DNA from: Nitrospiria bacterium | GTDB lineage: Bacteria > Nitrospirota > UBA9217 | Direction of reading: 5' to 3' | Length of the DNA stretch: 64,000 bases | NCBI GenBank assembly: GCA_919902495.1 | Contig: CAKKRC010000012.1 | Coordinates: forward strand, 71,865-135,864 | Shown here: one piece after another, positions 1 through 64,000 of the stretch | Layout: each line of letters begins with the position of its first letter | Position numbering within the stretch: position 1 is the stretch's first letter | The notes under the pieces: generated by a model | What the model was told of the DNA's origin: nothing | The model's database searches: none | Seen by the model: the letters and a program-made list of their open reading frames with translations, nothing else | Translations under genes and position numbers: made by a program

Positions 1-36
1 AAGGGTTTGAAGTATTGAGATACCTTTGGAGGAACA

Positions 37-1374
37 GTGCATCCTGATTTTACGGGAAAACGGGTGACCGTCGTAGGCATGGCGCGGAGCGGCATCGCCG
101 CCGCGCGGGTCCTCCACGCCCTGGGCGCACGCGTGACGATCACCGACAAGAAACCCCTGGACCAGCTCGTTCAACAGGTAGCGGCGCTCGGGACCGGCGA
201 CATCGTCATCGAGGCGGGCGGCCACCCGGACCGCATCTTCATCGAGACGGACCTTATCGTGCTCTCGCCGGGCGTGCCCAAGATCCCGCAGGTCCTTACC
301 GCGCACCGGCACGGCGTGCGGGTCATCAGCGAGCTGGAGCTCGGCTGGTTCCTGTCCGACGCGCCCTTCGTCGGGATCACCGGCACGAACGGCAAGTCCA
401 CGGTCACGACGCTCGTGGGGCTGATGCTGCAGAAGGCCGGCAGGAAGACCCTCGTTGCCGGGAACATCGGGAACGCGCTGACCGAAACGCCCGAACTGCT
501 CCACGGGCAGGATTGGGTCGTGGTGGAGCTCTCGAGCTTTCAGCTGGAGGACATCGACACCTTCCGGCCGCGGGTGGCAACGATCCTGAACATCACCCAG
601 GACCACCTGGACCGCTACACCGATATGACCGAATATGGAGAGGCCAAGGCCCGGGTCTTCGAGAACCAGCACAAGGACGATGTCCTGGTCCTGAACTTCG
701 ATGATCCGCTGGTGCGTGCCATGGCGCGTAGCGCGTCCTCGCGGATCGTTCCCTTCTCCCGGTCCGAGAAGCACGAAAGCGGCGCCTATGTCGAGAATGA
801 CAATCTGGTCGTACGAAACGAGATCATCTGTCCCGTGGACGAGATCCTGATCAAGGGCGTGCATAATCTCGAGAATGCCATGGCAGCGGCGGCCGTGGCC
901 CTGGCAGCCGGTGCGGACCGCGCATCGGTCGCCGCGGTGCTCCGGGAGTTCCCCGGGCTCGAACACCGGCTCGAGTTCGTGGCTGAGAAGGACGGCGTCA
1001 CCTACATCAACGACTCCAAGGGAACGAACGTGGGAGCCGTGTTGAAGTCGGTCGAGGGGTTCACCCGGCCGGTGGTCCTCATCGCCGGCGGACTGGACAA
1101 GGGGAGCGACTTCAGCCCCCTCGTCGACCTGTTCCGGAGGAAGGTGAAGCTCCTGGTCCTCATCGGCAAAGCAGCGGACAAGATGGCGAAGGCGGTGGGA
1201 ACGGCCACCGAGACGGTATTCGCGAAGACGCTCCAGGACGCGGTGCAGCTTGCCGCGAAGCGCGCCGCGAGCGGCGACGTGGTGCTTCTTTCCCCGGCCT
1301 GCGCCAGCTTCGACATGTTCAAGGACTTCGAGGACCGGGGACGGCAGTTCAAGGAAGCGGTGAGGGCGTTATGA
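37..1374 (+). CDS. murD: UDP-N-acetylmuramoylalanine--D-glutamate ligase
   Basis: 445 aa; Mur ligase motifs (GITGTNGKST); position in dcw cluster upstream of ftsW. Confidence 0.9.
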   Translation: MHPDFTGKRVTVVGMARSGIAAARVLHALGARVTITDKKPLDQLVQQVAALGTGDIVIEAGGHPDRIFIETDLIVLSPGVPKIPQVLTAHRHGVRVISELELGWFLSDAPFVGITGTNGKSTVTTLVGLMLQKAGRKTLVAGNIGNALTETPELLHGQDWVVVELSSFQLEDIDTFRPRVATILNITQDHLDRYTDMTEYGEAKARVFENQHKDDVLVLNFDDPLVRAMARSASSRIVPFSRSEKHESGAYVENDNLVVRNEIICPVDEILIKGVHNLENAMAAAAVALAAGADRASVAAVLREFPGLEHRLEFVAEKDGVTYINDSKGTNVGAVLKSVEGFTRPVVLIAGGLDKGSDFSPLVDLFRRKVKLLVLIGKAADKMAKAVGTATETVFAKTLQDAVQLAAKRAASGDVVLLSPACASFDMFKDFEDRGRQFKEAVRAL

Positions 1375-1475
1375 ATTGGAAATTGCAAATTGGAAATTGT
1401 AAATTGCAAAGTGTAAATTGAAAAAGAAGGAAAGGCCATTTTGATATTTGATATTTACAATTTGAAATTTGCAAT
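1375..1475. repeat. 7-nt periodic tandem repeat (aattgNa) with inverted partner, murD-ftsW intergenic
   Basis: aattgga aattgca aattgga aattgta aattgca ... and downstream reverse-complement atttacaatttgaaatttgcaat; read directly. Confidence 0.7.
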
Positions 1476-1490
1476 GGTTCTGCCGGAGCT

Positions 1491-2594
1491 ATGATGGAAA
1501 CAACAAAGGGACAATACGATCGGCTCCTGCTCATGACGGTGATGCTGCTGCTTGGCGTCGGCGTGGTGATGGTGTACAGCTCCAGCAGCGCGGTCGCCCT
1601 TACGTCCTATAACGACAGCTCCTACTTCATGCGGCGCCAGATCATGTGGGCGATCATCGGCCTCCTGTGCATGATGGCGGCCATGCGCGTGGACCACGGG
1701 AAGCTTGCGGACAAGCGGGTCGTGCTCCTGCTCCTGGTGGTGACGTTCGTTCTGCTTGTTGCCACGTTCGTTCCGGGCATCGGCAGGACCGTCAACGGGG
1801 CGCGCAGGTGGATCCGGGCGGGGGGCCTCACCTTCCAGCCGGCCGAGCTCATGAAGTTCACCCTGGTCGTGTACATGAGCTCCTATCTCAGCACCAAGCA
1901 GGAGCTCATCGGCAATTTCAAGAGCGGCCTGCTGCCGGCTATTCTCGTGTCCGGCGTGTTCCTGGGGATGACCCTGCTCCAGCCGGACTTCGGGACGGTC
2001 ATGGCCATGGTCGTGGTGATGCTCTGCATGCTCCTTGCCGGGGGTGCGTCCCTCGCCCATCTCGGCGGGATCGTTCTCGCCGGCCTGCCCCTCGTGTATG
2101 TCGCGGTCGCGCACAAGGCGTACCGCCTGAAACGGATCACGTCGTTCCTGAATCCCTGGGACGATCCGCTGGGCGCGGGACACCAGATCATCCAGTCCTT
2201 CCTCGCTTTCGGCAGCGGCGGGGTGTTCGGCAGGGGGCTCGGCGAAGGACGGCAGAAATTCATGTTCCTGCCCGAGCGGCATTCGGATTTCATCTACGCG
2301 GTGATCGGCGAAGAGCTGGGGCTGATCGGCGCGGTCGTCGTGCTGCTGCTGTTCGGCGTCATCCTCTGGCGGGGGGTGCGCATCGCCCTGCGGACCGACG
2401 GGTTCAGCAAAATGCTCGCTCTGGGGCTTACGGTCCTGATCTGCGGCCAGGCGCTGATCAACATGGCGGTGGTCACCGGGATCATGCCGACCAAGGGGAT
2501 CGCCCTTCCGCTCGTGAGCTACGGCGGCTCCGCGCTGGTGGTGACCCTGGCGTCGGTGGGCGTGCTGCTGAACATCTCGAAGGAAACATCGTAA
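1491..2594 (+). CDS. ftsW: SEDS-family lipid II flippase/peptidoglycan polymerase FtsW
   Basis: 367 aa polytopic membrane protein; position between murD and murG. Confidence 0.9.
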   Translation: MMETTKGQYDRLLLMTVMLLLGVGVVMVYSSSSAVALTSYNDSSYFMRRQIMWAIIGLLCMMAAMRVDHGKLADKRVVLLLLVVTFVLLVATFVPGIGRTVNGARRWIRAGGLTFQPAELMKFTLVVYMSSYLSTKQELIGNFKSGLLPAILVSGVFLGMTLLQPDFGTVMAMVVVMLCMLLAGGASLAHLGGIVLAGLPLVYVAVAHKAYRLKRITSFLNPWDDPLGAGHQIIQSFLAFGSGGVFGRGLGEGRQKFMFLPERHSDFIYAVIGEELGLIGAVVVLLLFGVILWRGVRIALRTDGFSKMLALGLTVLICGQALINMAVVTGIMPTKGIALPLVSYGGSALVVTLASVGVLLNISKETS

Positions 2595-2620
2595 AGAAAT
2601 TAACGGCGGTTCTTTTACCG

Positions 2621-2648
2621 CAGCCAAAAGTAGGCGCTTCTAAGCGAG
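2621..2648. repeat. dispersed short repeat cagccaaaagtaggcgcttctaagcgag
   Basis: near-identical copies at 54187-54214, 21391-21413 (rc), 35811-35835, 57412-57440, 23252-23276. Confidence 0.6.
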
Positions 2649-2729
2649 GGCGCAGAGGTCGCTGAGAATGAAAAACCAAGGTCTTGCTTTTTATATAAGT
2701 TACACTCTGCGTTCTCCGCGTGCTCTGCG

Positions 2730-3821
2730 GTGGAAAACTTCCGGATGAAAGTTGTGATCGCGGCCGGCGGCACCGGCGGGCACCTCTATCCGGGCATCGC
2801 CATTGCGCGTGAGATATTGCTCGATGCCGGGAACGAGGTCCTCTTCGTCGGGACGGAGCAGGGGATCGAAGGCAGGGTGCTCCCGAAAGAGAACCTGCCT
2901 GTCAGGTTCATCACCGCGGGCAAGCTGAAGGGAATGGGCATCGCCTCACGGCTGCGGACCGTGTTCACGCTGCCGGCCAGCGTGGCCCAGTCAGTGAAAT
3001 TTCTCCGGCAGGAGCGGCCCCACGCGGTCATCGGCGTGGGCGGGTACGCATCGGGGCCCGTTGCCCTGGCTGCCTGGCTCCTGAGGATCCCGCTGATGAT
3101 CGTCGAACCGAACTCCTATGCCGGTCTCGCGAACCGGGTGGCCGGACGATTTGCCGCGAAGATCTTCGTCTGCTTTCCCGGAAGGGACGCGCAGGGATTC
3201 TTTCCGGCAAAGAAGAAGGTGCTGACCGGTCCGCTGGTGCGGAAGGGCATCACGGCAGGCGACCGCGATCAGGCGCTCAAGGCGTTCGGCCTCGAGGCCG
3301 GGCGGTTCACGCTCTTCGTTATGGGCGGCAGCGGCGGTGCCCACGCCATCAACATGGCAATGAAGGATGCCGCACCGGAGCTGCGGTCAGTGGAGAATCT
3401 CCAGGTCCTGCACCAGACCGGCGAGAAGGACGTGGAAGACGTGAAGGCAGGCTACCGGGCCGCGCGCGTTCAGGCCGTGGTGCTGCCCTATATCCAGGAC
3501 ATGGCCGGGGCCTATGCCGCAGCGGACCTGGTGGTCTCGCGCTCCGGCGCCACGACCGTTGCGGAACTGGCGGTCTGCGGAAAGCGGGCGGTGCTCATTC
3601 CCTACCCCTTCGCGGCGGACAACCACCAGGAGTACAACGCGCGGTCCCTGGCGAAGCGGGGGGGCGGCGAGGTGATCGTTCAGAAGGACCTGACGCCGGC
3701 GAAGCTGGCGGCGGTGATACAGCGCTTCGCACGCGACCGGGACGGGGCCATGTCCCTCCTGGCTTCGACCGCGGCGGAAGAGATCGTGAGGGCTTGCAAA
3801 GAACATGTTCAAAAAGATTAA
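2730..3821 (+). CDS. murG: UDP-N-acetylglucosamine--N-acetylmuramyl-(pentapeptide) pyrophosphoryl-undecaprenol GlcNAc transferase
   Basis: [11 protein letters not shown]-terminal motif; dcw position; true start may be the Met at 2745. Confidence 0.9.
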
Positions 3822-5175
3822 ACATATCCACTTCGTGGGCATCGGCGGCGTCGGCATGAGCGGCATCGCGGAGGTGCTGCTGAACCTGGGCTACAAGGTC
3901 TCGGGCTCGGACCTCCGCGAGTCGGACACGACCCGGCGGCTACGCGATCTGGGCGGCGAGATCAAGATCGGCCACCGGCCCGAGAACATTGAGTCGCCTC
4001 ACGTCGTCGTGATCTCCTCGGCGGTGAAGAAGGACAATGTCGAGGTCATCGCCGCGCGCGGGAAACAGGTGCCGGTGATCCCGCGGGCGGAGATGCTCGC
4101 CGAGCTCATGCGGCTCAAGTACGGTGTGGCCATCGCGGGCGCCCACGGCAAGACCACGACGACCTCCCTGGTCGCGACGGTGCTGGCCGCGGGGGGGATC
4201 GACCCGACGGTGGTCATCGGCGGGAAGCTCAACAGCCTCGGCTCCAACGCCAAGCTGGGCCAGGGCGAGTTCCTCGTGGCCGAGGCCGACGAGAGCGACG
4301 GCAGCTTCCTGAAGCTGTCGCCGACGATCGCCGTGGTGACGAACATCGACGCGGAGCACCTGGACTATTATAAGGACATCAACGAGATAAAGGACGCCTT
4401 CCTGCAGTTCATCAACAAGGTGCCGTTCTACGGCGTCGCGATCCTCTGTCTGGACCAGCAGCACATCCAGTCCCTCATCCCGCAGATCGAAAAGCGGTAC
4501 CTGACCTACGGCATGAGCAGTCAGGCGGACTACCAGGCGAAGGACATAACGTTCATGCCGCTGGGCTCAAAGTTCCGGGTCGTGAACCACACCGGCGACC
4601 TCGGATGGTTCGAGCTTTCCATTCCCGGCCTGCACAACGTGAGCAACAGCATGGCGGCCATCGCCGTGGCGCGGGAGCTGGAGGTCGACGTCGAGGTGAT
4701 CCGCAAGGCGCTCAAGGGCTTCAGCGGCGTACAGCGCCGCTTCCAGATCAAGGGTGAAGCGAAGGGGGTCCTGGTGGTGGATGACTATGGACACCATCCC
4801 ACGGAGGTCCGCGCGACGCTGGCCGCGGCCAAGGCGGCGCTCGGCCGCCGGGTGGTCTGCGTGTTCCAGCCCCACCGGTACACGCGCACCAAGCATCTGT
4901 TCGAAGAGTTCCTCACCGCCTTCAACCAGGCGGACCGGGTCATCATTATGGACATCTACGCGGCGGGCGAGCAGCCCATCCCCGGCGTCACCGGGCAGGC
5001 GGTGTACGAAGGGATAAAAAAATACGGCCACAAGGACGCCGCCTATCTTGGCGGCAAGGACGAGATCGTGAAGCACCTCTGCGGAACGCTCACCGAGGGC
5101 GACCTGCTGCTGACCCTCGGGGCGGGTGATGTCTGGAAACTGGGAGAAACAGTGCTGGAGAAGCTGAAAGCATGA
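3805..5175 (+). CDS. murC: UDP-N-acetylmuramate--L-alanine ligase
   Basis: [14 protein letters not shown] and [10 protein letters not shown] motifs; dcw position. Confidence 0.9.
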
Positions 5176-6080
5176 AGTTCACGGACCTGCGCGGCGAGAT
5201 ACGACTGCACGAGCCCATGAGCGGCCATACGTCCTTCCGGATCGGGGGGAACGCCGACGCCCTGGTCTTTCCCGTGGACCGGCAGGACCTGGCAGCGCTG
5301 CTGCGGGAGATCAGGGACCAGCGCCTCCCCTTCGTGGTCCTGGGCGGCGGCACCAACCTGCTGGTCCGGGACGGCGGTTTCCGCGGCGCGGCCATAAGCC
5401 TCAAAAAGATGGCTGACATTGATATCTCCCGTGAATACCGGTCCCTGGGGGGCTCGTTCGCGGTGATCACAGTCGAGGCCGGCGCGATGCTGGCACGGCT
5501 GCTGAGCTTCTCGGTGGAGCACGGACTGACGGGGTTTGAGTTTTCCACGGGCATCCCCGGCACGGTGGGAGGCGCCGTGTGCATGAACGCCGGCACCGCG
5601 CAGGGCGAGATGGGCGACATCATCGACACGGTCACCCTGGTCGCACCCGACGGCGAACTGATCCTTCGCCACCGTGAAGAGATGGGATTCGGATACCGGA
5701 CGGCGAACATTCCCGCCGACCATGTCGTGCTCGATGCCAAGATCCTCCTGCGGTACGGCGACGCCGGGAAGATCAAGGCCCGCGTGAAGCAGATCATGGC
5801 GGGGAGGAAGGAGCGGCAGCCCTGGGGCCTGCCGAACGCCGGGTCGGTGTTCAAGAATCCCCTGGACGAGTCCGCGGGCAAGCTCATTGAATCAGCGGGC
5901 TGCAAGGGCCTGACGGTCGGCGGCGCGCAGGTGTCGCAGAAGCACGCGAACTTCATCGTAAACCGGGGGAACGCCACAGCGGCGGACGTGCTGCAACTCA
6001 TGGAGCTCATCAAGGAAAAGGTCCTGGAGATGCACCGGGTACGGCTCGAGCCGGAGATCAAGATCATCGGAGAAGATTGA
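5172..6080 (+). CDS. murB: UDP-N-acetylenolpyruvoylglucosamine reductase
   Basis: FAD-binding MurB family; overlaps murC stop by 4 nt. Confidence 0.9.
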
Positions 6081-6176
6081 GAAGGAGAAATCCCAAATAA
6101 GCACCAAGCACGAATTTCCAAATGTAGTACCTGATCATTGAACATTGGAGTTTGAATATTATTTGAGATTTGAAAT

Positions 6177-7124
6177 TTGCGATTTGGAGATTACATGACC
6201 ATGGCTCTCGTGACGAAGAAGAAGATCGGTGTCCTCATGGGCGGACTGTCGTCGGAGCGGGAGGTGTCGCTTGCCTCCGGCACGGCGGTCCTCAAGGCGC
6301 TCACCGGCAGGGGCTATGACGCGGTCGCCGTCGACGTGGGGCGGGACGCGGCCGACCGGATACGGTCGAGCGGCATCGAGATCGCGTTCAACGCCCTGCA
6401 CGGGAAGTTCGGCGAGGACGGCGCCATCCAGGGCATGCTCGAGATCATGGGCATCCCCTGCACCGGCTCCGGCATCCTCGCCTCCGCCATGGGCATGAAC
6501 AAGATCATCTCCAAGACCCTGTTCAAGGCCTATGGCCTGCAGGTCGGCGCGTTCCTGTCCGTTGCCCGCGGGGACCGCGATATGCTCAAGACCGCCCAGT
6601 CCGAGATCGGCTTCCCGCTGGTCGTGAAGCCCAGCTCGGAAGGGTCCAGCGTGGGCGTGAGCCTGGTCCACGCGCAGAGCGATTTTGACGCCGCGGTCAA
6701 GCTGGCCTTCGGCTACGACCCCGAGATCCTCGTCGAGCGGTACATCCGCGGCATGGAGGTGCAGGTCGGGATCCTGGGCGAGCGGGCCCTGGGCGCCATC
6801 GAGATCGTGCCGAAGGACGACTTCTACAGCTACAAGGCAAAGTACGAGCAGGGGATGTCGGCGCACTTTTTCCCCGCCCGCATCCCCAAGGACGTATATA
6901 CCAGGACGCTTGATGCCGGACTGCTCGCGCACCGCGCGCTGGGGTGCCGGGGGTACAGCCGGGTGGACTTCATCATCGACAACGACGGCGTGCCCTTCAT
7001 CCTCGAGGTGAACACCCTGCCGGGCATGACGGCCACGAGCCTGCTGCCCGAGATCGCCCAGGGCGCCGGGATCCAGTTCCCCGACCTGGTGGAGGAGATA
7101 CTGAGACTGGCGATTGCAGCATGA
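6177..7124 (+). CDS. ddl: D-alanine--D-alanine ligase
   Basis: ATP-grasp Ddl motifs (IGVLMGGLSSEREVSL, LPGMTATSLLP); likely start at Met 6195. Confidence 0.9.
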   Translation: MRFGDYMTMALVTKKKIGVLMGGLSSEREVSLASGTAVLKALTGRGYDAVAVDVGRDAADRIRSSGIEIAFNALHGKFGEDGAIQGMLEIMGIPCTGSGILASAMGMNKIISKTLFKAYGLQVGAFLSVARGDRDMLKTAQSEIGFPLVVKPSSEGSSVGVSLVHAQSDFDAAVKLAFGYDPEILVERYIRGMEVQVGILGERALGAIEIVPKDDFYSYKAKYEQGMSAHFFPARIPKDVYTRTLDAGLLAHRALGCRGYSRVDFIIDNDGVPFILEVNTLPGMTATSLLPEIAQGAGIQFPDLVEEILRLAIAA

Positions 7125-7195
7125 TTTCGGATTGCGGATTAATAAGCCTCAGAACAGCGTAAGATTTTTCAATCCGCAATCCGCAATAGACTTAT
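7118..7195. repeat. 7-nt periodic cggattg micro-repeat with inverted copy
   Basis: ttcggattgcggatt ... aatccgcaatccgcaat forms a long hairpin between ddl and ftsQ; same family at 52437-52480 and 56480-56515. Confidence 0.65.
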
Positions 7196-8048
7196 GAAAG
7201 ACTATAAGAACGTAAAGGTCCCCCGGAGATACCGCTCCACGTCGAACCGCACCGTGGTCCGGCGGGTGGAGGCGGCGACCGGCCCGAAAAAGCGCGGCGG
7301 GAGCGTCACGGGCCAGCTGGGATCGGTCCTCACTGTCCTGCTGACGGCCGCGCTCTGCTACGGCGGATGGGAAGGGTACCGGTGGCTCACCCATGCAGAG
7401 ATATTCTCCATCGCCGGCGTCGATGTGAAGGGCGTTCGGTCGATGAGCGATGAGAATATCCGGGACGTGGCGGCGATGTTCACCGGCCAGAACGTCTTCC
7501 AGGTGGACCCGGGCGCCGCGACCCGCAGGGTGATGGCAGATCCTTGGGTGCGTGACGTCAGGATCGAGCGGCGGCTTCCGAACCGGATCAGCATTTTTGT
7601 TGCGGAGCGCGTGCCAAAAGCAGTGCTGCACGCGTCCAATGGGAAGTATCTCATCGACGGCGAAGGCGTGGTCATGGTGCCGATCGGGGCCGCCGCCGCG
7701 CCGCCGTTGCCGGTCATCGCCCTGCGGGACTGCCGCGCGGTGCCCCGGGAGCCGGTGACGAAGGGCGCGGTGCTTGAAGCGCTGGAACTGCTCGATGAGC
7801 TCGCGGCGCGGGGCGGCTGGGACATCGCCGGCGTGACGGTGAAAGCGGATTCGGCCGAGACGGTAACCATCGTCTACGCGGACCACGAATTCCGGATCGG
7901 CAGCGGGAACTACAACGAGAAACTGAGGCGAATGGGAGAGATCGTCGCGGACATGCGTCAGCGCGGCCTCGCCTATACCTATGTGGAGCTGCGGCCGGAG
8001 CGCCAGGCCGCGGTGATGGTGGTGAAGAACACGAAGTTAAGAAGGTAG
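7194..8048 (+). CDS. ftsQ: cell division protein FtsQ/DivIB
   Basis: 284 aa, N-terminal TM segment, POTRA-like region; position between ddl and ftsA. Confidence 0.75.
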   Translation: MKDYKNVKVPRRYRSTSNRTVVRRVEAATGPKKRGGSVTGQLGSVLTVLLTAALCYGGWEGYRWLTHAEIFSIAGVDVKGVRSMSDENIRDVAAMFTGQNVFQVDPGAATRRVMADPWVRDVRIERRLPNRISIFVAERVPKAVLHASNGKYLIDGEGVVMVPIGAAAAPPLPVIALRDCRAVPREPVTKGAVLEALELLDELAARGGWDIAGVTVKADSAETVTIVYADHEFRIGSGNYNEKLRRMGEIVADMRQRGLAYTYVELRPERQAAVMVVKNTKLRR

Positions 8049-8097
8049 GAAGATAAGAAGGTAGGAAGATAAGAAGGTAAGAAGGTAGGAAGAAGCA
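8040..8097. repeat. 8-nt periodic purine-rich tandem repeat (gtaggaag/ataagaag) immediately upstream of ftsA
   Basis: gtaggaag ataagaag gtaggaag ataagaag gtaagaag gtaggaag; SD-like AGGAAG units. Confidence 0.7.
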
Positions 8098-9384
8098 GTG
8101 CAGTTGACTTCTCAACTTCCCACCATCCCAACTTCGGCCGTTTGCCGTTACAGGGGGTGCATCGTGGCAAAGAAACCGAACAATATCATCGTAGGGCTTG
8201 ACCTGGGAACGACCAAGGTCTGCGCCATCGTCGGCGAGGCGAAGGACGACGGTCAGGTGGACATCATCGGGATCGGCATCAGCCCGTCCCACGGCCTGAA
8301 AAAGGGCGTGGTGGTGAACATCGACAGCACCGTGGAGTCCATCAAGAAGGCGGTGAAGGAAGCGGAGCTCATGGCCGGCGTGCAGATCAACTCGGTCTAC
8401 GTGGGGATCTCCGGAGACCACATCAAGGGGCTCAAGTCGCAGGGCGTGGCCGCCATCAAGAACCGGGAGGTCGGCTCCGCCGACGTGGCGAGGGCCATTG
8501 ACACCGCCCGGTCCATCGACATCCCCGGGACCCAGCAGATCCTCCATGTCCTGCCCCAGGAGTTCATCATCGACGACCAGGACGGCATCAAGGAGCCGCA
8601 CGGCATGTCGGGGACGCGCCTCGACGTGAAGGTCCATATCATCACGGGCGCCGTAACGGCCATCCAGAACATCATCAAGAGCTGCTCCCGCGCCGGTCTC
8701 CACGTGAACGACCTGGTGCTTCAGCCCCTGGCGTCCAGCCGGGCGGTGCTGACCTCGGAGGAGCAGGAGCTGGGCGTGGTGGTCGTGGACATCGGCGGGG
8801 GTACCACGGACATGGCGCTCTTCCGCGAGGGGAGCCTCTTCTATACCGGCGTGCTTCCCGTCGGAGGGAACCATGTGACGAACGACATCGCCATCGGGCT
8901 CCGCACGCCTCAGTCCGAGGCTGAGAAGATCAAGATCAGGCACGGCTGCGCGCTGGCGTCGCTGGTGAAGCATGAGGAAACGATCGAGGTCCCGAGCGTG
9001 GGAGGCAGGCCGCCCCGGCTCCTCTCGCGGCAGATCCTGTGCGAGATCATCGAGCCCCGGGTGGCCGAGCTGTTCGAGATCGTCCAGCAGCGCATCAAGA
9101 GCACGGCCTCCGAAGATATGATCGCTTCCGGCGTCGTGCTGACCGGCGGCACGGCGCTCCTCGAGGGGATGCAGGACGCCGCCGAAAAGTACCTCGGCAT
9201 GCCGATCAGGCGGGGGACGCCGAGGAACATCGGCGGGCTCCAGGACGTGGTGAACAGCCCCATCTACGCCACGGGCGTCGGGCTGGTGCTCCACGGCGCC
9301 GAGAACCATCAGGCGGTGCCGGCGCGGTTCGCGGCCGGCGGCATCATGGGCAGGATATGGAAGGCGGTCAGTGATTTCATATAA
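8098..9384 (+). CDS. ftsA: cell division protein FtsA
   Basis: actin-like ATPase motifs (IVGLDLGTTK, DIGGGTTD); true start probably internal. Confidence 0.9.
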   Translation: MQLTSQLPTIPTSAVCRYRGCIVAKKPNNIIVGLDLGTTKVCAIVGEAKDDGQVDIIGIGISPSHGLKKGVVVNIDSTVESIKKAVKEAELMAGVQINSVYVGISGDHIKGLKSQGVAAIKNREVGSADVARAIDTARSIDIPGTQQILHVLPQEFIIDDQDGIKEPHGMSGTRLDVKVHIITGAVTAIQNIIKSCSRAGLHVNDLVLQPLASSRAVLTSEEQELGVVVVDIGGGTTDMALFREGSLFYTGVLPVGGNHVTNDIAIGLRTPQSEAEKIKIRHGCALASLVKHEETIEVPSVGGRPPRLLSRQILCEIIEPRVAELFEIVQQRIKSTASEDMIASGVVLTGGTALLEGMQDAAEKYLGMPIRRGTPRNIGGLQDVVNSPIYATGVGLVLHGAENHQAVPARFAAGGIMGRIWKAVSDFI

Positions 9385-9402
9385 AGGAAGGAACGGGACG
9401 CT

Positions 9403-10659
9403 ATGACGACAGACCCCAACGCGCGGTCAGGAGAACATGCCATGGATGACACGATGGATATGCGGTTTCAGGACATCATGGAATTCGTCGCCGAAGAGCA
9501 TACGAGCAGTGAAAGGGGGACAGCACCGATGATCCAGTTCGATGACGATCAGAAGCTTCCGGCCCGGATCAAGGTGATCGGGGTGGGCGGCTGCGGCGGA
9601 AACGCCGTGAGCACGATGGTGCAGGCCGGGATCCAGGGGGTCGAGTTCATCGCGGCCAACACGGACCGGCAGGCGCTCGACGGCACGGGCGCGCCGAGCA
9701 AGTTCCAGATAGGCACCAAGCTCACCCACGGCCGGGGTGCGGGGGCGAATCCCGAGGTCGGCAGGAACGCCGCGCTCGAGGACGCCGACCGCATCAAGGC
9801 GCTGCTGGAGGGGACCGAGATGGTCTTCATCACCGCGGGCATGGGCGGCGGAACGGGGACCGGAGCGGCCCCGGTCATCGCGAAGATCGCCCGCGAGGTC
9901 GGGGCGCTCGCGGTCGCCGTGGTCACCAAACCCTTCAGCTTCGAGGGCGCCCGGCGGATGCGCTACGCCGAGGAAGGGCTCACGGAGCTCAAGAAGAACG
10001 TGGACGCGCTGATCGTGATCCCCAACGACCGGCTGATCAACCTCTCGGAGAAGAACACGCGCATCAGCGAGGCCTTCAAGCTATCCGACGACGTGCTGAT
10101 GCAGGCGGTGAAGGGCATCTCCGACGTGGTCCTCGTCCGGGGCCGGGTGAACGTGGACTTCGCGGACGTGAAGACCGTCATGGCCAACCGCGGGCGCGCG
10201 GTCATGGGCATGGGCATCGCCAAAGGCCCGGGGAGGGGTGTTGAGGCGGCGCACAAGGCCATCTCGAGCCCGCTGCTGGAGGACGGCTCCATCAAGGGCG
10301 CCCGCGCTGCGCTGATCAACATTACCGGCGGCAGCGACCTGGGCATGAGCGAGATCGACGAAGTGATGGGGGTCATCCGGGCCGAGGCGGACCCGGAGGC
10401 GAACATCATCTTCGGGATGGTGGACAACGCCGACATGAGCGAAGAGATCATGGTGACGGTGCTCGCCACGGGTTTCGACGAAGAAGGGGTCCGCAACCTT
10501 GCCAAGAGGCCGTCGAGCCTCAAGGAGTTCCGGAAGACCGAGGAAAAACCGAATCTCAAGCGGAGGCCGGAACTGACGAATACCGGCGATCTTGACCTTT
10601 TCAGCGGGAGGAAGGACAACCTGGACAAACCCGCCTATCTGCGCCGGGCCGCTGATTAG
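9403..10659 (+). CDS. ftsZ: cell division GTPase FtsZ
   Basis: IKVIGVGGCGGNAV and tubulin signature GGGTGTG; start may be internal (MEF... or MIQF...). Confidence 0.95.
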   Translation: MTTDPNARSGEHAMDDTMDMRFQDIMEFVAEEHTSSERGTAPMIQFDDDQKLPARIKVIGVGGCGGNAVSTMVQAGIQGVEFIAANTDRQALDGTGAPSKFQIGTKLTHGRGAGANPEVGRNAALEDADRIKALLEGTEMVFITAGMGGGTGTGAAPVIAKIAREVGALAVAVVTKPFSFEGARRMRYAEEGLTELKKNVDALIVIPNDRLINLSEKNTRISEAFKLSDDVLMQAVKGISDVVLVRGRVNVDFADVKTVMANRGRAVMGMGIAKGPGRGVEAAHKAISSPLLEDGSIKGARAALINITGGSDLGMSEIDEVMGVIRAEADPEANIIFGMVDNADMSEEIMVTVLATGFDEEGVRNLAKRPSSLKEFRKTEEKPNLKRRPELTNTGDLDLFSGRKDNLDKPAYLRRAAD

Positions 10660-10877
10660 TTACAGATCAAATGCTACTTCTATGCAAAAATGGCAAGAAA
10701 ATTATCGCCACGATGGCCAAAACGAGGGCCACACTGAGGCACTAAGACACAAAGAACGTCATGAACAGTATCGAGTTAATTAAACCACGAAACACTCAGG
10801 CATCTCTTTGTGATCTCGTTTAGAAACGACTGCACCGACCCGGTCCTGCCCGCGGGCGGGGCGGAGGGGAGGGAGGC

Positions 10878-10923
10878 AAAAAAAATCCCTTCGTGACAGC
10901 GTTTCGACCGTCGTACGAAGGGA
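10878..10923 (-). terminator. rho-independent terminator for minus-strand gene 10957-11313
   Basis: stem tcccttcgt/acgaaggga with 8-nt A-run on plus strand (T-run on minus). Confidence 0.5.
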
Positions 10924-10956
10924 TGGTATTTGAGGAAACGCAGTTCGAAGGGGAAC

Positions 10957-11313
10957 TTAATGGTCCGCGTTCACCGGAACAACGCTTTTGACGGACCGTT
11001 TCTTTTCCAAAACCCGTTCCAGGCCAAGCCGAGTGGCCGAGAAACCCACCTCAGCCGGTTCTTCTTCCTTCTTGACAGCGTTCATGAACTCGCAGCGCCA
11101 GCAGTTGTTCAGCTTCTGCGCGTAGGTCCCCTGGATCTTGCCGCCGCAGAGCGACCCGGCGATGACCCAGCAGGCCCTCCCCGCGTTCTTGCCGTCGTGG
11201 GCGCCGTGAAGGTCCTGGTGGACGGTCACGGGACAGATCCCGAGGTCAGCCGCCTTGTGTCCGCCCGGCTGACGCCCGCATTTCTTGAATTCCCAGCAGT
11301 TCATTTTCCCCAT
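10957..11313 (-). CDS. small CW/Cys-rich protein (two-CW-like domain), paralog 1
   Basis: 118 aa; motifs NCWEFKKCG, CPVT, ACWVIAGSLCGG, NCWRCEF; 70% identical over core to neighbour ORF. Confidence 0.6.
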   Translation of the reverse strand: MGKMNCWEFKKCGRQPGGHKAADLGICPVTVHQDLHGAHDGKNAGRACWVIAGSLCGGKIQGTYAQKLNNCWRCEFMNAVKKEEEPAEVGFSATRLGLERVLEKKRSVKSVVPVNADH

Positions 11314-11372
11314 CGTGCGAGATACCCCTTATTGTAGGAATTATCAGGGAGCGATGCCCTGAGCTTGCATTA

Positions 11373-11771
11373 TTATTTCTGTTTGACCTTTTCCAGGACC
11401 TTCTCGATCCCCAGCCGCGTCGCCGAGAATCCGAACGGCATCGGTTCCTCTTCCTTCTTGACGAGGTTCATGAACTCGCATCGCCAGCAGTTGTTGAGCT
11501 TCTGCGCGTAGGTCCCCTGGATCTTGCCGCCGCAGAGAGAGCCCGCAATGACCCAGCAGGCCCTGCCCCCCTTCTTTCCTTCATGCGCTCCGTCGAAGCC
11601 GTCATGGACGGTCACCGGGCAGGTGCCCAATTCCGCTTCCTTGTGCCCGCCCGGCTGGCGACCGCATTTCTTGAATTCCCAGCAGTTGATCTTAACCGCC
11701 GCCGGGCCCTTTTTTTCTTCGGTCGGCTTAGCCGTGGAACTTTTTTTCCAAGCATCGGACAAAATGGCCAT
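11373..11771 (-). CDS. small CW/Cys-rich protein, paralog 2
   Basis: 132 aa; same Cys/Trp motif set as 10957-11313; tandem duplicate. Confidence 0.6.
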   Translation of the reverse strand: MAILSDAWKKSSTAKPTEEKKGPAAVKINCWEFKKCGRQPGGHKEAELGTCPVTVHDGFDGAHEGKKGGRACWVIAGSLCGGKIQGTYAQKLNNCWRCEFMNLVKKEEEPMPFGFSATRLGIEKVLEKVKQK

Positions 11772-12027
11772 GGGATCACCTCGCGAGAAAAATGATCTGT
11801 GTCGAGCTGTGTACTTCTGTAGCTAAGAGTTTGCAAATCATTTGCCAGAAAATAAATACTAAGAAAACAACATGTTGGATTCCGGAGGGGTTCTCTTTTG
11901 TCTCAGATCTAAGACGGAATTCTCAGCTCTGCGACATCATTTGTTCGTTCATTTTGGAGAATATACGACAATTTAAAAAGCAAAGTCAACCGTATAGTCT
12001 GACTGTCGATGATGTAAAATTGTGATT

Positions 12028-12762
12028 TTATCCGTTGTTCGACGTATCTGATCTCGAGATCGCCGACAGGACGCCGTGCAAGATGCTGATATCGCGTTGT
12101 TCAAGGCGGGACTTTCCGAACAACTGGCGGAGGGAGGTCATCATATGGTCCTTGTTGTGCGGACCAAGGAACCCGCTGTCTTCGAGGGACTTTTGCAGGT
12201 GTTGATAGAAAACCTCCAATGCTTCTGTCGGCGCCAGGGTCTTTCCCGCGGAGACGGTACCGGCATGCGTGGCGAGGAACAGTTCGTACGCGACGATGCA
12301 GACGGCATGGGAGAGGTTCAGGGAGGGAAAGTCGTCGGAAGAGGGGATGACGATGAGCTCGTTGCAGAGGTTCAGGTCTTCGCTGTCCAACCCGTTCACT
12401 TCCCTGCCGAACACCAGCGCGATCCGGTTCTGCGACAGAAGCGGAACGATCCGGTCCGCCATCTCCCGCGGCGTTACGATGTTCCGGCGATGGCGGCCCA
12501 GGTGCCGCGAGGTCCCGATGACGAGGCCGTGTCCGGCGACCGCTTCCTGCAGCGTCTCGGTCCGAACGGCATCACGCAGGATCGCTTCAGCGCCAGCGGC
12601 AAACTTCACCGCCTCGCCCTGGTCGTCCTGGGGCGGACGGACGAGCATCAGACGGGAAAGGCCCATGTTCATCATGGACCGCGCGACAGCGCCGATATTG
12701 CCCGGCGTTTTGGTCCTGACGAGGACGATGCTGACGCTGTTGAGAAGGCCCTGTGCTTTCAT
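12028..12762 (-). CDS. trmJ: SpoU/TrmH-family tRNA 2'-O-methyltransferase (TrmJ-like)
   Basis: IVLVRTKTPGNIGAVARSMMNMG N-terminal SPOUT motif; 244 aa. Confidence 0.75.
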   Translation of the reverse strand: MKAQGLLNSVSIVLVRTKTPGNIGAVARSMMNMGLSRLMLVRPPQDDQGEAVKFAAGAEAILRDAVRTETLQEAVAGHGLVIGTSRHLGRHRRNIVTPREMADRIVPLLSQNRIALVFGREVNGLDSEDLNLCNELIVIPSSDDFPSLNLSHAVCIVAYELFLATHAGTVSAGKTLAPTEALEVFYQHLQKSLEDSGFLGPHNKDHMMTSLRQLFGKSRLEQRDISILHGVLSAISRSDTSNNG

Positions 12763-13122
12763 GATCGATCATCCTGACCCGGACACGCCGGAACTAAGAA
12801 GTTGTTTTTATTGACAGGATTACGGGATACGAGCGGATAAATTCTTTCAACGCTGAAACGCCTATGGATAAATACCATGATTTGCGCTGTAAAGACCAAA
12901 GAACTTACATGGTTCTCTCGTAAAGAAATTCAGCGAACATCTGCGTTGAATTCCTGGATGCCTATTCCGGATTATAAGTGAAAAGGAAGATGAACTGCAA
13001 GGTCTTTCGAGCGGCCAGAACAAAGGGGGATATTGCGGAGCCGCGCAAATTACTCTATACTTATGACGAAGCAGGACGAACAGGAGCCCTTGTCGTTCCA
13101 TCCTTGTTCGAAAGGACATGCC

Positions 13123-13557
13123 ATGCCGCTCTATAAAAAAGGCGAGATGTTCGATCACCCCGGTGTCCACATCGTTACGGCGAATTCCTTTATCAGCGGC
13201 GACGGCACCCTGGTGATGACCATGGGGGCGGGCCTGTCCCTCAAGTCCCGCTATCCCGAGCTGCCGAAGGTCTTCGGCACGATGATAAAGGAGTACAGCG
13301 GACATCTGGGCACCTACGGCCTGCTCCTTTACGGGAACAAGGGCATCCTCCAGACGCGGAGGGACCTTGGCGGCAAGATGGATCCGGACATCATCACCTA
13401 TGGCCTGAAGGTCCTTTACGCCATCGCCGAAGGCAACCACGGCGTCACCTATCACCTCAATCATCCCGGTATCAGCCTGAACAAGATGAGCATGCCCGAG
13501 ATCGATGAGCTTCTCGGCTCGCTGCCGGAGAACGTGTGGATCTGGCAGAGGAAGTAG
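13123..13557 (+). CDS. hypothetical protein, possible macro-domain-like fold
   Basis: HIVTANSFISGDGTLVMTMGAGLSLK resembles macro-domain nucleotide-binding loop; start chosen at Met 13123 inside ORF 13033-13557. Confidence 0.35.
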   Translation: MPLYKKGEMFDHPGVHIVTANSFISGDGTLVMTMGAGLSLKSRYPELPKVFGTMIKEYSGHLGTYGLLLYGNKGILQTRRDLGGKMDPDIITYGLKVLYAIAEGNHGVTYHLNHPGISLNKMSMPEIDELLGSLPENVWIWQRK

Positions 13558-14254
13558 ACTGCCGGAGAAGTTCAAGGTCTTTCTTGTCTTTCTTCTTTTT
13601 TCTGCACCCCGGTTCACATCACCGCACAAACATGCCAGGTCGTCTTCTGTTGTGCTGAGCGATATTGCCTTCCATGTGCGCTCACGCTGCGCACGCGCAG
13701 GCATGATTGCGGTTGATCGGCCCTATTCCGGCGCATGTAGCGTGCGGATGATGTTCACGGGATGCAGGGCGCTTTAGAAAACCAACGGATTAAGGTTTTT
13801 GAACGTACCCAAGCGACGGGTAGCCTGGTGCGAAGACTGTGCGTATGCATGGCTAACCAGACATTCTAAAACAACCGACTTGAAAGCAGCGCGTCCGCAG
13901 GGGAAGCGCTGCCGGGAGACGCTTCAAGAACTAAAAACGTGAATGCACTTCCTGCATGCTTAGCACTGCGAGCCACCGGGCTGCCCAAAAAAAAACAAGC
14001 ATCTTGGACATCTTCGAAGGTCCAGATCTTTAAGTCAAATGCTTTTTGTCGCCTTTCTTGCTTGCCCGAAGAAAGGTGACCCAATCCCTGCGACTGGTGG
14101 TTCCGGGATCTGCCCGGGGCTTAAGTGAGTCGCGGTAGGTCGATTTATCGTGAGCCTCCGGCTTATGCTGAAGGGGCTCCTCAGAAGGGCACCCAGCGAA
14201 GATCCTTCACGGCATGCTCGGTCGTCCTCGGTACATTTTAGAAACTCGCCCTTC

Positions 14255-14461
14255 GGGCTCAGACAGTCTAAACTGTTTAACCCTCGGACTTGGTCGCCTG
14301 CCTGGATCTTTGCACGGGATTGCAGAGTCGCTAGAACCTGGCAGAGCGTTGCTTCTCTGGCTTTTATTTTGCTCTCTCCCCCCAGGTATAGCATGCTCTT
14401 TCCTGCCGCGCGCACTCAAAGACAGGGCCGCAGCCCTGCTTGCCGTCTGGCGGGGGACCGT
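14255..14461 (+). repeat. copy A of duplicated leader region plus 5' end of radical-SAM gene
   Basis: about 85% identical to 21137-21540 excluding two insertions in copy B; starts gggctcagacagtc, ends cgggggaccgt. Confidence 0.75.
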
Positions 14462-14477
14462 ATATCCCTGCGGATGA
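14409..14477 (+). pseudogene. truncated N-terminal fragment of B12-binding radical-SAM gene (paralog of 21482-23209)
   Basis: encodes RALKDRAAALLAVWRGTV vs intact RALKEKAAALLAAERGTV; no ATG, stop after 23 codons. Confidence 0.6.
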
Positions 14478-14595
14478 ATCTTCCCTGCTGTTCCAGCCCG
14501 GACCATCATGCGTTGACATTTCATGGTTTCCCCCCTAATATGTGTGCAAGCATGCCTCCTGAAAATTTTGAAGCACACAGGGATCATCTGAACAG

Positions 14596-16077
14596 GTGGA
14601 CCGCGGTCCGGTCCCATTCGAGCGTATGAACAGTTTATTCATCAACATCCAGCCTATCTATCTGATCTATTTCTTTTACGGCGCGGCATTTCTCATCATG
14701 GCCGCCTCCATCGCCGCAAAGGACATGAAGGGGAGCGAGCTCATGCTCGCGAAGAGCTTGCGGCTTCTCGGCCTGTTCGGCTTGAGCCACGGATTTCACG
14801 AATGGATGCAGCTCTATCCCCTGATCGAAGGCGACCATCTGTCCCTCCGGGCGATATACATTTCCAAGCTCGCGGCCCTGATCGTGTTCATCGTGTCCTA
14901 CCTCTTCCTGCTCTGGTTCGGCCTTACGCTCATCAACGGGGTATCGGAAAAGCGGGTCTGGAGGATCGCCCGGACCGTCCCGGTCCTTCTTGCGGTTGTC
15001 TGGGTCCTGCACGTGTGGTACACGGGATTCACCATGGACATGCAGTTTCTGCGGCAGGCGTCCATTGCGACACGCCACACCTTCGGCCTGTTCGGCAGCC
15101 TTCTGACCGCGTATGGACTGACGGCATATTCCCGCGAGGTCGGATATCTCAGCAGGACCGCAGCGAGGAATCTTGCCTATGCAGGCGCCTCGTTCGGGTT
15201 CTATGGCTTTGTCGCCGGGGTGGTGTCCTCGGGCTTCACCTTGTTCCGCTTTCCCATCCCCGTCGAGGTGCTGCGGGGAGCGGCCGGCATCCTCATAACC
15301 TATTTCATCATCAAGGCGCTCAACATTTTCGATGTGGAGATGCGGAAAAAGATCGAGCTGCAGACACGGCGTATCGTCCAGGCGGAGAAACTGACCTCGC
15401 TGGGCCAGCTCGCGGCAGGCATCGCACATGAGATCAACAACCCCCTGGCGAATGCGTCGCTCGGGATCCAGACGCTGAAGCGCAGGATAAGCGGAGACCG
15501 GATGGACGGGTCGGTACTGGACAAGCTCGAGCTGGTCGAAAGGAACATCGATCGCGCGGCCGGCATCGCCCGCGAGCTGCTCCAGTTCTCCCGCCAGCAG
15601 GAGGTCGATGTCATGCCGGTGCACGTGAACGCCGTGCTGCGCGGGACGCTGACGCTTCTCGAATACAAATTAAAGGGGGTATCCGTCCGCCAGGACCTGC
15701 ACCCTGTTCCGTCCGTCATGGGCGATGCGGGAAAGCTCGAACAGGTCTTTATCAATGTGCTCTCCAATGCCGTGGAGGCGATGCCGCAGGGGGGCAGCAT
15801 GAGCATCGCGACGAGCGTTGAGGGAAGCTTCGTTCAAGTGCGCGTCGACGACAGCGGGAGCGGAATACCGGAAGAGCTGTTGTCCCGGGTGTTCGACCCC
15901 TTCTTCACCACCAAGGACGTGGGAGCGGGGACCGGTCTCGGTCTGGCCATATGCTACGGGATCGTGAAACAGCATCACGGGACGATCGAGCTGCGGAGCA
16001 CCGCAGGCAAGGGCACGACGGTCATCATACGGCTGCCCCGGAGGGAGGACGATGAAAAAGATATTGATCGTGGATGA
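14596..16077 (+). CDS. sensor histidine kinase (membrane, HisKA + HATPase_c)
   Basis: multiple N-terminal TM helices; H-box [10 protein letters not shown] boxes (DSGSGIP, GTGLGL). Confidence 0.85.
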
Positions 16078-16708
16078 TGACAGGGAGATGCGGACGCATC
16101 TTACCGAGATCCTGCGGGGGGCCGGTTATGAGACCGCGGAAGCCGCTTCGGGCCGCGATGCCGTCGAACGGTCGATCGACGAGGATTTTGACCTCGTTCT
16201 GCTGGACCTGATGATGCCGAAGATGAGCGGGATCGATGTTCTCGCGGAGCTGCGGAAGGTCTCGCCCCGGGCGCGGGTCATCATGCTCACCGCCTTTGCG
16301 ACCGTCGAGAGTGCGGTCGATGCCGTAAAACGCGGCGCGAGCGATTATCTCTCCAAACCGTTCAAGATAGACGACCTCCTGACGCGCATGCGGCGGGTCC
16401 TGGAAGAAGCGAGCTTCGACGCCTGCGCCATCGTCGGGGACCTGGACTGCATCCTGGGTTCGCTTTCCAATCTCACGAGGAGAAAGATCATCCGCATCAT
16501 TTCAGCACGGCGGTCTGTGCGGCTCATGGAGCTTGCCCGGGAACTGGACATCGAGGACCATACCAAGGTCATTTTTCACCTGAAAATACTGCGGGCGGCG
16601 GGGATCGTGGAACAGGACAAGGACCGTTCGTATACGCTGACCAAAGAGGGAGAACGAACCATGGCCGGTCTGAAGATCCTGGAGACCCACTTGTCATCCA
16701 CCCCCTGA
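16052..16708 (+). CDS. response regulator, receiver + ArsR-like wHTH
   Basis: KILIVDDD ... DLVLLDLMMP receiver motifs; C-terminal HTH (ARELDIEDHTKVIFHLKILRAAG). Confidence 0.8.
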   Translation: MKKILIVDDDREMRTHLTEILRGAGYETAEAASGRDAVERSIDEDFDLVLLDLMMPKMSGIDVLAELRKVSPRARVIMLTAFATVESAVDAVKRGASDYLSKPFKIDDLLTRMRRVLEEASFDACAIVGDLDCILGSLSNLTRRKIIRIISARRSVRLMELARELDIEDHTKVIFHLKILRAAGIVEQDKDRSYTLTKEGERTMAGLKILETHLSSTP

Positions 16709-17074
16709 ATCCCCGTTCTTCTCCGCACTGGCACGCTGCGCCGCTTGTTTGACTGGAAATATCGGTAATATATATAGCGGTAATACCTGCCTGTCATCAC
16801 CTCATCCGTACCCTGCGTTCTCTGCGAACGATCGCCTTTCCTTGCGGCCTTTCCCCCCGGGTCGCTGTCCATTCAGCGCCTGCTATCCCTACACCGTCGT
16901 GATCAGTCGTTGCCCGTCGCCGGGCAAGGTGAAATTTTTTTCACCTTTTTCGGGCGCGGGTGAAGGTAAATTAACTTGTTTATACATAGAGTTAGGCGGA
17001 TAATCCGTCACGGTCGAAGATGCACGCCGTCCCGATCTCCGGCTATTTCAAGACAAGCGTGCGCGTGAAGTCTC

Positions 17075-17431
17075 ATGAGGCCATCAATGTCAGTCCATAA
17101 TGCCAATCATGACCGTGTACTGTCTGTTCTGAACACCATCCGCCGAGCGGAAAAAAGCGGGCATTGTTTCTGTCCGACTTGCACCAATGCAATCGTTGCC
17201 ATGGCGCTCAACTGCGTGTCTCCCCACTATTATGTTGAGCAGCAGCGTGACCAGGAACTCGGGTCTCCCTGGCCCGTGGTGGAAGCAGCCGTCCGTGACG
17301 CCATCGAAAAGCTCCGCGCGCAGCCTGACCACCTCTGTCTCCGCGGGCAGCTTAAGAGTTACCGACGGCTGACAGACAGCATAGCCGCCGGCAGGGCGGC
17401 GAACGAAAGTAAGACGAATCAAAAGAAATGA
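17075..17431 (+). CDS. ComFB-like (late competence development protein family) small protein
   Basis: CFCPTCTNAIVAMALNCVSPHYY matches ComFB CxCxxC...ALN..P.Y signature. Confidence 0.55.
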   Translation: MRPSMSVHNANHDRVLSVLNTIRRAEKSGHCFCPTCTNAIVAMALNCVSPHYYVEQQRDQELGSPWPVVEAAVRDAIEKLRAQPDHLCLRGQLKSYRRLTDSIAAGRAANESKTNQKK

Positions 17432-17495
17432 CCGTGGACATAAAGCTGTGTGATGCACCGATCCAGAAACATACTGATGAGGGGAGGCTATATAT

Positions 17496-18713
17496 ATGAG
17501 GCGTACCTGCCTGTTGATGTGTCTGGCGCTTCTGCTGTCGATGCCGCTCGCCGCATATGCGGTCGACATGCGGGTGACCAGCTCGACCCAATATCTCTGG
17601 TTCAACGATATCCTGAGCGGTAAAGACGATGAGATGCTGGGCCAGTACCTGAAGATGAGCATCACCAAGGTGAATCCCGGGGATACCATCAGCATCCAGG
17701 GCTATGGCCGGGGAACCTACCGGTCGGCCGATGCGAAGGGCGCCGATGATCTTCTCGGCCGGATGTATTACCTGTATCTTGACTACCGCAACGTGGTCAC
17801 GGACGTCGACCTGATCGCCGGCAGGCACTATGCCGCTCTTCCCGCGGGATCGGCCCTTATCGACGGCGGGACGCTGAGCATCAGGAATGTCGGTCCCGTC
17901 GATCTGCGGATCCTCGGCGGACGGAACGTGGTCTTCTCCGGAGACCGTGGCGAGATCACCGGCGGCAACGACCGCTTCCTGGGAGCGGGCATCTCCACGG
18001 ATGCCGTCCGGCTGACCCATATAGAAACGGGGTATGCGAGAAAGACCGACGGTTCGGATATCGCGCGCGAGACGGTCGGGGTCACCATCACCACCTACCT
18101 GCCGAAGCGCGTCGCCGTCTACGGCGAGGCGAAATACGATCTTCTCTCCGAGGCGACGAATGAGCTTCTTGCGGGCATTAAATTCTCGCCGCTCGAGCGG
18201 TTGACCCTTGCGGGAGAATACTACGAAAGCTACCCCACGTTCGACGCAACATCGATCTACAGCGTGTTTGCAGTGAACCAGTACCAGGAACGCCTGGTCA
18301 AGGCCGAGTACGCCGTGACCGAGGCCTGGAAGGTGTTTGCATCCTATGCGGCGGAAGATTTCAACGACGGAGAGGACGCGAACCTCTACCATGCGGGGAT
18401 CTCCGCCCGGCCCGTCGAGGACCTCGTCCTGAACGTGAGCTATGACAAGCGGAACGGGTATGGCGGGGTCCTGAGCGGCTTCCGGTTCAACGGCCGGTAT
18501 GCCCTCAGCGCGAAGACGGCAGTGTCGGCCGGCATCGACCGGGACGACTTCCGCCGCGAGACATTCGCCGATGAGTCGGTGAAAAAATACTGGATCGGCG
18601 GAACGCACCGCTTCAACAAGACCCTCTCCCTCATGGTGCGCGCGGAAGACAACGTGAACGTCAATTACAACCACCAGTATCAGGGCGCGGCGTCCGTGAA
18701 CGCCGAGTTCTAA
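17496..18713 (+). CDS. outer-membrane beta-barrel porin-like protein (OmbB-like candidate)
   Basis: signal peptide, alternating amphipathic strands, C-terminal Phe (…NAEF); immediately upstream of two multiheme cytochromes. Confidence 0.5.
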   Translation: MRRTCLLMCLALLLSMPLAAYAVDMRVTSSTQYLWFNDILSGKDDEMLGQYLKMSITKVNPGDTISIQGYGRGTYRSADAKGADDLLGRMYYLYLDYRNVVTDVDLIAGRHYAALPAGSALIDGGTLSIRNVGPVDLRILGGRNVVFSGDRGEITGGNDRFLGAGISTDAVRLTHIETGYARKTDGSDIARETVGVTITTYLPKRVAVYGEAKYDLLSEATNELLAGIKFSPLERLTLAGEYYESYPTFDATSIYSVFAVNQYQERLVKAEYAVTEAWKVFASYAAEDFNDGEDANLYHAGISARPVEDLVLNVSYDKRNGYGGVLSGFRFNGRYALSAKTAVSAGIDRDDFRRETFADESVKKYWIGGTHRFNKTLSLMVRAEDNVNVNYNHQYQGAASVNAEF

Positions 18714-18727
18714 GAAAAGAGGACCCA

Positions 18728-19411
18728 ATGAAAAAACAGCCGATCATTGCAAGTTTCGCCTTGCTCGGATTCCTGGTCATCGCGTACCAGCTTGTCGACG
18801 CAAAGACGTCGCACCGCGAGTATCGCGACCTGAAAACCGCTGAGTGCGCTTCCTGTCATCAGGGAGAAGGGATCGCCGCCAACCACGGAGCGTTGTGGGT
18901 CCACGAGCACCGCGTCTTTGCGGTGAAAGCTAACGCGAACTGCGCCGACTGTCATGATCAGTCCTCGTGTCTTGACTGCCACACTGGCGGAGGGATCGAA
19001 CCGGACCTGACCCGCAGCCTGTCCCGGCGCGGGGAATATATGCCGAAAAGCCACCGGTCGGACTGGATCAGCATCCATCCGATCAACGCGAGGAACCGGC
19101 CGCAGGACTGCTATCGATGCCATGATGCCACCTCCTGCTACGACTGCCACAGCAGGGTCAAGAGCAACACGATGAACATCAGATCGCACGTCAAGACCTT
19201 TGTCGGCCAGGACTTCATCTGGAACGCGGAACATTCCCGGGAGGCCCGGAGGAACCTTCAGTCCTGCCAGTCGTGCCATCCCGAGGGAGACGTGTGCCTG
19301 CAGTGCCACAGCGCAAAGCTCTCGGTGAAAGTGAATCCGCATCCCAAGGACTGGAGCGGCGGCAAACTGAAGAGTGCCAGCGGCGACAAGACCTGCCGCA
19401 TCTGTCATTAA
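18728..19411 (+). CDS. periplasmic octaheme c-type cytochrome (OmaB-like)
   Basis: signal peptide; eight CxxCH motifs (CASCH, CADCH, CLDCH, CYRCH, CYDCH, CQSCH, CLQCH, CRICH). Confidence 0.9.
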   Translation: MKKQPIIASFALLGFLVIAYQLVDAKTSHREYRDLKTAECASCHQGEGIAANHGALWVHEHRVFAVKANANCADCHDQSSCLDCHTGGGIEPDLTRSLSRRGEYMPKSHRSDWISIHPINARNRPQDCYRCHDATSCYDCHSRVKSNTMNIRSHVKTFVGQDFIWNAEHSREARRNLQSCQSCHPEGDVCLQCHSAKLSVKVNPHPKDWSGGKLKSASGDKTCRICH

Positions 19412-19438
19412 CGAATACAAGTCAAAGGAGGATCAGGA

Positions 19439-20920
19439 ATGAAGCGCATCATCATATTATTGGCAATAACAGCACTTGCAGTATCCGCACTCGCTGCCTG
19501 CGGATCGGATAAAAAAGAAGGAAAGGGCGGTATATCCGTCTCGGCAATTGACGGCGGCTACATCGGCACGAGCACCTGCCTGGGCTGTCATGACGGATCT
19601 GTTGCTCAGGACAGGACCAGCTTCAGGCAAACCGGCCATCCCTACAAGTACACGCATACCGGCGGGGAGATCATGGGGACATCGACCATCCCGGGCCTGT
19701 GGACGAGGCCTGTAGCGTCAACCGATTATATCAGTACGCTGAGCCTGAACAACCTGATGGTGCTGGACGGCACGGGACGCCTCGACTGGTCCGCGATCAA
19801 CTACACGATCGGCGGTTACGGTTGGAAGATCCGGTGGGCCATACGGGATACGGTCATGAGCGGCGGTACGACCTCGACCGGCTATGTGTGGGCGGGACCC
19901 AAGGCCCAGTTCAATCTGTGGGGCGTGAATGACACCGGCACGGGCCCCCTGGCCATGTGGTCCGCGTACAATACCGGCAAGGACAAGAAGTACGAGTGCG
20001 CCGTATGCCACAACACCAACGGCATCGTATCCACGAACGGCTACTCCTGCAGGACCGACGGCGGCACCGACGCAGCTCCTGCCCGCACCCAGCCCTGGGC
20101 GAAGAATCCCGGCATGGGTCCGGAGACCCACGGCGGCTACTACAGCTCCTGGACCTTTGACGGCGTACAGTGCGAAGCATGCCACGGGCCCGGTCAGAAC
20201 CACGCCACCACGAACGCCAACATAGGCGTGCTGACGCTGGCAGGCGGCGTTGAGATCTGCGCCAAGTGCCACATCAGGGCGGAAAATACGACCGGCGCGG
20301 GCGCAGAATGCGGAGGAAACGCGGACCCGAGGATACTCACCAACGGCGCGATCGCGGACACCGCCACCGGCTTTATCGGCCATCATGAGTCGTACAACGA
20401 GATGGTGGGCTACAACGGCGACGGCGTTCACGCATCATTGACCTGCACGACCTGCCACGATCCGCACAAGAGGTCGATCAAGGTTGTCAATAACGTCGCC
20501 AGCCTTCTCAACATCACCGATAACGATCTGTCGGCACGGGCAAGGGGCGCCATCAAAGTGAGCTGTGTGAGCATGGGCTGCCATGGCAGCAAATCTGCCA
20601 AAACCATCGTCCTGCAGAATGCACACAGCGGGCTGGAATGCATGGACTGCCACATGGCCGAGGCGAACAAGTCGGCCATCAATGCCTCGACCGCGGGGTG
20701 GGGCCGCAAGGGAGACCTAAAGACCCATATCTTCAGGATCCTTGCCACCGGATCAAGCATCACGAGGACCAATGCCGACGGCAAGGTCATTGCGACCAAC
20801 TACCTGACGCCGAAATACACCTGCGGCAAGTGCCATGACATCAATATCAATCCCGGCACGGGAACGCCCATGACCGAAGCAGAGGCGCAGACCGCGGCAA
20901 CGGGCTACCACACGCCGTAA
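19439..20920 (+). CDS. lipoprotein multiheme c-type cytochrome (OmcB-like)
   Basis: lipobox LAAC after signal peptide; seven CxxCH motifs plus a CX4CH. Confidence 0.9.
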   Translation: MKRIIILLAITALAVSALAACGSDKKEGKGGISVSAIDGGYIGTSTCLGCHDGSVAQDRTSFRQTGHPYKYTHTGGEIMGTSTIPGLWTRPVASTDYISTLSLNNLMVLDGTGRLDWSAINYTIGGYGWKIRWAIRDTVMSGGTTSTGYVWAGPKAQFNLWGVNDTGTGPLAMWSAYNTGKDKKYECAVCHNTNGIVSTNGYSCRTDGGTDAAPARTQPWAKNPGMGPETHGGYYSSWTFDGVQCEACHGPGQNHATTNANIGVLTLAGGVEICAKCHIRAENTTGAGAECGGNADPRILTNGAIADTATGFIGHHESYNEMVGYNGDGVHASLTCTTCHDPHKRSIKVVNNVASLLNITDNDLSARARGAIKVSCVSMGCHGSKSAKTIVLQNAHSGLECMDCHMAEANKSAINASTAGWGRKGDLKTHIFRILATGSSITRTNADGKVIATNYLTPKYTCGKCHDININPGTGTPMTEAEAQTAATGYHTP

Positions 20921-21054
20921 GCACCAGCAGCAAAAGGAAGGGATGAACAGATCGAAAAGGCGGGGAATTCTCCCCGCCTTTTGTTTACGTACTGACCGTT
21001 CTTTCACCCAGCAAAAAATCTGTACACCAGGCTCGGTCGTCGATAGCTAAGCAC

Positions 21055-21136
21055 TCTCTCCCTTTTTCCCTCTCAGGAGATTAAGGCCCCCCGACCTCTT
21101 ATCCTCTCCCTCAGAGGGGAGAGGAAGGAGATGGTC
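21055..21136. repeat. GC-rich hairpin element (ctctccc/gggagag family), copy E1
   Basis: ccctctcagg...cctcttatcctctccctcagaggggagagg; same family as 35262-35425, 37540-37760, 50957-51045, 55381-55480, 57510-57600. Confidence 0.7.
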
Positions 21137-21540
21137 CGGGTGAGTGGGCTCAGACAGTCCGAAATGTTTAACCCTCGTTCTCGGTCGCCTGCCTGGATTG
21201 AAGCTCCCAAATGAAACGGCATTGGAGCTTCGATCCTCAAGGTTGCGTGTTTATTCTAATCGCTCGCTATGCGCTCGCTCCTGGATTTTCACACGGGACT
21301 GCAGCGTCACTAGAGTCTGAAAAGGCGCTGCTTTACGCTCCCCTGGTCATTCCGGATTCTGCCTCTTCCCCGTGTCTCCCCATCACGTGTCGCTTAGAAG
21401 CGCCTACTTCTGGCCCCGAGTCGGCTGTCGCTTCTCCGGCTTTTGTTTTGCTCTCTCCCCTCAGGCATAGTATAATCTCCTATGTCACGCGCGCTCAAAG
21501 AGAAGGCCGCGGCCCTGCTCGCCGCGGAGCGGGGGACCGT
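21137..21540 (+). promoter_or_regulatory. copy B of duplicated leader; 5' UTR/upstream region of radical-SAM gene with two internal insertions
   Basis: homologous to 14255-14461; contains one dispersed gcttagaagcgcctacttctgg repeat. Confidence 0.55.
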
Positions 21541-23209
21541 GTTCAAGGCGGCCGGCGCCGACGTAGAGATCGCCCTGGCCTACCCCAACACCTACCATGT
21601 GGGCATGTCAAACCTCGGCGTGCATCAGATCTATTCCGTCCTGAACGGCCGTGATGATACGGCGTGCGAGCGGGTGTTCCTTCCCGACGAGGACGACATT
21701 GCCGAATACGACCGGTCGGGAACACGGCTCTTCGCGCTCGAAAGCCGGCGGCCGGTGCGGGAGTTCGACATCCTCGCCTTTTCCGTTTCCTTCGAGCACG
21801 ATTACCTCAACGTCCTGGAGATGCTCCGCCTTGCCGGGATACCGCCGGACAAAAAGGACCGCGGACCGGGCGACCCGCTCCTCGTCCTGGGCGGGATCTG
21901 CACGTTCTTCAATCCTGAACCGCTCTCGGAGTTCTTCGACATCGTGATCGTGGGAGAGGGCGAAGAGATCGCCGGCGAGTTCCTCGACCGGTACACGGCG
22001 AACCGGGGAAAAGAGCGGCAGGAACTGCTCAAGGCCCTCTGCGGCCTCAGGGGAGTTTATATACCGGAGTTCTACGAGGTCCTGTACAACGACGACGGTA
22101 CGATCCGCGAGCGGCGTTCGCTCGTTGCAGAAGCTCCCGCGACGATCGTGAAGCGCAGCGTTCAGGACATCGACCGGAATCCTGCCGCCACGGTCATTCT
22201 CTCGCCGAACACCGAGTTCAGCGACATGCACCTCGCCGAGGTGACCAGGGGATGCGGCAGGCACTGCCGGTTCTGCATGGCAGGCTACATCTATCTCCCA
22301 CCACGGAACCTGTCGGCAGAGCAGGCGCGGGGCGAGGCACAGAAGGCGGACGAGACGTGCGGAAAGATCGGCCTCGTCGGGTCCGCCCTGTCCGATTATC
22401 CCGGCGTCGACGACCTCTGCTCGTCCATCGCGGGAAGCCTGTCCGTATCGTCCCTGCGCGCCGACTCGCTGAGCAAAACGCTCATCGACCGGCTGGCGAA
22501 GAGCGGCCACAAGACCATCGCCATCGCGCCCGAGGCCGGCTCCGAGCGCCTTCGGAAGGTCATCAACAAGGGCGTGACCGAGGAGGACATCCTGCGCGCC
22601 GCGGACCTCGTCTTCGGCGCGGGCATTCCCAACATGAAATTATACTTCATCATCGGCCTGCCGACGGAGACCCAGGACGACATGGAAGAGATCATCAGGC
22701 TCGCGGAAAAGATCCACGAGGTCCAGCTCCGCCACGCGCGGCCCGCCGGCAGGATCGGAAGGATCACGCTGTCGGTGAACTCCTTCATCCCCAAACCCTT
22801 CACGCCCTTCCAGTGGGAGCCCATGGAGGACGTCCCGAGCCTGAACCGGAAACAGCGCCTGCTCGAAAAGGCCGTGAAGAAGATCGGCAACATGAACATC
22901 ATCCACGACCTTCCCAAGTGGGAGTTCATCCAGGCGCTGCTCAGCCGGGGCGACCGCAGGGTCGGCAGGCTGCTCAGGGCCGCCCATGAACGACACGGCG
23001 ACTGGAAGGGCGTAGCCCGCGAGCTCGGCATGGACATGGAACTGTTCGTCACGCGGCGGCGGGGCTTCGACGAGGTCCTTCCCTGGGATTTCGTTGACAT
23101 CGGCGTGCGAAAAGAATATCTTAAGAACGAGTACGGGCGCGCCCTCGAAGGGAAGTTCACTCCGCCCTGCAGGGTCGGCTCGTGCACGGCCTGCGGGGTG
23201 TGCGAGTAA
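21482..23209 (+). CDS. B12-binding-domain radical SAM protein
   Basis: 575 aa; CGRHCRFC CxxxCxxC motif; N-terminal cobalamin-binding-like domain. Confidence 0.85.
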   Translation: MSRALKEKAAALLAAERGTVFKAAGADVEIALAYPNTYHVGMSNLGVHQIYSVLNGRDDTACERVFLPDEDDIAEYDRSGTRLFALESRRPVREFDILAFSVSFEHDYLNVLEMLRLAGIPPDKKDRGPGDPLLVLGGICTFFNPEPLSEFFDIVIVGEGEEIAGEFLDRYTANRGKERQELLKALCGLRGVYIPEFYEVLYNDDGTIRERRSLVAEAPATIVKRSVQDIDRNPAATVILSPNTEFSDMHLAEVTRGCGRHCRFCMAGYIYLPPRNLSAEQARGEAQKADETCGKIGLVGSALSDYPGVDDLCSSIAGSLSVSSLRADSLSKTLIDRLAKSGHKTIAIAPEAGSERLRKVINKGVTEEDILRAADLVFGAGIPNMKLYFIIGLPTETQDDMEEIIRLAEKIHEVQLRHARPAGRIGRITLSVNSFIPKPFTPFQWEPMEDVPSLNRKQRLLEKAVKKIGNMNIIHDLPKWEFIQALLSRGDRRVGRLLRAAHERHGDWKGVARELGMDMELFVTRRRGFDEVLPWDFVDIGVRKEYLKNEYGRALEGKFTPPCRVGSCTACGVCE

Positions 23210-23239
23210 AGGGCAGGACCGGACAAACGACGATGTCGT

Positions 23240-23420
23240 AACCACAGATGTCCAGAAGTAGGCGCCTCCAGGCGACACGGTTGAGATCAGGATCAAGAGC
23301 CAGCAACGACTTCTTTGCAACCATAGATGAACACAGATAGTCACAGATGAAAGACTAAAAAAACCAAATTTCTGATCGTTTAAACCTAATTGTCTTGCTG
23401 TCATCTGTGTTAATCTGTGG
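23240..23420. repeat. 8-nt periodic cacagatg/aacacaga micro-repeats (both orientations)
   Basis: accacagatgtccag, accatagatgaacacagatagtcacagatg, tcatctgtgttaatctgtggtt; partner block at 24330-24515. Confidence 0.65.
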
Positions 23421-23518
23421 TTGAACGAAGGATCAAGTCTGTTTCAAGACATATGTGTATTGCTGTTATCCGTGTCCATCAATGTTCAGCTGTGGCTCCA
23501 CCTGCTGTTATTAGGATC

Positions 23519-24307
23519 ATGAATACCGTAAAAACACATCATTCCAAGGACACCATCGACGGCTCGGTCAGGGAGACGGGATTCCTGACGATCCCCGCCC
23601 TTGACAAGGAAAGCAGGATCCTTCACGCTTTCACGACGCGGCACGGCGGCCTGGGCGGCAGGGGAAACGGCGCACGGCATCGCGACGACTGGACCGCCAT
23701 GGCACACTCCTTCGGCATCCGCATCGACCGGCTCGCGACCGTGAGCCAGGTGCACGGCGAGAACATCATCAAGGTGGATGAAATGAACATCCGCGACGTC
23801 CGGGCCGTGCATGCCGACGCCATGATCACCCGCGTGCAGGGCATCGCCATCGGCGTGGAGACCGCGGACTGCGTGCCGGTCCTGCTCTACGATCCGGTGA
23901 TGCACGCCGTGGCCGCGGTCCACGCGGGATGGAGGAGCACCGTGAAGAAGATCGTACAGAAGACGGTGAACCGCATGCACGAGGAGTTCGGCACGGAGTC
24001 CTCGCGGCTCATCGCGGCGATCGGTCCCGCTATTTGCGGGAAGTGCTACGAGGTGGACGAGCCGGTCATGGGGCCGGTGCGCGAGGCCTTTTCCTTCTGG
24101 CCGGAGGTGTCGGCTCCGCGCGGGACGGACCGGTGGAGCCTTGATCTTGTCAAAGCGAACAAGCTCGAGCTGATGCAGATCGGCCTCGAGGAAAAGAATA
24201 TCCATTCCGTCGGAATGTGCACTGCCTGCAAGAAGGACAGTTTCTATTCCTTCCGCGCCGAGGGAAAGACCGGAAGGATGCTGTCGGTGATCATGGTGAA
24301 GCCGTGA
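23519..24307 (+). CDS. pgeF: peptidoglycan editing factor PgeF/YfiH (DUF152 multicopper polyphenol oxidoreductase family)
   Basis: HG..I..V.E...ADCVPV and HAGWRST motifs; start set at Met 23519 downstream of repeat-derived extension. Confidence 0.85.
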   Translation: MNTVKTHHSKDTIDGSVRETGFLTIPALDKESRILHAFTTRHGGLGGRGNGARHRDDWTAMAHSFGIRIDRLATVSQVHGENIIKVDEMNIRDVRAVHADAMITRVQGIAIGVETADCVPVLLYDPVMHAVAAVHAGWRSTVKKIVQKTVNRMHEEFGTESSRLIAAIGPAICGKCYEVDEPVMGPVREAFSFWPEVSAPRGTDRWSLDLVKANKLELMQIGLEEKNIHSVGMCTACKKDSFYSFRAEGKTGRMLSVIMVKP

Positions 24308-24329
24308 AGAGCGGACAACCACAAATGAA

Positions 24330-24515
24330 CACGGTTAAGACAGGATCAAGTGCTAAAAACGACAACATTGTAACCACAGATGAACACAGATAACGGCAAA
24401 TAAATTTCAACGCGTATAAGCAGTGATCGATTCGAAGGAAGAGCTAAAAGGCAGTTAACGCCTTTAATTGCACTATCAGTGTTAATCTGTGTTCATCTGT
24501 GGTTGCATAAGTTCT
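24330..24515. repeat. cacagatgaacacagat micro-repeat block
   Basis: aaccacaaatgaacacgg, accacagatgaacacagataacgg, tgttaatctgtgttcatctgtggtt; inverted relative to 23240-23420, so pgeF is flanked. Confidence 0.65.
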
Positions 24516-24516
24516 T

Positions 24517-25203
24517 ATGTCAGTTCCTGAGAATTTAAAGATAGTCATGGATCGCATTGCCTTCGCGGCGAAGCGCGCGGGCAGGGACCCATCATCCGTC
24601 AGGCTCGTCGTCGTCACGAAGACCGTGGATGCTGCACGCATCCGCGAGGCCGTTGCCGCGGGTGCCGCCATCCTCGGCGAGAACCGTGTGCAGGAGGCGA
24701 AGGAAAAGATCGAGGCCCTCGGCAAAATAGCCGGATGGCATCTTATCGGCCACCTCCAGACGAACAAAGCGAAGTATGCCGTGAAGCTCTTCGATCTCAT
24801 TCACTCCGTGGACAACCTTGAGCTTGCGCAAGAGATCGACCATCAGGCGGCGAAGATAGGGAAAGTGCAGAACGTCCTGATCGAAGTGAACATCGCCGGC
24901 GAAGCGAGCAAGGCCGGCATGGCGGTCAAGGAAGCGCCGGGTCTGGCGGCAGCCGTGGCCCGGCTCAAGAACATCTCCATCCGGGGACTTATGACCATGC
25001 CGCCGTACTCTGAGAACCCTGAGGAATCGCGGCCTTATTTCAGCGTGCTGCGGGAACTGGCCGAGACCATCGCGAAGGACAGCCTCCCCAACGTCTCGAT
25101 GCAGGAGCTGTCCATGGGCATGAGCGGCGACTTCGAGGTTGCCATCGAGGAAGGGGCGACCCTGGTAAGAGTGGGGACGGCGATATTTGGGAATAGAGGC
25201 TGA
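24517..25203 (+). CDS. yggS: YggS-family pyridoxal phosphate homeostasis protein
   Basis: 228 aa alanine-racemase-N-like fold; VVTKTV...K motif; conserved ftsZ-downstream synteny. Confidence 0.9.
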   Translation: MSVPENLKIVMDRIAFAAKRAGRDPSSVRLVVVTKTVDAARIREAVAAGAAILGENRVQEAKEKIEALGKIAGWHLIGHLQTNKAKYAVKLFDLIHSVDNLELAQEIDHQAAKIGKVQNVLIEVNIAGEASKAGMAVKEAPGLAAAVARLKNISIRGLMTMPPYSENPEESRPYFSVLRELAETIAKDSLPNVSMQELSMGMSGDFEVAIEEGATLVRVGTAIFGNRG

Positions 25204-25310
25204 AGTTGGGAAGATAAGAAGTTGAGAGGTTGGGAAACAGTGGTGCGAAGATTTTCGCAGAGTCCCACCCTCCCGCCTTCTTAACTTCGAGGTTTTCTCC
25301 TGGAGGAATT

Positions 25311-26123
25311 ATGGCCATAGATAGCAAGATCGCCTTCCTCGGCGGCGGGAACATGGCCGAGGCGCTCATCAAGGGTATGCTTGCCGCCGGTGTGGCGAAG
25401 GCGGACCAGATCCTCGTGTCGGACGTGTCCAGCGAGCGGCTGGAGCTGCTCAACAAGACCTACGGCATCGTTATCCAGAGGAGCAACAAGGACGCCGCCA
25501 CGCAGGCCGATATCATTCTCCTGTGCGTGAAGCCCCAGATCATCGACGTCGTGCTGTCCAAAATCGAGCTGGTGGCGAACCACGAGAAGCTCGTGATCTC
25601 CATCGCCGCGGGCGTGACCATCGCCCGGATCGAGAAGATGCTGACGAACAAGCCCCGCGTCATCCGGGTGATGCCGAACACGCCGGCCCTGGTGCTGTCC
25701 GGCGCGGCGGGACTTGCGGCAGGATCGACCTCAACGGTCTCGGACATGATGACGGCCCAGCAGATCTTCGGCGCCGTCGGACGGGCCGTGGTAGTTGAGG
25801 AGAAGCTCATGGACGCGGTGACGGGCCTCTCGGGCAGCGGGCCGGCCTACGTCTTCACGATCATCGAGGCCCTGGCCGACGCGGGCGCGAAGGCGGGCAT
25901 TCCCCGGGAACTGGCCCTGGAGCTTTCGGCCCAGACCGTGTACGGCGCGGCGAAGATGGTGCTCGAGACCCATGAACAACCCGGCAGGCTCCGGGAGAAG
26001 GTGACCTCGCCCGGCGGAACGACCATTGAAGGTCTGCATATGCTGGAGAAGGGGAAACTGCGTGAAACGCTCATGAACGCGGTTGCGGCGGCGACGGCGC
26101 GGAGCAGGGAGCTGGGGAAGTAG
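25311..26123 (+). CDS. proC: pyrroline-5-carboxylate reductase
   Basis: IAFLGGGNMAEAL Rossmann motif; RBS ggagga before ATG 25311. Confidence 0.9.
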   Translation: MAIDSKIAFLGGGNMAEALIKGMLAAGVAKADQILVSDVSSERLELLNKTYGIVIQRSNKDAATQADIILLCVKPQIIDVVLSKIELVANHEKLVISIAAGVTIARIEKMLTNKPRVIRVMPNTPALVLSGAAGLAAGSTSTVSDMMTAQQIFGAVGRAVVVEEKLMDAVTGLSGSGPAYVFTIIEALADAGAKAGIPRELALELSAQTVYGAAKMVLETHEQPGRLREKVTSPGGTTIEGLHMLEKGKLRETLMNAVAAATARSRELGK

Positions 26124-26300
26124 TTACAACATCGACGCGGGGACACGGAGACGCGGAGACACGGGGAAGATGCAACTGACAAGGGGACAAGGGGAAAGTA
26201 CAACAAAGACACGGGCACGGCTGAAGGTAGGAAGGCAGGAAGTTAAGAAGGCAAGAAGTTGGGCCGCTGCTTACCCTCTTACCTTCTCATCTTCTTAACT
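26120..26300. repeat. 8-nt periodic repeats (cggRgacR then gaagNNNN) ending in an inverted-repeat hairpin upstream of yggT
   Basis: gacacggagacgcggagacacgggga ... gaaggtag gaaggcag gaagttaa gaaggcaa gaagttgg followed by reverse complement cttaccctcttaccttctcatcttcttaacttc. Confidence 0.65.
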
Positions 26301-26324
26301 TCATGATGTACATCGGGAGGAACA

Positions 26325-26627
26325 ATGTTCGCAATCGGCAACATCATACTGGGCATCGCCAAGGTCCTGGGGATCGTCCTCAATATCTATATGTGGACCA
26401 TCATCATCCGGGCGCTTCTCTCCTGGGTAAGTCCGGACCCCTACAATCCCATCGTCCAGGTCCTGACGCGGGTCACCGAGCCGGTGCTCCGGCCGCTCCG
26501 GAAACTGGTGCCGCCATTCAGGACAGGAGGGGTCGATCTTTCGCCGCTCATCGCGATCCTGATCATCTACTTCCTGGAGATCGCGGTCGTGGACACGCTG
26601 GTCCGCTTCGGCCATTCTTTGCGTTAA
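26325..26627 (+). CDS. yggT: YggT-family membrane protein
   Basis: 100 aa, two TM helices, YggT signature; synteny. Confidence 0.8.
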   Translation: MFAIGNIILGIAKVLGIVLNIYMWTIIIRALLSWVSPDPYNPIVQVLTRVTEPVLRPLRKLVPPFRTGGVDLSPLIAILIIYFLEIAVVDTLVRFGHSLR

Positions 26628-26640
26628 CACAAGGGAGAAC

Positions 26641-27135
26641 ATGCATATGAAAGTCACGCCGCTCGACATTCAGCAGAAACGGTTCCACGTCGCCTTCCGG
26701 GGCTACGAACGCTCCGAGGTCGAGGCGTTCCTCGACGTGGTGCGCGAGGAGATGGAGGGCCTCGTGCGCGAGGTGACCGAACTCCGCGAGTTCCACTTGA
26801 CCTACAACGAGCGCATGCAGGACTACCGGGGCCGCGAAGACACGCTCAAGAGCACCATGATCACGACGCACAAGCTTGTCGAGGACCTCAAGGAGAACGC
26901 CCGCAAGGAATCGGCGCTCATGGTGAAGGACGCAGAGATCAAGTACCAGCAGACCCTTGAGCGCGCCCGTGAAGAGCGGCTCCGCCTGGAATCGGAGATC
27001 ATCGAGCTGCGGCGCCGGAAGCACCACTTCCTCGAGGACATGAAAAAGATGATCAATATGCATCTGGAGATGGCCCATTTCGAGGAGGGCGGCGGTGAAG
27101 GGAAGGCCGAGCAGCCGGAAGCAAAAGCAGACTGA
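26641..27135 (+). CDS. divIVA: DivIVA-domain cell division protein
   Basis: N-terminal TPLDIQQKRF...FRGY DivIVA motif, coiled coil. Confidence 0.85.
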   Translation: MHMKVTPLDIQQKRFHVAFRGYERSEVEAFLDVVREEMEGLVREVTELREFHLTYNERMQDYRGREDTLKSTMITTHKLVEDLKENARKESALMVKDAEIKYQQTLERAREERLRLESEIIELRRRKHHFLEDMKKMINMHLEMAHFEEGGGEGKAEQPEAKAD

Positions 27136-27409
27136 CGTCAGCGCCACTCTCTCCGTCCGGATCCAGCCACGCGCCTCGAAGAACGGCGTCACCCGGATGG
27201 AGGACGGCTCACTCAAGATCAGGCTGACGGCGCCGCCTGTTGACGGCGCCGCGAACGAGGCCCTGATCAAGTTCCTTTCCGACACCCTCTCCGTCGGCAG
27301 GTCGCAGGTCGAGATCGTCTCCGGCCATACCGGACGCCAGAAGATCGTCCGCATCGGCGGCATGAACGAGGCCGACGTCATTCAACTGTTGAATACCGCA
27401 AGGCAATAG
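27095..27409 (+). CDS. DUF167/YggU-family protein
   Basis: IRLTAPPVDGAANEALIKFLS motif; start uncertain, overlaps divIVA end. Confidence 0.65.
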   Translation: MKGRPSSRKQKQTDVSATLSVRIQPRASKNGVTRMEDGSLKIRLTAPPVDGAANEALIKFLSDTLSVGRSQVEIVSGHTGRQKIVRIGGMNEADVIQLLNTARQ

Positions 27410-27513
27410 GTTATTATAAATACAGTGGAGAACGACGATGAAGGTGATCCGGGCGGTTGTCCCCGTGTCACCCCGTCCCCGTGTCTCCGTGTCAGGCAAT
27501 TATTCTTAACAAG

Positions 27514-27863
27514 GGGGGCGACTGGCTTCGACGGGGATCGAGAGATCGAGAGTTGCATGCCGAGGTGCCATGGGGCTCGTAAAACACATGGCAACATAGA
27601 ACTGCCAATAACGAACTGGCATACGCTGCTTAACTAAGTAGCGCGTCTCCCGGCTGCCGCCCGAGCGGCTGAAGAGATGTCACAATTTGGGCTGGTCTCT
27701 CCGCTAGGACCGGGGCGGAGCGATAAGAACTACCGGACTGGCCGATCCCGGAGCTTTCCCTGAGGCGCCGGAGGAAGCGAGAGCTGTAAACGAGGGGATA
27801 AGCATGTATGAGCTTTCGGTTGAAGGTTTTCGGACGCGGGTTCAATTCCCGCCGCCTCCACCA
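27514..27863 (+). ncRNA. ssrA: transfer-messenger RNA (tmRNA, ssrA)
   Basis: 5' GGGGGCGACUGGCUUCGACGGGG and 3' GGUUCAAUUCCCGCCGCCUCCACCA tRNA-like ends; internal tag reading frame GCC AAU AAC GAA CUG GCA UAC GCU GCU UAA gives tag ANNELAYAA. Confidence 0.9.
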
Positions 27864-28191
27864 TAACTATTTGATATTGCTGTGTTATTTTGATTTTTTC
27901 CGAAAGCCTCCATTGAACTCATTCGGAGATCAGAGCTAAGTCCTTAAAGGATTTAGCTCTTTTTTTGTTTTCCAGCATGCACAGGTTTGGGGTACTTTTG
28001 GGGGTAAGTTGAAATTACCGATTTTCTAATAGTTGCAGTAATTCATGCGATTGGACAAACTGTTCAATGGCGTTCTTTGAATTCAAACACAGGACAAGGC
28101 AGCGGTACTTATAGAGAGTATTTGTCGCTTGTCATCGTGTAATGAATCATGCTATTCTACATACAGACTGATTCATTGATTTTATTATAAT

Positions 28192-28656
28192 ATGAGACGA
28201 CGCATCAAAATATATCTGGATACAAGTGTATATAACCGGCCTTTTGATGACCAAAGCCAGGCTAGGATCAGGCTTGAGGCGGAGGCCTTCCTGTCGATTT
28301 TAGAAAAAACGATGGCTGGTGCGGTCAGCATCATCAGTTCATCAGTGCTGGCTTACGAGAACAGCCTGTCACCTTTTCCTGAGCGCAAAGAACGGGTATC
28401 CCATTATGTTGCTCTGGCGTCGCGGTCCGTGAAAATGAGCGATACGATCAAGAAGAGAGCAACCTTATTGGAAGAGTCCGGTTTTGATTCGCTCGATGCC
28501 ATGCATCTTGCCTGTGCTGAATCCGGCGGCGCGGAATATTTTATCACCTGTGACGATACCATCATCAGGAAAGCCAGGAAAGAGGGGAATGCGGTTTCAC
28601 TGTCGGTATGTAGTCCCCTTGAATTTCTAGTAGAGGAGGTGTTTAAGAATGCTTAG
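28192..28656 (+). CDS. PIN-domain protein (VapC-like)
   Basis: IYLDTSVY ... DAMHLACAE ... FITCDD acidic PIN residues; 154 aa. Confidence 0.65.
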   Translation: MRRRIKIYLDTSVYNRPFDDQSQARIRLEAEAFLSILEKTMAGAVSIISSSVLAYENSLSPFPERKERVSHYVALASRSVKMSDTIKKRATLLEESGFDSLDAMHLACAESGGAEYFITCDDTIIRKARKEGNAVSLSVCSPLEFLVEEVFKNA

Positions 28657-28867
28657 AACACAGCAGAAAAACCTGAGCGGTTATGCGTTGAGAGATGCAG
28701 GCTGGGAGGCATTGGTAAATAATCTCGGTCTGATCAATGCAACACGATTCATAATGCAGTCTGAAACTGGATACGGAGATTACGCGAAAATCAGGAAAGG
28801 TGCCGTAAAGGGTAAACGCGTCGCCGATCTATATAAAGAGATAGTCCTGTTCGAGAAGAAGCATTAG
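28649..28867 (+). CDS. small hypothetical protein overlapping the PIN gene stop
   Basis: 72 aa ORF, 8-nt overlap with upstream gene; no recognisable motif. Confidence 0.3.
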   Translation: MLRTQQKNLSGYALRDAGWEALVNNLGLINATRFIMQSETGYGDYAKIRKGAVKGKRVADLYKEIVLFEKKH

Positions 28868-29014
28868 TAAGGTGCGGTTTCCTGCACGACTTTATTGATC
28901 ATGTCCGACAAGGTCGAGCGCCTCGCCTTGACCACGTATCCTCTTCTCGACACTCTGCGTCGCCTCCTTCCTCCTGTTCGTGGTGCCCTTGCCATTCCTT
29001 GATTTGGAGAATCG

Positions 29015-31414
29015 ATGTCTGACAAGAAAGCACTTCTCCAGGCCATAGCAAAAGAAGAAGCCCGGCTTTCGAGGTTGGACGGTGAACGCGAACAGGCGCT
29101 TTCAAGGCTCAATTCCCTCAAACATCAACTTGCCGCGCTGGAAGCAGCATGCGTTGAGCCATCGATAACCTACGCTTCCAGAACACCGCAGGAAAAAGTG
29201 TCATTGTTCCGCTCGCTATTTCGGGGGAGGGAGGATATCTTCCCGAAGTTATGGACGAGCCGTGCCGGCAAGAAAGGTTATTCTCCCGCCTGCTCGAATG
29301 ATTGGATCTCCGGCACGTGCGGAAAGACGCACAAACCGCCGGTAAAATGCAGCGAATGCTCCAATCGTAAATTCCTTCCAGTAACCGACCAGGTTATCAC
29401 GGATCATCTCCAGGGGCGTCACGTAATCGGCGTTTACCCAATGCTGCCTGACGATACCTGCTGGTTTCTTGCCGCTGACTTCGATAAAGAAACATGGATG
29501 GACGACGTCAGCGCCTTCCGTGAAACCTGTAAGAGTATGAATATCCCCGTGGTTGTCGAGCGTTCGCGTTCGGGAAACGGAGCGCACGCATGGTTTTTCT
29601 TTACTGAACCTGTGGCGGCAGCTACAGCGCGAACTATCGGATGTTACCTGATCACGGAAACCATGAGCCGGCGTCACCAACTCAGCATGGAATCCTACGA
29701 CCGGTTGTTTCCCAGCCAGGATACGCTGACCAAGGGCGGATTTGGGAATCTGATCGCACTGCCGTTTCAGCAGGAACCACGACAAAAGGGCAATACCGTG
29801 TTTTTGGATGAGAGTTTTACGCCTTATGAAGATCAATGGGCGTATCTGGCCTCGATCGAACGACTGTCTCCGAATGTCGTCCAACAGATCGCCAATGAAG
29901 CAATACGGCAGGGCGACGTGCTCGGGTTGCCCAGAGATTCCGAGGCAGAAAGTGACGATCAGGCACCATGGAACCGTACACCATCGCGTAAAAAACCGCT
30001 AAAGAAAATCAGCGGGAAATTTCCAACTGAAACGCACGGTGTTTTTGCTCAACGTCTGTTTGTCGAGAAGAAGGATTTGCCATCATCTTTTTTGACCCGC
30101 ATCAAACGGTTAGCTTCGTTTCAAAATCCGATGTTTTATGAGAAACAAAACTTGCGTCTCTCAACGGCCCGGATACCGCGTGTGATTTCCTGCTTTGAAG
30201 AGCTTCCCGAACATATTGCTGTCCCGAGAGGCTGTTTCGACAGACTTCAAGAGCTATTCGTGGAGCATGGTGTGAAACTCGTGCTCGATGACAAACGAAT
30301 TGCGCTGCCAGGACCATCTTATTCCTTTCAGGGAACGCTGAGAGAAGCGCAGCAAGAAGCCATCGACGAGATCCTTCATTACGATCTCGGCGTTCTATCC
30401 GCGCCGCCGGGATTTGGCAAGACCGTTATCGGCGCGTATCTCATTGCAAAACGCAGCTGTAGTACACTCGTACTCGTTCATCGAAAGGAATTGTTAGACC
30501 AATGGATCGCAAGGCTTTCCCTCTTTCTCGGAATTGATCCGAAAGAAATCGGCAAGATCGGGTCAGGCAAGAACAAGCCGAACGGGAGGTTGGATGTTGC
30601 GATGATCCAGAGCCTTGTCCGCAAAGACGAAGTTAGCGATCTGGTGGCCAACTATGGTCAGGTGATAGTGGATGAATGCCATCATCTCCCCGCTGTTTCC
30701 TTTGAGCGTGTCTTGAACGAGGTGAAAGCACGATACGTTGTCGGTTTGACGGCAACGCCGTATCGACGGGACGGGCACCAGCCGATCATTCACATGCAGT
30801 GTGGACCAGTCCGCTTTTCCGTTCATCCAAAAAGCCAAGATGCAAGATCGCAGTTCAAGCACCAGTTGATCTGCAGAACAACTGAATTTACCATGGAGAA
30901 TCCTGATGCCGCGATTCAGGACATTTTCGCAAATGTCGTTAACGACAAGATGCGAAACGCTCTTATTCTTGCTGATGTAAGGCAGGCGCTCAAGGAGGGA
31001 AGATTCCCGGTGCTTCTGACTGAGCGGAAAGAGCATTTGGACCTCCTCGCGGTCGGTTTACGAGATGATGTGAAGCACCTTATCGTTTTAAGCGGCAGAC
31101 TGTCAGCTAAAGAGCGGCGTGAAACCATGGCAAGACTCGCGGCAATTCCGGAAGGCGAAGTGCGACTCATTGCGGCAACTGGTCGTTACCTTGGAGAGGG
31201 CTTCGATGATCCCCAGCTTGATACATTGATTCTGGCAATGCCGTTTTCCTGGAAAGGTACCATCGTACAGTATGCGGGCAGGCTCCACCGGGAACATCCG
31301 GGGAAGCATGAAGTTCGAGTGTACGATTATATCGATGTCAAAGTGCCAAAGTTGTTTCGGATGCACAAGAAGAGGCTTCGCGGTTTCCGAGATATCGGAT
31401 ATATAATGGAATAA
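29015..31414 (+). CDS. archaeo-eukaryotic primase (PrimPol-like) - SF2 helicase fusion protein
   Basis: N-term coiled coil, Zn-ribbon CxxC..CxxC, AEP motifs (WFLAADFDKE; SGNGAHAWFFF); C-term helicase Walker A APPGFGKT, DECHH box, GLTATP motif III. Confidence 0.8.
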   Translation: MSDKKALLQAIAKEEARLSRLDGEREQALSRLNSLKHQLAALEAACVEPSITYASRTPQEKVSLFRSLFRGREDIFPKLWTSRAGKKGYSPACSNDWISGTCGKTHKPPVKCSECSNRKFLPVTDQVITDHLQGRHVIGVYPMLPDDTCWFLAADFDKETWMDDVSAFRETCKSMNIPVVVERSRSGNGAHAWFFFTEPVAAATARTIGCYLITETMSRRHQLSMESYDRLFPSQDTLTKGGFGNLIALPFQQEPRQKGNTVFLDESFTPYEDQWAYLASIERLSPNVVQQIANEAIRQGDVLGLPRDSEAESDDQAPWNRTPSRKKPLKKISGKFPTETHGVFAQRLFVEKKDLPSSFLTRIKRLASFQNPMFYEKQNLRLSTARIPRVISCFEELPEHIAVPRGCFDRLQELFVEHGVKLVLDDKRIALPGPSYSFQGTLREAQQEAIDEILHYDLGVLSAPPGFGKTVIGAYLIAKRSCSTLVLVHRKELLDQWIARLSLFLGIDPKEIGKIGSGKNKPNGRLDVAMIQSLVRKDEVSDLVANYGQVIVDECHHLPAVSFERVLNEVKARYVVGLTATPYRRDGHQPIIHMQCGPVRFSVHPKSQDARSQFKHQLICRTTEFTMENPDAAIQDIFANVVNDKMRNALILADVRQALKEGRFPVLLTERKEHLDLLAVGLRDDVKHLIVLSGRLSAKERRETMARLAAIPEGEVRLIAATGRYLGEGFDDPQLDTLILAMPFSWKGTIVQYAGRLHREHPGKHEVRVYDYIDVKVPKLFRMHKKRLRGFRDIGYIME

Positions 31415-37945: not shown

Positions 37946-39967
37946 ATGGATATTCTCTTGAATCTCGTCAGCGTTATATCAGTCGGTGGAACGATCATAG
38001 GAATATTCACCATGATCCTGGTATATCAATCCGTTGTCATTGTCGGCGGCAGCGAGATCGCGCTTATTGAACGGCGATGGTTCGGCAAGAAGATGCCGCA
38101 GGGCCGGGTTGTTGCCATGAACGATGAGGTCGGCATTCAGGCAAGGACCCTTGGCCCGGGAATGCACTTTCTCATTCCCTTTATTTACACGGCACGAAAG
38201 AGCGAATTCACGGAAATTATGGATGGAAAGATCGGACTTATCGAATCCGTCGACGGCAGCTCGATCCCTCCCGGTAAGATATTCGCGAAAGTGATACAGG
38301 GACATAATTCATTTCAGGATGGAGTTGCGTTCTTGCAGAACGGGGGCCAGAAAGGTCCGCAGATCGATATTATCCCTCCCGGTAAATACAGGATCAATCC
38401 CTACCTCTTTAAAATATCCATTGCCGACGCGGTTGTCATCAAGAAGGGCCAGGTGGGCGTTGTTATATCGCAGGACGGCAATCCTATTGCTTCCGGACGG
38501 CTTTTAGCAACCAGTGTGCCTGACCATCATAACTTCGAAGATGGCGAAAAGTTCCTTGCGAACGGAGGGCAAAAGGGCCCGCAGATCGAAATTCTTCTGC
38601 CGGGAACCTATCGTATCAATCTGAATCTATTCCAGGTATCACCTGAGCCGGCCGCGGTCATTGATTCGGCCAAAGTCGGCCTGGTTACCGCCAAGGACGG
38701 CAATCCGCTTCCCGACAAAGAATATGTCGCCCATTCAGTGCCCGGACACTCCGATTTTCAGGATGCCAATGCATTTCTCAAAGGCGGCGGAGAACGCGGA
38801 CCACAGCTCGATGTGCTTAAGCCCGGCACCTATTATATAAACCCGTTAATGTTCAATATCGCGTTTGATGATGTTGCCGTTGTCGAGCGCGGACAGGTCG
38901 CGGTCGTCGTTTCGAACGTCGGTGATGAGCCGACGCCTGACATGAAGAAGAGGCTCGGGTCCACCCAGATGGGGGCGACCGAGGAGGAAGGGAAAGAGAA
39001 ATATGTGGTCCCCAAAGGATATCGCGGCATCCAGGAAGAAGTAGCCGGCCCCGGCAGATACTATCTTAACCGGCTGGCCTTCATGCCCTATATCATCGAC
39101 ACGACGAACATAACGATAGACTGGGACGATTCAAAAGAGACAAAGTTCAATGCTTTGAACGTCGTCTCCAAGGACGGATTCAACATCGGTGTTTCGGTCA
39201 AGGTCGTTGTTCGTGTACGGCCGGACCAGGCGCCCTACATGGTATCGAAGGTCGGTTCCATCGACAACCTGATCCTTCATGTGATTCACCCCATGATCGA
39301 TTCCAGCTTCAGGAACCAGGCTTCCACAACGTCCGCGATGAATTTCATGCAGGACAGGCAGGAAGAACAGACAAAGGCTGAATCAAGGGCACGGCTTGAG
39401 CTTGAAAAGTATCATGTCGAGTGCGTCTCCGTTCTTATCTGCCAGATCATGCTGCCCCAGGAGCTGATGGATACGCAGACGAAGAAGATCATCGCGCAGC
39501 AGCAGACCACCCAGTTCCAGGAAGAACAGAAGGCCCAGGTAACAAGGATCGAGATGGAAAAGACCAAGGCGACCGCGGACCAGCAGCCTGAACTTGTCCG
39601 GGCGGAGATCGCCGTCAAGGTTGCCGATCAGAAGAAACGGGAAACCGTTACCCTCGCCGAAGGAAATGCGGAAAGCGCGAGACTTAAGGGCGAAGGCGAT
39701 GCAAAGGCGATCGAATCGATCGGCACGGCCACAGCGGAAGCTTATGAAAAACAAAAGACCGCCATCGGGTCGCAAGCTATCATGGCGATCGAGCTCGCAA
39801 AACATATCTCCGCGGGCAAGGTCAAGATCATGCCGGATATCCTCACGATCGGGGGCAACGGCGCAGCTGAAGGTCTCGCTACGGTACTAACGCAGGCTAT
39901 TGCGCTCAGTGGCATGAAGCTGGATCCCGGCGGAAAGGCTGCCATAAATAAGACAGCTGACGCATAG
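37946..39967 (+). CDS. flotillin-family (SPFH/band 7) membrane protein with three internal about 70-aa repeats
   Basis: N-terminal TM, SPFH region, C-terminal Q/E/K/A-rich coiled coil; three repeated NGGQKGPQI...PGxYRIN modules. Confidence 0.75.
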   Translation: MDILLNLVSVISVGGTIIGIFTMILVYQSVVIVGGSEIALIERRWFGKKMPQGRVVAMNDEVGIQARTLGPGMHFLIPFIYTARKSEFTEIMDGKIGLIESVDGSSIPPGKIFAKVIQGHNSFQDGVAFLQNGGQKGPQIDIIPPGKYRINPYLFKISIADAVVIKKGQVGVVISQDGNPIASGRLLATSVPDHHNFEDGEKFLANGGQKGPQIEILLPGTYRINLNLFQVSPEPAAVIDSAKVGLVTAKDGNPLPDKEYVAHSVPGHSDFQDANAFLKGGGERGPQLDVLKPGTYYINPLMFNIAFDDVAVVERGQVAVVVSNVGDEPTPDMKKRLGSTQMGATEEEGKEKYVVPKGYRGIQEEVAGPGRYYLNRLAFMPYIIDTTNITIDWDDSKETKFNALNVVSKDGFNIGVSVKVVVRVRPDQAPYMVSKVGSIDNLILHVIHPMIDSSFRNQASTTSAMNFMQDRQEEQTKAESRARLELEKYHVECVSVLICQIMLPQELMDTQTKKIIAQQQTTQFQEEQKAQVTRIEMEKTKATADQQPELVRAEIAVKVADQKKRETVTLAEGNAESARLKGEGDAKAIESIGTATAEAYEKQKTAIGSQAIMAIELAKHISAGKVKIMPDILTIGGNGAAEGLATVLTQAIALSGMKLDPGGKAAINKTADA

Positions 39968-40222
39968 TCATAGTGTAGAATCCTGTTTGAAGCTTTTAGT
40001 CAAATCAACTTTTTGTCTCTTGCTCAAGAGAGGATCACGAACTGAGTGTTAGTTATCATGACATCGATATTGACGATAACTTATACGCGACCCAGCTTCC
40101 GCGTGCGGTCGGGCAGAATTCCTGCAGGCTGGTAAAGAACGGAATTTCATGTTTTACTAGCCGGAGACGGCTAGGCAAGTACTGGTTAGTCCTGATCAAT
40201 TGAGAGCCTTACCTGAGGGCCA

Positions 40223-40702
40223 ATGACAAACCGATATCTAAAAGCGATCAAAGACATTCTGCCTGTTCGCAGGCCAAAACTTTTCGATTTTAATATTGCT
40301 GGACTGGATGACCATGTAAAGATGGCTGATGCCTCTTTAAAAGAATCCGAAGAAGCTAAAATAATTATCCGCGATTTCACAGGCAATACTAATCAGGAAA
40401 TTGATAAGCTCGACAACGAAAGTGACATTAGAAAGAAGCAACTCAACAAAACCACCATCGCAAATCAAATAATCGCCAAACTTAACGAACTCCATGAAAT
40501 AGGCAAAAGAAATGTTATTTACAAAACTGATTACTGGATCTTGAAGCAAAAACTAATATTAACATTGGCTCGTTTGTTCGGCTCGTCATTAGATAGGGAA
40601 ATTTTTGAGAAAACCGTCCAAACATTGGAGAAGGATGGAATAATTCCGCCAGAATCAAGAACGCCATTTGCAAAGCTTTGTCCAATGGGCCGCTGGTTGT
40701 AA
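40223..40702 (+). CDS. hypothetical protein
   Basis: 159 aa ORF in island, no recognisable motif. Confidence 0.35.
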   Translation: MTNRYLKAIKDILPVRRPKLFDFNIAGLDDHVKMADASLKESEEAKIIIRDFTGNTNQEIDKLDNESDIRKKQLNKTTIANQIIAKLNELHEIGKRNVIYKTDYWILKQKLILTLARLFGSSLDREIFEKTVQTLEKDGIIPPESRTPFAKLCPMGRWL

Positions 40703-40816
40703 GTGGTATATGACGAGAATTCTAACGAGGCGGGTCGAGACCGCCGCGAAAAACACGCGGCTCACCCGCGTGTTAGTTCTGTAAAGATAAAGCATAAGTA
40801 ATGAAGGGAGATACTA

Positions 40817-41740
40817 GTGACTGCCTTAATATTTATTGATACAAATATTCTCCTTGACTTCTATCGCTATCCGCAAGGAAGCGCCGTACTTTCCATTCTT
40901 AAACATATCGACGCTAACCACGATAAAATCATTTCAGGTAATCAAGTCGAAATGGAATTCAAAAAGAATCGCCAAAAGGTGATCATGGAAGCGCTTGACT
41001 CGCTTAAAGGGCCACGATGGGAGACGTTCAAGATTCCTGTCATTCTGTCAGAGGCACAACCAGCTCAAATTATTTCAAAGAGTAGAAAAGAAATTGAGAC
41101 ACAGTCGATTAAGCTTCAGAAGCGTATTGATGCCGTATTACGAAATCCAGCTCAACATGATGATGTATATCAGACCGTGCAACGTCTATTCCGAAATAAC
41201 TCAGCACTTAATCTGACAAGAGATAATAAAATACGATTCACAATAAGGAGACTCGCGTGGAAGCGTTTTGTCCTTGGATATCCGCCACGAAAACCCAGCG
41301 ATACATCACTTGGTGATCCGATTAACTGGGAATGGTTAATTCATTGCGCAAAAGCTACAAATAAAAATGTAATAATCGTTTCGCGTGACTCTGATTATGG
41401 TTATAGATATGGCAAGGAACCAATTATCAATGATTGGCTTTTGCAGGAATTTAAAGACCGCGTTAGTCGCAAAAAGAAAGTGATACTTACAAATCGCCTT
41501 ACTCATGCGTTTGAAATAGCCAAGGTTACGATTAAGCCGCGGGAGGTTTCTGATGAAAATAAATTAATCAATGAGATGACGGATATTAATAAAGCAAGTG
41601 CGTCATTGTCGCAGATATTAATGCAAAGACTCGCATCTATCGACAAAACCGAAAATAATGACATTATCCGAAAATGGATAGAAAGCAAATGGGCAGTAGC
41701 AGACACCGAGGGTAAATCAAAGAAAACAGATGAAGAATAA
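40817..41740 (+). CDS. PIN-like domain protein
   Basis: N-terminal LIFIDTNILLDFY and later VIIVSRDSDYGY acidic clusters typical of PIN-like nucleases; 307 aa. Confidence 0.5.
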   Translation: MTALIFIDTNILLDFYRYPQGSAVLSILKHIDANHDKIISGNQVEMEFKKNRQKVIMEALDSLKGPRWETFKIPVILSEAQPAQIISKSRKEIETQSIKLQKRIDAVLRNPAQHDDVYQTVQRLFRNNSALNLTRDNKIRFTIRRLAWKRFVLGYPPRKPSDTSLGDPINWEWLIHCAKATNKNVIIVSRDSDYGYRYGKEPIINDWLLQEFKDRVSRKKKVILTNRLTHAFEIAKVTIKPREVSDENKLINEMTDINKASASLSQILMQRLASIDKTENNDIIRKWIESKWAVADTEGKSKKTDEE

Positions 41741-41821
41741 ATGAAGTTTTCTAACCTGTCAGACGCGCCAGCCTCGCTGTGCTCGGTGGCTCAGCCCCGG
41801 GGTTAGTTCGGAATAATTGTT

Positions 41822-42574
41822 ATGACATCACAATCAACTGAGGAATTGAAGCGCCACCTTACGGAGCACATCGAGTTCTTGAAGACGTCAGCAAAACTTT
41901 ACGACGATGGAGTGGTAGCAGAAGCTAAACGACTTGCTGTCTCCATTCGAGTCCTTGTTCACGATACAAATAATTCGAAGTCGCTCCTTGGTCAACTTGG
42001 AATGAAGGCTCAGCAATTTGTCGATACTACGTCTGAGCGCACGCGCAATGTTATTACGAGCTATTCAGGTTTAGTAGGGACTTTACTGCATCCCGGCCCG
42101 CCCGAATATGTGCCTAATCTTAATCGCGTACCATTTAAATTGGTACCATTTGAACAATGGTGGGAAGCACCAATTATCATTGATTTCAAGCAGCGTGCGA
42201 TCACCCGTAAGCGACTGATCCTAGCGGTATCGAACCAGGATGGGGGCGCACACGTAGACCCAGAATTAGATGATATCTACGCCGACTTATCGCGAGACAA
42301 CTCAATGAGTCGCCTGTACTCCTCTGGTGCTTCGTTGCAGCCACTTGTTGGTGTGGAGCATGCATCCGTTCGACAGGTTGCACATGAGCTGCTATGCACA
42401 CTCGATCAATCTTCCGCGCAGACCTCTAGGCAAAATAAAAAAGGATTGATCGTTGGCGGCTTCGAACTGCACTTTAGCGACGACGCGCCATCTCCGCCTG
42501 TCGGTAAGGTAGGTCGTAATGAGTCTTGCCCATGTGGTAGTGGCATGAAGTATAAGAAGTGCCACGGGAAGTAG
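41822..42574 (+). CDS. SEC-C metal-binding motif protein
   Basis: C-terminal GRNESCPCGSGMKYKKCHGK (SecA C-terminal Zn-binding motif); 250 aa. Confidence 0.6.
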   Translation: MTSQSTEELKRHLTEHIEFLKTSAKLYDDGVVAEAKRLAVSIRVLVHDTNNSKSLLGQLGMKAQQFVDTTSERTRNVITSYSGLVGTLLHPGPPEYVPNLNRVPFKLVPFEQWWEAPIIIDFKQRAITRKRLILAVSNQDGGAHVDPELDDIYADLSRDNSMSRLYSSGASLQPLVGVEHASVRQVAHELLCTLDQSSAQTSRQNKKGLIVGGFELHFSDDAPSPPVGKVGRNESCPCGSGMKYKKCHGK

Positions 42575-42676
42575 CAAGCCAAAGTTAAAATCGAGGACCA
42601 ACCTGCGCCTCGTCAGCGACGCGGCAAAGGCGGCGCGTGACGCGCTGGTTAGCTACTGTTTATTTTAGGAGCCCCT

Positions 42677-43639
42677 ATGTACTTTAATTCTGCAGACGAA
42701 CTAATCGATGCTTTCAATTTGAGAGACAACCCCGCTTATGAGCGCATAACTCCCTTGAGAGATTGCAAGGCAGGTTTCAGCGTGCAAAGAAGATATCCTG
42801 AAAGCATTCGATATCGCCCTCCAAAGTTGAAAAATGGGATCGATGATACAGTCACATTAACCCATGTGATTTATGAACACCCTGCAGAGGATAAGGCACA
42901 CATCGCTAGCCAATCAAGGATACCGCTTGTTGTCAGAATTGTTCGATTCAGCAGGTATACATCAACACACTTCGATTACAATTTTTCAGATGATAATTGC
43001 CCGACAAAGGAATCCGTCGAAAGAAGCAAATTGACGCCGCCACCAATTGAATTGACATATGAGAAGGCATTTTACTTTGATCACGATGACAACCATTTCC
43101 ACGATGAATCAGGGCGAACGCTTACTGGCAGAGAGATTCTCGAAAAAGCCTACAAGGATCACTGCGATACCGTTCACATTCTGAAAGGCCTTAAGATTAG
43201 GTTTAAGTTAAGAAGCCAGTCTTTTGGAATTGCCGTCCTAGATATCGTCGTACGCCAATTAACAAATATATTAAGCTCAATATTTGGAAGAACTCTGGAC
43301 GACTCTGACTCAATCTCGGTCTATCTTTCTGGATATAAAAGAGAGGACCTTAAGAAGTTGAGCACTGAGAGCCTCACCATATTTGAATACAGCACGTCCA
43401 GAAGAGTGATAATTCTGTTTTGCTTCTTGGCTGTATCAGGATTCACATGGTATTACTTTGCCGCCATCAATAATAAATATCTAAAGGCAATATTTGAGAA
43501 TAGTTTTTTAACCCTTACGTTCTCCATAGTGATTATCTGGTTTTTGGATGTCGTTGTGCCGGTTCTTATTTTCCGCTTGATTAATATGTTTATTAAGCTA
43601 AGAACAAAATTGACTCTCAAGTCCTTCAAGGTTTTTTAG
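42677..43639 (+). CDS. hypothetical membrane protein (soluble N-domain, C-terminal TM helices)
   Basis: 320 aa; hydrophobic helices in last about 90 residues. Confidence 0.4.
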   Translation: MYFNSADELIDAFNLRDNPAYERITPLRDCKAGFSVQRRYPESIRYRPPKLKNGIDDTVTLTHVIYEHPAEDKAHIASQSRIPLVVRIVRFSRYTSTHFDYNFSDDNCPTKESVERSKLTPPPIELTYEKAFYFDHDDNHFHDESGRTLTGREILEKAYKDHCDTVHILKGLKIRFKLRSQSFGIAVLDIVVRQLTNILSSIFGRTLDDSDSISVYLSGYKREDLKKLSTESLTIFEYSTSRRVIILFCFLAVSGFTWYYFAAINNKYLKAIFENSFLTLTFSIVIIWFLDVVVPVLIFRLINMFIKLRTKLTLKSFKVF

Positions 43640-43737
43640 CGCGCAAGATAGCGAACGATAATTTAACGCTAACATGACGTTCGAGAGGGACGGACAAATC
43701 ACCGCCCTTCAACTCGTCGTTGTAAGGAGGAACAACT

Positions 43738-44607
43738 ATGGATTTTACCAAATTCGAAACTCTTTCGATTAAACAGCATCCGGAATTAGACGAAAAATGG
43801 GTGCAGGCACGCATTTCTGAAGATCCGGCACTACTCGGACTTGGTGATGTCATTCTGAAGGATAAGGAACGCATACAACCAAGAGCTGGCCGACTGGATT
43901 TGCTCCTGCAAGAAGCGGAATCAAACAGAAGGTACGAAGTCGAAATTCAACTCGGTTCCGCAGACGAAAGCCACATTATTCGCACAATTGAATACTGGGA
44001 TATCGAACGGCGTCGCTTTCCACAGTATGAGCATACAGCAGTAATAGTCGCTGAGGACATCACAAGTCGTTTTCTTAATGTAATTAGCCTTTTTAATGGC
44101 ATGATCCCGCTTATAGCAATTCAAATGAAAGCCCTTAAAGCTGGAAACAGCGTCGGATTAGTATTCACAACAGTGGTAGACCAGATGGCGCTCGGTCTCG
44201 TCGATGAAGATGAAGAAGTTCAAGAAACAACAGACCGAACTTATTGGGAGCAGCGAGGCTCAAAAAAAACAGTCGCTGTCGCGGATGAATTGCTCGAACT
44301 TGTTCGCACTCACGACAAGGCTCTCGAACTGAAATATAACAAATTCTATATTGGATTAGCCAAAGATGGTCATCCTAGCAACTTTGTAACATTTAGACCC
44401 AAAAAAGGTTTCTTACGCTTTGAGCCTAGACTCAAGAGCACTACGGAAACACAAGAGTTCCTTGAATCAGCCGGACTAGATGTCATGGATTATGATAGTA
44501 GGTGGGGTCGCTATCGCATTCGTCTGCAGCCTGGTGATGTTGAAAAATACCGTAAGACGCTAAGCGACGTAATTGATCGGACATTCGCCGAAAGCAATAA
44601 AGAATGA
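43738..44607 (+). CDS. hypothetical protein, possible PD-(D/E)xK nuclease-like fold
   Basis: GRLDLLLQEAESNRRYEVEIQLG resembles D...E.E.K/Q restriction-endonuclease-like core. Confidence 0.35.
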   Translation: MDFTKFETLSIKQHPELDEKWVQARISEDPALLGLGDVILKDKERIQPRAGRLDLLLQEAESNRRYEVEIQLGSADESHIIRTIEYWDIERRRFPQYEHTAVIVAEDITSRFLNVISLFNGMIPLIAIQMKALKAGNSVGLVFTTVVDQMALGLVDEDEEVQETTDRTYWEQRGSKKTVAVADELLELVRTHDKALELKYNKFYIGLAKDGHPSNFVTFRPKKGFLRFEPRLKSTTETQEFLESAGLDVMDYDSRWGRYRIRLQPGDVEKYRKTLSDVIDRTFAESNKE

Positions 44608-44807
44608 CAAGACGAAACTTATGATCCAACCAGCGGGTCGAGCCCGACGCGCAGGGAACGCGCGTCACGCCCGCGCGTTCCAGTGTAAGTAACAACCAGA
44701 AGACTGCAAGGCTGTTGACAATGCGTCTTGTACACACTTGTAAGTGAAGCTGATGAATTCTAATCGACCAATACAATACTGATAAACTGTTTGAAATTTG
44801 CACTGTC

Positions 44808-45236
44808 ATATCCCTTGTCAACGCCCGCCGGATATAGTACGCTCTTCCTGCCGATACGATAACCTTCGCATTGCATCAGAATTTGACAACATGACCTCCT
44901 ATCCCATCGACACCATCCTTCCCGAGCTGAAGAAGGCCGTGCAAAGCGGCCCCTCGGTCATCGTCCATGCGCCGCCCGGCGCGGGGAAGACCACCCGCGT
45001 CCCGCTGGCGCTGCTCGATGTGATCCCGCAGGAGCAGGGACGCATCATCATGCTTGAGCCGCGGAGGATCGCGGCGGTCTCGGCTGCTCGCTGGATGGCG
45101 AGGACGCTGGGCGAGGAGGCGGGCGGGACCGTAGGATACGCCATCCGGTTCGACAGCAGGAGCTCCGCGAGGACGCGCATCGAGGTCGTCACCGAGGGCA
45201 TCCTGACCCGCCGCATCCAGGCAGATCCCGGGCTGC
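44808..45236 (+). repeat. direct repeat DR1: upstream region plus first 115 codons of hrpB
   Basis: about 93% identical to 46196-46624. Confidence 0.8.
44891..45236 (+). pseudogene. 5' fragment of ATP-dependent helicase hrpB
   Basis: MTSYPIDTILPELKKAVQSGPSVIVHAPPGAGKTT... matches intact HrpB N-terminus then diverges after RRIQADPGL. Confidence 0.8.
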
Positions 45237-45342
45237 TTCTGCAGTTGATGCGCAGAAAGATTGCGATATGCGCGGGAATAGGATATTATAACGTCAGGTA
45301 TTCGATGGCGGAAAAATGGATGCCTGCTCTGGTGAGAAAAAA

Positions 45343-45855
45343 ATGAAAATCGTCATTATCGCTGGGCCGAATGGGGCGGGAAAAACCACGTTTGCCAAAG
45401 AATTTCTCCCCAACGAAGCCAACTGCCCGGAGTTTATCAATGCTGATCTCATAGCAGCAGGATTGTCACCTTTCAAACCAGAGGCGGTGACAGCACGAGC
45501 CGGACGGCTTATGCTGGTGGAAATGGACGAGCGAGTGCGTCAACGACGCAGTTTCGCCTTTGAGACAACGCTGAGTGGCCATGCATATGTACGGAGAATA
45601 TCGAGATGGCTTTTGCTCGGTTATCATGTGAAGCTGATTTTTTTGAGCCTTCCGAGCGTCGACATGGCGGTTGCCCGCGTTGCTGCACGAGTAGCGCAGG
45701 GTGGCCACAATGTGCCTGAAGAAATCATCCGGCGAAGATTTAAAAGTGGTTTGCGCAACTTCGAGCTGGTTTATAAGAGCCTTGTGGATGCATGGGCATT
45801 GTATGATAACTCAGGCAGCATCCCAAAGCTGCTGGATTGGGGAGAAAAATCATGA
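45343..45855 (+). CDS. zeta-toxin-like / AAA-family P-loop kinase
   Basis: Walker A IAGPNGAGKTT, INAD motif, about 170 aa. Confidence 0.55.
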   Translation: MKIVIIAGPNGAGKTTFAKEFLPNEANCPEFINADLIAAGLSPFKPEAVTARAGRLMLVEMDERVRQRRSFAFETTLSGHAYVRRISRWLLLGYHVKLIFLSLPSVDMAVARVAARVAQGGHNVPEEIIRRRFKSGLRNFELVYKSLVDAWALYDNSGSIPKLLDWGEKS

Positions 45856-46028
45856 AGACTAAAAAAACACTGCCGAGGGATGTCGATCTTGCGGGCGCGG
45901 GCAAAGCGCTCAAGCGGGCTGCCAAGACGGCCCGAGAATTGTCTCAGAAGACCAACACACCCTTTTATGTTTACGAAGGCGGCAAAATTATCAATGCATT
46001 GAAACGCACAAAAAAATCAGCTGCTTAA
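45837..46028 (+). CDS. small basic protein overlapping the P-loop gene stop
   Basis: 63 aa, 19-nt overlap; K/R-rich. Confidence 0.3.
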   Translation: MGRKIMKTKKTLPRDVDLAGAGKALKRAAKTARELSQKTNTPFYVYEGGKIINALKRTKKSAA

Positions 46029-46195
46029 ACAAGCGCTCAATTCGCATCGTCAAAAAACGGGCTGCCATATGGCTTCGCATTCATGTGCAAGTCTAATCAA
46101 AAGGGCAGGACCCATGTCCTGATTGGGAACAGCCTGCTCTTCCCGTCACGATCCCTGCGCCACCGCCACCCCGAAGCGGCCTGCCGGGTTACCGT

Positions 46196-46624
46196 CATAT
46201 TCCTTGTCAACACCCTCCGGATATAGTACGCTCTTCCTGCCGACGCGATAACCTTCGCATTGCATCAGAATTTGACAACATGAACTCCTATCCCATCGAT
46301 ACCATCCTTCCCGAACTGAAGAAGGCCGTCCAGAACGGCCCCTCGGTCATCGTGCATGCGCCGCCCGGCGCGGGAAAGACCACCCGCGTGCCGCTTGCGC
46401 TGCTCGACGTCATCCCACGCGAGCAGGGCCGAATCATCATGCTCGAGCCGCGGAGGATCGCGGCGGTCTCGGCGGCGCGCTGGATGGCGAGGACGGTGGG
46501 AGAAGAAGTCGGCGGCACCGTCGGCTACGCGATCCGGTTCGACAGCAGAAGCTCCGCGAGGACCCGCATCGAGGTTGTCACCGAGGGCATCCTGACCCGC
46601 CGCATCCAGGTCGATCCCGGCCTC
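46196..46624 (+). repeat. direct repeat DR2 (native hrpB upstream region and 5' end)
   Basis: see DR1. Confidence 0.8.
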
Positions 46625-48808
46625 GCAGGCGTGGCCATGGTCATCTTCGATGAGTTCCACGAACGGAGCCTTCATGCCGACCTGGCCCTGGCGCTTGCCC
46701 TCGATGTCCGCAAGGGGTTGCGCCCTGACCTGAAGGTCCTCGTCATGTCCGCGACCATGGACACTGGCCCCATCGCCTCGCTCCTGGGAGACGCGGCCGT
46801 TGTCACTTCCACGGGAAAGGCCTTTCCCGTGGAAGAGCGCTATATGGCAGAAAGCACGCTTCCGGTCCACCGGCGCGTCGCTGCGGCGGTCCGGACCGCG
46901 CTCCGGGAGACCAGCGGCGACATCCTCGCGTTCCTGCCGGGCTCCGGGGAGATACGGTCCTGCGCCCGCGAGTTGCAGGAAGGGCTGGACCTCACCGAGG
47001 AGCGCATCGCCCTGCACCCGCTCTACGGCGATCTGCCGTTCGAGGAGCAGGAGCGGGCGATCCTGCCTTCCCGGGAGCGGCGAAAGATCGTGCTCGCCAC
47101 CAACATCGCCGAGACGAGCCTCACCATCGAGGGCGTGCATGTCGTCATCGACAGCGGCCTGACGCGCGGGCTCCGGTACGATCCCTCCACCGGCATGAAC
47201 CGGCTGGTGACGATGCCCGTGTCGCGCGCGGCCGCTGAGCAGCGCAAGGGCCGGGCGGGCCGCCTCGGGCCCGGTGTCTGCTACCGGCTCTACAGCCGCC
47301 ATGATCTGCAGGGCATGCCGCCGTTCGCACAGCCGGAGATCCTTGTGTCCGACCTTGCGCCTCTTGCCCTGGAGCTTGCGGCCTGGGGGGTGAAGGACCC
47401 GGCAACGCTGACCTGGCTCGATGTGCCGCCCGTGGCTGCGTGGGAGTCCGGTATCGGACTGCTTAAGGATTTAGGCGCCCTCGACCGTACGGGTTCGGTC
47501 ACACCGCAGGGACGGTCGATGGCCCGCCTTCCGCTCCATCCGAGGCTGGCCCGGTTGATGGTGCGGGCGGGGGAACTGGGATGTCTGCGCCTGGGCGCCG
47601 ACCTTGCGGCCATCCTCTCGGAGCGGGACATCTTCCGGCAGATCGGGGTTGAACGGGTCCACAACGAACGGGACGTATCGGAGCGGCTCGATATGCTGCG
47701 GCGATGGCGGAACGGAACGGAAACGAGCGGAGCGGCAAATCCCCAGGCGCTCCGGACCGTGGAGAGGACGGCGAGACAGCTCCTGTCCCTCGTCCCCGGA
47801 AGGCCGGAAGCCGCCGATCGCGTTCATGATGAGACCGAAATGATCAGCCGCCTTCTGCTCTGCGCCTTTCCGGACAGGATCTGCAAGCGCCGGGAGGAGG
47901 GGGGCGGGCGGTTCGTTCTGGTCCAGGGAAGGGGCGTGCGCCTTTCGACCGACAGCGGCCTCGGCGCCAGTCCCTATATCATCGCGGTGAACCTGGACGC
48001 CGGCGAGAAGACGGAGGGCTTTGTCCATGTGGCCGCGCCGGTCACGGAAGAGCTTATCCGGAGCGAATGCGGCGGCCGCATCGAGACCGTCAGAAGGGTT
48101 GAATGGGACAGCAGGGCAGGCAGGATCGCGGCCGCCCTTGAAGAGCGGCTTGAGGCCTTGCTTTTGTCGCAGAGCCCGTTCAAGCCGTCCGACGAAGAGG
48201 CAGGCCCGATCCTGTGCGAAGCGATCCGGACAACGCCTGGGATACTGAGCTTCAGCAAAGATGCGCGCCAGCTCCAGGCGCGGGCAAGTATGATAAGAAA
48301 AGCGTTCCCCGAAGAGAGCTGGCCGGACCTGACCGATGAACAGCTCCTGTCCCATCCGGAAGAATGGATACTTCCCTGGCTTACCGACATCCGCAGCGCG
48401 CAAAGCCTTGGCAGCCTCAATGTACTTCCCGCGATGAAGGCGAAGCTGAACCGGGAACAGCAGCGGTTCCTGGAAGAACGGGCGCCTCTCGCGATCACGG
48501 TCCCGAGCAGCAGCCGTATAACGATCGACTATACCGCGGGAGACATCCCGGTCCTTGCGGTGAAGCTGCAGGAGATGTTCGGCTGCGCTGACACGCCGGT
48601 GATCGCGGGAGGCAGGGTGAAGGTCCTGCTGCACCTGTTGTCGCCGGCGCGTAGGCCGGTCCAGGTCACCCAGGACCTTAAGGGTTTTTGGAACAGCGGC
48701 TACGTGCTGGTGAAAAAAGACCTGAAGGGACGCTACCCCAGGCATCCCTGGCCCGACGATCCCTGGAACGCCGTGCCGACGCGCCGCGCGAAACCGCGGG
48801 GGACGTGA
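46280..48808 (+). CDS. hrpB: ATP-dependent RNA helicase HrpB (DEAH-box)
   Basis: 842 aa; GAGKTT, DEFHER, HrpB C-terminal domain. Confidence 0.9.
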   Translation: MNSYPIDTILPELKKAVQNGPSVIVHAPPGAGKTTRVPLALLDVIPREQGRIIMLEPRRIAAVSAARWMARTVGEEVGGTVGYAIRFDSRSSARTRIEVVTEGILTRRIQVDPGLAGVAMVIFDEFHERSLHADLALALALDVRKGLRPDLKVLVMSATMDTGPIASLLGDAAVVTSTGKAFPVEERYMAESTLPVHRRVAAAVRTALRETSGDILAFLPGSGEIRSCARELQEGLDLTEERIALHPLYGDLPFEEQERAILPSRERRKIVLATNIAETSLTIEGVHVVIDSGLTRGLRYDPSTGMNRLVTMPVSRAAAEQRKGRAGRLGPGVCYRLYSRHDLQGMPPFAQPEILVSDLAPLALELAAWGVKDPATLTWLDVPPVAAWESGIGLLKDLGALDRTGSVTPQGRSMARLPLHPRLARLMVRAGELGCLRLGADLAAILSERDIFRQIGVERVHNERDVSERLDMLRRWRNGTETSGAANPQALRTVERTARQLLSLVPGRPEAADRVHDETEMISRLLLCAFPDRICKRREEGGGRFVLVQGRGVRLSTDSGLGASPYIIAVNLDAGEKTEGFVHVAAPVTEELIRSECGGRIETVRRVEWDSRAGRIAAALEERLEALLLSQSPFKPSDEEAGPILCEAIRTTPGILSFSKDARQLQARASMIRKAFPEESWPDLTDEQLLSHPEEWILPWLTDIRSAQSLGSLNVLPAMKAKLNREQQRFLEERAPLAITVPSSSRITIDYTAGDIPVLAVKLQEMFGCADTPVIAGGRVKVLLHLLSPARRPVQVTQDLKGFWNSGYVLVKKDLKGRYPRHPWPDDPWNAVPTRRAKPRGT

Positions 48809-48931
48809 GACATCGTCATGGGCCGCCGGTTGCCGTTGACAAGGAGGGATCAATTGATTATCATAAATAATATCACGCGTGATGCGAAAGACGATGCAGC
48901 AGCAAACGGTATTTCGCCCAGGAGGTTCGAC

Positions 48932-49363
48932 ATGAGCTGCAAGCGGATATTCTGTTCACGAGGCATTCAGAGAAAGGCCGCGGGGAGGATGCTGCTTCTT
49001 GCGGCTGGGGTCCTGGTAATGTCCTTTGTGCTTGCGGCGTGGTCGTTCACCGGAACGGTATCGGCGGCCGAAGCGCCGGCGGGCGCGGGCGTGAAGAACC
49101 CCTTCGCGGGCAAGCCCGAGGCGATCAAGGAAGGCGAGAAGATCTTTGACGCGAAATGCGCCGATTGCCACGGCGGCGATGCCATGGGACAGAGCGGACC
49201 GGACCTCACCGACGACAAATGGATCTACGGCGGCTCCGACGCCGAGGTGCTCGAGACGGTCACGAACGGGCGGAAGGGCGGTATGCCTTCCTGGAAGAGC
49301 GAGCTGGGCAAGGACGACATCTGGAAGGTCATTGCCTACATCAGGAGCCTGAGCAAGAAATAG
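48932..49363 (+). CDS. class I c-type cytochrome (c553/c6-like)
   Basis: signal peptide, CADCHG heme motif, downstream Met ligand; RBS ggagg before ATG 48932. Confidence 0.8.
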   Translation: MSCKRIFCSRGIQRKAAGRMLLLAAGVLVMSFVLAAWSFTGTVSAAEAPAGAGVKNPFAGKPEAIKEGEKIFDAKCADCHGGDAMGQSGPDLTDDKWIYGGSDAEVLETVTNGRKGGMPSWKSELGKDDIWKVIAYIRSLSKK

Positions 49364-49423
49364 GGCCGGGAACATTGGCGGAGTTATTTTGCGGGATGGC
49401 CGGTCCGCATACGTATATGAGGG

Positions 49424-50005
49424 ATGGCTGCCATGATCAATCAGGATGAACCGAAAAGAAACGCAAAGGCGGGCGAGACAGCGCCGGCCGATCAGAACGA
49501 GGAGAGCAAACCCGGCGATTACCTCCGGGCGGTGCGGTCCCATCTCCGGAACGGGAAGCACAAGGACGCCTACAGCCTCCTGCTGCAGGCATCCGTCCGG
49601 TTTCCCGAGGACCCGTTCATTCTGTCCTATTACGGTTGTCTCCAGGCGCTCGTGGACAAGAAGTACCGGAGCGGAGTCGAGAACTGCAAGCGGGCGATCC
49701 TTCTGTTGAGGAAACAAGGGTCCTCCAGCGAGGAGATGCTCTATCCGGTGTTCTATCTCAACCTCGGGAGGGCCTATATCGCTGCCGGAAGGAAGCAGGA
49801 CGCCATCGACGCGCTCAATAAAGGACTGAAGTACGATAGCGGACACAGCGACCTCAGGAAGGAACTGCAGGGCTTGGGCGTGCGGAAGCAGCAGCCGGTG
49901 CCGTTCCTCGACCGGTCAAACCCGATCAATAAGTACATCGGCATGATGCTGAAATCGGAGAAAAAGGCGCCTCCGGCAGGAAAGAGCGGTGGGCGGGGAC
50001 GGTAG
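49424..50005 (+). CDS. TPR-like repeat protein
   Basis: helical repeat composition (AY..LL.A...P.D..); weak. Confidence 0.45.
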   Translation: MAAMINQDEPKRNAKAGETAPADQNEESKPGDYLRAVRSHLRNGKHKDAYSLLLQASVRFPEDPFILSYYGCLQALVDKKYRSGVENCKRAILLLRKQGSSSEEMLYPVFYLNLGRAYIAAGRKQDAIDALNKGLKYDSGHSDLRKELQGLGVRKQQPVPFLDRSNPINKYIGMMLKSEKKAPPAGKSGGRGR

Positions 50006-50029
50006 TTAGAGCCGGACAGGGGGACATGA

Positions 50030-50070
50030 AGAAAGGTCGACACGGAGACACGGGGACAGGGAGACACGAC
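50030..50070. repeat. 8-nt periodic gacacgga/gacacggg micro-repeat
   Basis: cgacacggagacacggggacagggagacacgac; same family as 26120-26180 and (rc) 27440-27500. Confidence 0.6.
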
Positions 50071-50109
50071 AATGCAGAGTGCAGAATACCGGGTGAGGAG
50101 GGAGAATCA

Positions 50110-50568
50110 TTGATCGTTACCGACCTTGACCACATAGACCACCAGGTACTGATGACGCCTTCCCTGCGGAAGGCGTTCGACTTTTTGCGGGGAAGGGACA
50201 TTCATGCGCTCCCCGACGGCAGGGTGGATATTGACGGCGACAGGGTGTTCGCTCTGGTCCAGCGGTACGAGACGGTGTGGACGGAGGCCCCGAAGTTCGA
50301 ATGCCATCGGAAGTATATCGACGTCCAGTTCATTGCATCGGGCGAAGAGATCATCGGCTGGGCGACCTCGGAAACGATGAAGATCGCCGAGGACTATGAT
50401 GAGAAGAAGGACATTTGCTTCGGCACGGTCGCTGCGGCGAAATGGACCTCGGTCCATCTGCATGCGGGACAGCTCATGGTGCTCTGGCCGGAGGATGCCC
50501 ACGCGCCGAAGCTGGCGACCGGTGAGCCGTCATCGGTCATGAAGATCGTGGTCAAGGTTGCGGTGTGA
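50110..50568 (+). CDS. YhcH/YjgK/YiaL-family (DUF386) protein
   Basis: TTG start after ggagg gives MIVTDLDHID...; conserved YhcH motifs. Confidence 0.65.
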   Translation: MIVTDLDHIDHQVLMTPSLRKAFDFLRGRDIHALPDGRVDIDGDRVFALVQRYETVWTEAPKFECHRKYIDVQFIASGEEIIGWATSETMKIAEDYDEKKDICFGTVAAAKWTSVHLHAGQLMVLWPEDAHAPKLATGEPSSVMKIVVKVAV

Positions 50569-50634
50569 TAACGACAGGGGCAAGGGTCATGGGGCCGGGG
50601 TCCAGGGAAAGCACAGCGCGAAAGGACGGAAGCG

Positions 50635-50931
50635 GTGATGGCGAAGCGTGATGACGACAAGATCCGGCAGCAGTACAAGGCGCGCCAGGACCGGCAGATA
50701 GTTGCGATCGCGGTTGCGATGTTCTGCATGCTCCTGGCGGCGGTGCTCTATAAACGCCCTGATCTCCTGGGCGCTTTTTCCGGGCGGACACTGGTCGGGT
50801 TGCAGATCGTCAGCATCGCCTCGTTCGTGGTATTCTCCGCCTATAACTGGCGCTGTCCGTCCTGTGACAAGCATCTGGGGAACAATGTGCACAGGCAGCG
50901 CTGCGGAAAGTGCGGTGCAAGGCTGCAGTAG
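50635..50931 (+). CDS. small membrane protein with C-terminal zinc-ribbon
   Basis: two hydrophobic helices; CPSCDKH...CGKCG. Confidence 0.35.
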   Translation: MMAKRDDDKIRQQYKARQDRQIVAIAVAMFCMLLAAVLYKRPDLLGAFSGRTLVGLQIVSIASFVVFSAYNWRCPSCDKHLGNNVHRQRCGKCGARLQ

Positions 50932-50956
50932 AAGTGTGTGCTGCAAGGATACTCCG

Positions 50957-51045
50957 CTCTCTCTTGCATATCCCCTTCGCGTTCCGAACAAACCCCTCCG
51001 CACCTCCCCTTGGTAAGGGGAGGCTGGGTGGGGTGGGCGATGGTC
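50957..51045. repeat. GC-rich hairpin element copy E4
   Basis: cctccccttggtaaggggaggctgggtggggtgg. Confidence 0.65.
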
Positions 51046-51226
51046 TGAAATAAAAATGGCAGGCGGTCATTTCGACCGTCTGCCATTTTGTGTTTAAAGA
51101 CCTATTTCTCATTTATTCGTCATCCCCGTGAAAACGGGGATCCAGTACGGTTTTAAACCCCTGGATTCCCGCTTTCGCGGGAATGACAGGATGGGGCTTG
51201 AAAATCCATTTCGACGAACGGTCTTG

Positions 51227-52435
51227 TTAGATCTTTTCCAGCGCCTGCTTCAGGTCGGCGAGCAGGTCGTCCACGTCCTCCAGGCCCAGGGCGAGCCGCA
51301 CGAGGTTGTCGGACATGCCGATCTTCTTCCGGTAGTCCGCGGGATAATCGAAGAACGACATCATCCACATCTGGGTCACCAGGCTCTCGCTGCCGCCGAG
51401 GCTCGGCGTGATCAGGAAGAGCTCGAGGGCGTCGATGAACTTCCGGGTCTTCGCGTCGTCGCCCTTGAGCAGGAACGTGACCACGCTGCCGAATCCCTTC
51501 ATCTGCGCCTTGGCGATCGCCCGGTCAGGATGCGAATCCAGGCCGGGATACCAGACCTTCTCTATCTTGGGGTGCGCCTCGAGCATGGCTGCCACGGCGA
51601 GCCCCGCCTCGTTGTGGTGCTTCATCCGCAGGCCGAAGGTCTTGAGGCCGCGCTCCAGCAGGAAGCAGGTGAGCGGGCCGGGTGTGGCGCCGATCATGCG
51701 CTGCATGCGATAGATGTCGTTCATGAGCTTGTCCGAACCGAGGGAGACCCCGGCGAGCAGGTCGTTGTGGCCGCCCAGGTACTTGGTGGCCGAGTGGATC
51801 ACCACGTCGACGCCCATCTCCAGCGGCTTCAGGTTGTAGGACGTGGCGAGCGTGGAGTCGATGATGGTCATGACCTTGTGCTGCTTCGCGACCTTCACCA
51901 CCGCTTCGAGGTCCAGGCACCGCAGGTAGGGATTGGTCGGCGATTCCGTGAAGATGATGTTCGTGTTGGGCCTGATGGCCTTTTCGATCGCCTCGGCGGT
52001 CGGGTCCACCATCGAGACCTGGATGCCGAACTCGGCCAGCAGGTTCGCTGCGAAATCGCGGGTCTGGCGGTAACAGTCGCTCGTGAAGATGATGTGGCCG
52101 TCACGGCGCATGAACGTCATGAGCGTCAGGATCACCGCGGACATGCCGCTGGAAAAGAGGACCGCGCGCTCGGCGCCCTCGACGGCGGCCAGCTTGCGCT
52201 CGCACTCCTCCTGGGTCGGGTTGCCGTACCGGCCGTACTCGTGCTCGCGGATCACCCGGCCCTCGCTCTTGGCCTTCATGAAGTCGTAGACTTCCTGGGT
52301 GTTGTTGAAGTAGTAGTTGGACGTATGGACGATGGGCGTCGAGACCGCGAAATGCGCGTGGTGCACGCGGTCGAGGCCGTGGATGCCGAGGGTGGCCGGT
52401 TTCCAATTTTTGGGATTAGCAGGTTTCTTAGCCAT
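51227..52435 (-). CDS. Cys/Met-metabolism PLP-dependent enzyme (cystathionine gamma-synthase/beta-lyase family)
   Basis: PLP-lysine motif SATKYLGGH; start set at second MAKKP (52435), the first lies in the cggattg repeat. Confidence 0.85.
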   Translation of the reverse strand: MAKKPANPKNWKPATLGIHGLDRVHHAHFAVSTPIVHTSNYYFNNTQEVYDFMKAKSEGRVIREHEYGRYGNPTQEECERKLAAVEGAERAVLFSSGMSAVILTLMTFMRRDGHIIFTSDCYRQTRDFAANLLAEFGIQVSMVDPTAEAIEKAIRPNTNIIFTESPTNPYLRCLDLEAVVKVAKQHKVMTIIDSTLATSYNLKPLEMGVDVVIHSATKYLGGHNDLLAGVSLGSDKLMNDIYRMQRMIGATPGPLTCFLLERGLKTFGLRMKHHNEAGLAVAAMLEAHPKIEKVWYPGLDSHPDRAIAKAQMKGFGSVVTFLLKGDDAKTRKFIDALELFLITPSLGGSESLVTQMWMMSFFDYPADYRKKIGMSDNLVRLALGLEDVDDLLADLKQALEKI

Positions 52436-52436
52436 T

Positions 52437-52480
52437 TGTAATTCTCCTTCTTGAAATCCGAAATCCGCAATCCGCAATTC
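52437..52480. repeat. cggattg/aatccg 7-nt micro-repeat between thrC and the metB-like gene
   Basis: gaaatccgaaatccgcaatccgcaattcgg. Confidence 0.65.
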
Positions 52481-52493
52481 GGCTGACGGTTTC

Positions 52494-53840
<1,347 letters not shown>

Positions 53841-54308
53841 GGACGTGAACCTCGTGTGTCGTAGTGGGAGACAGACTACAAAAAGAGCATTAAATTCTTT
53901 GTGCCACCGAGGTGAGCGAGGACACCGAGGAAAGCTGAACACCTATTGTCATGGTGTTTCTCTGTAAACGCTGAGTTCTCTGTGGCAAAAAGAAGAATAA
54001 CATACTGGATAGCCATGAATCAATGATAAAGTGCCGGAAAGACGCATGGGTTGCTGTCCGCGGGATGACGGACAAGGAGGCAACAGTGCGGACAATTTCG
54101 CCTTGACTCCGAAACACCCTTGCGTGATAATCAACGCCATCACGAAAAACTTTTCGCCACAGCCAAAAGGCGAGGATTTTTTCTCGCAACCAAAAGTAGG
54201 CGCTTCTAAGCGAGACGCAAAGGCGCAAAGTAAAGATAAATCTCAGAAGAACAAAAAGAAATTCAAGAACTAGATCAAGCAGTATTCAAAGCCAACCGGA
54301 TTTTTCAA

Positions 54309-54370
54309 TATTCTGTCGTTGTCTTCTTTGCGTGCTTGGCGGCTTTGCGAGAGACAGCCGTACGCTGTAG
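54309..54370. repeat. ctttgcg-family dispersed repeat
   Basis: tcttctttgcgtgcttggcggctttgcgagagacagccgtacgctgtag. Confidence 0.6.
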
Positions 54371-54426
54371 ATTTTCAGCTTTTGCATGACAAGGTATATC
54401 CTTTTCGATAGGGGAAAATATCAGGA

Positions 54427-56478
54427 ATGAAAAAGACACAAAAGAAGTCGGAAGCAACTTCCTGGCAAGACGACGTTAAGCGTGTTGCTGCCGGCATCCG
54501 GCGGCGGGTGCTGGAGCATACGATCCGGAACAACGGCGGCTACCTTTCCCAGGCCTGCTCGTCGGCGGAGATCCTGGCGACCCTCTATGTGAAGGTGATG
54601 GACCTCGGGAAGATAAAAACGCCGCTTGTGCCGAAGCCCTTCCCCGGCGTGCCCGGCCCCGATAATCCGGATTACTTCACGGGTGCCGCCTTCAACGGCC
54701 CCGGCCCGGACAGGGACCGGTTCTTCCTCTCGCCCGCCCAGTATGCCCTCGTGCTGTATGCCGTCCTCATCGAGACGGGCCGCATGGCGGAGGAAGGCCT
54801 TGCCCAGTTCAACAAGGACGGCAGCGTCGTCGAGATGATCGGCGCCGAGCATTCCCCCGGCATGGAGACCATGACCGGCTCGCTGGGCCAGGGCATCAGC
54901 CAGGCCTCGGGCATCGCCATGGCGCGGAAGCGGAAGGGCGAGAAGGGCAGGGTCTTCATCTTCATGTCGGACGGCGAGTTCCAGATCGGCCAGACCTGGG
55001 AGGCGCTCCAGGCCTTGTCGTTCCACATGCTCGACAACGTGGTCATCTACGTGGACGTCAACGGGTTCCAATGCGACGGGAAGATGTGCAACGTCATGGA
55101 CGTGGAGCCGCTGGACAGGCGGCTCGAGGCCTTCGGCGCACGGGTCTTCCGGGTGAACGGCCACGACATCAAGAAGCTCGCGGACGCCGGTTCGGTCACG
55201 CCCGACGGCAGGCCCGTGGTCGTCCTGTGCGATACCGATGCGGCACGGGGCATTGAGGTGCTCAAGTCCCGCGCGCCCAAGATGCACTATGTCCGTTTCA
55301 CCAGCGTGGAGGAGAAGAGCTGGTACGCGGTGGCGCTCGAACAGCTCTGCGGTGCCAAGGCACACTTCACCCCACCCGTTGATAGAGACTCACCCTCTCC
55401 TTCCGTCCTCTCCCCTCTGAGGGAGAGGATAAGAGGTGAGGGGGGCATCATCTTCGGAGAGGGAAAAAGAGAAGGTCCGGAGATCGTCTCCCGCGTCCAT
55501 GCGAAGAACCTTGTCAAATGGGCCGCCGACAAGCCGAAGGTTCTGGTGCTGTCAGCCGACCTCACCAGTTCCACCGAGATCGATATGTTCCGGGACGCCT
55601 ATCCCGACCGGTTCCTGTCCATGGGCATCGCAGAGCAGAACATGCTGAGCTGGGCCAGCGGACTGGCGCGGGAAGGGTTCATCCCTTTTGTCCACACCTT
55701 CGCGGTCTTTATATATAGAAGGGCGTTCGACCAGATCGCCATGTCCGTATCCTATCCCAACCTGCCGGTCAGGATGATCGGGTTCCTGCCGGGCATCACC
55801 ACGCCGGGCGGGGCGACCCACCAGGCGATCGAGGACGTTGCGGTGATGCGGGCGCTGCCGAACATGACGGTCCTCGACTGCGGCGACGCAACGGACGTGG
55901 AGTCCGTGCTCGATGTCATCGAGAAGATCAACGGCCCGGTGTATGTGCGCATGCTGCGGGGAGAGATCCCGCGGCTTTTCGCAACTCCCATGGAGTTCGG
56001 GAAGGCGCGGGTCGTCTCGGAAGGGAAGGACATCACCGTGCTCTCTTCCGGCATCATGACCGAAGAGGCCATGCGGGCAGTGCAGGTGCTCCAGAAACGG
56101 GGCCTGTCGGTCCAGCACATGCATATCTCGACGCTCAAGCCTTTTAACGACCAGACGGTCATGGACGCCATCGCCCGGTCGAAGTACGGTGTCATCACCA
56201 TGGAAAACCACACCATCGTCGGCGGGCTCGGCAGCATCATCGCCGAGCAGATGGCCGAGCGGGGCATGGACAGGAAGCTCGTACGCATTGGCCTCCGGGA
56301 CATCTATGCCCACGGCGCTAGCAGGAACTATCTCCTCAAGAAATACCGCATGGATGCCATGGCGCTGATCTCAGAGATCGAGGGACTTGTCGGAAAGAAG
56401 TTCGGCATCACCGAGGACGAGCTGAAGGAGACCTTCATCGCGGCGGTGCACAGTACGGCGAAAGCGGAAGCGCTGTAA
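54427..56478 (+). CDS. tkt: transketolase, N-terminal and C-terminal sections joined in one ORF through an in-frame hairpin-repeat insertion
   Basis: residues 1-318 match split-transketolase TPP-binding subunit, residues about 355-683 the C-terminal subunit; linker SPSPSVLSPLRERIRGEGGIIFGEGKREGP derives from repeat E5. Confidence 0.8.
   Translation: MKKTQKKSEATSWQDDVKRVAAGIRRRVLEHTIRNNGGYLSQACSSAEILATLYVKVMDLGKIKTPLVPKPFPGVPGPDNPDYFTGAAFNGPGPDRDRFFLSPAQYALVLYAVLIETGRMAEEGLAQFNKDGSVVEMIGAEHSPGMETMTGSLGQGISQASGIAMARKRKGEKGRVFIFMSDGEFQIGQTWEALQALSFHMLDNVVIYVDVNGFQCDGKMCNVMDVEPLDRRLEAFGARVFRVNGHDIKKLADAGSVTPDGRPVVVLCDTDAARGIEVLKSRAPKMHYVRFTSVEEKSWYAVALEQLCGAKAHFTPPVDRDSPSPSVLSPLRERIRGEGGIIFGEGKREGPEIVSRVHAKNLVKWAADKPKVLVLSADLTSSTEIDMFRDAYPDRFLSMGIAEQNMLSWASGLAREGFIPFVHTFAVFIYRRAFDQIAMSVSYPNLPVRMIGFLPGITTPGGATHQAIEDVAVMRALPNMTVLDCGDATDVESVLDVIEKINGPVYVRMLRGEIPRLFATPMEFGKARVVSEGKDITVLSSGIMTEEAMRAVQVLQKRGLSVQHMHISTLKPFNDQTVMDAIARSKYGVITMENHTIVGGLGSIIAEQMAERGMDRKLVRIGLRDIYAHGASRNYLLKKYRMDAMALISEIEGLVGKKFGITEDELKETFIAAVHSTAKAEAL
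55381..55480. repeat. GC-rich hairpin element copy E5 inside the transketolase ORF
   Basis: cctctcccctctgagggagaggataagaggtgaggggggcatcatcttcggagaggg. Confidence 0.8.
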
Positions 56479-56479
56479 A

Positions 56480-56515
56480 ACAATTGCGGATTTCGGATTG
56501 CGGATTGCGGAATAA
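56480..56515. repeat. cggattg 7-nt micro-repeat
   Basis: caattgcggatttcggattgcggattgcggaataag. Confidence 0.65.
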
Positions 56516-56586
56516 GTAGACCTGCCTAGGCTGACGATGTCAAACTGCACTTGTTCTAATATCTTGCATCCAGATGCCGATGTTGT

Positions 56587-56650
56587 TTCAATCCCTTGCG
56601 TTGTCTTTCTTTGCGCGCTTTGCGGCTTTGCGAGAGAAAGCCGTTCGCCG
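56587..56650. repeat. ctttgcg-family dispersed repeat
   Basis: ttgtctttctttgcgcgctttgcggctttgcgagagaaagccgttcgccgtag. Confidence 0.6.
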
Positions 56651-56666
56651 TAGCTTTTCAACTACC

Positions 56667-57374
56667 ATGACCGCACAGAAGATCCAAACATACCTCCGCC
56701 GGTTCGCCAGCAAGGAGAAGGCGAGGCTCCTTCAGGGTTTCTTCAAGACCGGGCCGGGGCAGTACGGCGAAGGGGACAAGTTCCTCGGCGTCATGGTCCC
56801 GAACATCAGGCGGACGGTGAAAGAGTTCGCCGATGCGCCCCTGTCTGAGATCGTGAAGCTTCTTCACTCTCCCTGGCACGAAGAACGGCTGCTCGCCCTC
56901 TTGCTGATGGTCCAGAAGTACGAGAAAGGCGACGACGAGCTGCGGAAGCGGATCTACACGCTCTATCTGAAGAACACGAAGTATATCAACAACTGGGACC
57001 TCGTGGACCTTTCGGCCCCGAAGATCGTCGGCCCCTGGCTTGATGGCGGCTCGCGGTCGCTGCTCTACCGTTTCGTGCGGTCGAAGAACCTCTGGGAGCG
57101 GCGCATCGCCGTCCTGGCGACCTTTGCTTATATACGGAAAAGTGATTTTGCCGACGCGCTGGCGCTCGCGGAGATGCTGCTGGCCGACTGCCACGACCTG
57201 ATGCACAAGGCCGTGGGATGGATGCTGCGCGAGGTGGGGAAGAAGGATGTCGCGGTGCTTGAGGGATTTCTCAGGAAGCACCACCGGGCCATGCCGCGCA
57301 CTGCGCTCCGGTACGCGATCGAACGGTTCCCGGAGGCGAAGCGGCAGAAATATCTGCGGAATGAGATAAAGTAG
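56667..57374 (+). CDS. DNA alkylation repair protein (AlkD/AlkC-like HEAT-repeat family)
   Basis: family-typical N-terminus MTAQKIQTYLRRFASKEKARLLQGFFKTG; start at Met 56667. Confidence 0.75.
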   Translation: MTAQKIQTYLRRFASKEKARLLQGFFKTGPGQYGEGDKFLGVMVPNIRRTVKEFADAPLSEIVKLLHSPWHEERLLALLLMVQKYEKGDDELRKRIYTLYLKNTKYINNWDLVDLSAPKIVGPWLDGGSRSLLYRFVRSKNLWERRIAVLATFAYIRKSDFADALALAEMLLADCHDLMHKAVGWMLREVGKKDVAVLEGFLRKHHRAMPRTALRYAIERFPEAKRQKYLRNEIK

Positions 57375-57509
57375 CAGGACCAGCAGCAGGGCATATTTAC
57401 CGCAGGGGACGCAGCCAAAAGTAGGCACCTCCAGGTGAGGAAAAGCAGGCGAGGAAGTAAAAATCTTTAACTTGCAATTCCCTGTAGCTTGCTACAGGGT
57501 CACAATATA

Positions 57510-57600
57510 GGTTCCTCCCCCTTGATGGGGGAGGTTAGGTGGGGGTGACAGCAGTCGATGTATCACCCTCCCCTTGCCCCTCCCATCAAGGGAGGGGAAG
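57510..57600. repeat. GC-rich hairpin element copy E6
   Basis: cctcccccttgatgggggagg and cctcccatcaagggagggg hairpins. Confidence 0.65.
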
Positions 57601-57673
57601 ATGTCAGATATCCCGCAGCTTGCTGCGGGGAGGTTCATTATGCAGTGAACGACGCACCTGGGCCAACTCTATG

Positions 57674-58321
57674 GATGAACAGACCATTCCTCCTCCCCAT
57701 GAACGGCCGCTGACCTTCGGACAGCGGATTCTGAACGGCCGCAACTTCGCAGCCGCGCTCCCCAATCTTCTGTTCGCCCTTCTCTACGCCCTGAACATCT
57801 ACGAAAAGGTCACCGTCCTCGGGCTGACCTCGCGCATGCTGAAGCTGATGATGGAACTTGAGTTCCTCGTGATCCATTCCTTTCCGTTCCTGGCCTTCTT
57901 CGCGATCGGCAACAGGTCGAAACAGCACACGTTCTTCCGATGGGGGTTCTGGGGCCTGCTTTGTCTCTATCTGATCATGGCGGGCAGCATGGGCGGCTTC
58001 TGGGGCATTGTCGTTTTCGCGGCCCTCACGTTCTCCACCTATCTCGGGTTCTTCTTTCGCATTTTCACCGAACAGGCGATGGTCCAGCTTGCGGCGCGGT
58101 GGATGGCGAATTTTGTGGTATTCCTTCTTGGCGCCGGCCTCTTCAACCTTCCGGAAGGCGTCGAAAAGTGGATCTACGAGGAGGAGACCCTTTACTTCGG
58201 CGCGGCCTATTTCCTGGTACTGGGCTGTCTCGAATGGTCGGGGGTATATCAGGCCGCGTGGATCGGCAGGCTCGCATCGGCCATAAAGACGGGGAAGACA
58301 GGGGCGGAGCGGAAGGACTGA
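57674..58321 (+). CDS. hypothetical polytopic membrane protein
   Basis: multiple hydrophobic helices; start at MDEQ after repeat. Confidence 0.5.
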   Translation, partial: DEQTIPPPHERPLTFGQRILNGRNFAAALPNLLFALLYALNIYEKVTVLGLTSRMLKLMMELEFLVIHSFPFLAFFAIGNRSKQHTFFRWGFWGLLCLYLIMAGSMGGFWGIVVFAALTFSTYLGFFFRIFTEQAMVQLAARWMANFVVFLLGAGLFNLPEGVEKWIYEEETLYFGAAYFLVLGCLEWSGVYQAAWIGRLASAIKTGKTGAERKD

Positions 58322-58372
58322 TGTTGTCTTTCTCCGCGTAACCCTTTACCCCTTACACCTAACGGTATTATT

Positions 58373-58855
58373 ATGATCATTTCCATCATCGCAGCAATGG
58401 ACGAGAACCGCGTCATCGGGAGGGGCAACAAGCTCCCCTGGCATCTGCCGGTCGACCTGAAGCGGTTTCGCATGCTTACCCTGGGCCATCCGATCATCAT
58501 GGGACGAAAGACCTACGAGAGCATCGGCAGGCCCTTGGACGGCAGGAAGAACATCGTGATCACGCGCCAGTCCGGGTATCGCGCCGAAGGGTGCATCGTC
58601 GTGCATGACCTTCCGTCCGCCTTCGAGGCATGCGGAGACGTGGAAGAGGCCTTCGTGCTGGGCGGAGAGTCGTTGTTCCGCGATGTCCTGCCCCTGGCGG
58701 ACAAGGTCTATCTGACGGTCGTGCGGACGCGGGTCGAGGGCGATGTCAGGTTTCCCGCGATCCCCGATGACCTCGAGCTGGTGTCGCGCCGGGAAGCGCA
58801 GGATGTGTTCCCGCTCGAGTTCCTGCTGTATGAACGGAGAAAAGCTTCTTCCTGA
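58373..58855 (+). CDS. folA: dihydrofolate reductase
   Basis: ISIIAAMDENRVIGRGNKLPW ... HPIIMGRKTYESIG. Confidence 0.9.
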   Translation: MIISIIAAMDENRVIGRGNKLPWHLPVDLKRFRMLTLGHPIIMGRKTYESIGRPLDGRKNIVITRQSGYRAEGCIVVHDLPSAFEACGDVEEAFVLGGESLFRDVLPLADKVYLTVVRTRVEGDVRFPAIPDDLELVSRREAQDVFPLEFLLYERRKASS

Positions 58856-58904
58856 CACGGCATAATTCATCGCCCTATACCCCACAAATACCCTTTCGGC
58901 ATCG

Positions 58905-58933
58905 TTGACATCGTCGGGGATCAGGCATATATT
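58905..58933 (+). promoter_or_regulatory. consensus promoter cassette TTGACA-17-TATATT, copy 2
   Basis: ccctttcggcatcgttgacatcgtcggggatcaggcatatattcg. Confidence 0.55.
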
Positions 58934-59039
58934 CGTCCAGAATACGGTGAATAGTGTGGCTTCGTTGATAAGCCAGATAGCATCGTAGGTACGATGTCAG
59001 CCAGGGCTGACAGTAACTTATTCTTTTTGAGGAGGGTGT

Positions 59040-59636
59040 ATGAGAAAATTCATCGCGTTTTTTGTGATCGTCACTGTAAGTGCCGGCATGGCTATGGCGT
59101 CAAGCAGACCCGTGATCTCACCAAAAAGTGAATACCGCCAAATAGGAGCAGTAGTGAGCTCGCCAAGCGAAACAGGTTGGTCTTTGGTGCAAGCCAATAA
59201 TCTTGGAGTGGCGTTTGGTAGGCAATATAGCTCAGCAGAAGAAACTGCAATTGTAAAGACAACAATCTTTAAGGTAGAGGGTTTTGACGATGACAAGGAA
59301 TATCTTAACTACATAGCGAGTCAAAGAGAGAAGCAAGACGATAAAAAGAGATTCAAGATATTAAGCATTACTAATGAACAAGTAAGCTTCAAAGGCACGG
59401 CCTGTCTCAAGTACAGAGGCCTCTCTGAAGACCACAAGAGCAAAGGCATAGATTCAACCGATTTTCAGTATTTGAAGACAGCAGGATACATTTGCCGCCA
59501 TCCTGCAAGCAAGTCTATTGCGTTCCAGATGGAAATTTCACAAAGATCTCAAGAAAAGGCATTTCTGCAAGAGTTTATTTCCCTCGGCGAGGAGTTTTTT
59601 AACAATATTCAGTTTACTGATGCAGGCTTAAAGTAG
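59040..59636 (+). CDS. hypothetical secreted/lipoprotein-like protein
   Basis: signal peptide; low GC (about 42%). Confidence 0.5.
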   Translation: MRKFIAFFVIVTVSAGMAMASSRPVISPKSEYRQIGAVVSSPSETGWSLVQANNLGVAFGRQYSSAEETAIVKTTIFKVEGFDDDKEYLNYIASQREKQDDKKRFKILSITNEQVSFKGTACLKYRGLSEDHKSKGIDSTDFQYLKTAGYICRHPASKSIAFQMEISQRSQEKAFLQEFISLGEEFFNNIQFTDAGLK

Positions 59637-59729
59637 CGCGTAGATAACCATTCGGGTAAGGCGGCTCACCCGGTCGTAGAATTTCGACAAAATAACCATA
59701 GGCGTCGAGTTCCACATGGAGACTAATAT

Positions 59730-60155
59730 ATGCAGCAGATAAAGTTGTCCATCGTTGTCGTAGCGGTCTGTCTTGGACTCCTGACCGGCGTCCATGGTTC
59801 CGCCCTGGCAGACGGTCCTGACAAAGGCCGCAGTGTGACGGTCCGATTCCCGGCCTTTTCGATCAGTCCGGGCGAACGAGTGTCCGGGATGAAACTGAAG
59901 GCGTCCCAAGGCAGGATCCATGTTGGATGCCGGCCGACAAGATGGACCTGTGACCAGACCGGGGGATTCGTGCACTGCTATACCCTGCACCAGACCTATG
60001 CGCTCGGCATTTCCGGGATGCTGCCTGAGACGATCGTTACGAACCTTTCCAGCGACGGACGCCAGCTTTCCCTTGAAGCATCAGTGGAATTGATCGACAG
60101 CAACGGGAAGGAATATTCAAAAGAGATACGAGAATCCGACCTGATCATCAGATAA
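59730..60155 (+). CDS. hypothetical secreted protein
   Basis: signal peptide MQQIKLSIVVVAVCLGLLTGVHGSALA. Confidence 0.45.
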   Translation: MQQIKLSIVVVAVCLGLLTGVHGSALADGPDKGRSVTVRFPAFSISPGERVSGMKLKASQGRIHVGCRPTRWTCDQTGGFVHCYTLHQTYALGISGMLPETIVTNLSSDGRQLSLEASVELIDSNGKEYSKEIRESDLIIR

Positions 60156-60195
60156 CAGTGCTCTGACGATCTCGTAGATACTTGTTGGAGGCGTT

Positions 60196-60912
60196 ATGAC
60201 GGGCAAACGGAAGATCCTGGTGATCATCGCCGCGGCAGGACTGATCCTGGCCGCTGCCTTCGCTATCCTCTGGACGAACCTCGACTGGATAGTCGAAAAT
60301 GCGATCGAACGTTATGGGTCGCAGGCGACGGGAACGAGGGTGCGGGTGCGCGGCGTGGCACTGAATCCCGTGAAGGGCAGGGGTGTGATCGAAGGGCTGA
60401 CCGTGGCGAACCCGCACGGGTATTCGGCACCTCATATCCTTTCGCTCGGCGCCATCAGCGTCCGCATCGAACCCAGGAGTATTGCGTCGAATCCTGTTGT
60501 GATCGATGACATCCGCATCACCTCGCCGCTGGTGGTCTACGAGACGAACGAAGCAAAAGTGGCGAACGTCGATGTGCTCAAGAAGAACCTGGGAGCATAT
60601 CGTCCTGAGAAGCCTGCCACGAGGGGCAAGAAGGGCACAAAGGAAGAAGGCAAGCGACTGCGGATCCGGCACCTGGTTATCGAGAACGCCAAGGCGGAGG
60701 TCCGCGTGGCCGCGCTCGGCGACAAGCCGAGGATCGTCACACTGGGGCGGATCGAAATGACGGACATCGGGGGCAAGAACGGCGCGCCGCCGGAGGAAGT
60801 GGCAAAGCAGATCGTGACCGCCATCCTGTCCGAGGTGAGCAAAGAGGTCGGCAAGGCCGGCGCGTCGAAACTGCTCGAGAATGCCGTCGAACGGGCGCTC
60901 AAGAGGAAGTAG
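60196..60912 (+). CDS. hypothetical N-terminally membrane-anchored protein
   Basis: single TM after MTGKRK; possible AsmA/DUF748-like, weak. Confidence 0.45.
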
Positions 60913-60955
60913 TATCTTTCACAAGGAAGCCGCCTCCACTTTGATCGGGCCGCAA

Positions 60956-62515
60956 ATGATGAAAGAAAGCAGACAACGTACCGAGATGACAAACTCTTCC
61001 GAAGAAATTGACAAATGTATTTCAACGCTGAAAGATCTCGCAGGCGACGCGGGACTGCTTGCGAACCTTCCCGAGGAACAGCGGATCGCCCTGCTGAAGG
61101 CATCCGGCGAGATATCCCGGCCCGACAGGCGGGAACGGAAAAAGCGTAACAAGACCGTGGACAGAACGCAGCGCCTGACGACCCTTGAGAAAGATCGGCG
61201 CGCCAGAAATGCCACCGGCATCCGCTCCGCGCGCATGGATGCTGCCTTCCAGGCTCCCGCGCAGATCGCATCAGGTCCCTCCGGACCCGAACCGAAGGTC
61301 GAGCGGCTCAATTCGCCCCGCAATTGCTATATCTGCAAGGAAGAGTTCCTTGACCTGCACTTTTATTACGACACCTTGTGTAAAAAATGCGGGGACCTGA
61401 ATTACAAGAAACGATTTCAGTCGGCATCCCTTCACGGCCAGGTCGCCCTCATTACCGGCTCACGGGTGAAGATCGGCTACCAGGCAGCGCTCATGATGCT
61501 GCGCGCCGGCGCCACGGTGATCGCGACGACCAGGTTTCCCGTAGACGCGGCGCTCAGATATTCCCGGGAAGAGGGATTCTCCGCATGGGGAGACAGGCTG
61601 CATGTTCACGGTCTCGATCTGAGGCATATTCCAAGCGTCGAGATATTTGCCGACTATGTCGAGCAGCGATATGGACGCCTCGACATCCTGATAAATAATG
61701 CCGCCCAGACCGTCCGGCGGCCAGCGGGCTTTTATGCCCATCTCGCGGAAAATGAGGGCAGGGGCTGCGCTGCCTTGTCCGACGACGGCCGAAAGCTTCT
61801 TGGCGACCATGAGGCATGCAAGAAACAGATAGCGGCCTTCTGCACCGGCGGCAACGAACCGGGAGCCGCCCTTTCCGTGGCATGGCATGACCGGGGACCC
61901 GGGATCGGCCTGCGGGAATCGGCCCGGCTGTCGCAGATCCCCTACCGCCATGACGATTCTCTTGTGTCCGAGGAGATATTCCCTAAGGGCAAGCTCGATG
62001 CCGACCTTCAACAGGTGGACCTTCGCAAGACGAACAGCTGGCGTTTGCGAATGGGAGAGATCGCGACCACGGAAATGCTCGAGGTCCAGCTGGTCAATTC
62101 CGTGGCCCCCTTTGTGCTCTGCAACAGGTTGACAGCTCTGATGAGGCGCGAACATACCGGAAAAAAACATATCGTCAATGTAACGGCCATGGAAGGAAAA
62201 TTTTTTAGATTTAAGAAGGACGCCAGGCATCCCCATACGAACATGGCGAAGGCCGCCCTGAACATGATGACCCACACCTCGGCCGAGGACCTGGCCAGGG
62301 ACGGCATCTATATGAATGCCGTCGACACCGGATGGGTCACCGATGAAGATCCGGCGGAACTTTCCCGGTTCAAACAGGAGGTGCATGATTTCCAGCCGCC
62401 CCTGGACATTGTCGACGGGGCGGCGCGGGTCTGCGATCCGTTCTTCGACGGGATACTGACCGGCAAGCACTGGCGCGGGAAGTTTCTTAAGGATTATTTT
62501 CCGGTCGATTGGTGA
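60956..62515 (+). CDS. short-chain dehydrogenase/reductase family protein with long N-terminal coiled-coil/Zn-ribbon extension
   Basis: [15 protein letters not shown]ossmann TGxxxGIG-like, NNAAQ motif; CYICK...CKKCG. Confidence 0.65.
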
Positions 62516-62852
62516 TGAACCAATAGGGTCGTCTTTCTCCTTGAATCCAGAAGCGAGCGGTTAGAATAAGTAGTACTACCTTCAGGATCGGAGATTCCCT
62601 GCAGCTTGCCGCATGGAGCTTCAATATAATCTCGGCATCGCATTGTTTGAGATGAAAAGGCACGAAGACTTGCGCTAAGGCGTCTCATAGAGGCATGGGT
62701 TTTCCGGCTTCTGCCGGCGAGAAACACGGCATAGTAGCGTGTTCAAGCTGCGTGCCTGCACCTAAGTTGCAATTCCTGATAACTTTCTTCGTGACATATT
62801 AAACTCATCGTCGCATACCTCACAGATACCCTTTCATACCCTTTCGGTATCG

Positions 62853-62881
62853 TTGACATCGCCGGGAATCAGGCATATATT
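62853..62881 (+). promoter_or_regulatory. consensus promoter cassette TTGACA-17-TATATT, copy 3
   Basis: ccctttcggtatcgttgacatcgccgggaatcaggcatatattcg. Confidence 0.55.
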
Positions 62882-62930
62882 CGTGAACAAATAGGTCACT
62901 TTGGTGTGCATAGCTAGACCGAATAAATAA

Positions 62931-63626
62931 TTGTTTGAATTTGAGGATCTCATGAAAAAGACTGAACTAGGAGACATCCAGTGGGTCCACTGCAATAAGT
63001 GCCTCCGTGAGACCCGACATGAGGTCGTCACCATCAGAGAGCTAAAGGAATCAGAGGACATCGAGCCAGACTTTACCATTGATTGGATCACCACCAATAC
63101 GATGCTTGAGTGCCGCGGTTGTGGCAACGTTGCCCTACGTCGGAGGGTCGTCTCGGACGATGTAGATGTAGATAACACCAACTACTACCCGCCACCCATC
63201 TCGCGTCAGATTCCTCGCTGGCAATACAAGCTCCCGAAAGATATGAGCGACCTTCTCAAGGAGTCATATGTCGCCTTGCAGTCGGGTAGTAAAAGACTTG
63301 CAATCATGGGTGCTCGCTCGCTTGTTGATCTGTTCATGAATTCGACCCTTGGCGACATCGGCGGATTCGAGCATAAGTTGGACGGTCTAGTCAAGAACGG
63401 TAATCTGAGCAAGCAGAATCGAGACGTATTGGAAGCGGCACTTGAAGCAGGTCACGCCGTGGTCCATAGAGGTCACGAGCCAAAAGCTGATGACGTGAAT
63501 CTTGTTTTCGACATCGTGGAGAACATGCTTCAAACAATGGTTCTTCAAAAAGAATCAACAGAGCTAAAGAAGAGAACTCCACAGAGAACGAAATCCAACA
63601 AGCCGGATGCAGGCGACGGCAAATAG
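62931..63626 (+). CDS. DUF4145-like protein (restriction-modification-associated)
   Basis: N-terminal C4 Zn-ribbon (CNKC...CRGC); C-terminal LEAALEAGHAVVHRG motif typical of DUF4145. Confidence 0.55.
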   Translation: MFEFEDLMKKTELGDIQWVHCNKCLRETRHEVVTIRELKESEDIEPDFTIDWITTNTMLECRGCGNVALRRRVVSDDVDVDNTNYYPPPISRQIPRWQYKLPKDMSDLLKESYVALQSGSKRLAIMGARSLVDLFMNSTLGDIGGFEHKLDGLVKNGNLSKQNRDVLEAALEAGHAVVHRGHEPKADDVNLVFDIVENMLQTMVLQKESTELKKRTPQRTKSNKPDAGDGK

Positions 63627-63685
63627 CGGTGCCTGATCCACAAAATTATGACGCTTGACCAACGCCGGTTGTAATAGGAAACCGA

Positions 63686-64000
63686 ATGGCAAATAAAGAG
63701 GCCACAGCCCGTATCAAAATCAACAAGCTGCTCGAAGCGGCAGGCTGGCGCTTCTTTCCCGAAGGGAATGCGCCCGCCAACATCCGCCTTGAGCCCGGCG
63801 TGACGATCAAGTCATCCGATCTGGAAGCACTTGGGAAAAACTTTGAGAGGACTAACAAGGGTTTCATCGACTTCCTGCTGCTGGACACCAAAGGCTTCCC
63901 GCTCATCGTTCTCGAAGCTAAGTCCGAGGACAAGAACCCACTCGTCGGCAAAGAGCAGGCCCGAAAATACGCCAAAGCCCAGAACTGCCGCTTCGTGATC
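63686..64000 (+). CDS. N-terminal part of a type I/III restriction enzyme R (HsdR/Res-like) subunit, truncated by window end
   Basis: ARIKINKLLEAAGWRF ... FIDFLLLD ... LIVLEAK nuclease-domain motifs. Confidence 0.6.
   Translation, partial: MANKEATARIKINKLLEAAGWRFFPEGNAPANIRLEPGVTIKSSDLEALGKNFERTNKGFIDFLLLDTKGFPLIVLEAKSEDKNPLVGKEQARKYAKAQNCRFVI

Follow-up and report, generated by a model that had tools for sequence, protein, structure and literature searches.

The window, by which is meant the whole stretch of 64 kb that was analysed, contains two adjacent genes on the minus strand, and both open reading frames lie where an earlier note on this DNA had placed them. The ftsZ-proximal gene, W1 (10957..11313), encodes 118 aa and is preceded by a ribosome-binding site, AAGGGG, at 11330-11325. 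The upstream, trmJ-proximal copy, W2 (11373..11771), encodes 132 aa and has the ribosome-binding site GAGGTGA at 11782-11776. On the downstream side the pair converges on ftsZ (9403..10659, plus strand), which lies at the end of the dcw cluster and was recognised by its open reading frame, its translation and the adjacency of its orthologues in related loci; ftsA is found on the same side. The upstream neighbour, on the same strand as the pair, is a gene for a TrmJ/YjtD-family RNA 2'-O-methyltransferase (12028..12762), which matched TIGR00050 at 203 bits, above that model's cutoff of 167.

BLASTP aligned W1 and W2 without gaps over 102 residues, of which 85 were identical (83%; E = 2e-66). The earlier note was therefore correct in describing a paralogous core, but its figure of about 70% identity was too low. 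The motifs that it quoted, NCWEFKKCG, CPVT, ACWVIAGSLCGG and NCWRCEF, were all read from both translations, as were the seven cysteines and three Cys-Trp dipeptides that it had counted in each protein. The cysteines of W1 are C6, C12, C27, C48, C56, C71 and C74; direct reading of both proteins gives a spacing of x5, x14, x20, x7, x14 and x2, and there is one CxxC, at C71-x2-C74. This spacing fits no canonical Fe-S or zinc motif. The same BLASTP alignment displayed the differing tails that had been reported: W2 has an N-terminal extension of 26 residues and a short, Lys-rich C-terminus, while in W1 the two-CW domain begins at residue 4 and the protein ends in a 14-residue tail, with His in last position. 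NCBI gives W1 a shorter start, and hence 115 aa (MEK6742392.1); the 118-aa start is favoured here because orthologues of W1 keep conserved MGK/MSK N-termini. Both proteins are small (13-14.5 kDa), basic (pI about 9) and cytoplasmic. Their longest hydrophobic segment does not exceed 7 residues, and their cysteine content is 6%.

The suggestion that these proteins belong with the two-CW domains was borne out. Both gave hits to NCBIfam model NF045718 (two_CW_domain) that spanned the whole model and greatly exceeded the curated cutoff of 35 bits: W1 scored 103.5 bits across model positions 1-80 of 80, and W2 scored 101 bits across positions 2-80 of 80. The exact W2 sequence is NCBI MEK6742393.1, named 'two-CW domain-containing protein [Nitrospirota bacterium]', and the shorter-start version of W1 carries the same name. 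W1 and W2 are routine new members of a family that has been named but has no assigned function, and their annotation is already public. Conserved homologues were abundant. A word-indexed search returned 1,109 proteins at E <= 1e-3, the best 120 of which were 70-92% identical to W1; an exhaustive HMMER comparison with 1.84 billion 50%-identity representatives matched 1,678 clusters, and for 977 of these E was 1e-10 or lower; and a profile built from diverse domains matched at least 7,990 clusters (90% identity) at E <= 1e-5. Stand-alone proteins of 150 aa or fewer made up 91 of the 149 best representatives. Source names among family members included Nitrospirota/Nitrospirae, Thermodesulfovibrionales, Omnitrophota and Ammonifex.

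Comparison of W1 and W2 with Pfam produced no family match, even at E <= 1. At this threshold there was no HMM match to ferredoxin-type Fer4, to zf-CW (PF07496) or other zinc-finger families, to the WhiB-like family (PF02467) or to CZB (PF13682), and none of the PADLOC defence-system models matched. Direct reading of the cysteine pattern agreed with these results for two of the families, since neither the ferredoxin motif CxxCxxCxxxCP nor the order of the Wbl motif, Cys-x(14-22)-Cys-x2-Cys-x5-Cys, occurs in W1 or W2. In the library searched, there was no relevant paper on the two-CW domain, NF045718 or its seven conserved cysteines.

All seven cysteines were intact in 381 of 391 family domains. 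C56 was the only one ever missing (9 cases), and a substitute cysteine then usually lay a few residues off. Among 150 representatives at 50% identity, the seven cysteines were essentially invariant, together with W7, W49, R14, G45 and R46. His39 alternates with Asn, and for this reason it was not regarded as a ligand. Two of the Cys-Trp dipeptides emphasised in the earlier note, C6W7 and C48W49, are family-wide features present in both W1 and W2, but the third (C71-W72) is confined to the Nitrospirota subfamily. This subfamily also has its own C-terminal extension, EEEPxxxGFS(A/H)TRLGxExxLEK. A C-terminal His of the ftsZ-proximal type was present in 61 of 120 close homologues; in the wider family, just 2 of 88 proteins had it.

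A usable AlphaFold model of W1 was obtained with an alignment of 100 sequences (pLDDT 80.9, pTM 0.69), whereas a shallow alignment of 32 sequences gave an unusable one (pLDDT 52). The predicted fold is compact and small, consisting mostly of loops and short helices. Foldseek comparison of the model with PDB and BFVD identified no relative (best E = 3.7), and a sequence-profile search of PDB found no solved relative. As modelled, the two-CW fold is apparently new.

In longer family members, the two-CW domain was found at either end of a wide range of signalling proteins. It was fused to HisKA/HATPase with PAS/GAF, in histidine kinases that included hybrid kinases; to Ser/Thr Pkinase with cNMP-binding domains, with or without PP2C; to NIT-MCPsignal in a chemoreceptor, the two-CW domain standing behind MCPsignal in P0165; and to PAS-GGDEF, where it stood ahead of GGDEF in P0169, as well as to adenylate cyclase. 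Further partners were HAMP-STAS, Usp, cNMP-rhodanese, PilZ and rubrerythrin, and 6 of 38 mid-size proteins contained a receiver (REC) domain. Division-protein domains were not found among the fusion partners. By virtue of these partners, the two-CW domain was interpreted as a signalling input or adaptor module. Because it also occurs C-terminally and behind receiver domains, the domain might serve for output or interaction instead of sensing. The seven invariant cysteines, combined with fusion to signalling output domains, make the metal-binding or redox role proposed in the earlier note plausible. An Fe-S centre is probably to be favoured, given the anaerobic lineage, a Cys-Pro motif resembling a ligand (C27-P28) and the redox genes among the neighbours of the family.

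Comparison among genomes of the position of the pair showed the statement that a tandem duplication beside the division cluster is unusual to be misleading. Two-CW loci in GTDB species genomes numbered 443, and the best 80 came almost entirely from Nitrospirota MAGs; within these 80, there were at least 4-5 two-CW loci per genome. The order trmJ, one or two two-CW genes, and then convergent ftsZ-ftsA was found at about 35 of 81 loci, representing about 35 Nitrospirota species, such that the trmJ/ftsZ position is a case of conserved synteny; two-CW pairs recur at other loci besides. TrmJ adjoined two-CW genes in about 33 related loci and ftsZ did so in about 25 related species-level genomes, with 1.3-4.6 kb of other genes intervening between the pair and ftsZ in several genomes. 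FtsZ proteins from syntenic loci were 57-94% identical to that of the window.

W1 and W2 differ by a dS of about 0.93, with dN/dS of 0.11, which indicates that both genes are under purifying selection. A neighbour-joining tree placed W2 in one clade with orthologues at loci L002, L003, L004, L005, L007, L013 and L019, and W1 in a separate clade with orthologues at L002, L003, L004, L005 and L013. Taken together, the divergence, the dN/dS ratio and the separate orthologous clades show that the duplication is old and that both copies have been maintained. There were 13 codons without synonymous change between the W1 and W2 copies or among orthologues in six genomes. A nucleotide-level element inside the coding region was considered for this run and dropped, because family-wide synonymous entropy was just mildly reduced there; the run was attributed instead to codon bias, local gene conversion, or both.

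Away from the trmJ/ftsZ position, 46 non-syntenic paralogue loci were inspected, and signalling genes were enriched among their neighbours. Upstream neighbours were PAS/HisKA kinases in 10-13 of 41 cases and ADP-forming acyl-CoA-synthetase-like genes in 9 of 41. Downstream, a Fer4_5 membrane polyferredoxin was found in 9 of 43 cases, chemoreceptors in 5 and CheW in 3. Chemoreceptors that contain CZB adjoin some two-CW genes, as separate proteins. Three loci (L021, L034 and L057) shared the order NtrC-type activator (REC-Sigma54_activat-HTH_8), multi-PAS/GAF kinase, two-CW gene and divergent two-CW gene, from which it follows that the tandem is a recurrent format. Where the genes downstream of embedded pairs were checked with Pfam, L034 had a chemoreceptor and L052 both a chemoreceptor and a hybrid kinase; in L027 a small receiver protein lay downstream of the two-CW genes. 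Other stand-alone members adjoin REC-GAF, MCP and kinase genes, and many others are located in unrelated or housekeeping contexts, such as selB/selA, scpAB and nadA-rrf2. No maturase, transporter or protease was recurrent around the paralogue loci.

A sigma-54-type promoter for the W2-W1 pair, lying outside the coordinates of the earlier note, is newly noted here, and sigma-54 dependence is predicted from it. The sequence TGGCAAATGATTTGCA (11832..11847, minus strand) has -24 GG and -12 GC elements at the canonical spacing, TGGCA-N6-TTGCA, and is situated 61 nt upstream of the W2 ATG; transcription is predicted to begin near 11821, which leaves about 50 nt before that codon. It was the only strict match to TGGCA-N6-TTGCW on either strand of the window. 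An alignment of the 256-nt trmJ-W2 spacer from the window and five related genomes showed that the promoter is kept in orthologous loci; more distant syntenic loci were without the strict motif. Across 1.86 Mb of loci there were 27 strict matches, and for 17 of these a two-CW gene began no more than 330 nt downstream. The strict motif thus preceded 17 of 82 two-CW loci where 0.4 were expected, an enrichment of about 40-fold, and with a relaxed score the motif was identified at 24 of 82 loci, where 1.9 hits would be expected. Among the embedded pairs, a motif matching 11 of 12 consensus positions preceded the pair of L021 and a strict motif that of L057; none was found ahead of the L034 pair.

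Further upstream is a conserved element (11900..11935, minus strand) that is a candidate site for an enhancer-binding protein. The six-genome alignment contained an invariant block of 26 nt, TGAGAnTnCCGTCTTAnnnnTGAGAC, at 11925-11900, and exact matches to this block were restricted to the five closest syntenic loci. A 16-bp palindrome occupies 11900-11915, and a 15-nt direct repeat copy, spaced by 20 nt, occupies 11921-11935. Its distance from the predicted start, about 80-105 nt on the upstream side, is one at which enhancer-binding proteins normally bind. Paralogous clusters had different dyads, GGGCA-N4-5-GCCC, at the equivalent position. No sigma-54 activator or obvious partner gene was seen in the 64-kb window. 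A promoter scan also located a sigma-70-like promoter, TTGACT-18-TATATT, just past the trmJ stop (11960..11989, minus strand), and this was conserved in L002, L003 and L013. Transcription from it would start near 11953. This site may serve as a second promoter or as an operator, and control of the pair might then be dual or alternative.

At the other end of the proposed operon, the terminator hairpin that the earlier note had assigned to W1 is real and follows W1 as the second gene. This intrinsic terminator (10878..10924, minus strand) comprises a 10-bp outer stem and an inner stem, followed by T8; the stem extends from 10924 to 10885 and the T-run to 10878. Its folding energy was -23.4 kcal/mol (z = -4.75), which none of 200 shuffled sequences equalled. 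A simple terminator scan had missed the hairpin owing to its long, structured loop. A search of the locus against Rfam gave no match.

These observations were interpreted as a tandem pair of metal-thiolate sensor or adaptor proteins under sigma-54 control, the centre probably being Fe-S, and the balance of probability leans slightly towards this explanation. W2 and W1 would most likely be expressed as one bicistronic message from the sigma-54 promoter at 11847-11832, activated by an enhancer-binding protein at the palindrome and repeat (11935-11900) and ending at the hairpin at 10924-10878. In each protein, the seven invariant cysteines would organise the domain and hold one or two metal-thiolate centres, for which an Fe-S cluster is the most likely candidate in an anaerobic lineage. 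The subfamily-specific helix GFSATRLGxExxLEK, which follows the two-CW domain, may provide the contact to signalling partners. W1 and W2, perhaps joined as a hetero-pair, may then modulate those partners in trans, as sensor or adaptor subunits that respond to redox state or metal. Action in trans is inferred for the stand-alone proteins because hundreds of other proteins carry this domain in covalent linkage to kinases, chemoreceptors, cyclases and receivers.

Comparison with known systems places this interpretation in context. Relative to NF045718 itself, W1 and W2 share the full-length match, the seven invariant cysteines and the two invariant Cys-Trp dipeptides, but differ as part of a stand-alone subfamily expanded in Nitrospirota, with the third dipeptide, the C-terminal extension and, for the W1 type, the terminal His. 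The Wbl [4Fe-4S] proteins of Actinobacteria carry a cluster that senses O2 or NO. Like these, two-CW proteins are small (about 80-130 aa), cytoplasmic and Cys-rich, stand alone and have multiple paralogues; this is a functional analogy only, since there is no sequence similarity, two-CW proteins have seven cysteines in another order where Wbl proteins have four, and the phylum is different. Moreover, the two-CW domain is often fused to signalling enzymes and Wbl is not, and the Fe-S cluster of two-CW is predicted only. CZB offers a second functional analogy, being a cytoplasmic metal-thiolate sensory module, as two-CW would be by inference. CZB is known from chemoreceptors, where it is C-terminal, from diguanylate cyclases and from stand-alone proteins, and two-CW likewise (P0165 and P0169). 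The two differ in that CZB forms a bundle of four helices around a His3Cys site, while two-CW contains seven cysteines and a different predicted secondary structure; no homology was detected. The promoter region resembles NtrC-type sigma-54 regulons in its canonical spacing and in the conserved dyad or repeat upstream of the predicted transcription start, and genes for REC-Sigma54_activat-HTH_8 proteins and histidine kinases immediately precede paralogous two-CW pairs. The W2-W1 locus differs in having no activator in the window and a second, sigma-70-like promoter that is conserved.

The most serious alternative treats the two-CW domain as a purely structural zinc-binding module for interaction or adaptation, in which one or two zinc ions confer stability and nothing is sensed. 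The invariance of the cysteines suits such a module, as do a small, loop-rich fold poor in secondary structure, the CxxC knuckle at C71-x2-C74, a basic pI compatible with binding of nucleic acids or partners, and locations at protein termini and behind receivers that would be expected of an interaction or output module. However, two CxxC pairs are the norm in zinc ribbons and treble clefs and these proteins have a single one, and no zinc-finger family in Pfam matched even at E <= 1. The anaerobic lineages that the source names denote, the polyferredoxin among recurrent neighbours and the input-type positions in kinases and chemoreceptors all fit a redox-active centre better. Structural zinc was considered unlikely on this evidence, though by no means negligible. 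A role as division regulators coupled to ftsZ, for instance as redox-responsive modulators of FtsZ comparable to WhiB-type control of septation, was judged very unlikely. Its attraction lies in the adjacency of ftsZ in some 25 related genomes, but the pair is transcribed convergently with ftsZ from its own promoter to its own terminator, the link to trmJ is at least as tight as that to ftsZ, and other genes intervene before ftsZ in several genomes. Close paralogues and the wider family are found in signalling clusters or unrelated contexts, and no fusion joins the domain to a division protein. A division role is unsupported, and the adjacency is lineage-specific conserved synteny.

Two other readings concern what kind of gene product is made, if any. 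Small, Cys-rich proteins with several copies per genome and variable C-terminal tails might be RiPP precursors or metallothionein-like metal buffers and not signalling proteins, but this is highly improbable: what is conserved is precisely the Cys-rich domain, which is predicted to fold and is fused to signalling enzymes; neither a leader-and-core layout nor recurrent maturase, transporter or protease neighbours were present; and a cysteine content of 6% is far under that of metallothioneins. That the reading frames are non-functional has virtually no chance of being true, for apart from their small size nothing suggests it, and the dN/dS of 0.11, more than 1,100 close homologues, the family clusters numbering at least 7,990, conserved synteny and the presence of ribosome-binding sites, promoter and terminator all speak against it. 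Pseudogenes and chance reading frames are excluded by conservation.

The sensor or adaptor interpretation of the sigma-54-controlled pair can be extended into a bolder proposal, which is possible but on balance improbable. Under this proposal, the two-CW domain would be an unrecognised Fe-S or metal-thiolate sensor of redox state, O2 or NO in anaerobes, with a new fold. In Nitrospirota it would have been released from enzymes and expanded as sigma-54-induced, trans-acting hetero-pair regulators, a counterpart to the WhiB-like proteins, and the trmJ/ftsZ pair would be the conserved 'core' member.

The value of these results lies in the size of the family, the apparent novelty of its fold, its connection to signalling and the predicted sigma-54 control, and not in the tandem beside ftsZ itself. 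The two-CW family is a large blind spot, comprising thousands of proteins in anaerobic bacteria that have no Pfam entry and no neighbour in PDB, although it has links to pathways of histidine kinases, Ser/Thr kinases, chemotaxis, c-di-GMP and partner switching. Being small, soluble and stand-alone, and having a predictable sigma-54 promoter, W1 and W2 offer a convenient starting point for biochemical and structural work. If the seven-cysteine centre is a redox-active cluster, then two-CW would add a new class to the cytoplasmic input domains of sensors, and would provide a handle on redox and metal sensing by uncultured Nitrospirota.

The trmJ-proximal two-CW gene (W2) was preceded on the minus strand by a predicted sigma-54 promoter of canonical -24/-12 type at 11832–11847, 61 nt 5' of the gene. 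This was the only strict sigma-54 match that the motif scan returned in the window; upstream of it lay a conserved element comprising a palindrome and a direct repeat (11900–11935, minus strand). Across 82 loci, strict sigma-54 motifs were enriched approximately 40-fold upstream of two-CW genes. On the same strand, directly 3' of the trmJ stop codon, there was a sigma-70-like motif (TTGACT-18-TATATT, 11960–11989), which was kept in the orthologous loci L002, L003 and L013; it may act as a second promoter or an operator, or may drive a leader transcript.

Related two-CW genes elsewhere in GTDB species genomes occurred in two recurrent settings. In the first, the order was an NtrC-type activator, a multi-PAS/GAF histidine kinase, a canonical two-CW gene and a divergent two-CW gene (L021:799–7667, L034:700–8769 and L057:1088–9832); the cluster of activator, kinase and two-CW pair was found also in L025, L027, L028, L041, L052 and L062. 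A sigma-54 motif stood 5' of the two-CW pair in L021, L025, L041, L052, L057 and L062, and the first four of these had GGGCA-N4-5-GCCC dyads upstream of that motif. In the few loci whose downstream genes were checked with Pfam, L034 carried a chemoreceptor after the cluster, L052 both a chemoreceptor and a hybrid kinase, and L027 a small receiver protein. In the second setting (L037, L038, L043, L046–L049 and L056), the two-CW gene was stand-alone, with a gene for a ~336-aa membrane polyferredoxin (Fer4_5, NapH-like) approximately 150 nt downstream and divergent ADP-forming acyl-CoA-synthetase-like genes (CoA_binding_2/Succ_CoA_lig) upstream.

The ftsZ-proximal copy (W1) is recorded by NCBI as 115 aa beginning at Met4, which differs from the 118-aa start (11302–11313). 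Comparison of N-termini favours the longer form, since an N-terminal MGK or MSK is retained in those orthologues whose fourth residue is Leu or Ile. At the other end, a C-terminal His (10960–10962) was present in 61 of 120 close homologues of this copy, compared with 2 of 88 in the family at large, and the remainder of the tail varied; this residue could serve as an eighth ligand for a metal, or as a signal for processing or recognition. About 13 consecutive codons in W1 (codons ~53–65, window ~11119–11157; SLCGGKIQGTYAQ) showed zero synonymous differences from their W2 equivalent, and none when orthologues from six genomes were compared. Because synonymous entropy across the family was just mildly lowered here, this uniformity probably reflects codon bias or gene conversion.

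Several other genes were identified, all on the plus strand. An ORF of 174 aa (13033–13557), which had no Pfam or NCBIfam match, was conserved at the equivalent site in L002 and L013, with 77–85% identity. A 799-aa protein (29015–31414) contained both a PrimPol (primase-polymerase) region and an XPB/RadD-like helicase region; it may be part of a mobile element or defence island. A histidine kinase with a REC-HTH response regulator (14596–16708), a multihaem-cytochrome-like protein (19439–20920), a B12-binding radical SAM protein (TIGR03960, 21482–23209) and a CdhD-like protein (CO dehydrogenase/acetyl-CoA synthase delta, 33941–35128) were jointly consistent with an anaerobic Nitrospirota host.

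Follow-up and report, generated by a model that had tools for sequence, protein, structure and literature searches.

An AT-rich five-gene block in a Nitrospirota genome is very likely an array of integron-type gene cassettes without a nearby integrase

Introduction

Do five adjacent AT-rich genes on the chromosome of a Nitrospirota MAG form one multi-component defence system, or are they separate genes that came to stand side by side? The question is raised by a block of five co-directional ORFs spanning 40223-44607 of the window, i.e. the whole 64-kb stretch of DNA that was analysed. An earlier note had described the block as an AT-rich, horizontally acquired island without housekeeping function and had proposed that it encodes an uncharacterised defence system built from a PIN-like nuclease, a SEC-C protein, a membrane protein and a restriction-endonuclease-like protein. 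Here we examine the five genes, the gaps between them and the surroundings of their homologues in other genomes.

Results

The block is located between a gene for an SPFH/Band-7 membrane protein (Band_7 E 8e-23), the upstream neighbour of the predicted array, and a duplicated hrpB 5' end of 433 bp at the right edge. A promoter-like site at 37832-37860 precedes the SPFH gene (11 of 12 positions match), and no terminator-like site was found between the SPFH gene and ORF1. A further conflict locus (PIN plus TOTE AEP-helicase) is found ~9-12 kb upstream of the block, after a tmRNA gene. The features of the locus are as follows.

37946..39967, + strand: SPFH/Band-7 membrane protein, 673 aa
40186..40772, + strand: predicted cassette 1, ORF1 (40223-40702, 159 aa) and attC1; left border provisional
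40720..40778, + strand: predicted attC1, TTCTAAC ... GTTAGTT, 59 nt, GC 0.64
40773..41802, + strand: predicted cassette 2, ORF2 (40817-41740, 307 aa) and attC2; predicted PIN_12/PIN_8 ("DUF4935") PIN-like nuclease
41749..41808, + strand: predicted attC2, TTCTAAC ... GTTAGTT, 60 nt, GC 0.66; weakest of the five
41803..42648, + strand: predicted cassette 3, ORF3 (41822-42574, 250 aa) and attC3; phrog_7805 N-terminal domain and C-terminal SEC-C zinc motif
42596..42654, + strand: predicted attC3, GACCAAC ... GTTAGCT, 59 nt, GC 0.69; end-to-end hairpin
42649..43719, + strand: predicted cassette 4, ORF4 (42677-43639, 320 aa) and attC4; C-terminal membrane anchor
43667..43725, + strand: predicted attC4, CGCTAAC ... 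GTTGTAA, 59 nt, GC 0.51; hairpin
43720..44677, + strand: predicted cassette 5, ORF5 (43738-44607, 289 aa) and attC5; last cassette
44624..44683, + strand: predicted attC5, ATCCAAC ... GTTCCAG, 60 nt, GC 0.75
44802..45234, + strand: truncated hrpB duplicate (promoter region and first 115 codons), ~92% identical to 46191-46623
45316-45855: zeta-toxin-like ATPase, 3' of the hrpB duplicate
45837-46028: 63-aa ORF, after the zeta-toxin-like ATPase
46280-48808: intact hrpB, after the 63-aa ORF

The earlier description of the block was borne out in gene number, direction and protein length as well as in composition, the GC content of the five ORFs being 0.38-0.49 vs about 0.60-0.68 in the flanks, and acquisition from outside without a housekeeping role is supported. 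GC content differs between the cassettes, and the attC sites are far GC-richer (0.51-0.75). The domain assignments of the earlier note were recovered as well. ORF2 matches the profiles PF16289 (85.5 bits, cut-off 32) and PF18476 (59.6, cut-off 26.1), and in 32 homologues its acidic residues D8, E45/E47, D162/D167 and D191/D193 show no or hardly any variation; on profile and acidic residues it is a predicted PIN-like nuclease of the DUF4935/PIN_12 group, with a further match to phrog_9788 (E 2e-16). ORF3 matches phrog_7805 (E 5e-49) and ends in the SEC-C motif, and its predicted model (pLDDT 86) gave no convincing fold match in the PDB. The membrane anchor of ORF4 corresponds to hydrophobic segments at residues 243-264 and 271-310; the protein has no Pfam match and belongs to a real family of 375 representative clusters with a full length of ~320 aa. 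For ORF5 the proposed restriction-endonuclease-like core agrees with a predicted NucS-like PD-(D/E)xK N-domain, which is joined to a DUF5655/YjbR-like C-domain. Sequence searches with ORF2 and ORF5 gave no relatives of solved structure, and ORF1 has no family match in Pfam, NCBIfam, PHROG or PADLOC. Nuclease-type and membrane proteins like those of defence islands are thus present, as the note had said.

We then turn to the gaps between the genes. Each of the five intergenic gaps (82-115 bp) carries a GC-rich imperfect palindrome of 59-60 nt with YYAAC...GTT ends, and inverted core sites R'' (..AAC) and R' (GTT..) at an AAC...GTT spacing of 45-46 nt are found in all five. The minimum-energy fold is an end-to-end hairpin closed by R''/R' in four of the five sites, and the end-to-end hairpin of attC5 on the bottom strand lies at most 1.5 kcal/mol from the minimum. 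Unpaired extra bases are located mostly on the R''-L'' arm, and no T-tract follows 3' of any of the five palindromes. Intergenic palindromes with inverted core sites are attC architecture, and the anatomy of such sites (inverted cores, an imperfect palindrome within ~55-140 nt and extrahelical bases on one arm) is what we observed. In attC1, CTAAC/GTTAG closes a single long hairpin with imperfect pairing, whose additional bases sit on the R''-L'' arm; the DNA-fold z-score is -4.15. The termini and spacing of attC2 are those of attC1 and its hairpin has six closing pairs, with G-T wobbles on the bottom strand; this site is marginal, its fold being no more stable than that of shuffled sequence (z -0.18). 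In attC5 the second half of R' does not follow the GTTRRRY consensus, which is to be expected of the site that closes an array. The pattern C[CT]AAC-N45/46-GTT, set only after the sites had been seen, occurs six times on the + strand of the 64-kb window, five of the occurrences being the predicted attC sites (expectation in the island ~0.30, maximum 2 in 300 shuffles). The block thus consists of five ORF-then-attC units, the ORFs being co-oriented with the attC top strand and every ORF beginning 19-45 nt 3' of the preceding GTT. The left border of cassette 1 was placed at the GTT of GTTAGTC (40185-40191), 38 nt 5' of the start codon, solely on the basis of the GTTAG motif, and no attC- or attI-like match was found at this border (39968-40222).

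The sites were scored with R2, a home-made covariance model (not that of IntegronFinder) built from 15 attC sites of other genomes only. Its structure was hand-set from pair counts; RNAalifold gave a wrong or empty consensus because MAFFT, which made the alignments, does not align palindromes by structure. With filters off and 128 kb searched, attC5, attC4, attC1 and attC3 took ranks 1, 2, 3 and 5, all four at full length, on the expected strand and with E<1. The top match, attC5, scored 15.9 bits (E 0.12; 0.0095 within the island), followed by attC4 (14.6 bits, E 0.24), attC1 on the bottom strand (13.2 bits, E 0.54 window-wide and 0.044 within the island) and attC3 (13.0 bits, E 0.59 and 0.048, respectively). 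The window-wide search missed attC2, which reached only 7.7 bits (island E 0.94) as the fifth-best distinct locus of the island; the five best distinct R2 loci within the island are exactly the five predicted attC sites. When R2 was applied to other loci, 29/31 and 43/50 matches were on the cassette strand, and arrays beside intI were recovered as well; R2 is a working attC detector. The scores in the window are low under external models, at 8-16 bits vs 25-60 bits for proteobacterial-type sites, and single-site E-values window-wide are only 0.1-0.6. Refinement of R2 on 26 matches (model R3) put attC4 first (E 0.18) and brought no gain in the scores of the window sites. Two other detectors were discarded. 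The single-sequence attC1 model R1 was too sequence-specific: it found attC5 (E 1.6e-4, the two sites being homologous), found attC2 weakly, missed attC3 and attC4, and also matched a coding hairpin of hrpB. A generic scan for AAC...GTT-closed hairpins gave ~27 matches per strand in the GC-rich window and was not discriminating. An 8-mer and a 14-mer are identical between attC1 and hairpin-forming helicase-motif codons of the adjacent hrpB; on a second, weaker reading this identity may reflect the origin of these attC sites or the reason why the array sits here.

The tblastn searches of the 64-kb window with IntI1 and XerC query sequences returned no integron integrase or other tyrosine recombinase at E<1, while the same IntI1 query found integrases at 52-67% identity in other loci. 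One weak IntI1 match at 37818-37931 (E 1.6) was judged to be a chance one after all frames had been examined. Neither attI nor Pc was found in the window, and the locus does not have the adjacent intI, attI and Pc of a complete integron. The five sites cluster on one strand at distances of 0.85-1.07 kb (model R2, 8-16 bits), and in the absence of an integrase from the 64 kb the array is classed as a CALIN. We consider it very likely that 40186-44683 represents five integron-type gene cassettes in a row, without a nearby integrase.

If the units are cassettes, their homologues should be met as cassettes elsewhere. PIN homologues directly adjoin IntI1-like integrase sequence in 5 of 80 loci (in a sixth it is ~2.7 kb away), and at least 11 of the 80 are directly bounded by attC matches. 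The closest PIN homologues (L083 and L084, 68-71% identical) have no obvious attC and no shared cassette boundary is evident, so the family lives outside integrons too; DUF4935 genes have been published as usually mono-cistronic (PMC5499597). An ORF3 homologue on a Xanthomonas campestris chromosome (L172) is followed by an attC site of 50.7 bits (E 3e-10), one of at least six in its array, and a second homologue (L173) by an attC with E 0.006. The ORF5 family has >8000 members, the best 120 matches being 75-95% identical, and some of its sources are named Nitrospirota or Deltaproteobacteria/Desulfobacterota; its members occur as a lone integron cassette or solitary gene, beside TIR/ThsB, PLD and WYL genes. 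IntI1-like integrase sequence is present on the same contig in 4 of 84 ORF5-homologue loci, and ~20 of the 84 have attC right after the stop codon. Between cassette 5 and one of them, L088, homology at the DNA level starts precisely with the G of the GTT core on the upstream side (43719-43721, attC4); the attC upstream in L088 is unrelated and the one downstream is homologous. Compared with the attC following the ORF5 homologues in L088 and L094, to which it is homologous, attC5 displays compensatory L-box changes (GCGGG/CCCGC, CGCCG/CGGCG and GCCGG/CCGGC), taken from direct reading since the MAFFT four-sequence alignment mis-registers the right arm. The same ORF plus attC unit is therefore found in another array with its boundary at the G/TT core, a comparative boundary that was obtained for cassette 5 only; the families of cassettes 2, 3 and 5 were compared in other arrays. 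As judged from these neighbourhoods, three of the five gene families (ORF2, ORF3 and ORF5) are recurrent integron cassettes.

Could the genes nevertheless constitute one operon-encoded anti-phage system, in which the nuclease, zinc module and membrane effector act jointly? They are co-directional and foreign in composition, they encode nuclease and membrane domains with no terminator-like site between them, and the PADLOC candidate PDC-S18 matches ORF5 distantly but consistently (30/30 family members). Against this, ORF1, ORF3, ORF4 and ORF5 had no match in up to 10 kb of sequence on both sides of 80 PIN homologues, nor had ORF1-ORF4 in up to 5 kb on both sides of 84 homologues of ORF5; genes that are 85-95% identical to ORF5 have wholly different neighbours, and the evolutionary distributions of the five genes are unrelated. 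The 82-115-bp gaps with their recombination-site-like palindromes also differ from the tight or overlapping junctions of coupled operons. PADLOC gave no multi-gene system match, in line with the earlier remark that no named system could be recognised; its matches are limited to ORF3 (SEC-C motif alone) and ORF5 (PDC-S18, a weak single-gene candidate). A joint system is thus highly improbable, and we conclude that the five cargo proteins are not one jointly acting system. The defence proposal of the earlier note holds in part: the foreign block, the nuclease and membrane proteins and the likeness of ORF5 to PDC-S18 speak for it, but the single five-gene system falls on the lack of co-conservation elsewhere, which that note had itself made decisive.

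The block might also be an ordinary genomic or defence island acquired without integron recombination, with terminators or REP-like repeats as its palindromes. Such islands may arrive, for example, by homologous recombination with flanking hrpB sequence or through an unrecognised integrative element, and recombination without an integron at this locus is indicated by the duplicated hrpB 5' end on the right; a block assembled as cassettes elsewhere could likewise have come whole by homologous recombination. The modest covariance scores and the many AAC...GTT hairpins of a GC-rich genome would fit an ordinary island as well. We regard it as improbable, because the palindromes lack a T-tract, agree in length, strand and core termini, and are exactly those selected by a model trained on bona fide attC sites, while another array contains the ORF5 unit with an identical GTT boundary and an attC that covaries, and three of the five families recur as cassettes. 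A remnant of a prophage or satellite with accessory "moron" genes is the least probable origin of all: ORF2 and ORF3 do match PHROG families, but both phrog_9788 and phrog_7805 are of unknown function, the flanks are chromosomal genes, and the same block inside a prophage was absent from all 164 loci examined. A prophage origin was rejected, since no phage structural, replication, lysis or integrase genes are present in or beside the block.

Discussion

In the cassette-array reading, an IntI tyrosine recombinase would have inserted the cassettes singly, or moved them as a block, by acting on the folded bottom strand of attC between G and TT of the R' core, the partner site being attI, another attC or a secondary genomic site. 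The integrase may since have been lost, or it may be encoded elsewhere in the genome. Without Pc, expression would probably rely on transcription that continues from the SPFH promoter or starts at internal ones, and the cassettes could still be mobilised in trans by any IntI entering the cell. The cargo would be stand-alone accessory genes for a PIN-like nuclease, a SEC-C protein, a membrane protein, a NucS-like nuclease and an orphan, and it is plausible that some of them have single-gene anti-phage or toxin-like functions. Since each gene has its own attC, it is the individual cassette that is mobile and under selection. The locus is thereby read as five separate cassettes instead of a possible new defence system of five genes, and the unit to be tested becomes each gene alone, not the 4.4-kb block. 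The ORF5 family, a very widespread and highly conserved cassette protein, is a reasonable single-gene defence candidate and the strongest of the five; that at least one cassette is a new stand-alone anti-phage or anti-plasmid gene is a tentative proposal, with the chances somewhat against it. The locus adds one more cassette array to Nitrospirota, where a RefSeq survey found almost none, and its attC sites are weakly recognised by proteobacterial-dominated models, which may lead to under-counting of arrays like this one in environmental MAGs.

Elements of this kind are known already, and defence genes that work alone may be among the cargo of the array. A CALIN has 5-6 attC sites on average, and 95% of them lack a recognisable intI pseudogene at distances up to 10 kb (2016, PMC4889954; Néron et al., 2022, PMC9024848). 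The array resembles them in its typical size, in the spacing of its five attC-type sites on one strand (below the 4-kb clustering distance), and in that each attC follows a single ORF with no integrase nearby. It differs in its host, a Nitrospirota MAG, a phylum in which the RefSeq survey lists only two CALINs, both in Ca. Nitrospira inopinata, and in attC sites that score weakly against proteobacterial-dominated models (home-made, not IntegronFinder's) and do not carry the GTTC/GAAC-type L boxes seen in many proteobacterial-type sites. Homologues of two of the cassettes are cassettes in the sedentary chromosomal integrons of Xanthomonas: in X. translucens DSM 18974 (L020) the PIN homologue lies between attC sites beside a degraded intI, and in X. 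campestris the SEC-C homologue precedes the 50.7-bit attC described above. In Xanthomonas arrays the attC repeats are nearly identical and intI occupies a fixed locus, whereas here intI is absent and only attC1 and attC5 are clearly related, attC2, attC3 and attC4 being much more divergent. Validated anti-phage systems in Vibrio cassettes include nuclease-plus-TM proteins and Mrr/RecB-like fusions (Darracq et al., 2024, 10.1101/2024.07.02.601686; Kieffer et al., 10.1101/2024.07.02.601719). The present cassettes share with them the small one-gene format, the nuclease domains and the membrane-anchored proteins, and ORF5 is distantly similar to a PADLOC candidate; the five proteins have no match among validated systems, and a defence role here would be a putative one. 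Finally, AT-rich foreign DNA, nucleases and an adjoining toxin-like ATPase are shared with defence islands, but unlike a defence island or operon the block contains no conserved gene set, and each gene has a recombination site of its own.

Composition and gene content of the island

The GC drop claimed by the earlier note is real, with values of 0.37-0.50 over about 40000-44800 vs 0.60-0.70 across most of the window; GC3 is 0.36-0.48 in the five ORFs and 0.70-0.89 in the neighbouring radical-SAM and hrpB genes as well as the hrpB fragment, with an intermediate 0.63 in the SPFH gene upstream. The five co-directional ORFs are all on the + strand and have exactly the sizes stated before (proteins of the source Nitrospirota MAG: NCBI MEK6742417-425). 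They are listed here with the palindromic site found 3' of each; an ORF and its own site are referred to as cassettes 1-5.

Features of the island
ORF1, 40223-40702, + strand, 159 aa; unmatched in searches of Pfam, NCBIfam, PHROGs and PADLOC
attC1, 40720-40778, + strand, GC-rich imperfect palindrome, YYAAC...GTT
ORF2, 40817-41740, + strand, 307 aa; PIN_12 (E 7e-24) and PIN_8, exceeding Pfam cut-offs
attC2, 41749-41808, + strand, GC-rich imperfect palindrome, YYAAC...GTT
ORF3, 41822-42574, + strand, 250 aa; matches phrog_7805 over the N-terminal 200 aa (E 5e-49) and ends in SEC-C (E 5e-9)
attC3, 42596-42654, + strand, GC-rich imperfect palindrome, YYAAC...GTT
ORF4, 42677-43639, + strand, 320 aa; two C-terminal hydrophobic segments
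attC4, 43667-43725, + strand, GC-rich imperfect palindrome, YYAAC...GTT
ORF5, 43738-44607, + strand, 289 aa; NucS-like N-domain, DUF5655/YjbR-like C-domain
attC5, 44624-44683, + strand, GC-rich imperfect palindrome, YYAAC...GTT
Predicted G|TT recombination points (GTT cores): 40185, 40772, 41802, 42648, 43719, 44677

The PIN-like protein, the SEC-C ending of the 250-aa protein and the C-terminal membrane anchor of the 320-aa protein, all previously read from the sequence, are borne out by ORF2, ORF3 and ORF4, respectively. ORF4 belongs to a real family (375 representative clusters) that gave no match in a Pfam search. The intergenic gaps measure 82-115 bp and the genes are therefore not tightly coupled.

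It had been proposed that the five genes make up one defence system, with absence of co-conservation elsewhere named in the earlier note as a refutation, and co-conservation of the set in other genomes was examined. Relatives of ORF1, ORF3, ORF4, ORF5 and the SPFH protein are absent from 80/80 genome loci surveyed around PIN homologues (flanks of up to 10 kb per side), and relatives of ORF1-4 are absent from all 84 ORF5-homologue loci. The ORF5 homologues in L088, L089 and L090 share 91-95% identity with the window protein and have unrelated neighbours: TIR_2, ThsB_TIR and gyrA genes in L088, PLD-like and WYL genes in L089 and other genes again in L090. The gene set is thus not co-conserved in these 80 PIN and 84 ORF5 loci, and with no co-occurrence among them a single five-gene defence system is not supported.

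Palindromic sites between the genes

The five sites, one per gap, have a GC content of 0.51-0.75, a length of 59-60 nt and an AAC-to-GTT spacing of 45-46 nt in 5/5 cases; attC sites of this family read GCGGGTCGAG...CTCGACCCGC. In the minimum-energy fold of four of the five, the terminal AAC and GTT pair to close one long imperfect hairpin; on the bottom strand of attC5 the AAC/GTT-closed hairpin lies within 1.5 kcal/mol of the minimum. Extra unpaired bases fall mostly on the left (R''-L'') arm. This anatomy is that of integron attC sites, and each ORF precedes its attC, as is usual in integron cassettes. A count of C[CT]AAC-N45/46-GTT over the + strand of the window gave six occurrences, five of these being attC1-5; about 0.30 are expected in the island and at most 2 were seen in 300 shuffles. 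Since the pattern was defined after the five sites had been seen, an independent test was required.

A covariance model (R2) was therefore trained on 15 attC sites from other genomes only, located downstream of ORF5 or PIN homologues and in several cases adjoining integron integrases. R2 works as an attC detector in other loci: 43/50 and 29/31 of its matches are on the cassette strand, the few on the opposite strand are mostly echoes of the same palindromes, and multi-site arrays were recovered in L130, L149, L058, L004 and L172. When the whole window was searched (128 kb, filters off), attC5, attC4, attC1 and attC3 ranked 1, 2, 3 and 5 with E-values of 0.12, 0.24, 0.54 and 0.59, all full length and on the expected strand. 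In the island-only search the top five distinct loci are exactly the five predicted sites (E, in order of rank, 0.0095, 0.02, 0.044, 0.048 and 0.94), attC2 being marginal at 0.94. The window sites score 8-16 bits vs 25-60 for proteobacterial-type sites, and refinement of the model (R3) did not raise their scores. Given these low scores and the marginal attC2, the case rests on the joint pattern and not on any single E-value.

Homologues as cassettes and the boundary of cassette 5

IntI1-like integrase sequence directly adjoins homologues of the ORF2 PIN gene in Thioalkalivibrio, Azonexaceae, Xanthomonas translucens, Rhodoferax and Burkholderiales, and lies about 2.7 kb off in Cyanobium; at least 11 of the 80 PIN homologues are directly bounded by attC matches. 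For ORF5, such integrase sequence is present in 4/84 loci (directly beside the gene in L166), and an attC immediately follows the stop codon in roughly 20 of the 84. The chromosomal ORF3 homologue of X. campestris is followed by an attC of 50.7 bits in an array of at least six, and a second ORF3 homologue (L173) also has an attC downstream. DUF4935 genes are usually mono-cistronic (Matelska et al., PMC5499597).

The window is homologous at the DNA level to L088, L090 and L091 from 43719-43725 onwards, in L088 exactly from the G of the attC4 GTT core; upstream of that point L088 carries another palindrome, TCTAAC...GTTGTAC. Downstream of its ORF5 homologue, L088 has a site homologous to attC5 whose stem is kept by compensatory changes (L boxes: window GCGGG/CCCGC, L088 CGCCG/CGGCG, L094 GCCGG/CCGGC). 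Such a GTT boundary together with compensatory stem changes is what classically marks a discrete gene cassette. In this metagenome contig (L088 62-2604) two small co-directional TIR genes (TIR_2, ThsB_TIR) precede the ORF5 cassette, which is again the last unit, with housekeeping genes (gyrA) following it; like that of the window, its attC terminates with GCG|TTC.

Predicted functions of the cargo

With its acidic residues intact, ORF2 is predicted to be a PIN-like nuclease. As to the restriction-endonuclease-like core claimed for the 289-aa protein, the ORF5 model has a NucS-like fold, at only moderate domain confidence, and among the invariant residues (D54, E67, E69 and Q71) a Q occupies the position expected for the catalytic lysine. 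The PADLOC candidate PDC-S18 was matched by all 30 ORF5-family members tested (best E 2.5e-8). Comparison of the confident ORF3 model (pLDDT 86) with known folds gave no convincing relative. The ORF5 family (window 43738-44607, L088-L171) has more than 8000 matches and is unusually conserved for an accessory gene: the best 120 matches have 75-95% identity, and almost all of them have a length of exactly 289 aa. Sources, where named for some, are Nitrospirota or Deltaproteobacteria/Desulfobacterota, and the gene is found in integron cassettes and also on its own. Toxin-antitoxin genes and small defence systems of a single gene are abundant in integron cassettes (PMC10661359; bioRxiv 10.1101/2024.07.02.601686), and individual defence roles for the cassettes are therefore plausible. 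A defence role of individual cassettes, ORF5 foremost, would make the locus more interesting.

Flanking features

Directly upstream of the array lies an SPFH/Band-7 protein gene (37946-39967, or 37832-39967 with its promoter-like site; 673 aa, N-terminal hydrophobic segment, intermediate GC of 0.53). Between it and cassette 1, a 29-bp near-palindrome (40052-40080, GTTATCATGACATCGATATTGACGATAAC) overlapping GTTAGTT (40048-40054) may be bound by a protein or be the relic of a site of recombination. The radical-SAM/B12-binding gene (35987-37501) lies between imperfect inverted repeats of 23-54 nt (35285-35408 and 37639-37765; 73-96% complementary, with many CCCCTCTCC motifs), of which further direct copies occur nearby. 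After a tmRNA gene (27514-27863, tag ANNELAYAA) comes a stretch of lower GC (27514-31414 in all) encoding a PIN-domain protein (28192-28656) and a fusion of a TOTE-type AEP primase with a helicase (799 aa, 29015-31414; PF22548, E 3e-100), probably a separate island integrated at ssrA.

On the right, a 433-bp direct repeat (44802-45234 and 46191-46623, about 92% identical) comprises 89 bp upstream of hrpB and its first 115 codons, the left copy being a truncated hrpB'. Between the two, 956 bp encode a zeta-toxin/AAA_33-like ATPase (45316-45855) overlapping a 63-aa ORF (45837-46028). The arrangement resembles an insertion at the 5' end of hrpB, either Campbell-type or gene-restoring; no recombinase is present. 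In the hrpB codons for LEPRRIAAVS (GAGCCGCGGAGGATCGCGGCGGTCTCG; 45042-45096 and 46431-46485, + strand), one 8-mer and one 14-mer are identical to sequence in the central hairpin of attC1 (40720-40779, bottom strand; GAGCCGCGTGTTTTTCGCGGCGGTCTCG), and the single-site covariance model of attC1 (R1) matches these codons at E ~1e-4. It is unlikely that this identity arose by chance.

Class of the array

Tblastn with IntI1 and XerC queries, which serve as a lead rather than a reference and which recovered integrases at 52-67% identity in other loci, found no integrase in the 64-kb window, and no attC- or attI-like match was found at the left border of the array in the R2 island search. The repeat anatomy, the independent gene distributions and one cassette boundary are direct observations. 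By established integron biology, IntI would have recombined folded attC bottom strands at G|TT, and the cassettes may have been stacked by IntI here or in a donor. Without a Pc promoter, cassette expression would need read-through; a near-consensus promoter-like site (37832-37860, TTGACA-17-TATATT, 11/12 positions) lies upstream of the SPFH gene, and no terminator-like site was found between that gene and ORF1.

Same-strand attC sites, two or more of them and spaced by less than 4 kb, are by definition a CALIN if no integrase accompanies them (PMC4889954). CALINs have 5-6 attC on average and 95% are without a nearby intI pseudogene (PMC4889954; PMC9024848); insertion at secondary genomic sites is another origin (bioRxiv 10.1101/2022.09.11.507474). 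A RefSeq survey found only two in Nitrospira (PMC9024848). We conclude that the locus is very probably a five-cassette integron-type array without integrase, a kind of element already known.

Follow-up and report, generated by a model that had tools for sequence, protein, structure and literature searches.

A zeta-toxin-like kinase cassette between two diverged copies of the hrpB 5' region in a Nitrospiria bacterium

In a Nitrospiria genome (GCA_919902495.1) we found a 954-bp cassette, encoding a zeta-toxin-like P-loop kinase and a small basic protein, enclosed by two 435-bp direct repeats of the 5' region of hrpB. The differences between these repeats are overwhelmingly synonymous, which suggests that the upstream copy either is under selection or served until recently as a working hrpB allele in another lineage. 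The window that was analysed is a stretch of 64,000 nucleotides (CAKKRC010000012.1:71865-135864); positions are counted from its first letter, and the repeats, the cassette with its genes, both hrpB reading frames and the neighbouring island all lie on the plus strand. The cassette is best explained as a small selfish or defence-type module without a recombinase of its own. [quoted passage not shown]

Extent and reality of the repeats

Repeat copy A (44801-45235) and repeat copy B (46190-46624) both consist of the hrpB promoter region (-90 to -1) and codons 1-115, with the hrpB start codon at 44891 and 46280, respectively. The copies align over their 435 bp without gaps and with 44 mismatches (89.9% identity), at a start-to-start distance of 1389 bp; blastn gave 90.3% identity over 433 bp (E 1e-171), which is far above chance, and these are the only two copies of the repeat in the 64-kb window. 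A first-pass annotation, made from the sequence alone, had described a 429-bp repeat of about 93% identity at 44808-45236 and 46196-46624. The repeat is real and its content, the hrpB upstream region plus the first 115 codons present twice, was confirmed (90 bp upstream and codons 1-115), but length and identity had to be revised to the values given here, and realignment of the copies showed that the left edge had been drawn a few bases too short and that the register was off by one base.

The window probably derives from a metagenome-assembled genome and a divergence of 10% between the copies is as expected between two strains. An assembly artefact, such as a repeat that was collapsed or expanded or a chimera of two strains, had been named beforehand as the finding that could undo the observation; its probability is negligible, because independent assemblies and three further lineages (L087, L126 and L127, from different studies) share the identical junction. 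Both junctions, at each of which non-homologous sequence is joined, were reproduced at 100% identity in de Bruijn unitigs (Logan) of other samples, for instance in unitig L001, which corresponds to 45192-46275 and was found in 5 samples, and the fusion reading frame that spans the left junction is on record on 6 contigs. Unitigs L082 and L083 end at 44886, and unitig breaks are confined to the longest identical stretches of the repeats.

The contig of L126 is collinear with the window over 44741-47958 (85.5% identity over 3271 bp). This includes a flank of about 60 bp to the left of copy A (44741-44800), common to the window and L126, for which copy B has no upstream counterpart. Because the identical breakpoint is common to lineages that differ by 6-15%, the arrangement is, as judged from these comparisons, not a recent local scar. 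The earlier proposal of an integration or duplication scar in which a toxin-antitoxin-like cassette was captured thus holds with respect to the structure, which is a genuine insertion with duplication, but not with respect to a recent and local origin.

The intact hrpB gene (46280-48808, encoding an 842-aa DEAH-box helicase HrpB) begins in copy B. Its product matches TIGR01970 over the full length (residues 5-841, 936.3 bits, cut-off 546) and contains the Pfam domains HrpB_C, DEAD, Helicase_C and HA2. Copy A is the start of a truncated gene, hrpB' (44891-45346, 151 aa), in which 115 aa of the HrpB N-terminus are followed by an unrelated tail of 36 aa that is coded by the left end of the cassette. 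The Walker A motif (GAGKT) is retained, and the match to the DEAD domain is slightly below the Pfam cut-off (E 1.3e-05, 25.5 bits versus 26). The hrpB' stop codon overlaps the kinase ATG, but translational coupling via this ATGA overlap is probably fortuitous, as a 1-nt deletion and an early stop are present in L087, and in L126 a stop follows after 11 aa. The length of the tail past codon 115 is accordingly not conserved (36 aa in the window, 11 aa in L126 and 2 aa in L087).

The cassette and its two genes

The cassette (45236-46189) has a GC content of about 52%, versus about 67% for hrpB. A homologous cassette in an unrelated flank (L088) matches 45241-46177, that is, to within 5-12 bp of the inner repeat edges. 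This conservation of the ends, together with the many contexts in which the cassette family occurs, supports the view that it represents a discrete mobile unit. A consensus scan revealed a promoter-like site at the left end (45261-45289, TTGCGA-17 nt-TATTAT), and the motif GATTGCGrTAT...GGGAATAGGATATTATA is conserved in five contexts (the window, L087, L088, L089 and L091). No known RNA family was found within 44.5-46.5 kb.

The first gene (45343-45855) encodes a P-loop kinase of 170 aa that belongs to the zeta-toxin/AvrRxo1/polynucleotide-kinase fold group. It matches the Pfam families AAA_33 (38.4 bits, cut-off 27) and Zeta_toxin (35.5 bits, cut-off 22.3; residues 51-146). The AF2 model (pLDDT 87.5) was aligned by Foldseek to zeta toxins (1gvn_B, TM 0.81; 3q8x_B, TM 0.80-0.81), AvrRxo1 (4z8q_A, TM 0.76) and a polynucleotide kinase (4jt2_B, TM 0.68), the latter being an equally good structural match by E-value. 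At least 8000 homologs of the kinase exist, and its dN/dS is 0.04-0.11. Residues K14/T15/T16, D35, E74/T75/T76, R112, R116 and R132 are invariant in 25 homologs, in an alignment among these homologs only. Catalysis by zeta toxins involves a Walker A lysine, an aspartate that acts as a base after the P-loop, and glutamate and arginine residues that bind substrate and ATP (D67, E116, R158 and R171 in zeta).

The second gene (45852-46028) encodes a basic partner protein of 58 aa (15 K+R versus 4 D+E) and its start codon overlaps the kinase stop codon (ATGA). It most likely begins at the ATG at 45852, not at the TTG at 45837 that would yield 63 aa. The description of a kinase gene and an overlapping 63-aa basic ORF as the only content between the copies was thus borne out, except that the ORF most likely encodes 58 aa. 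In the sampled contexts where it was called, the partner ORF is present and overlaps the kinase gene, with dN/dS of 0-0.25. It has no match in Pfam, NCBIfam or PADLOC, and its 17 close homologs carry no informative names.

Toxin and antidote functions of the cassette are assumed here from the fold and the gene order. The zeta toxin-antitoxin label given at first is in line with the fold and the Pfam match, but expresses a resemblance only: the protein is a minimal kinase of 170 aa, and no epsilon/PezA-type antitoxin was found upstream of the kinase gene, where only the hrpB' fragment and the promoter-like site are located. A literature search on COG4185 or on zeta-like kinases with a downstream partner returned nothing specific.

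Differences between the copies are synonymous

The coding parts of copies A and B differ at 37 positions, 31 of which are at codon position 3 (P = 4e-10 versus an even spread, and P = 7e-6 even versus a mixed expectation of 0.48). The codon changes comprise 28 synonymous and 6 nonsynonymous ones, and dN/dS is 0.059 at dS 0.44. A similar range was found when copy A was compared with copy A of other lineages (dN/dS 0.05-0.15 at dS 0.43-0.69), and comparison of copy B between lineages gave dN/dS of 0.14-0.19. Stop codons or indels were found in none of the copies A, neither in the window nor in the other lineages. As copy A of the window shows essentially no private amino-acid change, its neutral phase may be bounded to less than about 0.012 substitutions per site. 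Copy A of L126 looks relaxed: of its 16 private changes, 7 affect codon position 1 or 2, among them G20Y and A27S beside the Walker A motif. The first-pass annotation had considered the upstream copy a pseudogene fused to unrelated sequence; truncated and fused it is, but a dN/dS of 0.05-0.15 does not fit a simple decaying pseudogene.

The cassette in other contexts and its distribution

Repeats flank the same cassette at two other loci. At the 5' end of yjbQ (L090, L091 and L093) it lies between 143-bp repeats that run from the yjbQ start codon and are 88% identical, and downstream of recQ (L088) it lies between 88-bp repeats that are 83% identical. The duplicated yjbQ fragment amounts to 47 aa, with 13 of the 17 differences at codon position 3 and dN/dS of 0.07 at dS 0.57. 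L090 and L092 additionally contain an IS3 element, which was inserted secondarily and is absent from L091. Across the targets, the cassette termini are kept to within a few bases of the repeat edges. Flanking repeats are not universal in the cassette family, being absent in L089, at the mobB-rpsF locus (L116-125) and in clusters of about 75% identity (L096-115).

A cassette adjoining hrpB was found in none of 80 other species, and a second hrpB 5' copy was found only in L043, where it surrounds a different cargo; in L002 and 79 other species, only one hrpB 5' region, alignable with both repeats, is present. Other hrpB' fragments recur in several clades with different breakpoints (after TEGI, DEFHE and DPYLEG). 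L002 is the closest genome, and its hrpB (dS 0.39) is nearer to that of the window than the hrpB of L126 (dS 0.61), yet L002 has no cassette. This makes the distribution of the cassette patchy, which fits lateral spread or loss. The homology of L002 to the window begins at 46192, the left repeat edge. The L002 sequence directly upstream of -88 constitutes a third, unrelated flank, so L002 does not offer a clean empty site. In the same genome, xenolog-like fragments of recQ and of a radical-SAM gene surround other cassettes, and PIN, MazF and nucleotidyltransferase cassettes are bracketed by core-gene fragments. A phage origin of the cassette is unlikely, in view of a single distant match in 2.9 million viral contigs.

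Age of the cassette relative to its flanks

Between the window and L126, the synonymous difference is 0.146 for the cassette, versus 0.326 for copy A (P = 1e-3), 0.289 for copy B (P = 8e-3) and 0.416 for the rest of hrpB (P = 3e-10). Between the window and L087 it is 0.104 for the cassette versus 0.333 (P = 3e-4), with a sharp step at the junction (7.5% in the non-coding left end of the cassette versus 25% at third positions of copy A). This suggests that, at synonymous sites, the hrpB flanks are 2-4 times as old as the cassette they enclose. Between the window and L126, the non-coding ends of the cassette have diverged about as much as the flanks, so that coding constraint, instead of youth, could account for part of its low dS.

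The informative sites group 13 times by genome, four times by paralog and three times in a crossed manner; the copies do not form paralog clades and their pairwise distances are star-like. No convincing mosaic of near-identity blocks that would mark recent crossovers was found, the mismatches being evenly spread except for the last third of the L126 repeats, where a patch may reflect conversion. A cassette-free allele matching copy A was not found either: a search of metagenome contigs with a copy-A-specific 20-mer gave three chance matches without homology.

A possible route of entry and spread

We propose a scenario of two steps. [quoted passage not shown] In the second, which is supported by the sequence comparison, the two repeats would act as built-in homology arms. 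To a cassette-free relative the structure would appear as a 1389-bp insertion flanked by continuous hrpB homology, and for that reason host RecA-type homologous recombination could move the cassette between diverged relatives, possibly by a double crossover of a linear fragment, or alternatively through a 1389-bp circle, formed when the repeats recombine with each other, that re-integrates in the Campbell manner. In a Campbell single crossover, a circle with a 5' gene fragment recombines with the chromosomal gene to yield a truncated copy, the insert and an intact copy, and the copies differ by the divergence of donor and recipient. The gene order at hrpB is the same. Such homology-driven integration is known mainly from laboratory suicide vectors and transformation, whereas here it would be a putative natural propagation of a 1.4-kb unit.

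Crossovers within the repeats would replace parts of copy A or copy B with the working hrpB allele of the other lineage. This would explain the allele-like differences between copies A and B, the open and seemingly fresh copy A in every lineage, the one shared breakpoint and the younger age of the cassette relative to its flanks. With a low dN/dS between the copies and a younger cassette, this case adds a population-genetic signature, which points to spread by ordinary homologous recombination among diverged relatives. Excision through the repeats, as suggested at first, is putative but plausible. If the cassette is addictive (a putative toxin with its antidote), cells that lose it when the repeats recombine would be eliminated, so that the arrangement would be stabilised. 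Against recombination speaks the divergence of about 10% between the copies, the longest identical stretches being 34 and 38 bp; recombination across such a divergence is inefficient, and this counts against what we consider the best explanation.

An explanation that we regard as unlikely is that hrpB' is itself a selected gene that arose once and was inherited vertically, with its N-terminal fragment (Walker A and motifs Ia and Ib) kept by purifying selection for a role as, for instance, a regulator, a decoy or a third component of the kinase module. The lower divergence of the cassette would then follow from separate recombinational sweeps or from constraint. In line with selection, copy A has a dN/dS as low as that of copy B and is free of stops and frameshifts in three lineages, its promoter part is conserved, and L126 has inherited the flank 44741-44800 along with the junction; moreover, the divergences are compatible with one duplication shortly before the radiation of the lineages. 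However, the cassette does not need hrpB', which is missing from most contexts (L089, L116-125 and L096-115), and the unrelated yjbQ fragment shows the same signature, while it is unlikely that both fragments are functional. In addition, the tail past codon 115 is not conserved, the L126 copy looks relaxed, and a 115-aa piece of the RecA1 domain without motif II would probably not fold alone.

Similarly improbable is that the cassette did not itself move but was already present upstream of the recipient hrpB, and that copy A is the right end of an imported segment. DNA of a related donor (the Band7 gene, the AT-rich island described below, the native upstream flank and the hrpB 5' region) would then have recombined homologously on the left and have been joined illegitimately at the left end of the cassette, as in homology-facilitated illegitimate recombination. 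The synonymous bias of the divergence agrees with a copy A derived from a functional allele of another lineage, the upstream interval is a hotspot of variable segments, and the recQ and radical-SAM fragments around other cassettes in L002 look comparably xenologous. On the other hand, the junction is located 5-7 bp from the left terminus of the cassette as defined in the unrelated flank of L088, and a single event fails to explain why copies A differ between lineages with low dN/dS at a shared junction. The recurrence of repeats around the same cassette at yjbQ and downstream of recQ also argues against an import, since it indicates that the repeats travel with the insertion of the cassette.

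Far less support was found for site-specific integration by a tyrosine recombinase, whether of an element that targets the hrpB 5' end and brings a replacement 5' end, of an attC integron cassette or of part of a tmRNA-linked island, and we consider this very unlikely. The recurrence of hrpB 5' fragments in several clades, the integron-like cassette array just upstream, the tmRNA gene 17 kb upstream and the single base (about -88) at which three unrelated upstream sequences reach hrpB could all be taken to favour it. The last of these could also be explained by selection on the hrpB promoter, and the other hrpB' fragments break elsewhere (TEGI, DEFHE and DPYLEG). Neither the cassette nor any of the window ORFs that were checked encodes an integrase, the tmRNA 3' end is not repeated, the cassette ends show no attC-like or otherwise significant structure (z about 0), and the length of the repeats varies with the target (435, 143 and 88 bp).

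Ordinary duplication in place (target duplication or unequal crossing-over) with subsequent neutral decay of an upstream pseudogene has an equally slight probability. The upstream copy is indeed truncated and fused to unrelated sequence, and decaying hrpB duplicates do exist, as in L043, which served as a control and has dN/dS of 0.51 and a mutated Walker A motif. For a decaying duplicate, dN/dS of about 0.5 is expected, versus the 0.059 observed between copies A and B with 31 of 37 differences at third positions, and copy A has neither indels nor, essentially, private amino-acid changes; the contrast between the window and L043 is significant (Fisher P = 0.004). A truncated gene copy beside a small cassette is thus not necessarily a decaying pseudogene, which may serve as a rule for annotation: dN/dS relative to the intact copy separates a local duplication (0.51 in L043) from an imported allele (0.06 in the window).

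Comparison with known systems

[quoted passage not shown] Transposase or integrase genes are not involved in these cases, and a life cycle of repeat-based amplification and release was proposed (Nobusato et al. 2000, Gene 259:99; Furuta, Abe & Kobayashi 2010, PMC2853133). Such insertions are defined by a unit of less than 20 kb, direct repeats of more than 30 bp and the lack of a mobility gene; here, the unit of 954 bp has repeats of 435 bp that span the hrpB start (and of 143 bp and 88 bp at the two other loci), neither of its two ORFs encodes a recombinase, and no integrase occurs among the neighbouring ORFs that were checked.

There are also clear differences. Repeats around restriction-modification genes are near-identical (e.g. 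417/423), resembling each other more than the empty site (PMC2853133), whereas those described here are 83-90% identical, a divergence as of two functional alleles, and the structure is common to several diverged lineages. DNA breakage by the restriction-modification cargo was suggested as the cause of the duplications (PMC2853133); this cannot be invoked here, because the cargo consists of a P-loop kinase and a 58-aa protein. In the literature searched, insertion with long target duplication was cited only for restriction-modification systems and not for toxin-antitoxin cassettes, so that long target repeats, so far documented only for the former, are here associated with a kinase cassette at three independent targets.

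With epsilon/zeta, PezAT (1gvn, 3q8x and 2p5t) and AvrRxo1 (4z8q), the cassette shares the P-loop phosphotransferase fold, the organisation as a two-gene operon and a small partner. In the AvrRxo1 ORF1:ORF2 pair the partner gene follows the kinase gene, as it does in the cassette. Unlike zeta and PezT (about 250-290 aa), the cassette kinase consists of a minimal kinase core of 170 aa, and its identity to the proteins of these systems is 15-16%. Unlike the epsilon/zeta and PezAT systems, the cassette has no epsilon/PezA-type antitoxin upstream, its 58-aa basic partner matching no known family. Candidate substrates of the kinase are UNAG, NAD and polynucleotide ends.

The movement of toxin-antitoxin and small defence cassettes is poorly understood, as most of them lack mobility genes. 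A tentative generalisation, which we judge to be more doubtful than the proposal for hrpB itself, is that zeta-like kinase cassettes of about 1 kb are recombinase-free mobile elements whose sole mobility device is formed by the long target-gene repeats made at the first insertion. They would be excised as a small circle or travel on linear DNA, and host homologous recombination would bring them back into the orthologous gene of diverged relatives; the upstream copy would be rebuilt from a working allele at each passage, so that the scar never decays, and addiction would prevent loss. The PIN, MazF and nucleotidyltransferase cassettes of L002 suggest that the mechanism may be general; if it is, and if the reading is true, toxin-antitoxin and defence cassettes would commonly reach chromosomal hotspots by a route that has been overlooked.

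The neighbouring island and the tmRNA gene

Upstream of copy A and outside the repeat structure lies an AT-rich variable island (40186-44740, GC 41-48%) with five co-directional ORFs, including ones with PIN_12 and SEC-C domains. It had been said to abut the repeat, which is not strictly the case: the 60 bp or so that lie between (44741-44800) are conserved together with the repeat structure in L126. Each island ORF is followed by an attC-like imperfect palindrome of 58-60 nt with ...AAC and GTT... cores, as seen by inspection and in folds. The island is an independent variable segment and looks like an integron-type cassette array; the attC reading is suggestive only, since a strict ungapped test detected one of the five sites and the reading rests on inspection and folds. 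Like integron cassettes, the island has co-directional ORFs and attC-like palindromes and appears to be replaced as a whole at a GTTAG core; unlike in integrons, the site consensus is approximate, and the window ORFs that were checked include no integron integrase. The kinase cassette has no such site, and its interpretation as an integron cassette was rejected: folds of 46029-46175 (both strands) and 45236-45342 gave z-scores of +0.6, -0.4 and -0.65, without an AAC...GTT site.

A tmRNA gene (ssrA) is found at 27514-27863. A tmRNA-linked island from 27.9 to 46.2 kb was rejected as well, as the ssrA 3' end is not repeated in 27400-46700 and the ORFs that were checked include no integrase. Between the tmRNA gene and the repeats there are core genes (encoding CdhD-like, Fer4, radical SAM and Band7 proteins) that are syntenic with L002. 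In L126, a different segment of 3.4 kb takes the place of the AT-rich island between the same flanks, with its left boundary in the GTTAG core at 40185-40189.

Repeats and cassette at the hrpB locus

We confirmed that the hrpB upstream region and the first 115 codons of the gene are present twice in the window, bracketing a small kinase cassette; the interpretation given to this arrangement in the first-pass annotation, a scar in which a toxin-antitoxin-like cassette was captured, was supported in part. The upstream repeat (copy A, 44801-45235) and the downstream repeat (copy B, 46190-46624) both comprise 90 bp upstream of hrpB plus codons 1-115. They align without gaps over 435 bp with 44 mismatches (89.9% identity; 90.3% over 433 bp by blastn, E 1e-171), with a start-to-start spacing of 1389 bp and no third copy in the 64-kb window. 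The coordinates reported before (44808-45236 and 46196-46624) were nearly right, but the identity of about 93% should read about 90%. Copy B opens an intact 842-aa HrpB (TIGR01970, 936 bits), and copy A runs to codon 115 and then, as had been noted, into unrelated sequence (36 codons), forming a fusion ORF at 44891-45346 (hrpB').

The 954 bp between the copies (45236-46189) indeed hold a kinase gene and an overlapping basic ORF, preceded by a promoter-like site (TTGCGA-17 nt-TATTAT, 45261-45289). The kinase, a P-loop protein of 170 aa (45343-45855), scores above the Pfam cut-offs for AAA_33 and Zeta_toxin; its homologs, at least 8000 proteins of 170-174 aa, carry the labels 'zeta toxin family' or 'predicted ABC-type ATPase'. 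Its confidently predicted structure (pLDDT 87.5) most closely resembles zeta toxin (TM 0.81), AvrRxo1 (TM 0.76) and a bacterial polynucleotide kinase (TM 0.68), each at 15-20% sequence identity, and the Walker A motif, D35, E74-T76, R112, R116 and R132 are invariant across 25 homologs. The small ORF (45852-46028) overlaps the kinase stop by ATGA; we prefer the 58-aa product starting from ATG over the 63-aa version from TTG. Wherever it was called among the sampled contexts, it lies behind the kinase gene and overlaps it. Its dN/dS of 0-0.25 indicates purifying selection, and it matched no known family. Fold and gene order suggest a toxin-antidote or defence pair. The zeta-toxin-like label holds for domain and fold; with no antitoxin upstream and a kinase that consists of the minimal core only, the cassette does not qualify as a canonical epsilon/zeta system.

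Occurrence of the cassette at other targets

The same cassette family (kinase 85-95% identical) also lies between diverged direct repeats at two other targets. At the 5' end of yjbQ (contigs L090, L091 and L093) the repeats are 143 bp long, begin at the start codon and are 88% identical, with 13 of 17 differences at third positions (dN/dS 0.07 at dS 0.57). In contig L088 the cassette, flanked by repeats of 88 bp (83% identical), lies just downstream of a recQ. The recQ that immediately precedes hrpB in L002, the closest genome, shares 92% identity with it. The homology between L088 and the window cassette (45241-46177) stops within 5-12 bp of the repeat inner edges, so the cassette is a discrete unit with defined ends. 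Flanking repeats were absent in L089, at the mobB-rpsF locus and in more distant clusters, the latter found among IS elements or beside HEPN/nucleotidyltransferase pairs; such repeats are frequent in this sub-clade, not obligatory.

That copy A represents the end of imported DNA, attached by illegitimate joining beside a resident cassette, is rather unlikely, since the junction falls on the terminus that the cassette has in a different flank and since repeats accompany the cassette at other targets too.

The hrpB 5' end seems to be a recurrent insertion site, because it was duplicated independently in a Smithellaceae chromosome (L043, OY820932.1; 7762-7994 and 9950-10194, about 235 bp, 75-86% identical, bracketing a 525-aa TPR-repeat ORF) and because ORFs for a truncated HrpB N-terminus, cut at other breakpoints, are found in further clades (P0145; P0240/P0237/P0256; and P0257, from the complete Syntrophotalea acetylenivorans genome). 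The radical-SAM-to-hrpB hotspot of L002 (2217-9135) is an array of genes of toxin-antitoxin type, each set between long direct repeats of fragments from core genes: the 3' end of the radical-SAM gene, present twice (2217-2514 and 4063-4426), encloses PIN and MazF genes, and PIN and nucleotidyltransferase genes lie between an internal recQ fragment (4650-4998) and recQ itself (7064-8938). That fragment is 93% identical to 7719-8065 of recQ, with 17 of 27 differences at third positions. The hotspot also contains a 245-bp tandem repeat (6564-7053) and five copies of a 30-nt motif.

An IS3-family element (HTH_Tnp_1 and rve domains; L090 8548-9884, L092 1-124) has inserted at the junction of the yjbQ fragment and the cassette in some population variants and not in others, its site marked by a 4-bp overlap (compare L091 9881-9884). 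In a different lineage, some population variants at the mobB-rpsF locus (L118, L123 and L124, compared with L116) have a kinase gene of this cassette family truncated to a 92-aa ORF, with the partner ORF intact.

Substitution pattern of the repeats

The upstream copy, earlier called a pseudogene, does not appear to be decaying. Between copies A and B, 31 of 37 coding differences fall at third codon positions (P = 4e-10 against an even spread), with 28 synonymous and 6 nonsynonymous codon changes and a dN/dS of 0.059 at dS 0.44. Local duplication followed by decay is contradicted by this pattern and is very improbable: neutral drift of copy A since such an event would predict a dN/dS of about 0.5, the value (0.51) seen in the L043 duplicate, whose upstream copy is visibly decaying (Walker A GSGKTT to GSDKTT; contrast with the window copies, P = 0.004). 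Copies A of the lineages that share the breakpoint are as constrained among themselves as copy A is against copy B (window against L126, dN/dS 0.145 at dS 0.43; window against L087, 0.048 at dS 0.445), and copy A has no stop codons or indels in the window, L126 or L087. The copies form no paralog clades (of the informative sites, 13 group by genome, 4 group by paralog and 3 are crossed), and the distances between any two of them are similar (10-15%). Copy A of the window has practically no private amino-acid change, so that any period of neutral evolution would come to less than about 0.012 substitutions per site.

The dN/dS values would also fit selection on hrpB' itself as a protein. We nevertheless regard this as improbable, as the cassette mostly occurs without hrpB', the unrelated yjbQ fragment has the same signature, the tail of hrpB' is not conserved and copy A of L126 looks relaxed.

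The cassette itself appears to have a history different from that of its flanks. In proportions of synonymous differences, with each flank compared to the cassette (kinase plus small ORF), the window and L126 differ by 0.146 in the cassette, 0.326 in copy A (P = 1e-3), 0.289 in the 5' part of copy B (P = 8e-3) and 0.416 in the rest of hrpB (P = 3e-10); against L087 the values are 0.104 for the cassette and 0.333 for copy A (P = 3e-4). The step at the L087 junction is abrupt, from 7.5% in the non-coding left end of the cassette to 25% at third positions of copy A (P = 2.5e-3). In the L126 comparison the non-coding ends are diverged about as much as the flanks, so coding-sequence constraint, rather than youth, may account for part of the low cassette divergence.

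Proposed insertion and spread by homologous recombination

Among described phenomena, the nearest is insertion with long target duplication, known for restriction-modification gene complexes, in which repeats of 30 to about 420 bp arise without mobility genes and, by frequently including a start or stop codon, leave the target gene intact; a repeat-using life cycle has been put forward for these complexes (PMC2853133). Within the searchable literature, all citations of the term concern restriction-modification systems and none toxin-antitoxin cassettes. The locus in the window differs both in cargo, a kinase cassette instead of restriction-modification genes, and in its repeats, which are diverged functional alleles instead of a fresh duplicate.

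We propose that such an insertion brought the cassette into the 5' region of hrpB and that the structure then spread among relatives differing by 10-15% through homologous recombination by the host, for which the repeats would act as homology arms, either from a linear fragment by double crossover or from a 1389-bp circle by Campbell-style re-integration. Crossovers within the repeats would bring working-allele sequence into both copies and could thereby explain why the copies diverge as alleles do, why copy A is open and 'fresh' and why a single breakpoint is common to all, along with the star-like relationships, the younger cassette and its patchy distribution (L002 lacks it, though its hrpB is nearer to that of the window than that of L126 is). 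If the pair is addictive, its loss by recombination between the repeats would be counter-selected. The spread is supported by the substitution pattern, the cassette history and the recurrence, all read from sequence comparison; its weak points are that no crossover blocks, donor allele, clean empty site or circles were found and that recombination across 10% divergence is inefficient. Insertion followed by recombinational spread has, in our judgement, an even chance of being correct.

Chromosomal neighbourhood

A site-specific recombinase, integron or tmRNA island is hardly credible as the source of the structure: the cassette ends show no recombinase, att-like core or attC-like structure, and breakpoints and repeat lengths vary. 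Linkage to the tmRNA gene (27514-27863, tag peptide ANNELAYAA) was rejected, as neither a repeat of its 3' end nor, among the ORFs checked, an integrase was found and core genes separate it from the repeats.

The window belongs to a Nitrospirota (Thermodesulfovibrionia-like) bacterium. L002, the closest species-level genome (HrpB 91% identical), shares the Fer4 and radical-SAM genes (34965-37503) and hrpB with the window and differs in the interval between them; upstream of hrpB its homology starts at 46192, where the repeat has its left edge. L126 and the window are collinear over 44741-47958, and L126 also shares the Band7 3' end (39773-40188), with a different 3.4-kb segment in place of 40189-44740. 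The AT-rich island (40134-44740), said before to abut the upstream copy, is therefore a separate variable segment outside the repeat structure, and the approximately 60 bp at 44741-44800 go with copy A.

Both junctions were reproduced with 100% identity by independent de Bruijn unitigs from other sequencing runs (L001, corresponding to 45192-46275 and seen in 5 samples; L082 and L083, ending at 44886), which break only where the copies have 34-38 identical bases in common, and three other lineages (L087 from JGI, L126 and L127 from ENA and Logan) carry the same structure with the same breakpoint, so that an assembly artefact can practically be dismissed.

The island contains five co-directional ORFs, of which one encodes a PIN_12 protein, one a SEC-C-motif protein and three are 159, 320 and 289 aa long. 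Behind each lies a GC-rich imperfect palindrome of 58-60 nt resembling integron attC ('59-base') sites, with (C/T)TAAC or CCAAC at one border and GTTAG or GTTRR at the opposite border (about 40134-40191, 40720-40778, 41749-41808, 42596-42654, 43667-43725 and 44624-44683). L126 has another ORF set between the same flanks, with the exchange boundary in the GTTAG core at 40185-40189 and similar sites in its spacers (e.g. L126 896-948). A strict ungapped attC test detected only one of five island sites, and none of the window ORFs checked is an integron integrase; the island may be an attC cluster without integrase. Its last ORF (43738-44607, 289 aa, no Pfam match) weakly matches the candidate defence family PDC-S18 in PADLOC (E 9e-6).

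Behind the tmRNA gene lie a PIN-domain ORF (28192-28656) and, in a low-GC patch, a conflict-system gene for a 799-aa protein (29015-31414) that joins a TOTE-type archaeo-eukaryotic primase domain and a superfamily-2 helicase in one fusion. Elsewhere in the window we found a 306-bp direct repeat (11002-11307 and 11388-11693, 81% identical, spacing 386 bp) and short dispersed intergenic repeats of 55-115 bp, 80-90% identical and in both orientations, that look like a small REP- or MITE-like family (21049-21145, 35292-35388, 37606-37661 and 55386-55476; further pairs 14255-14461/21146-21540 and 33813-33922/53880-53990), related copies of which are present in L002.
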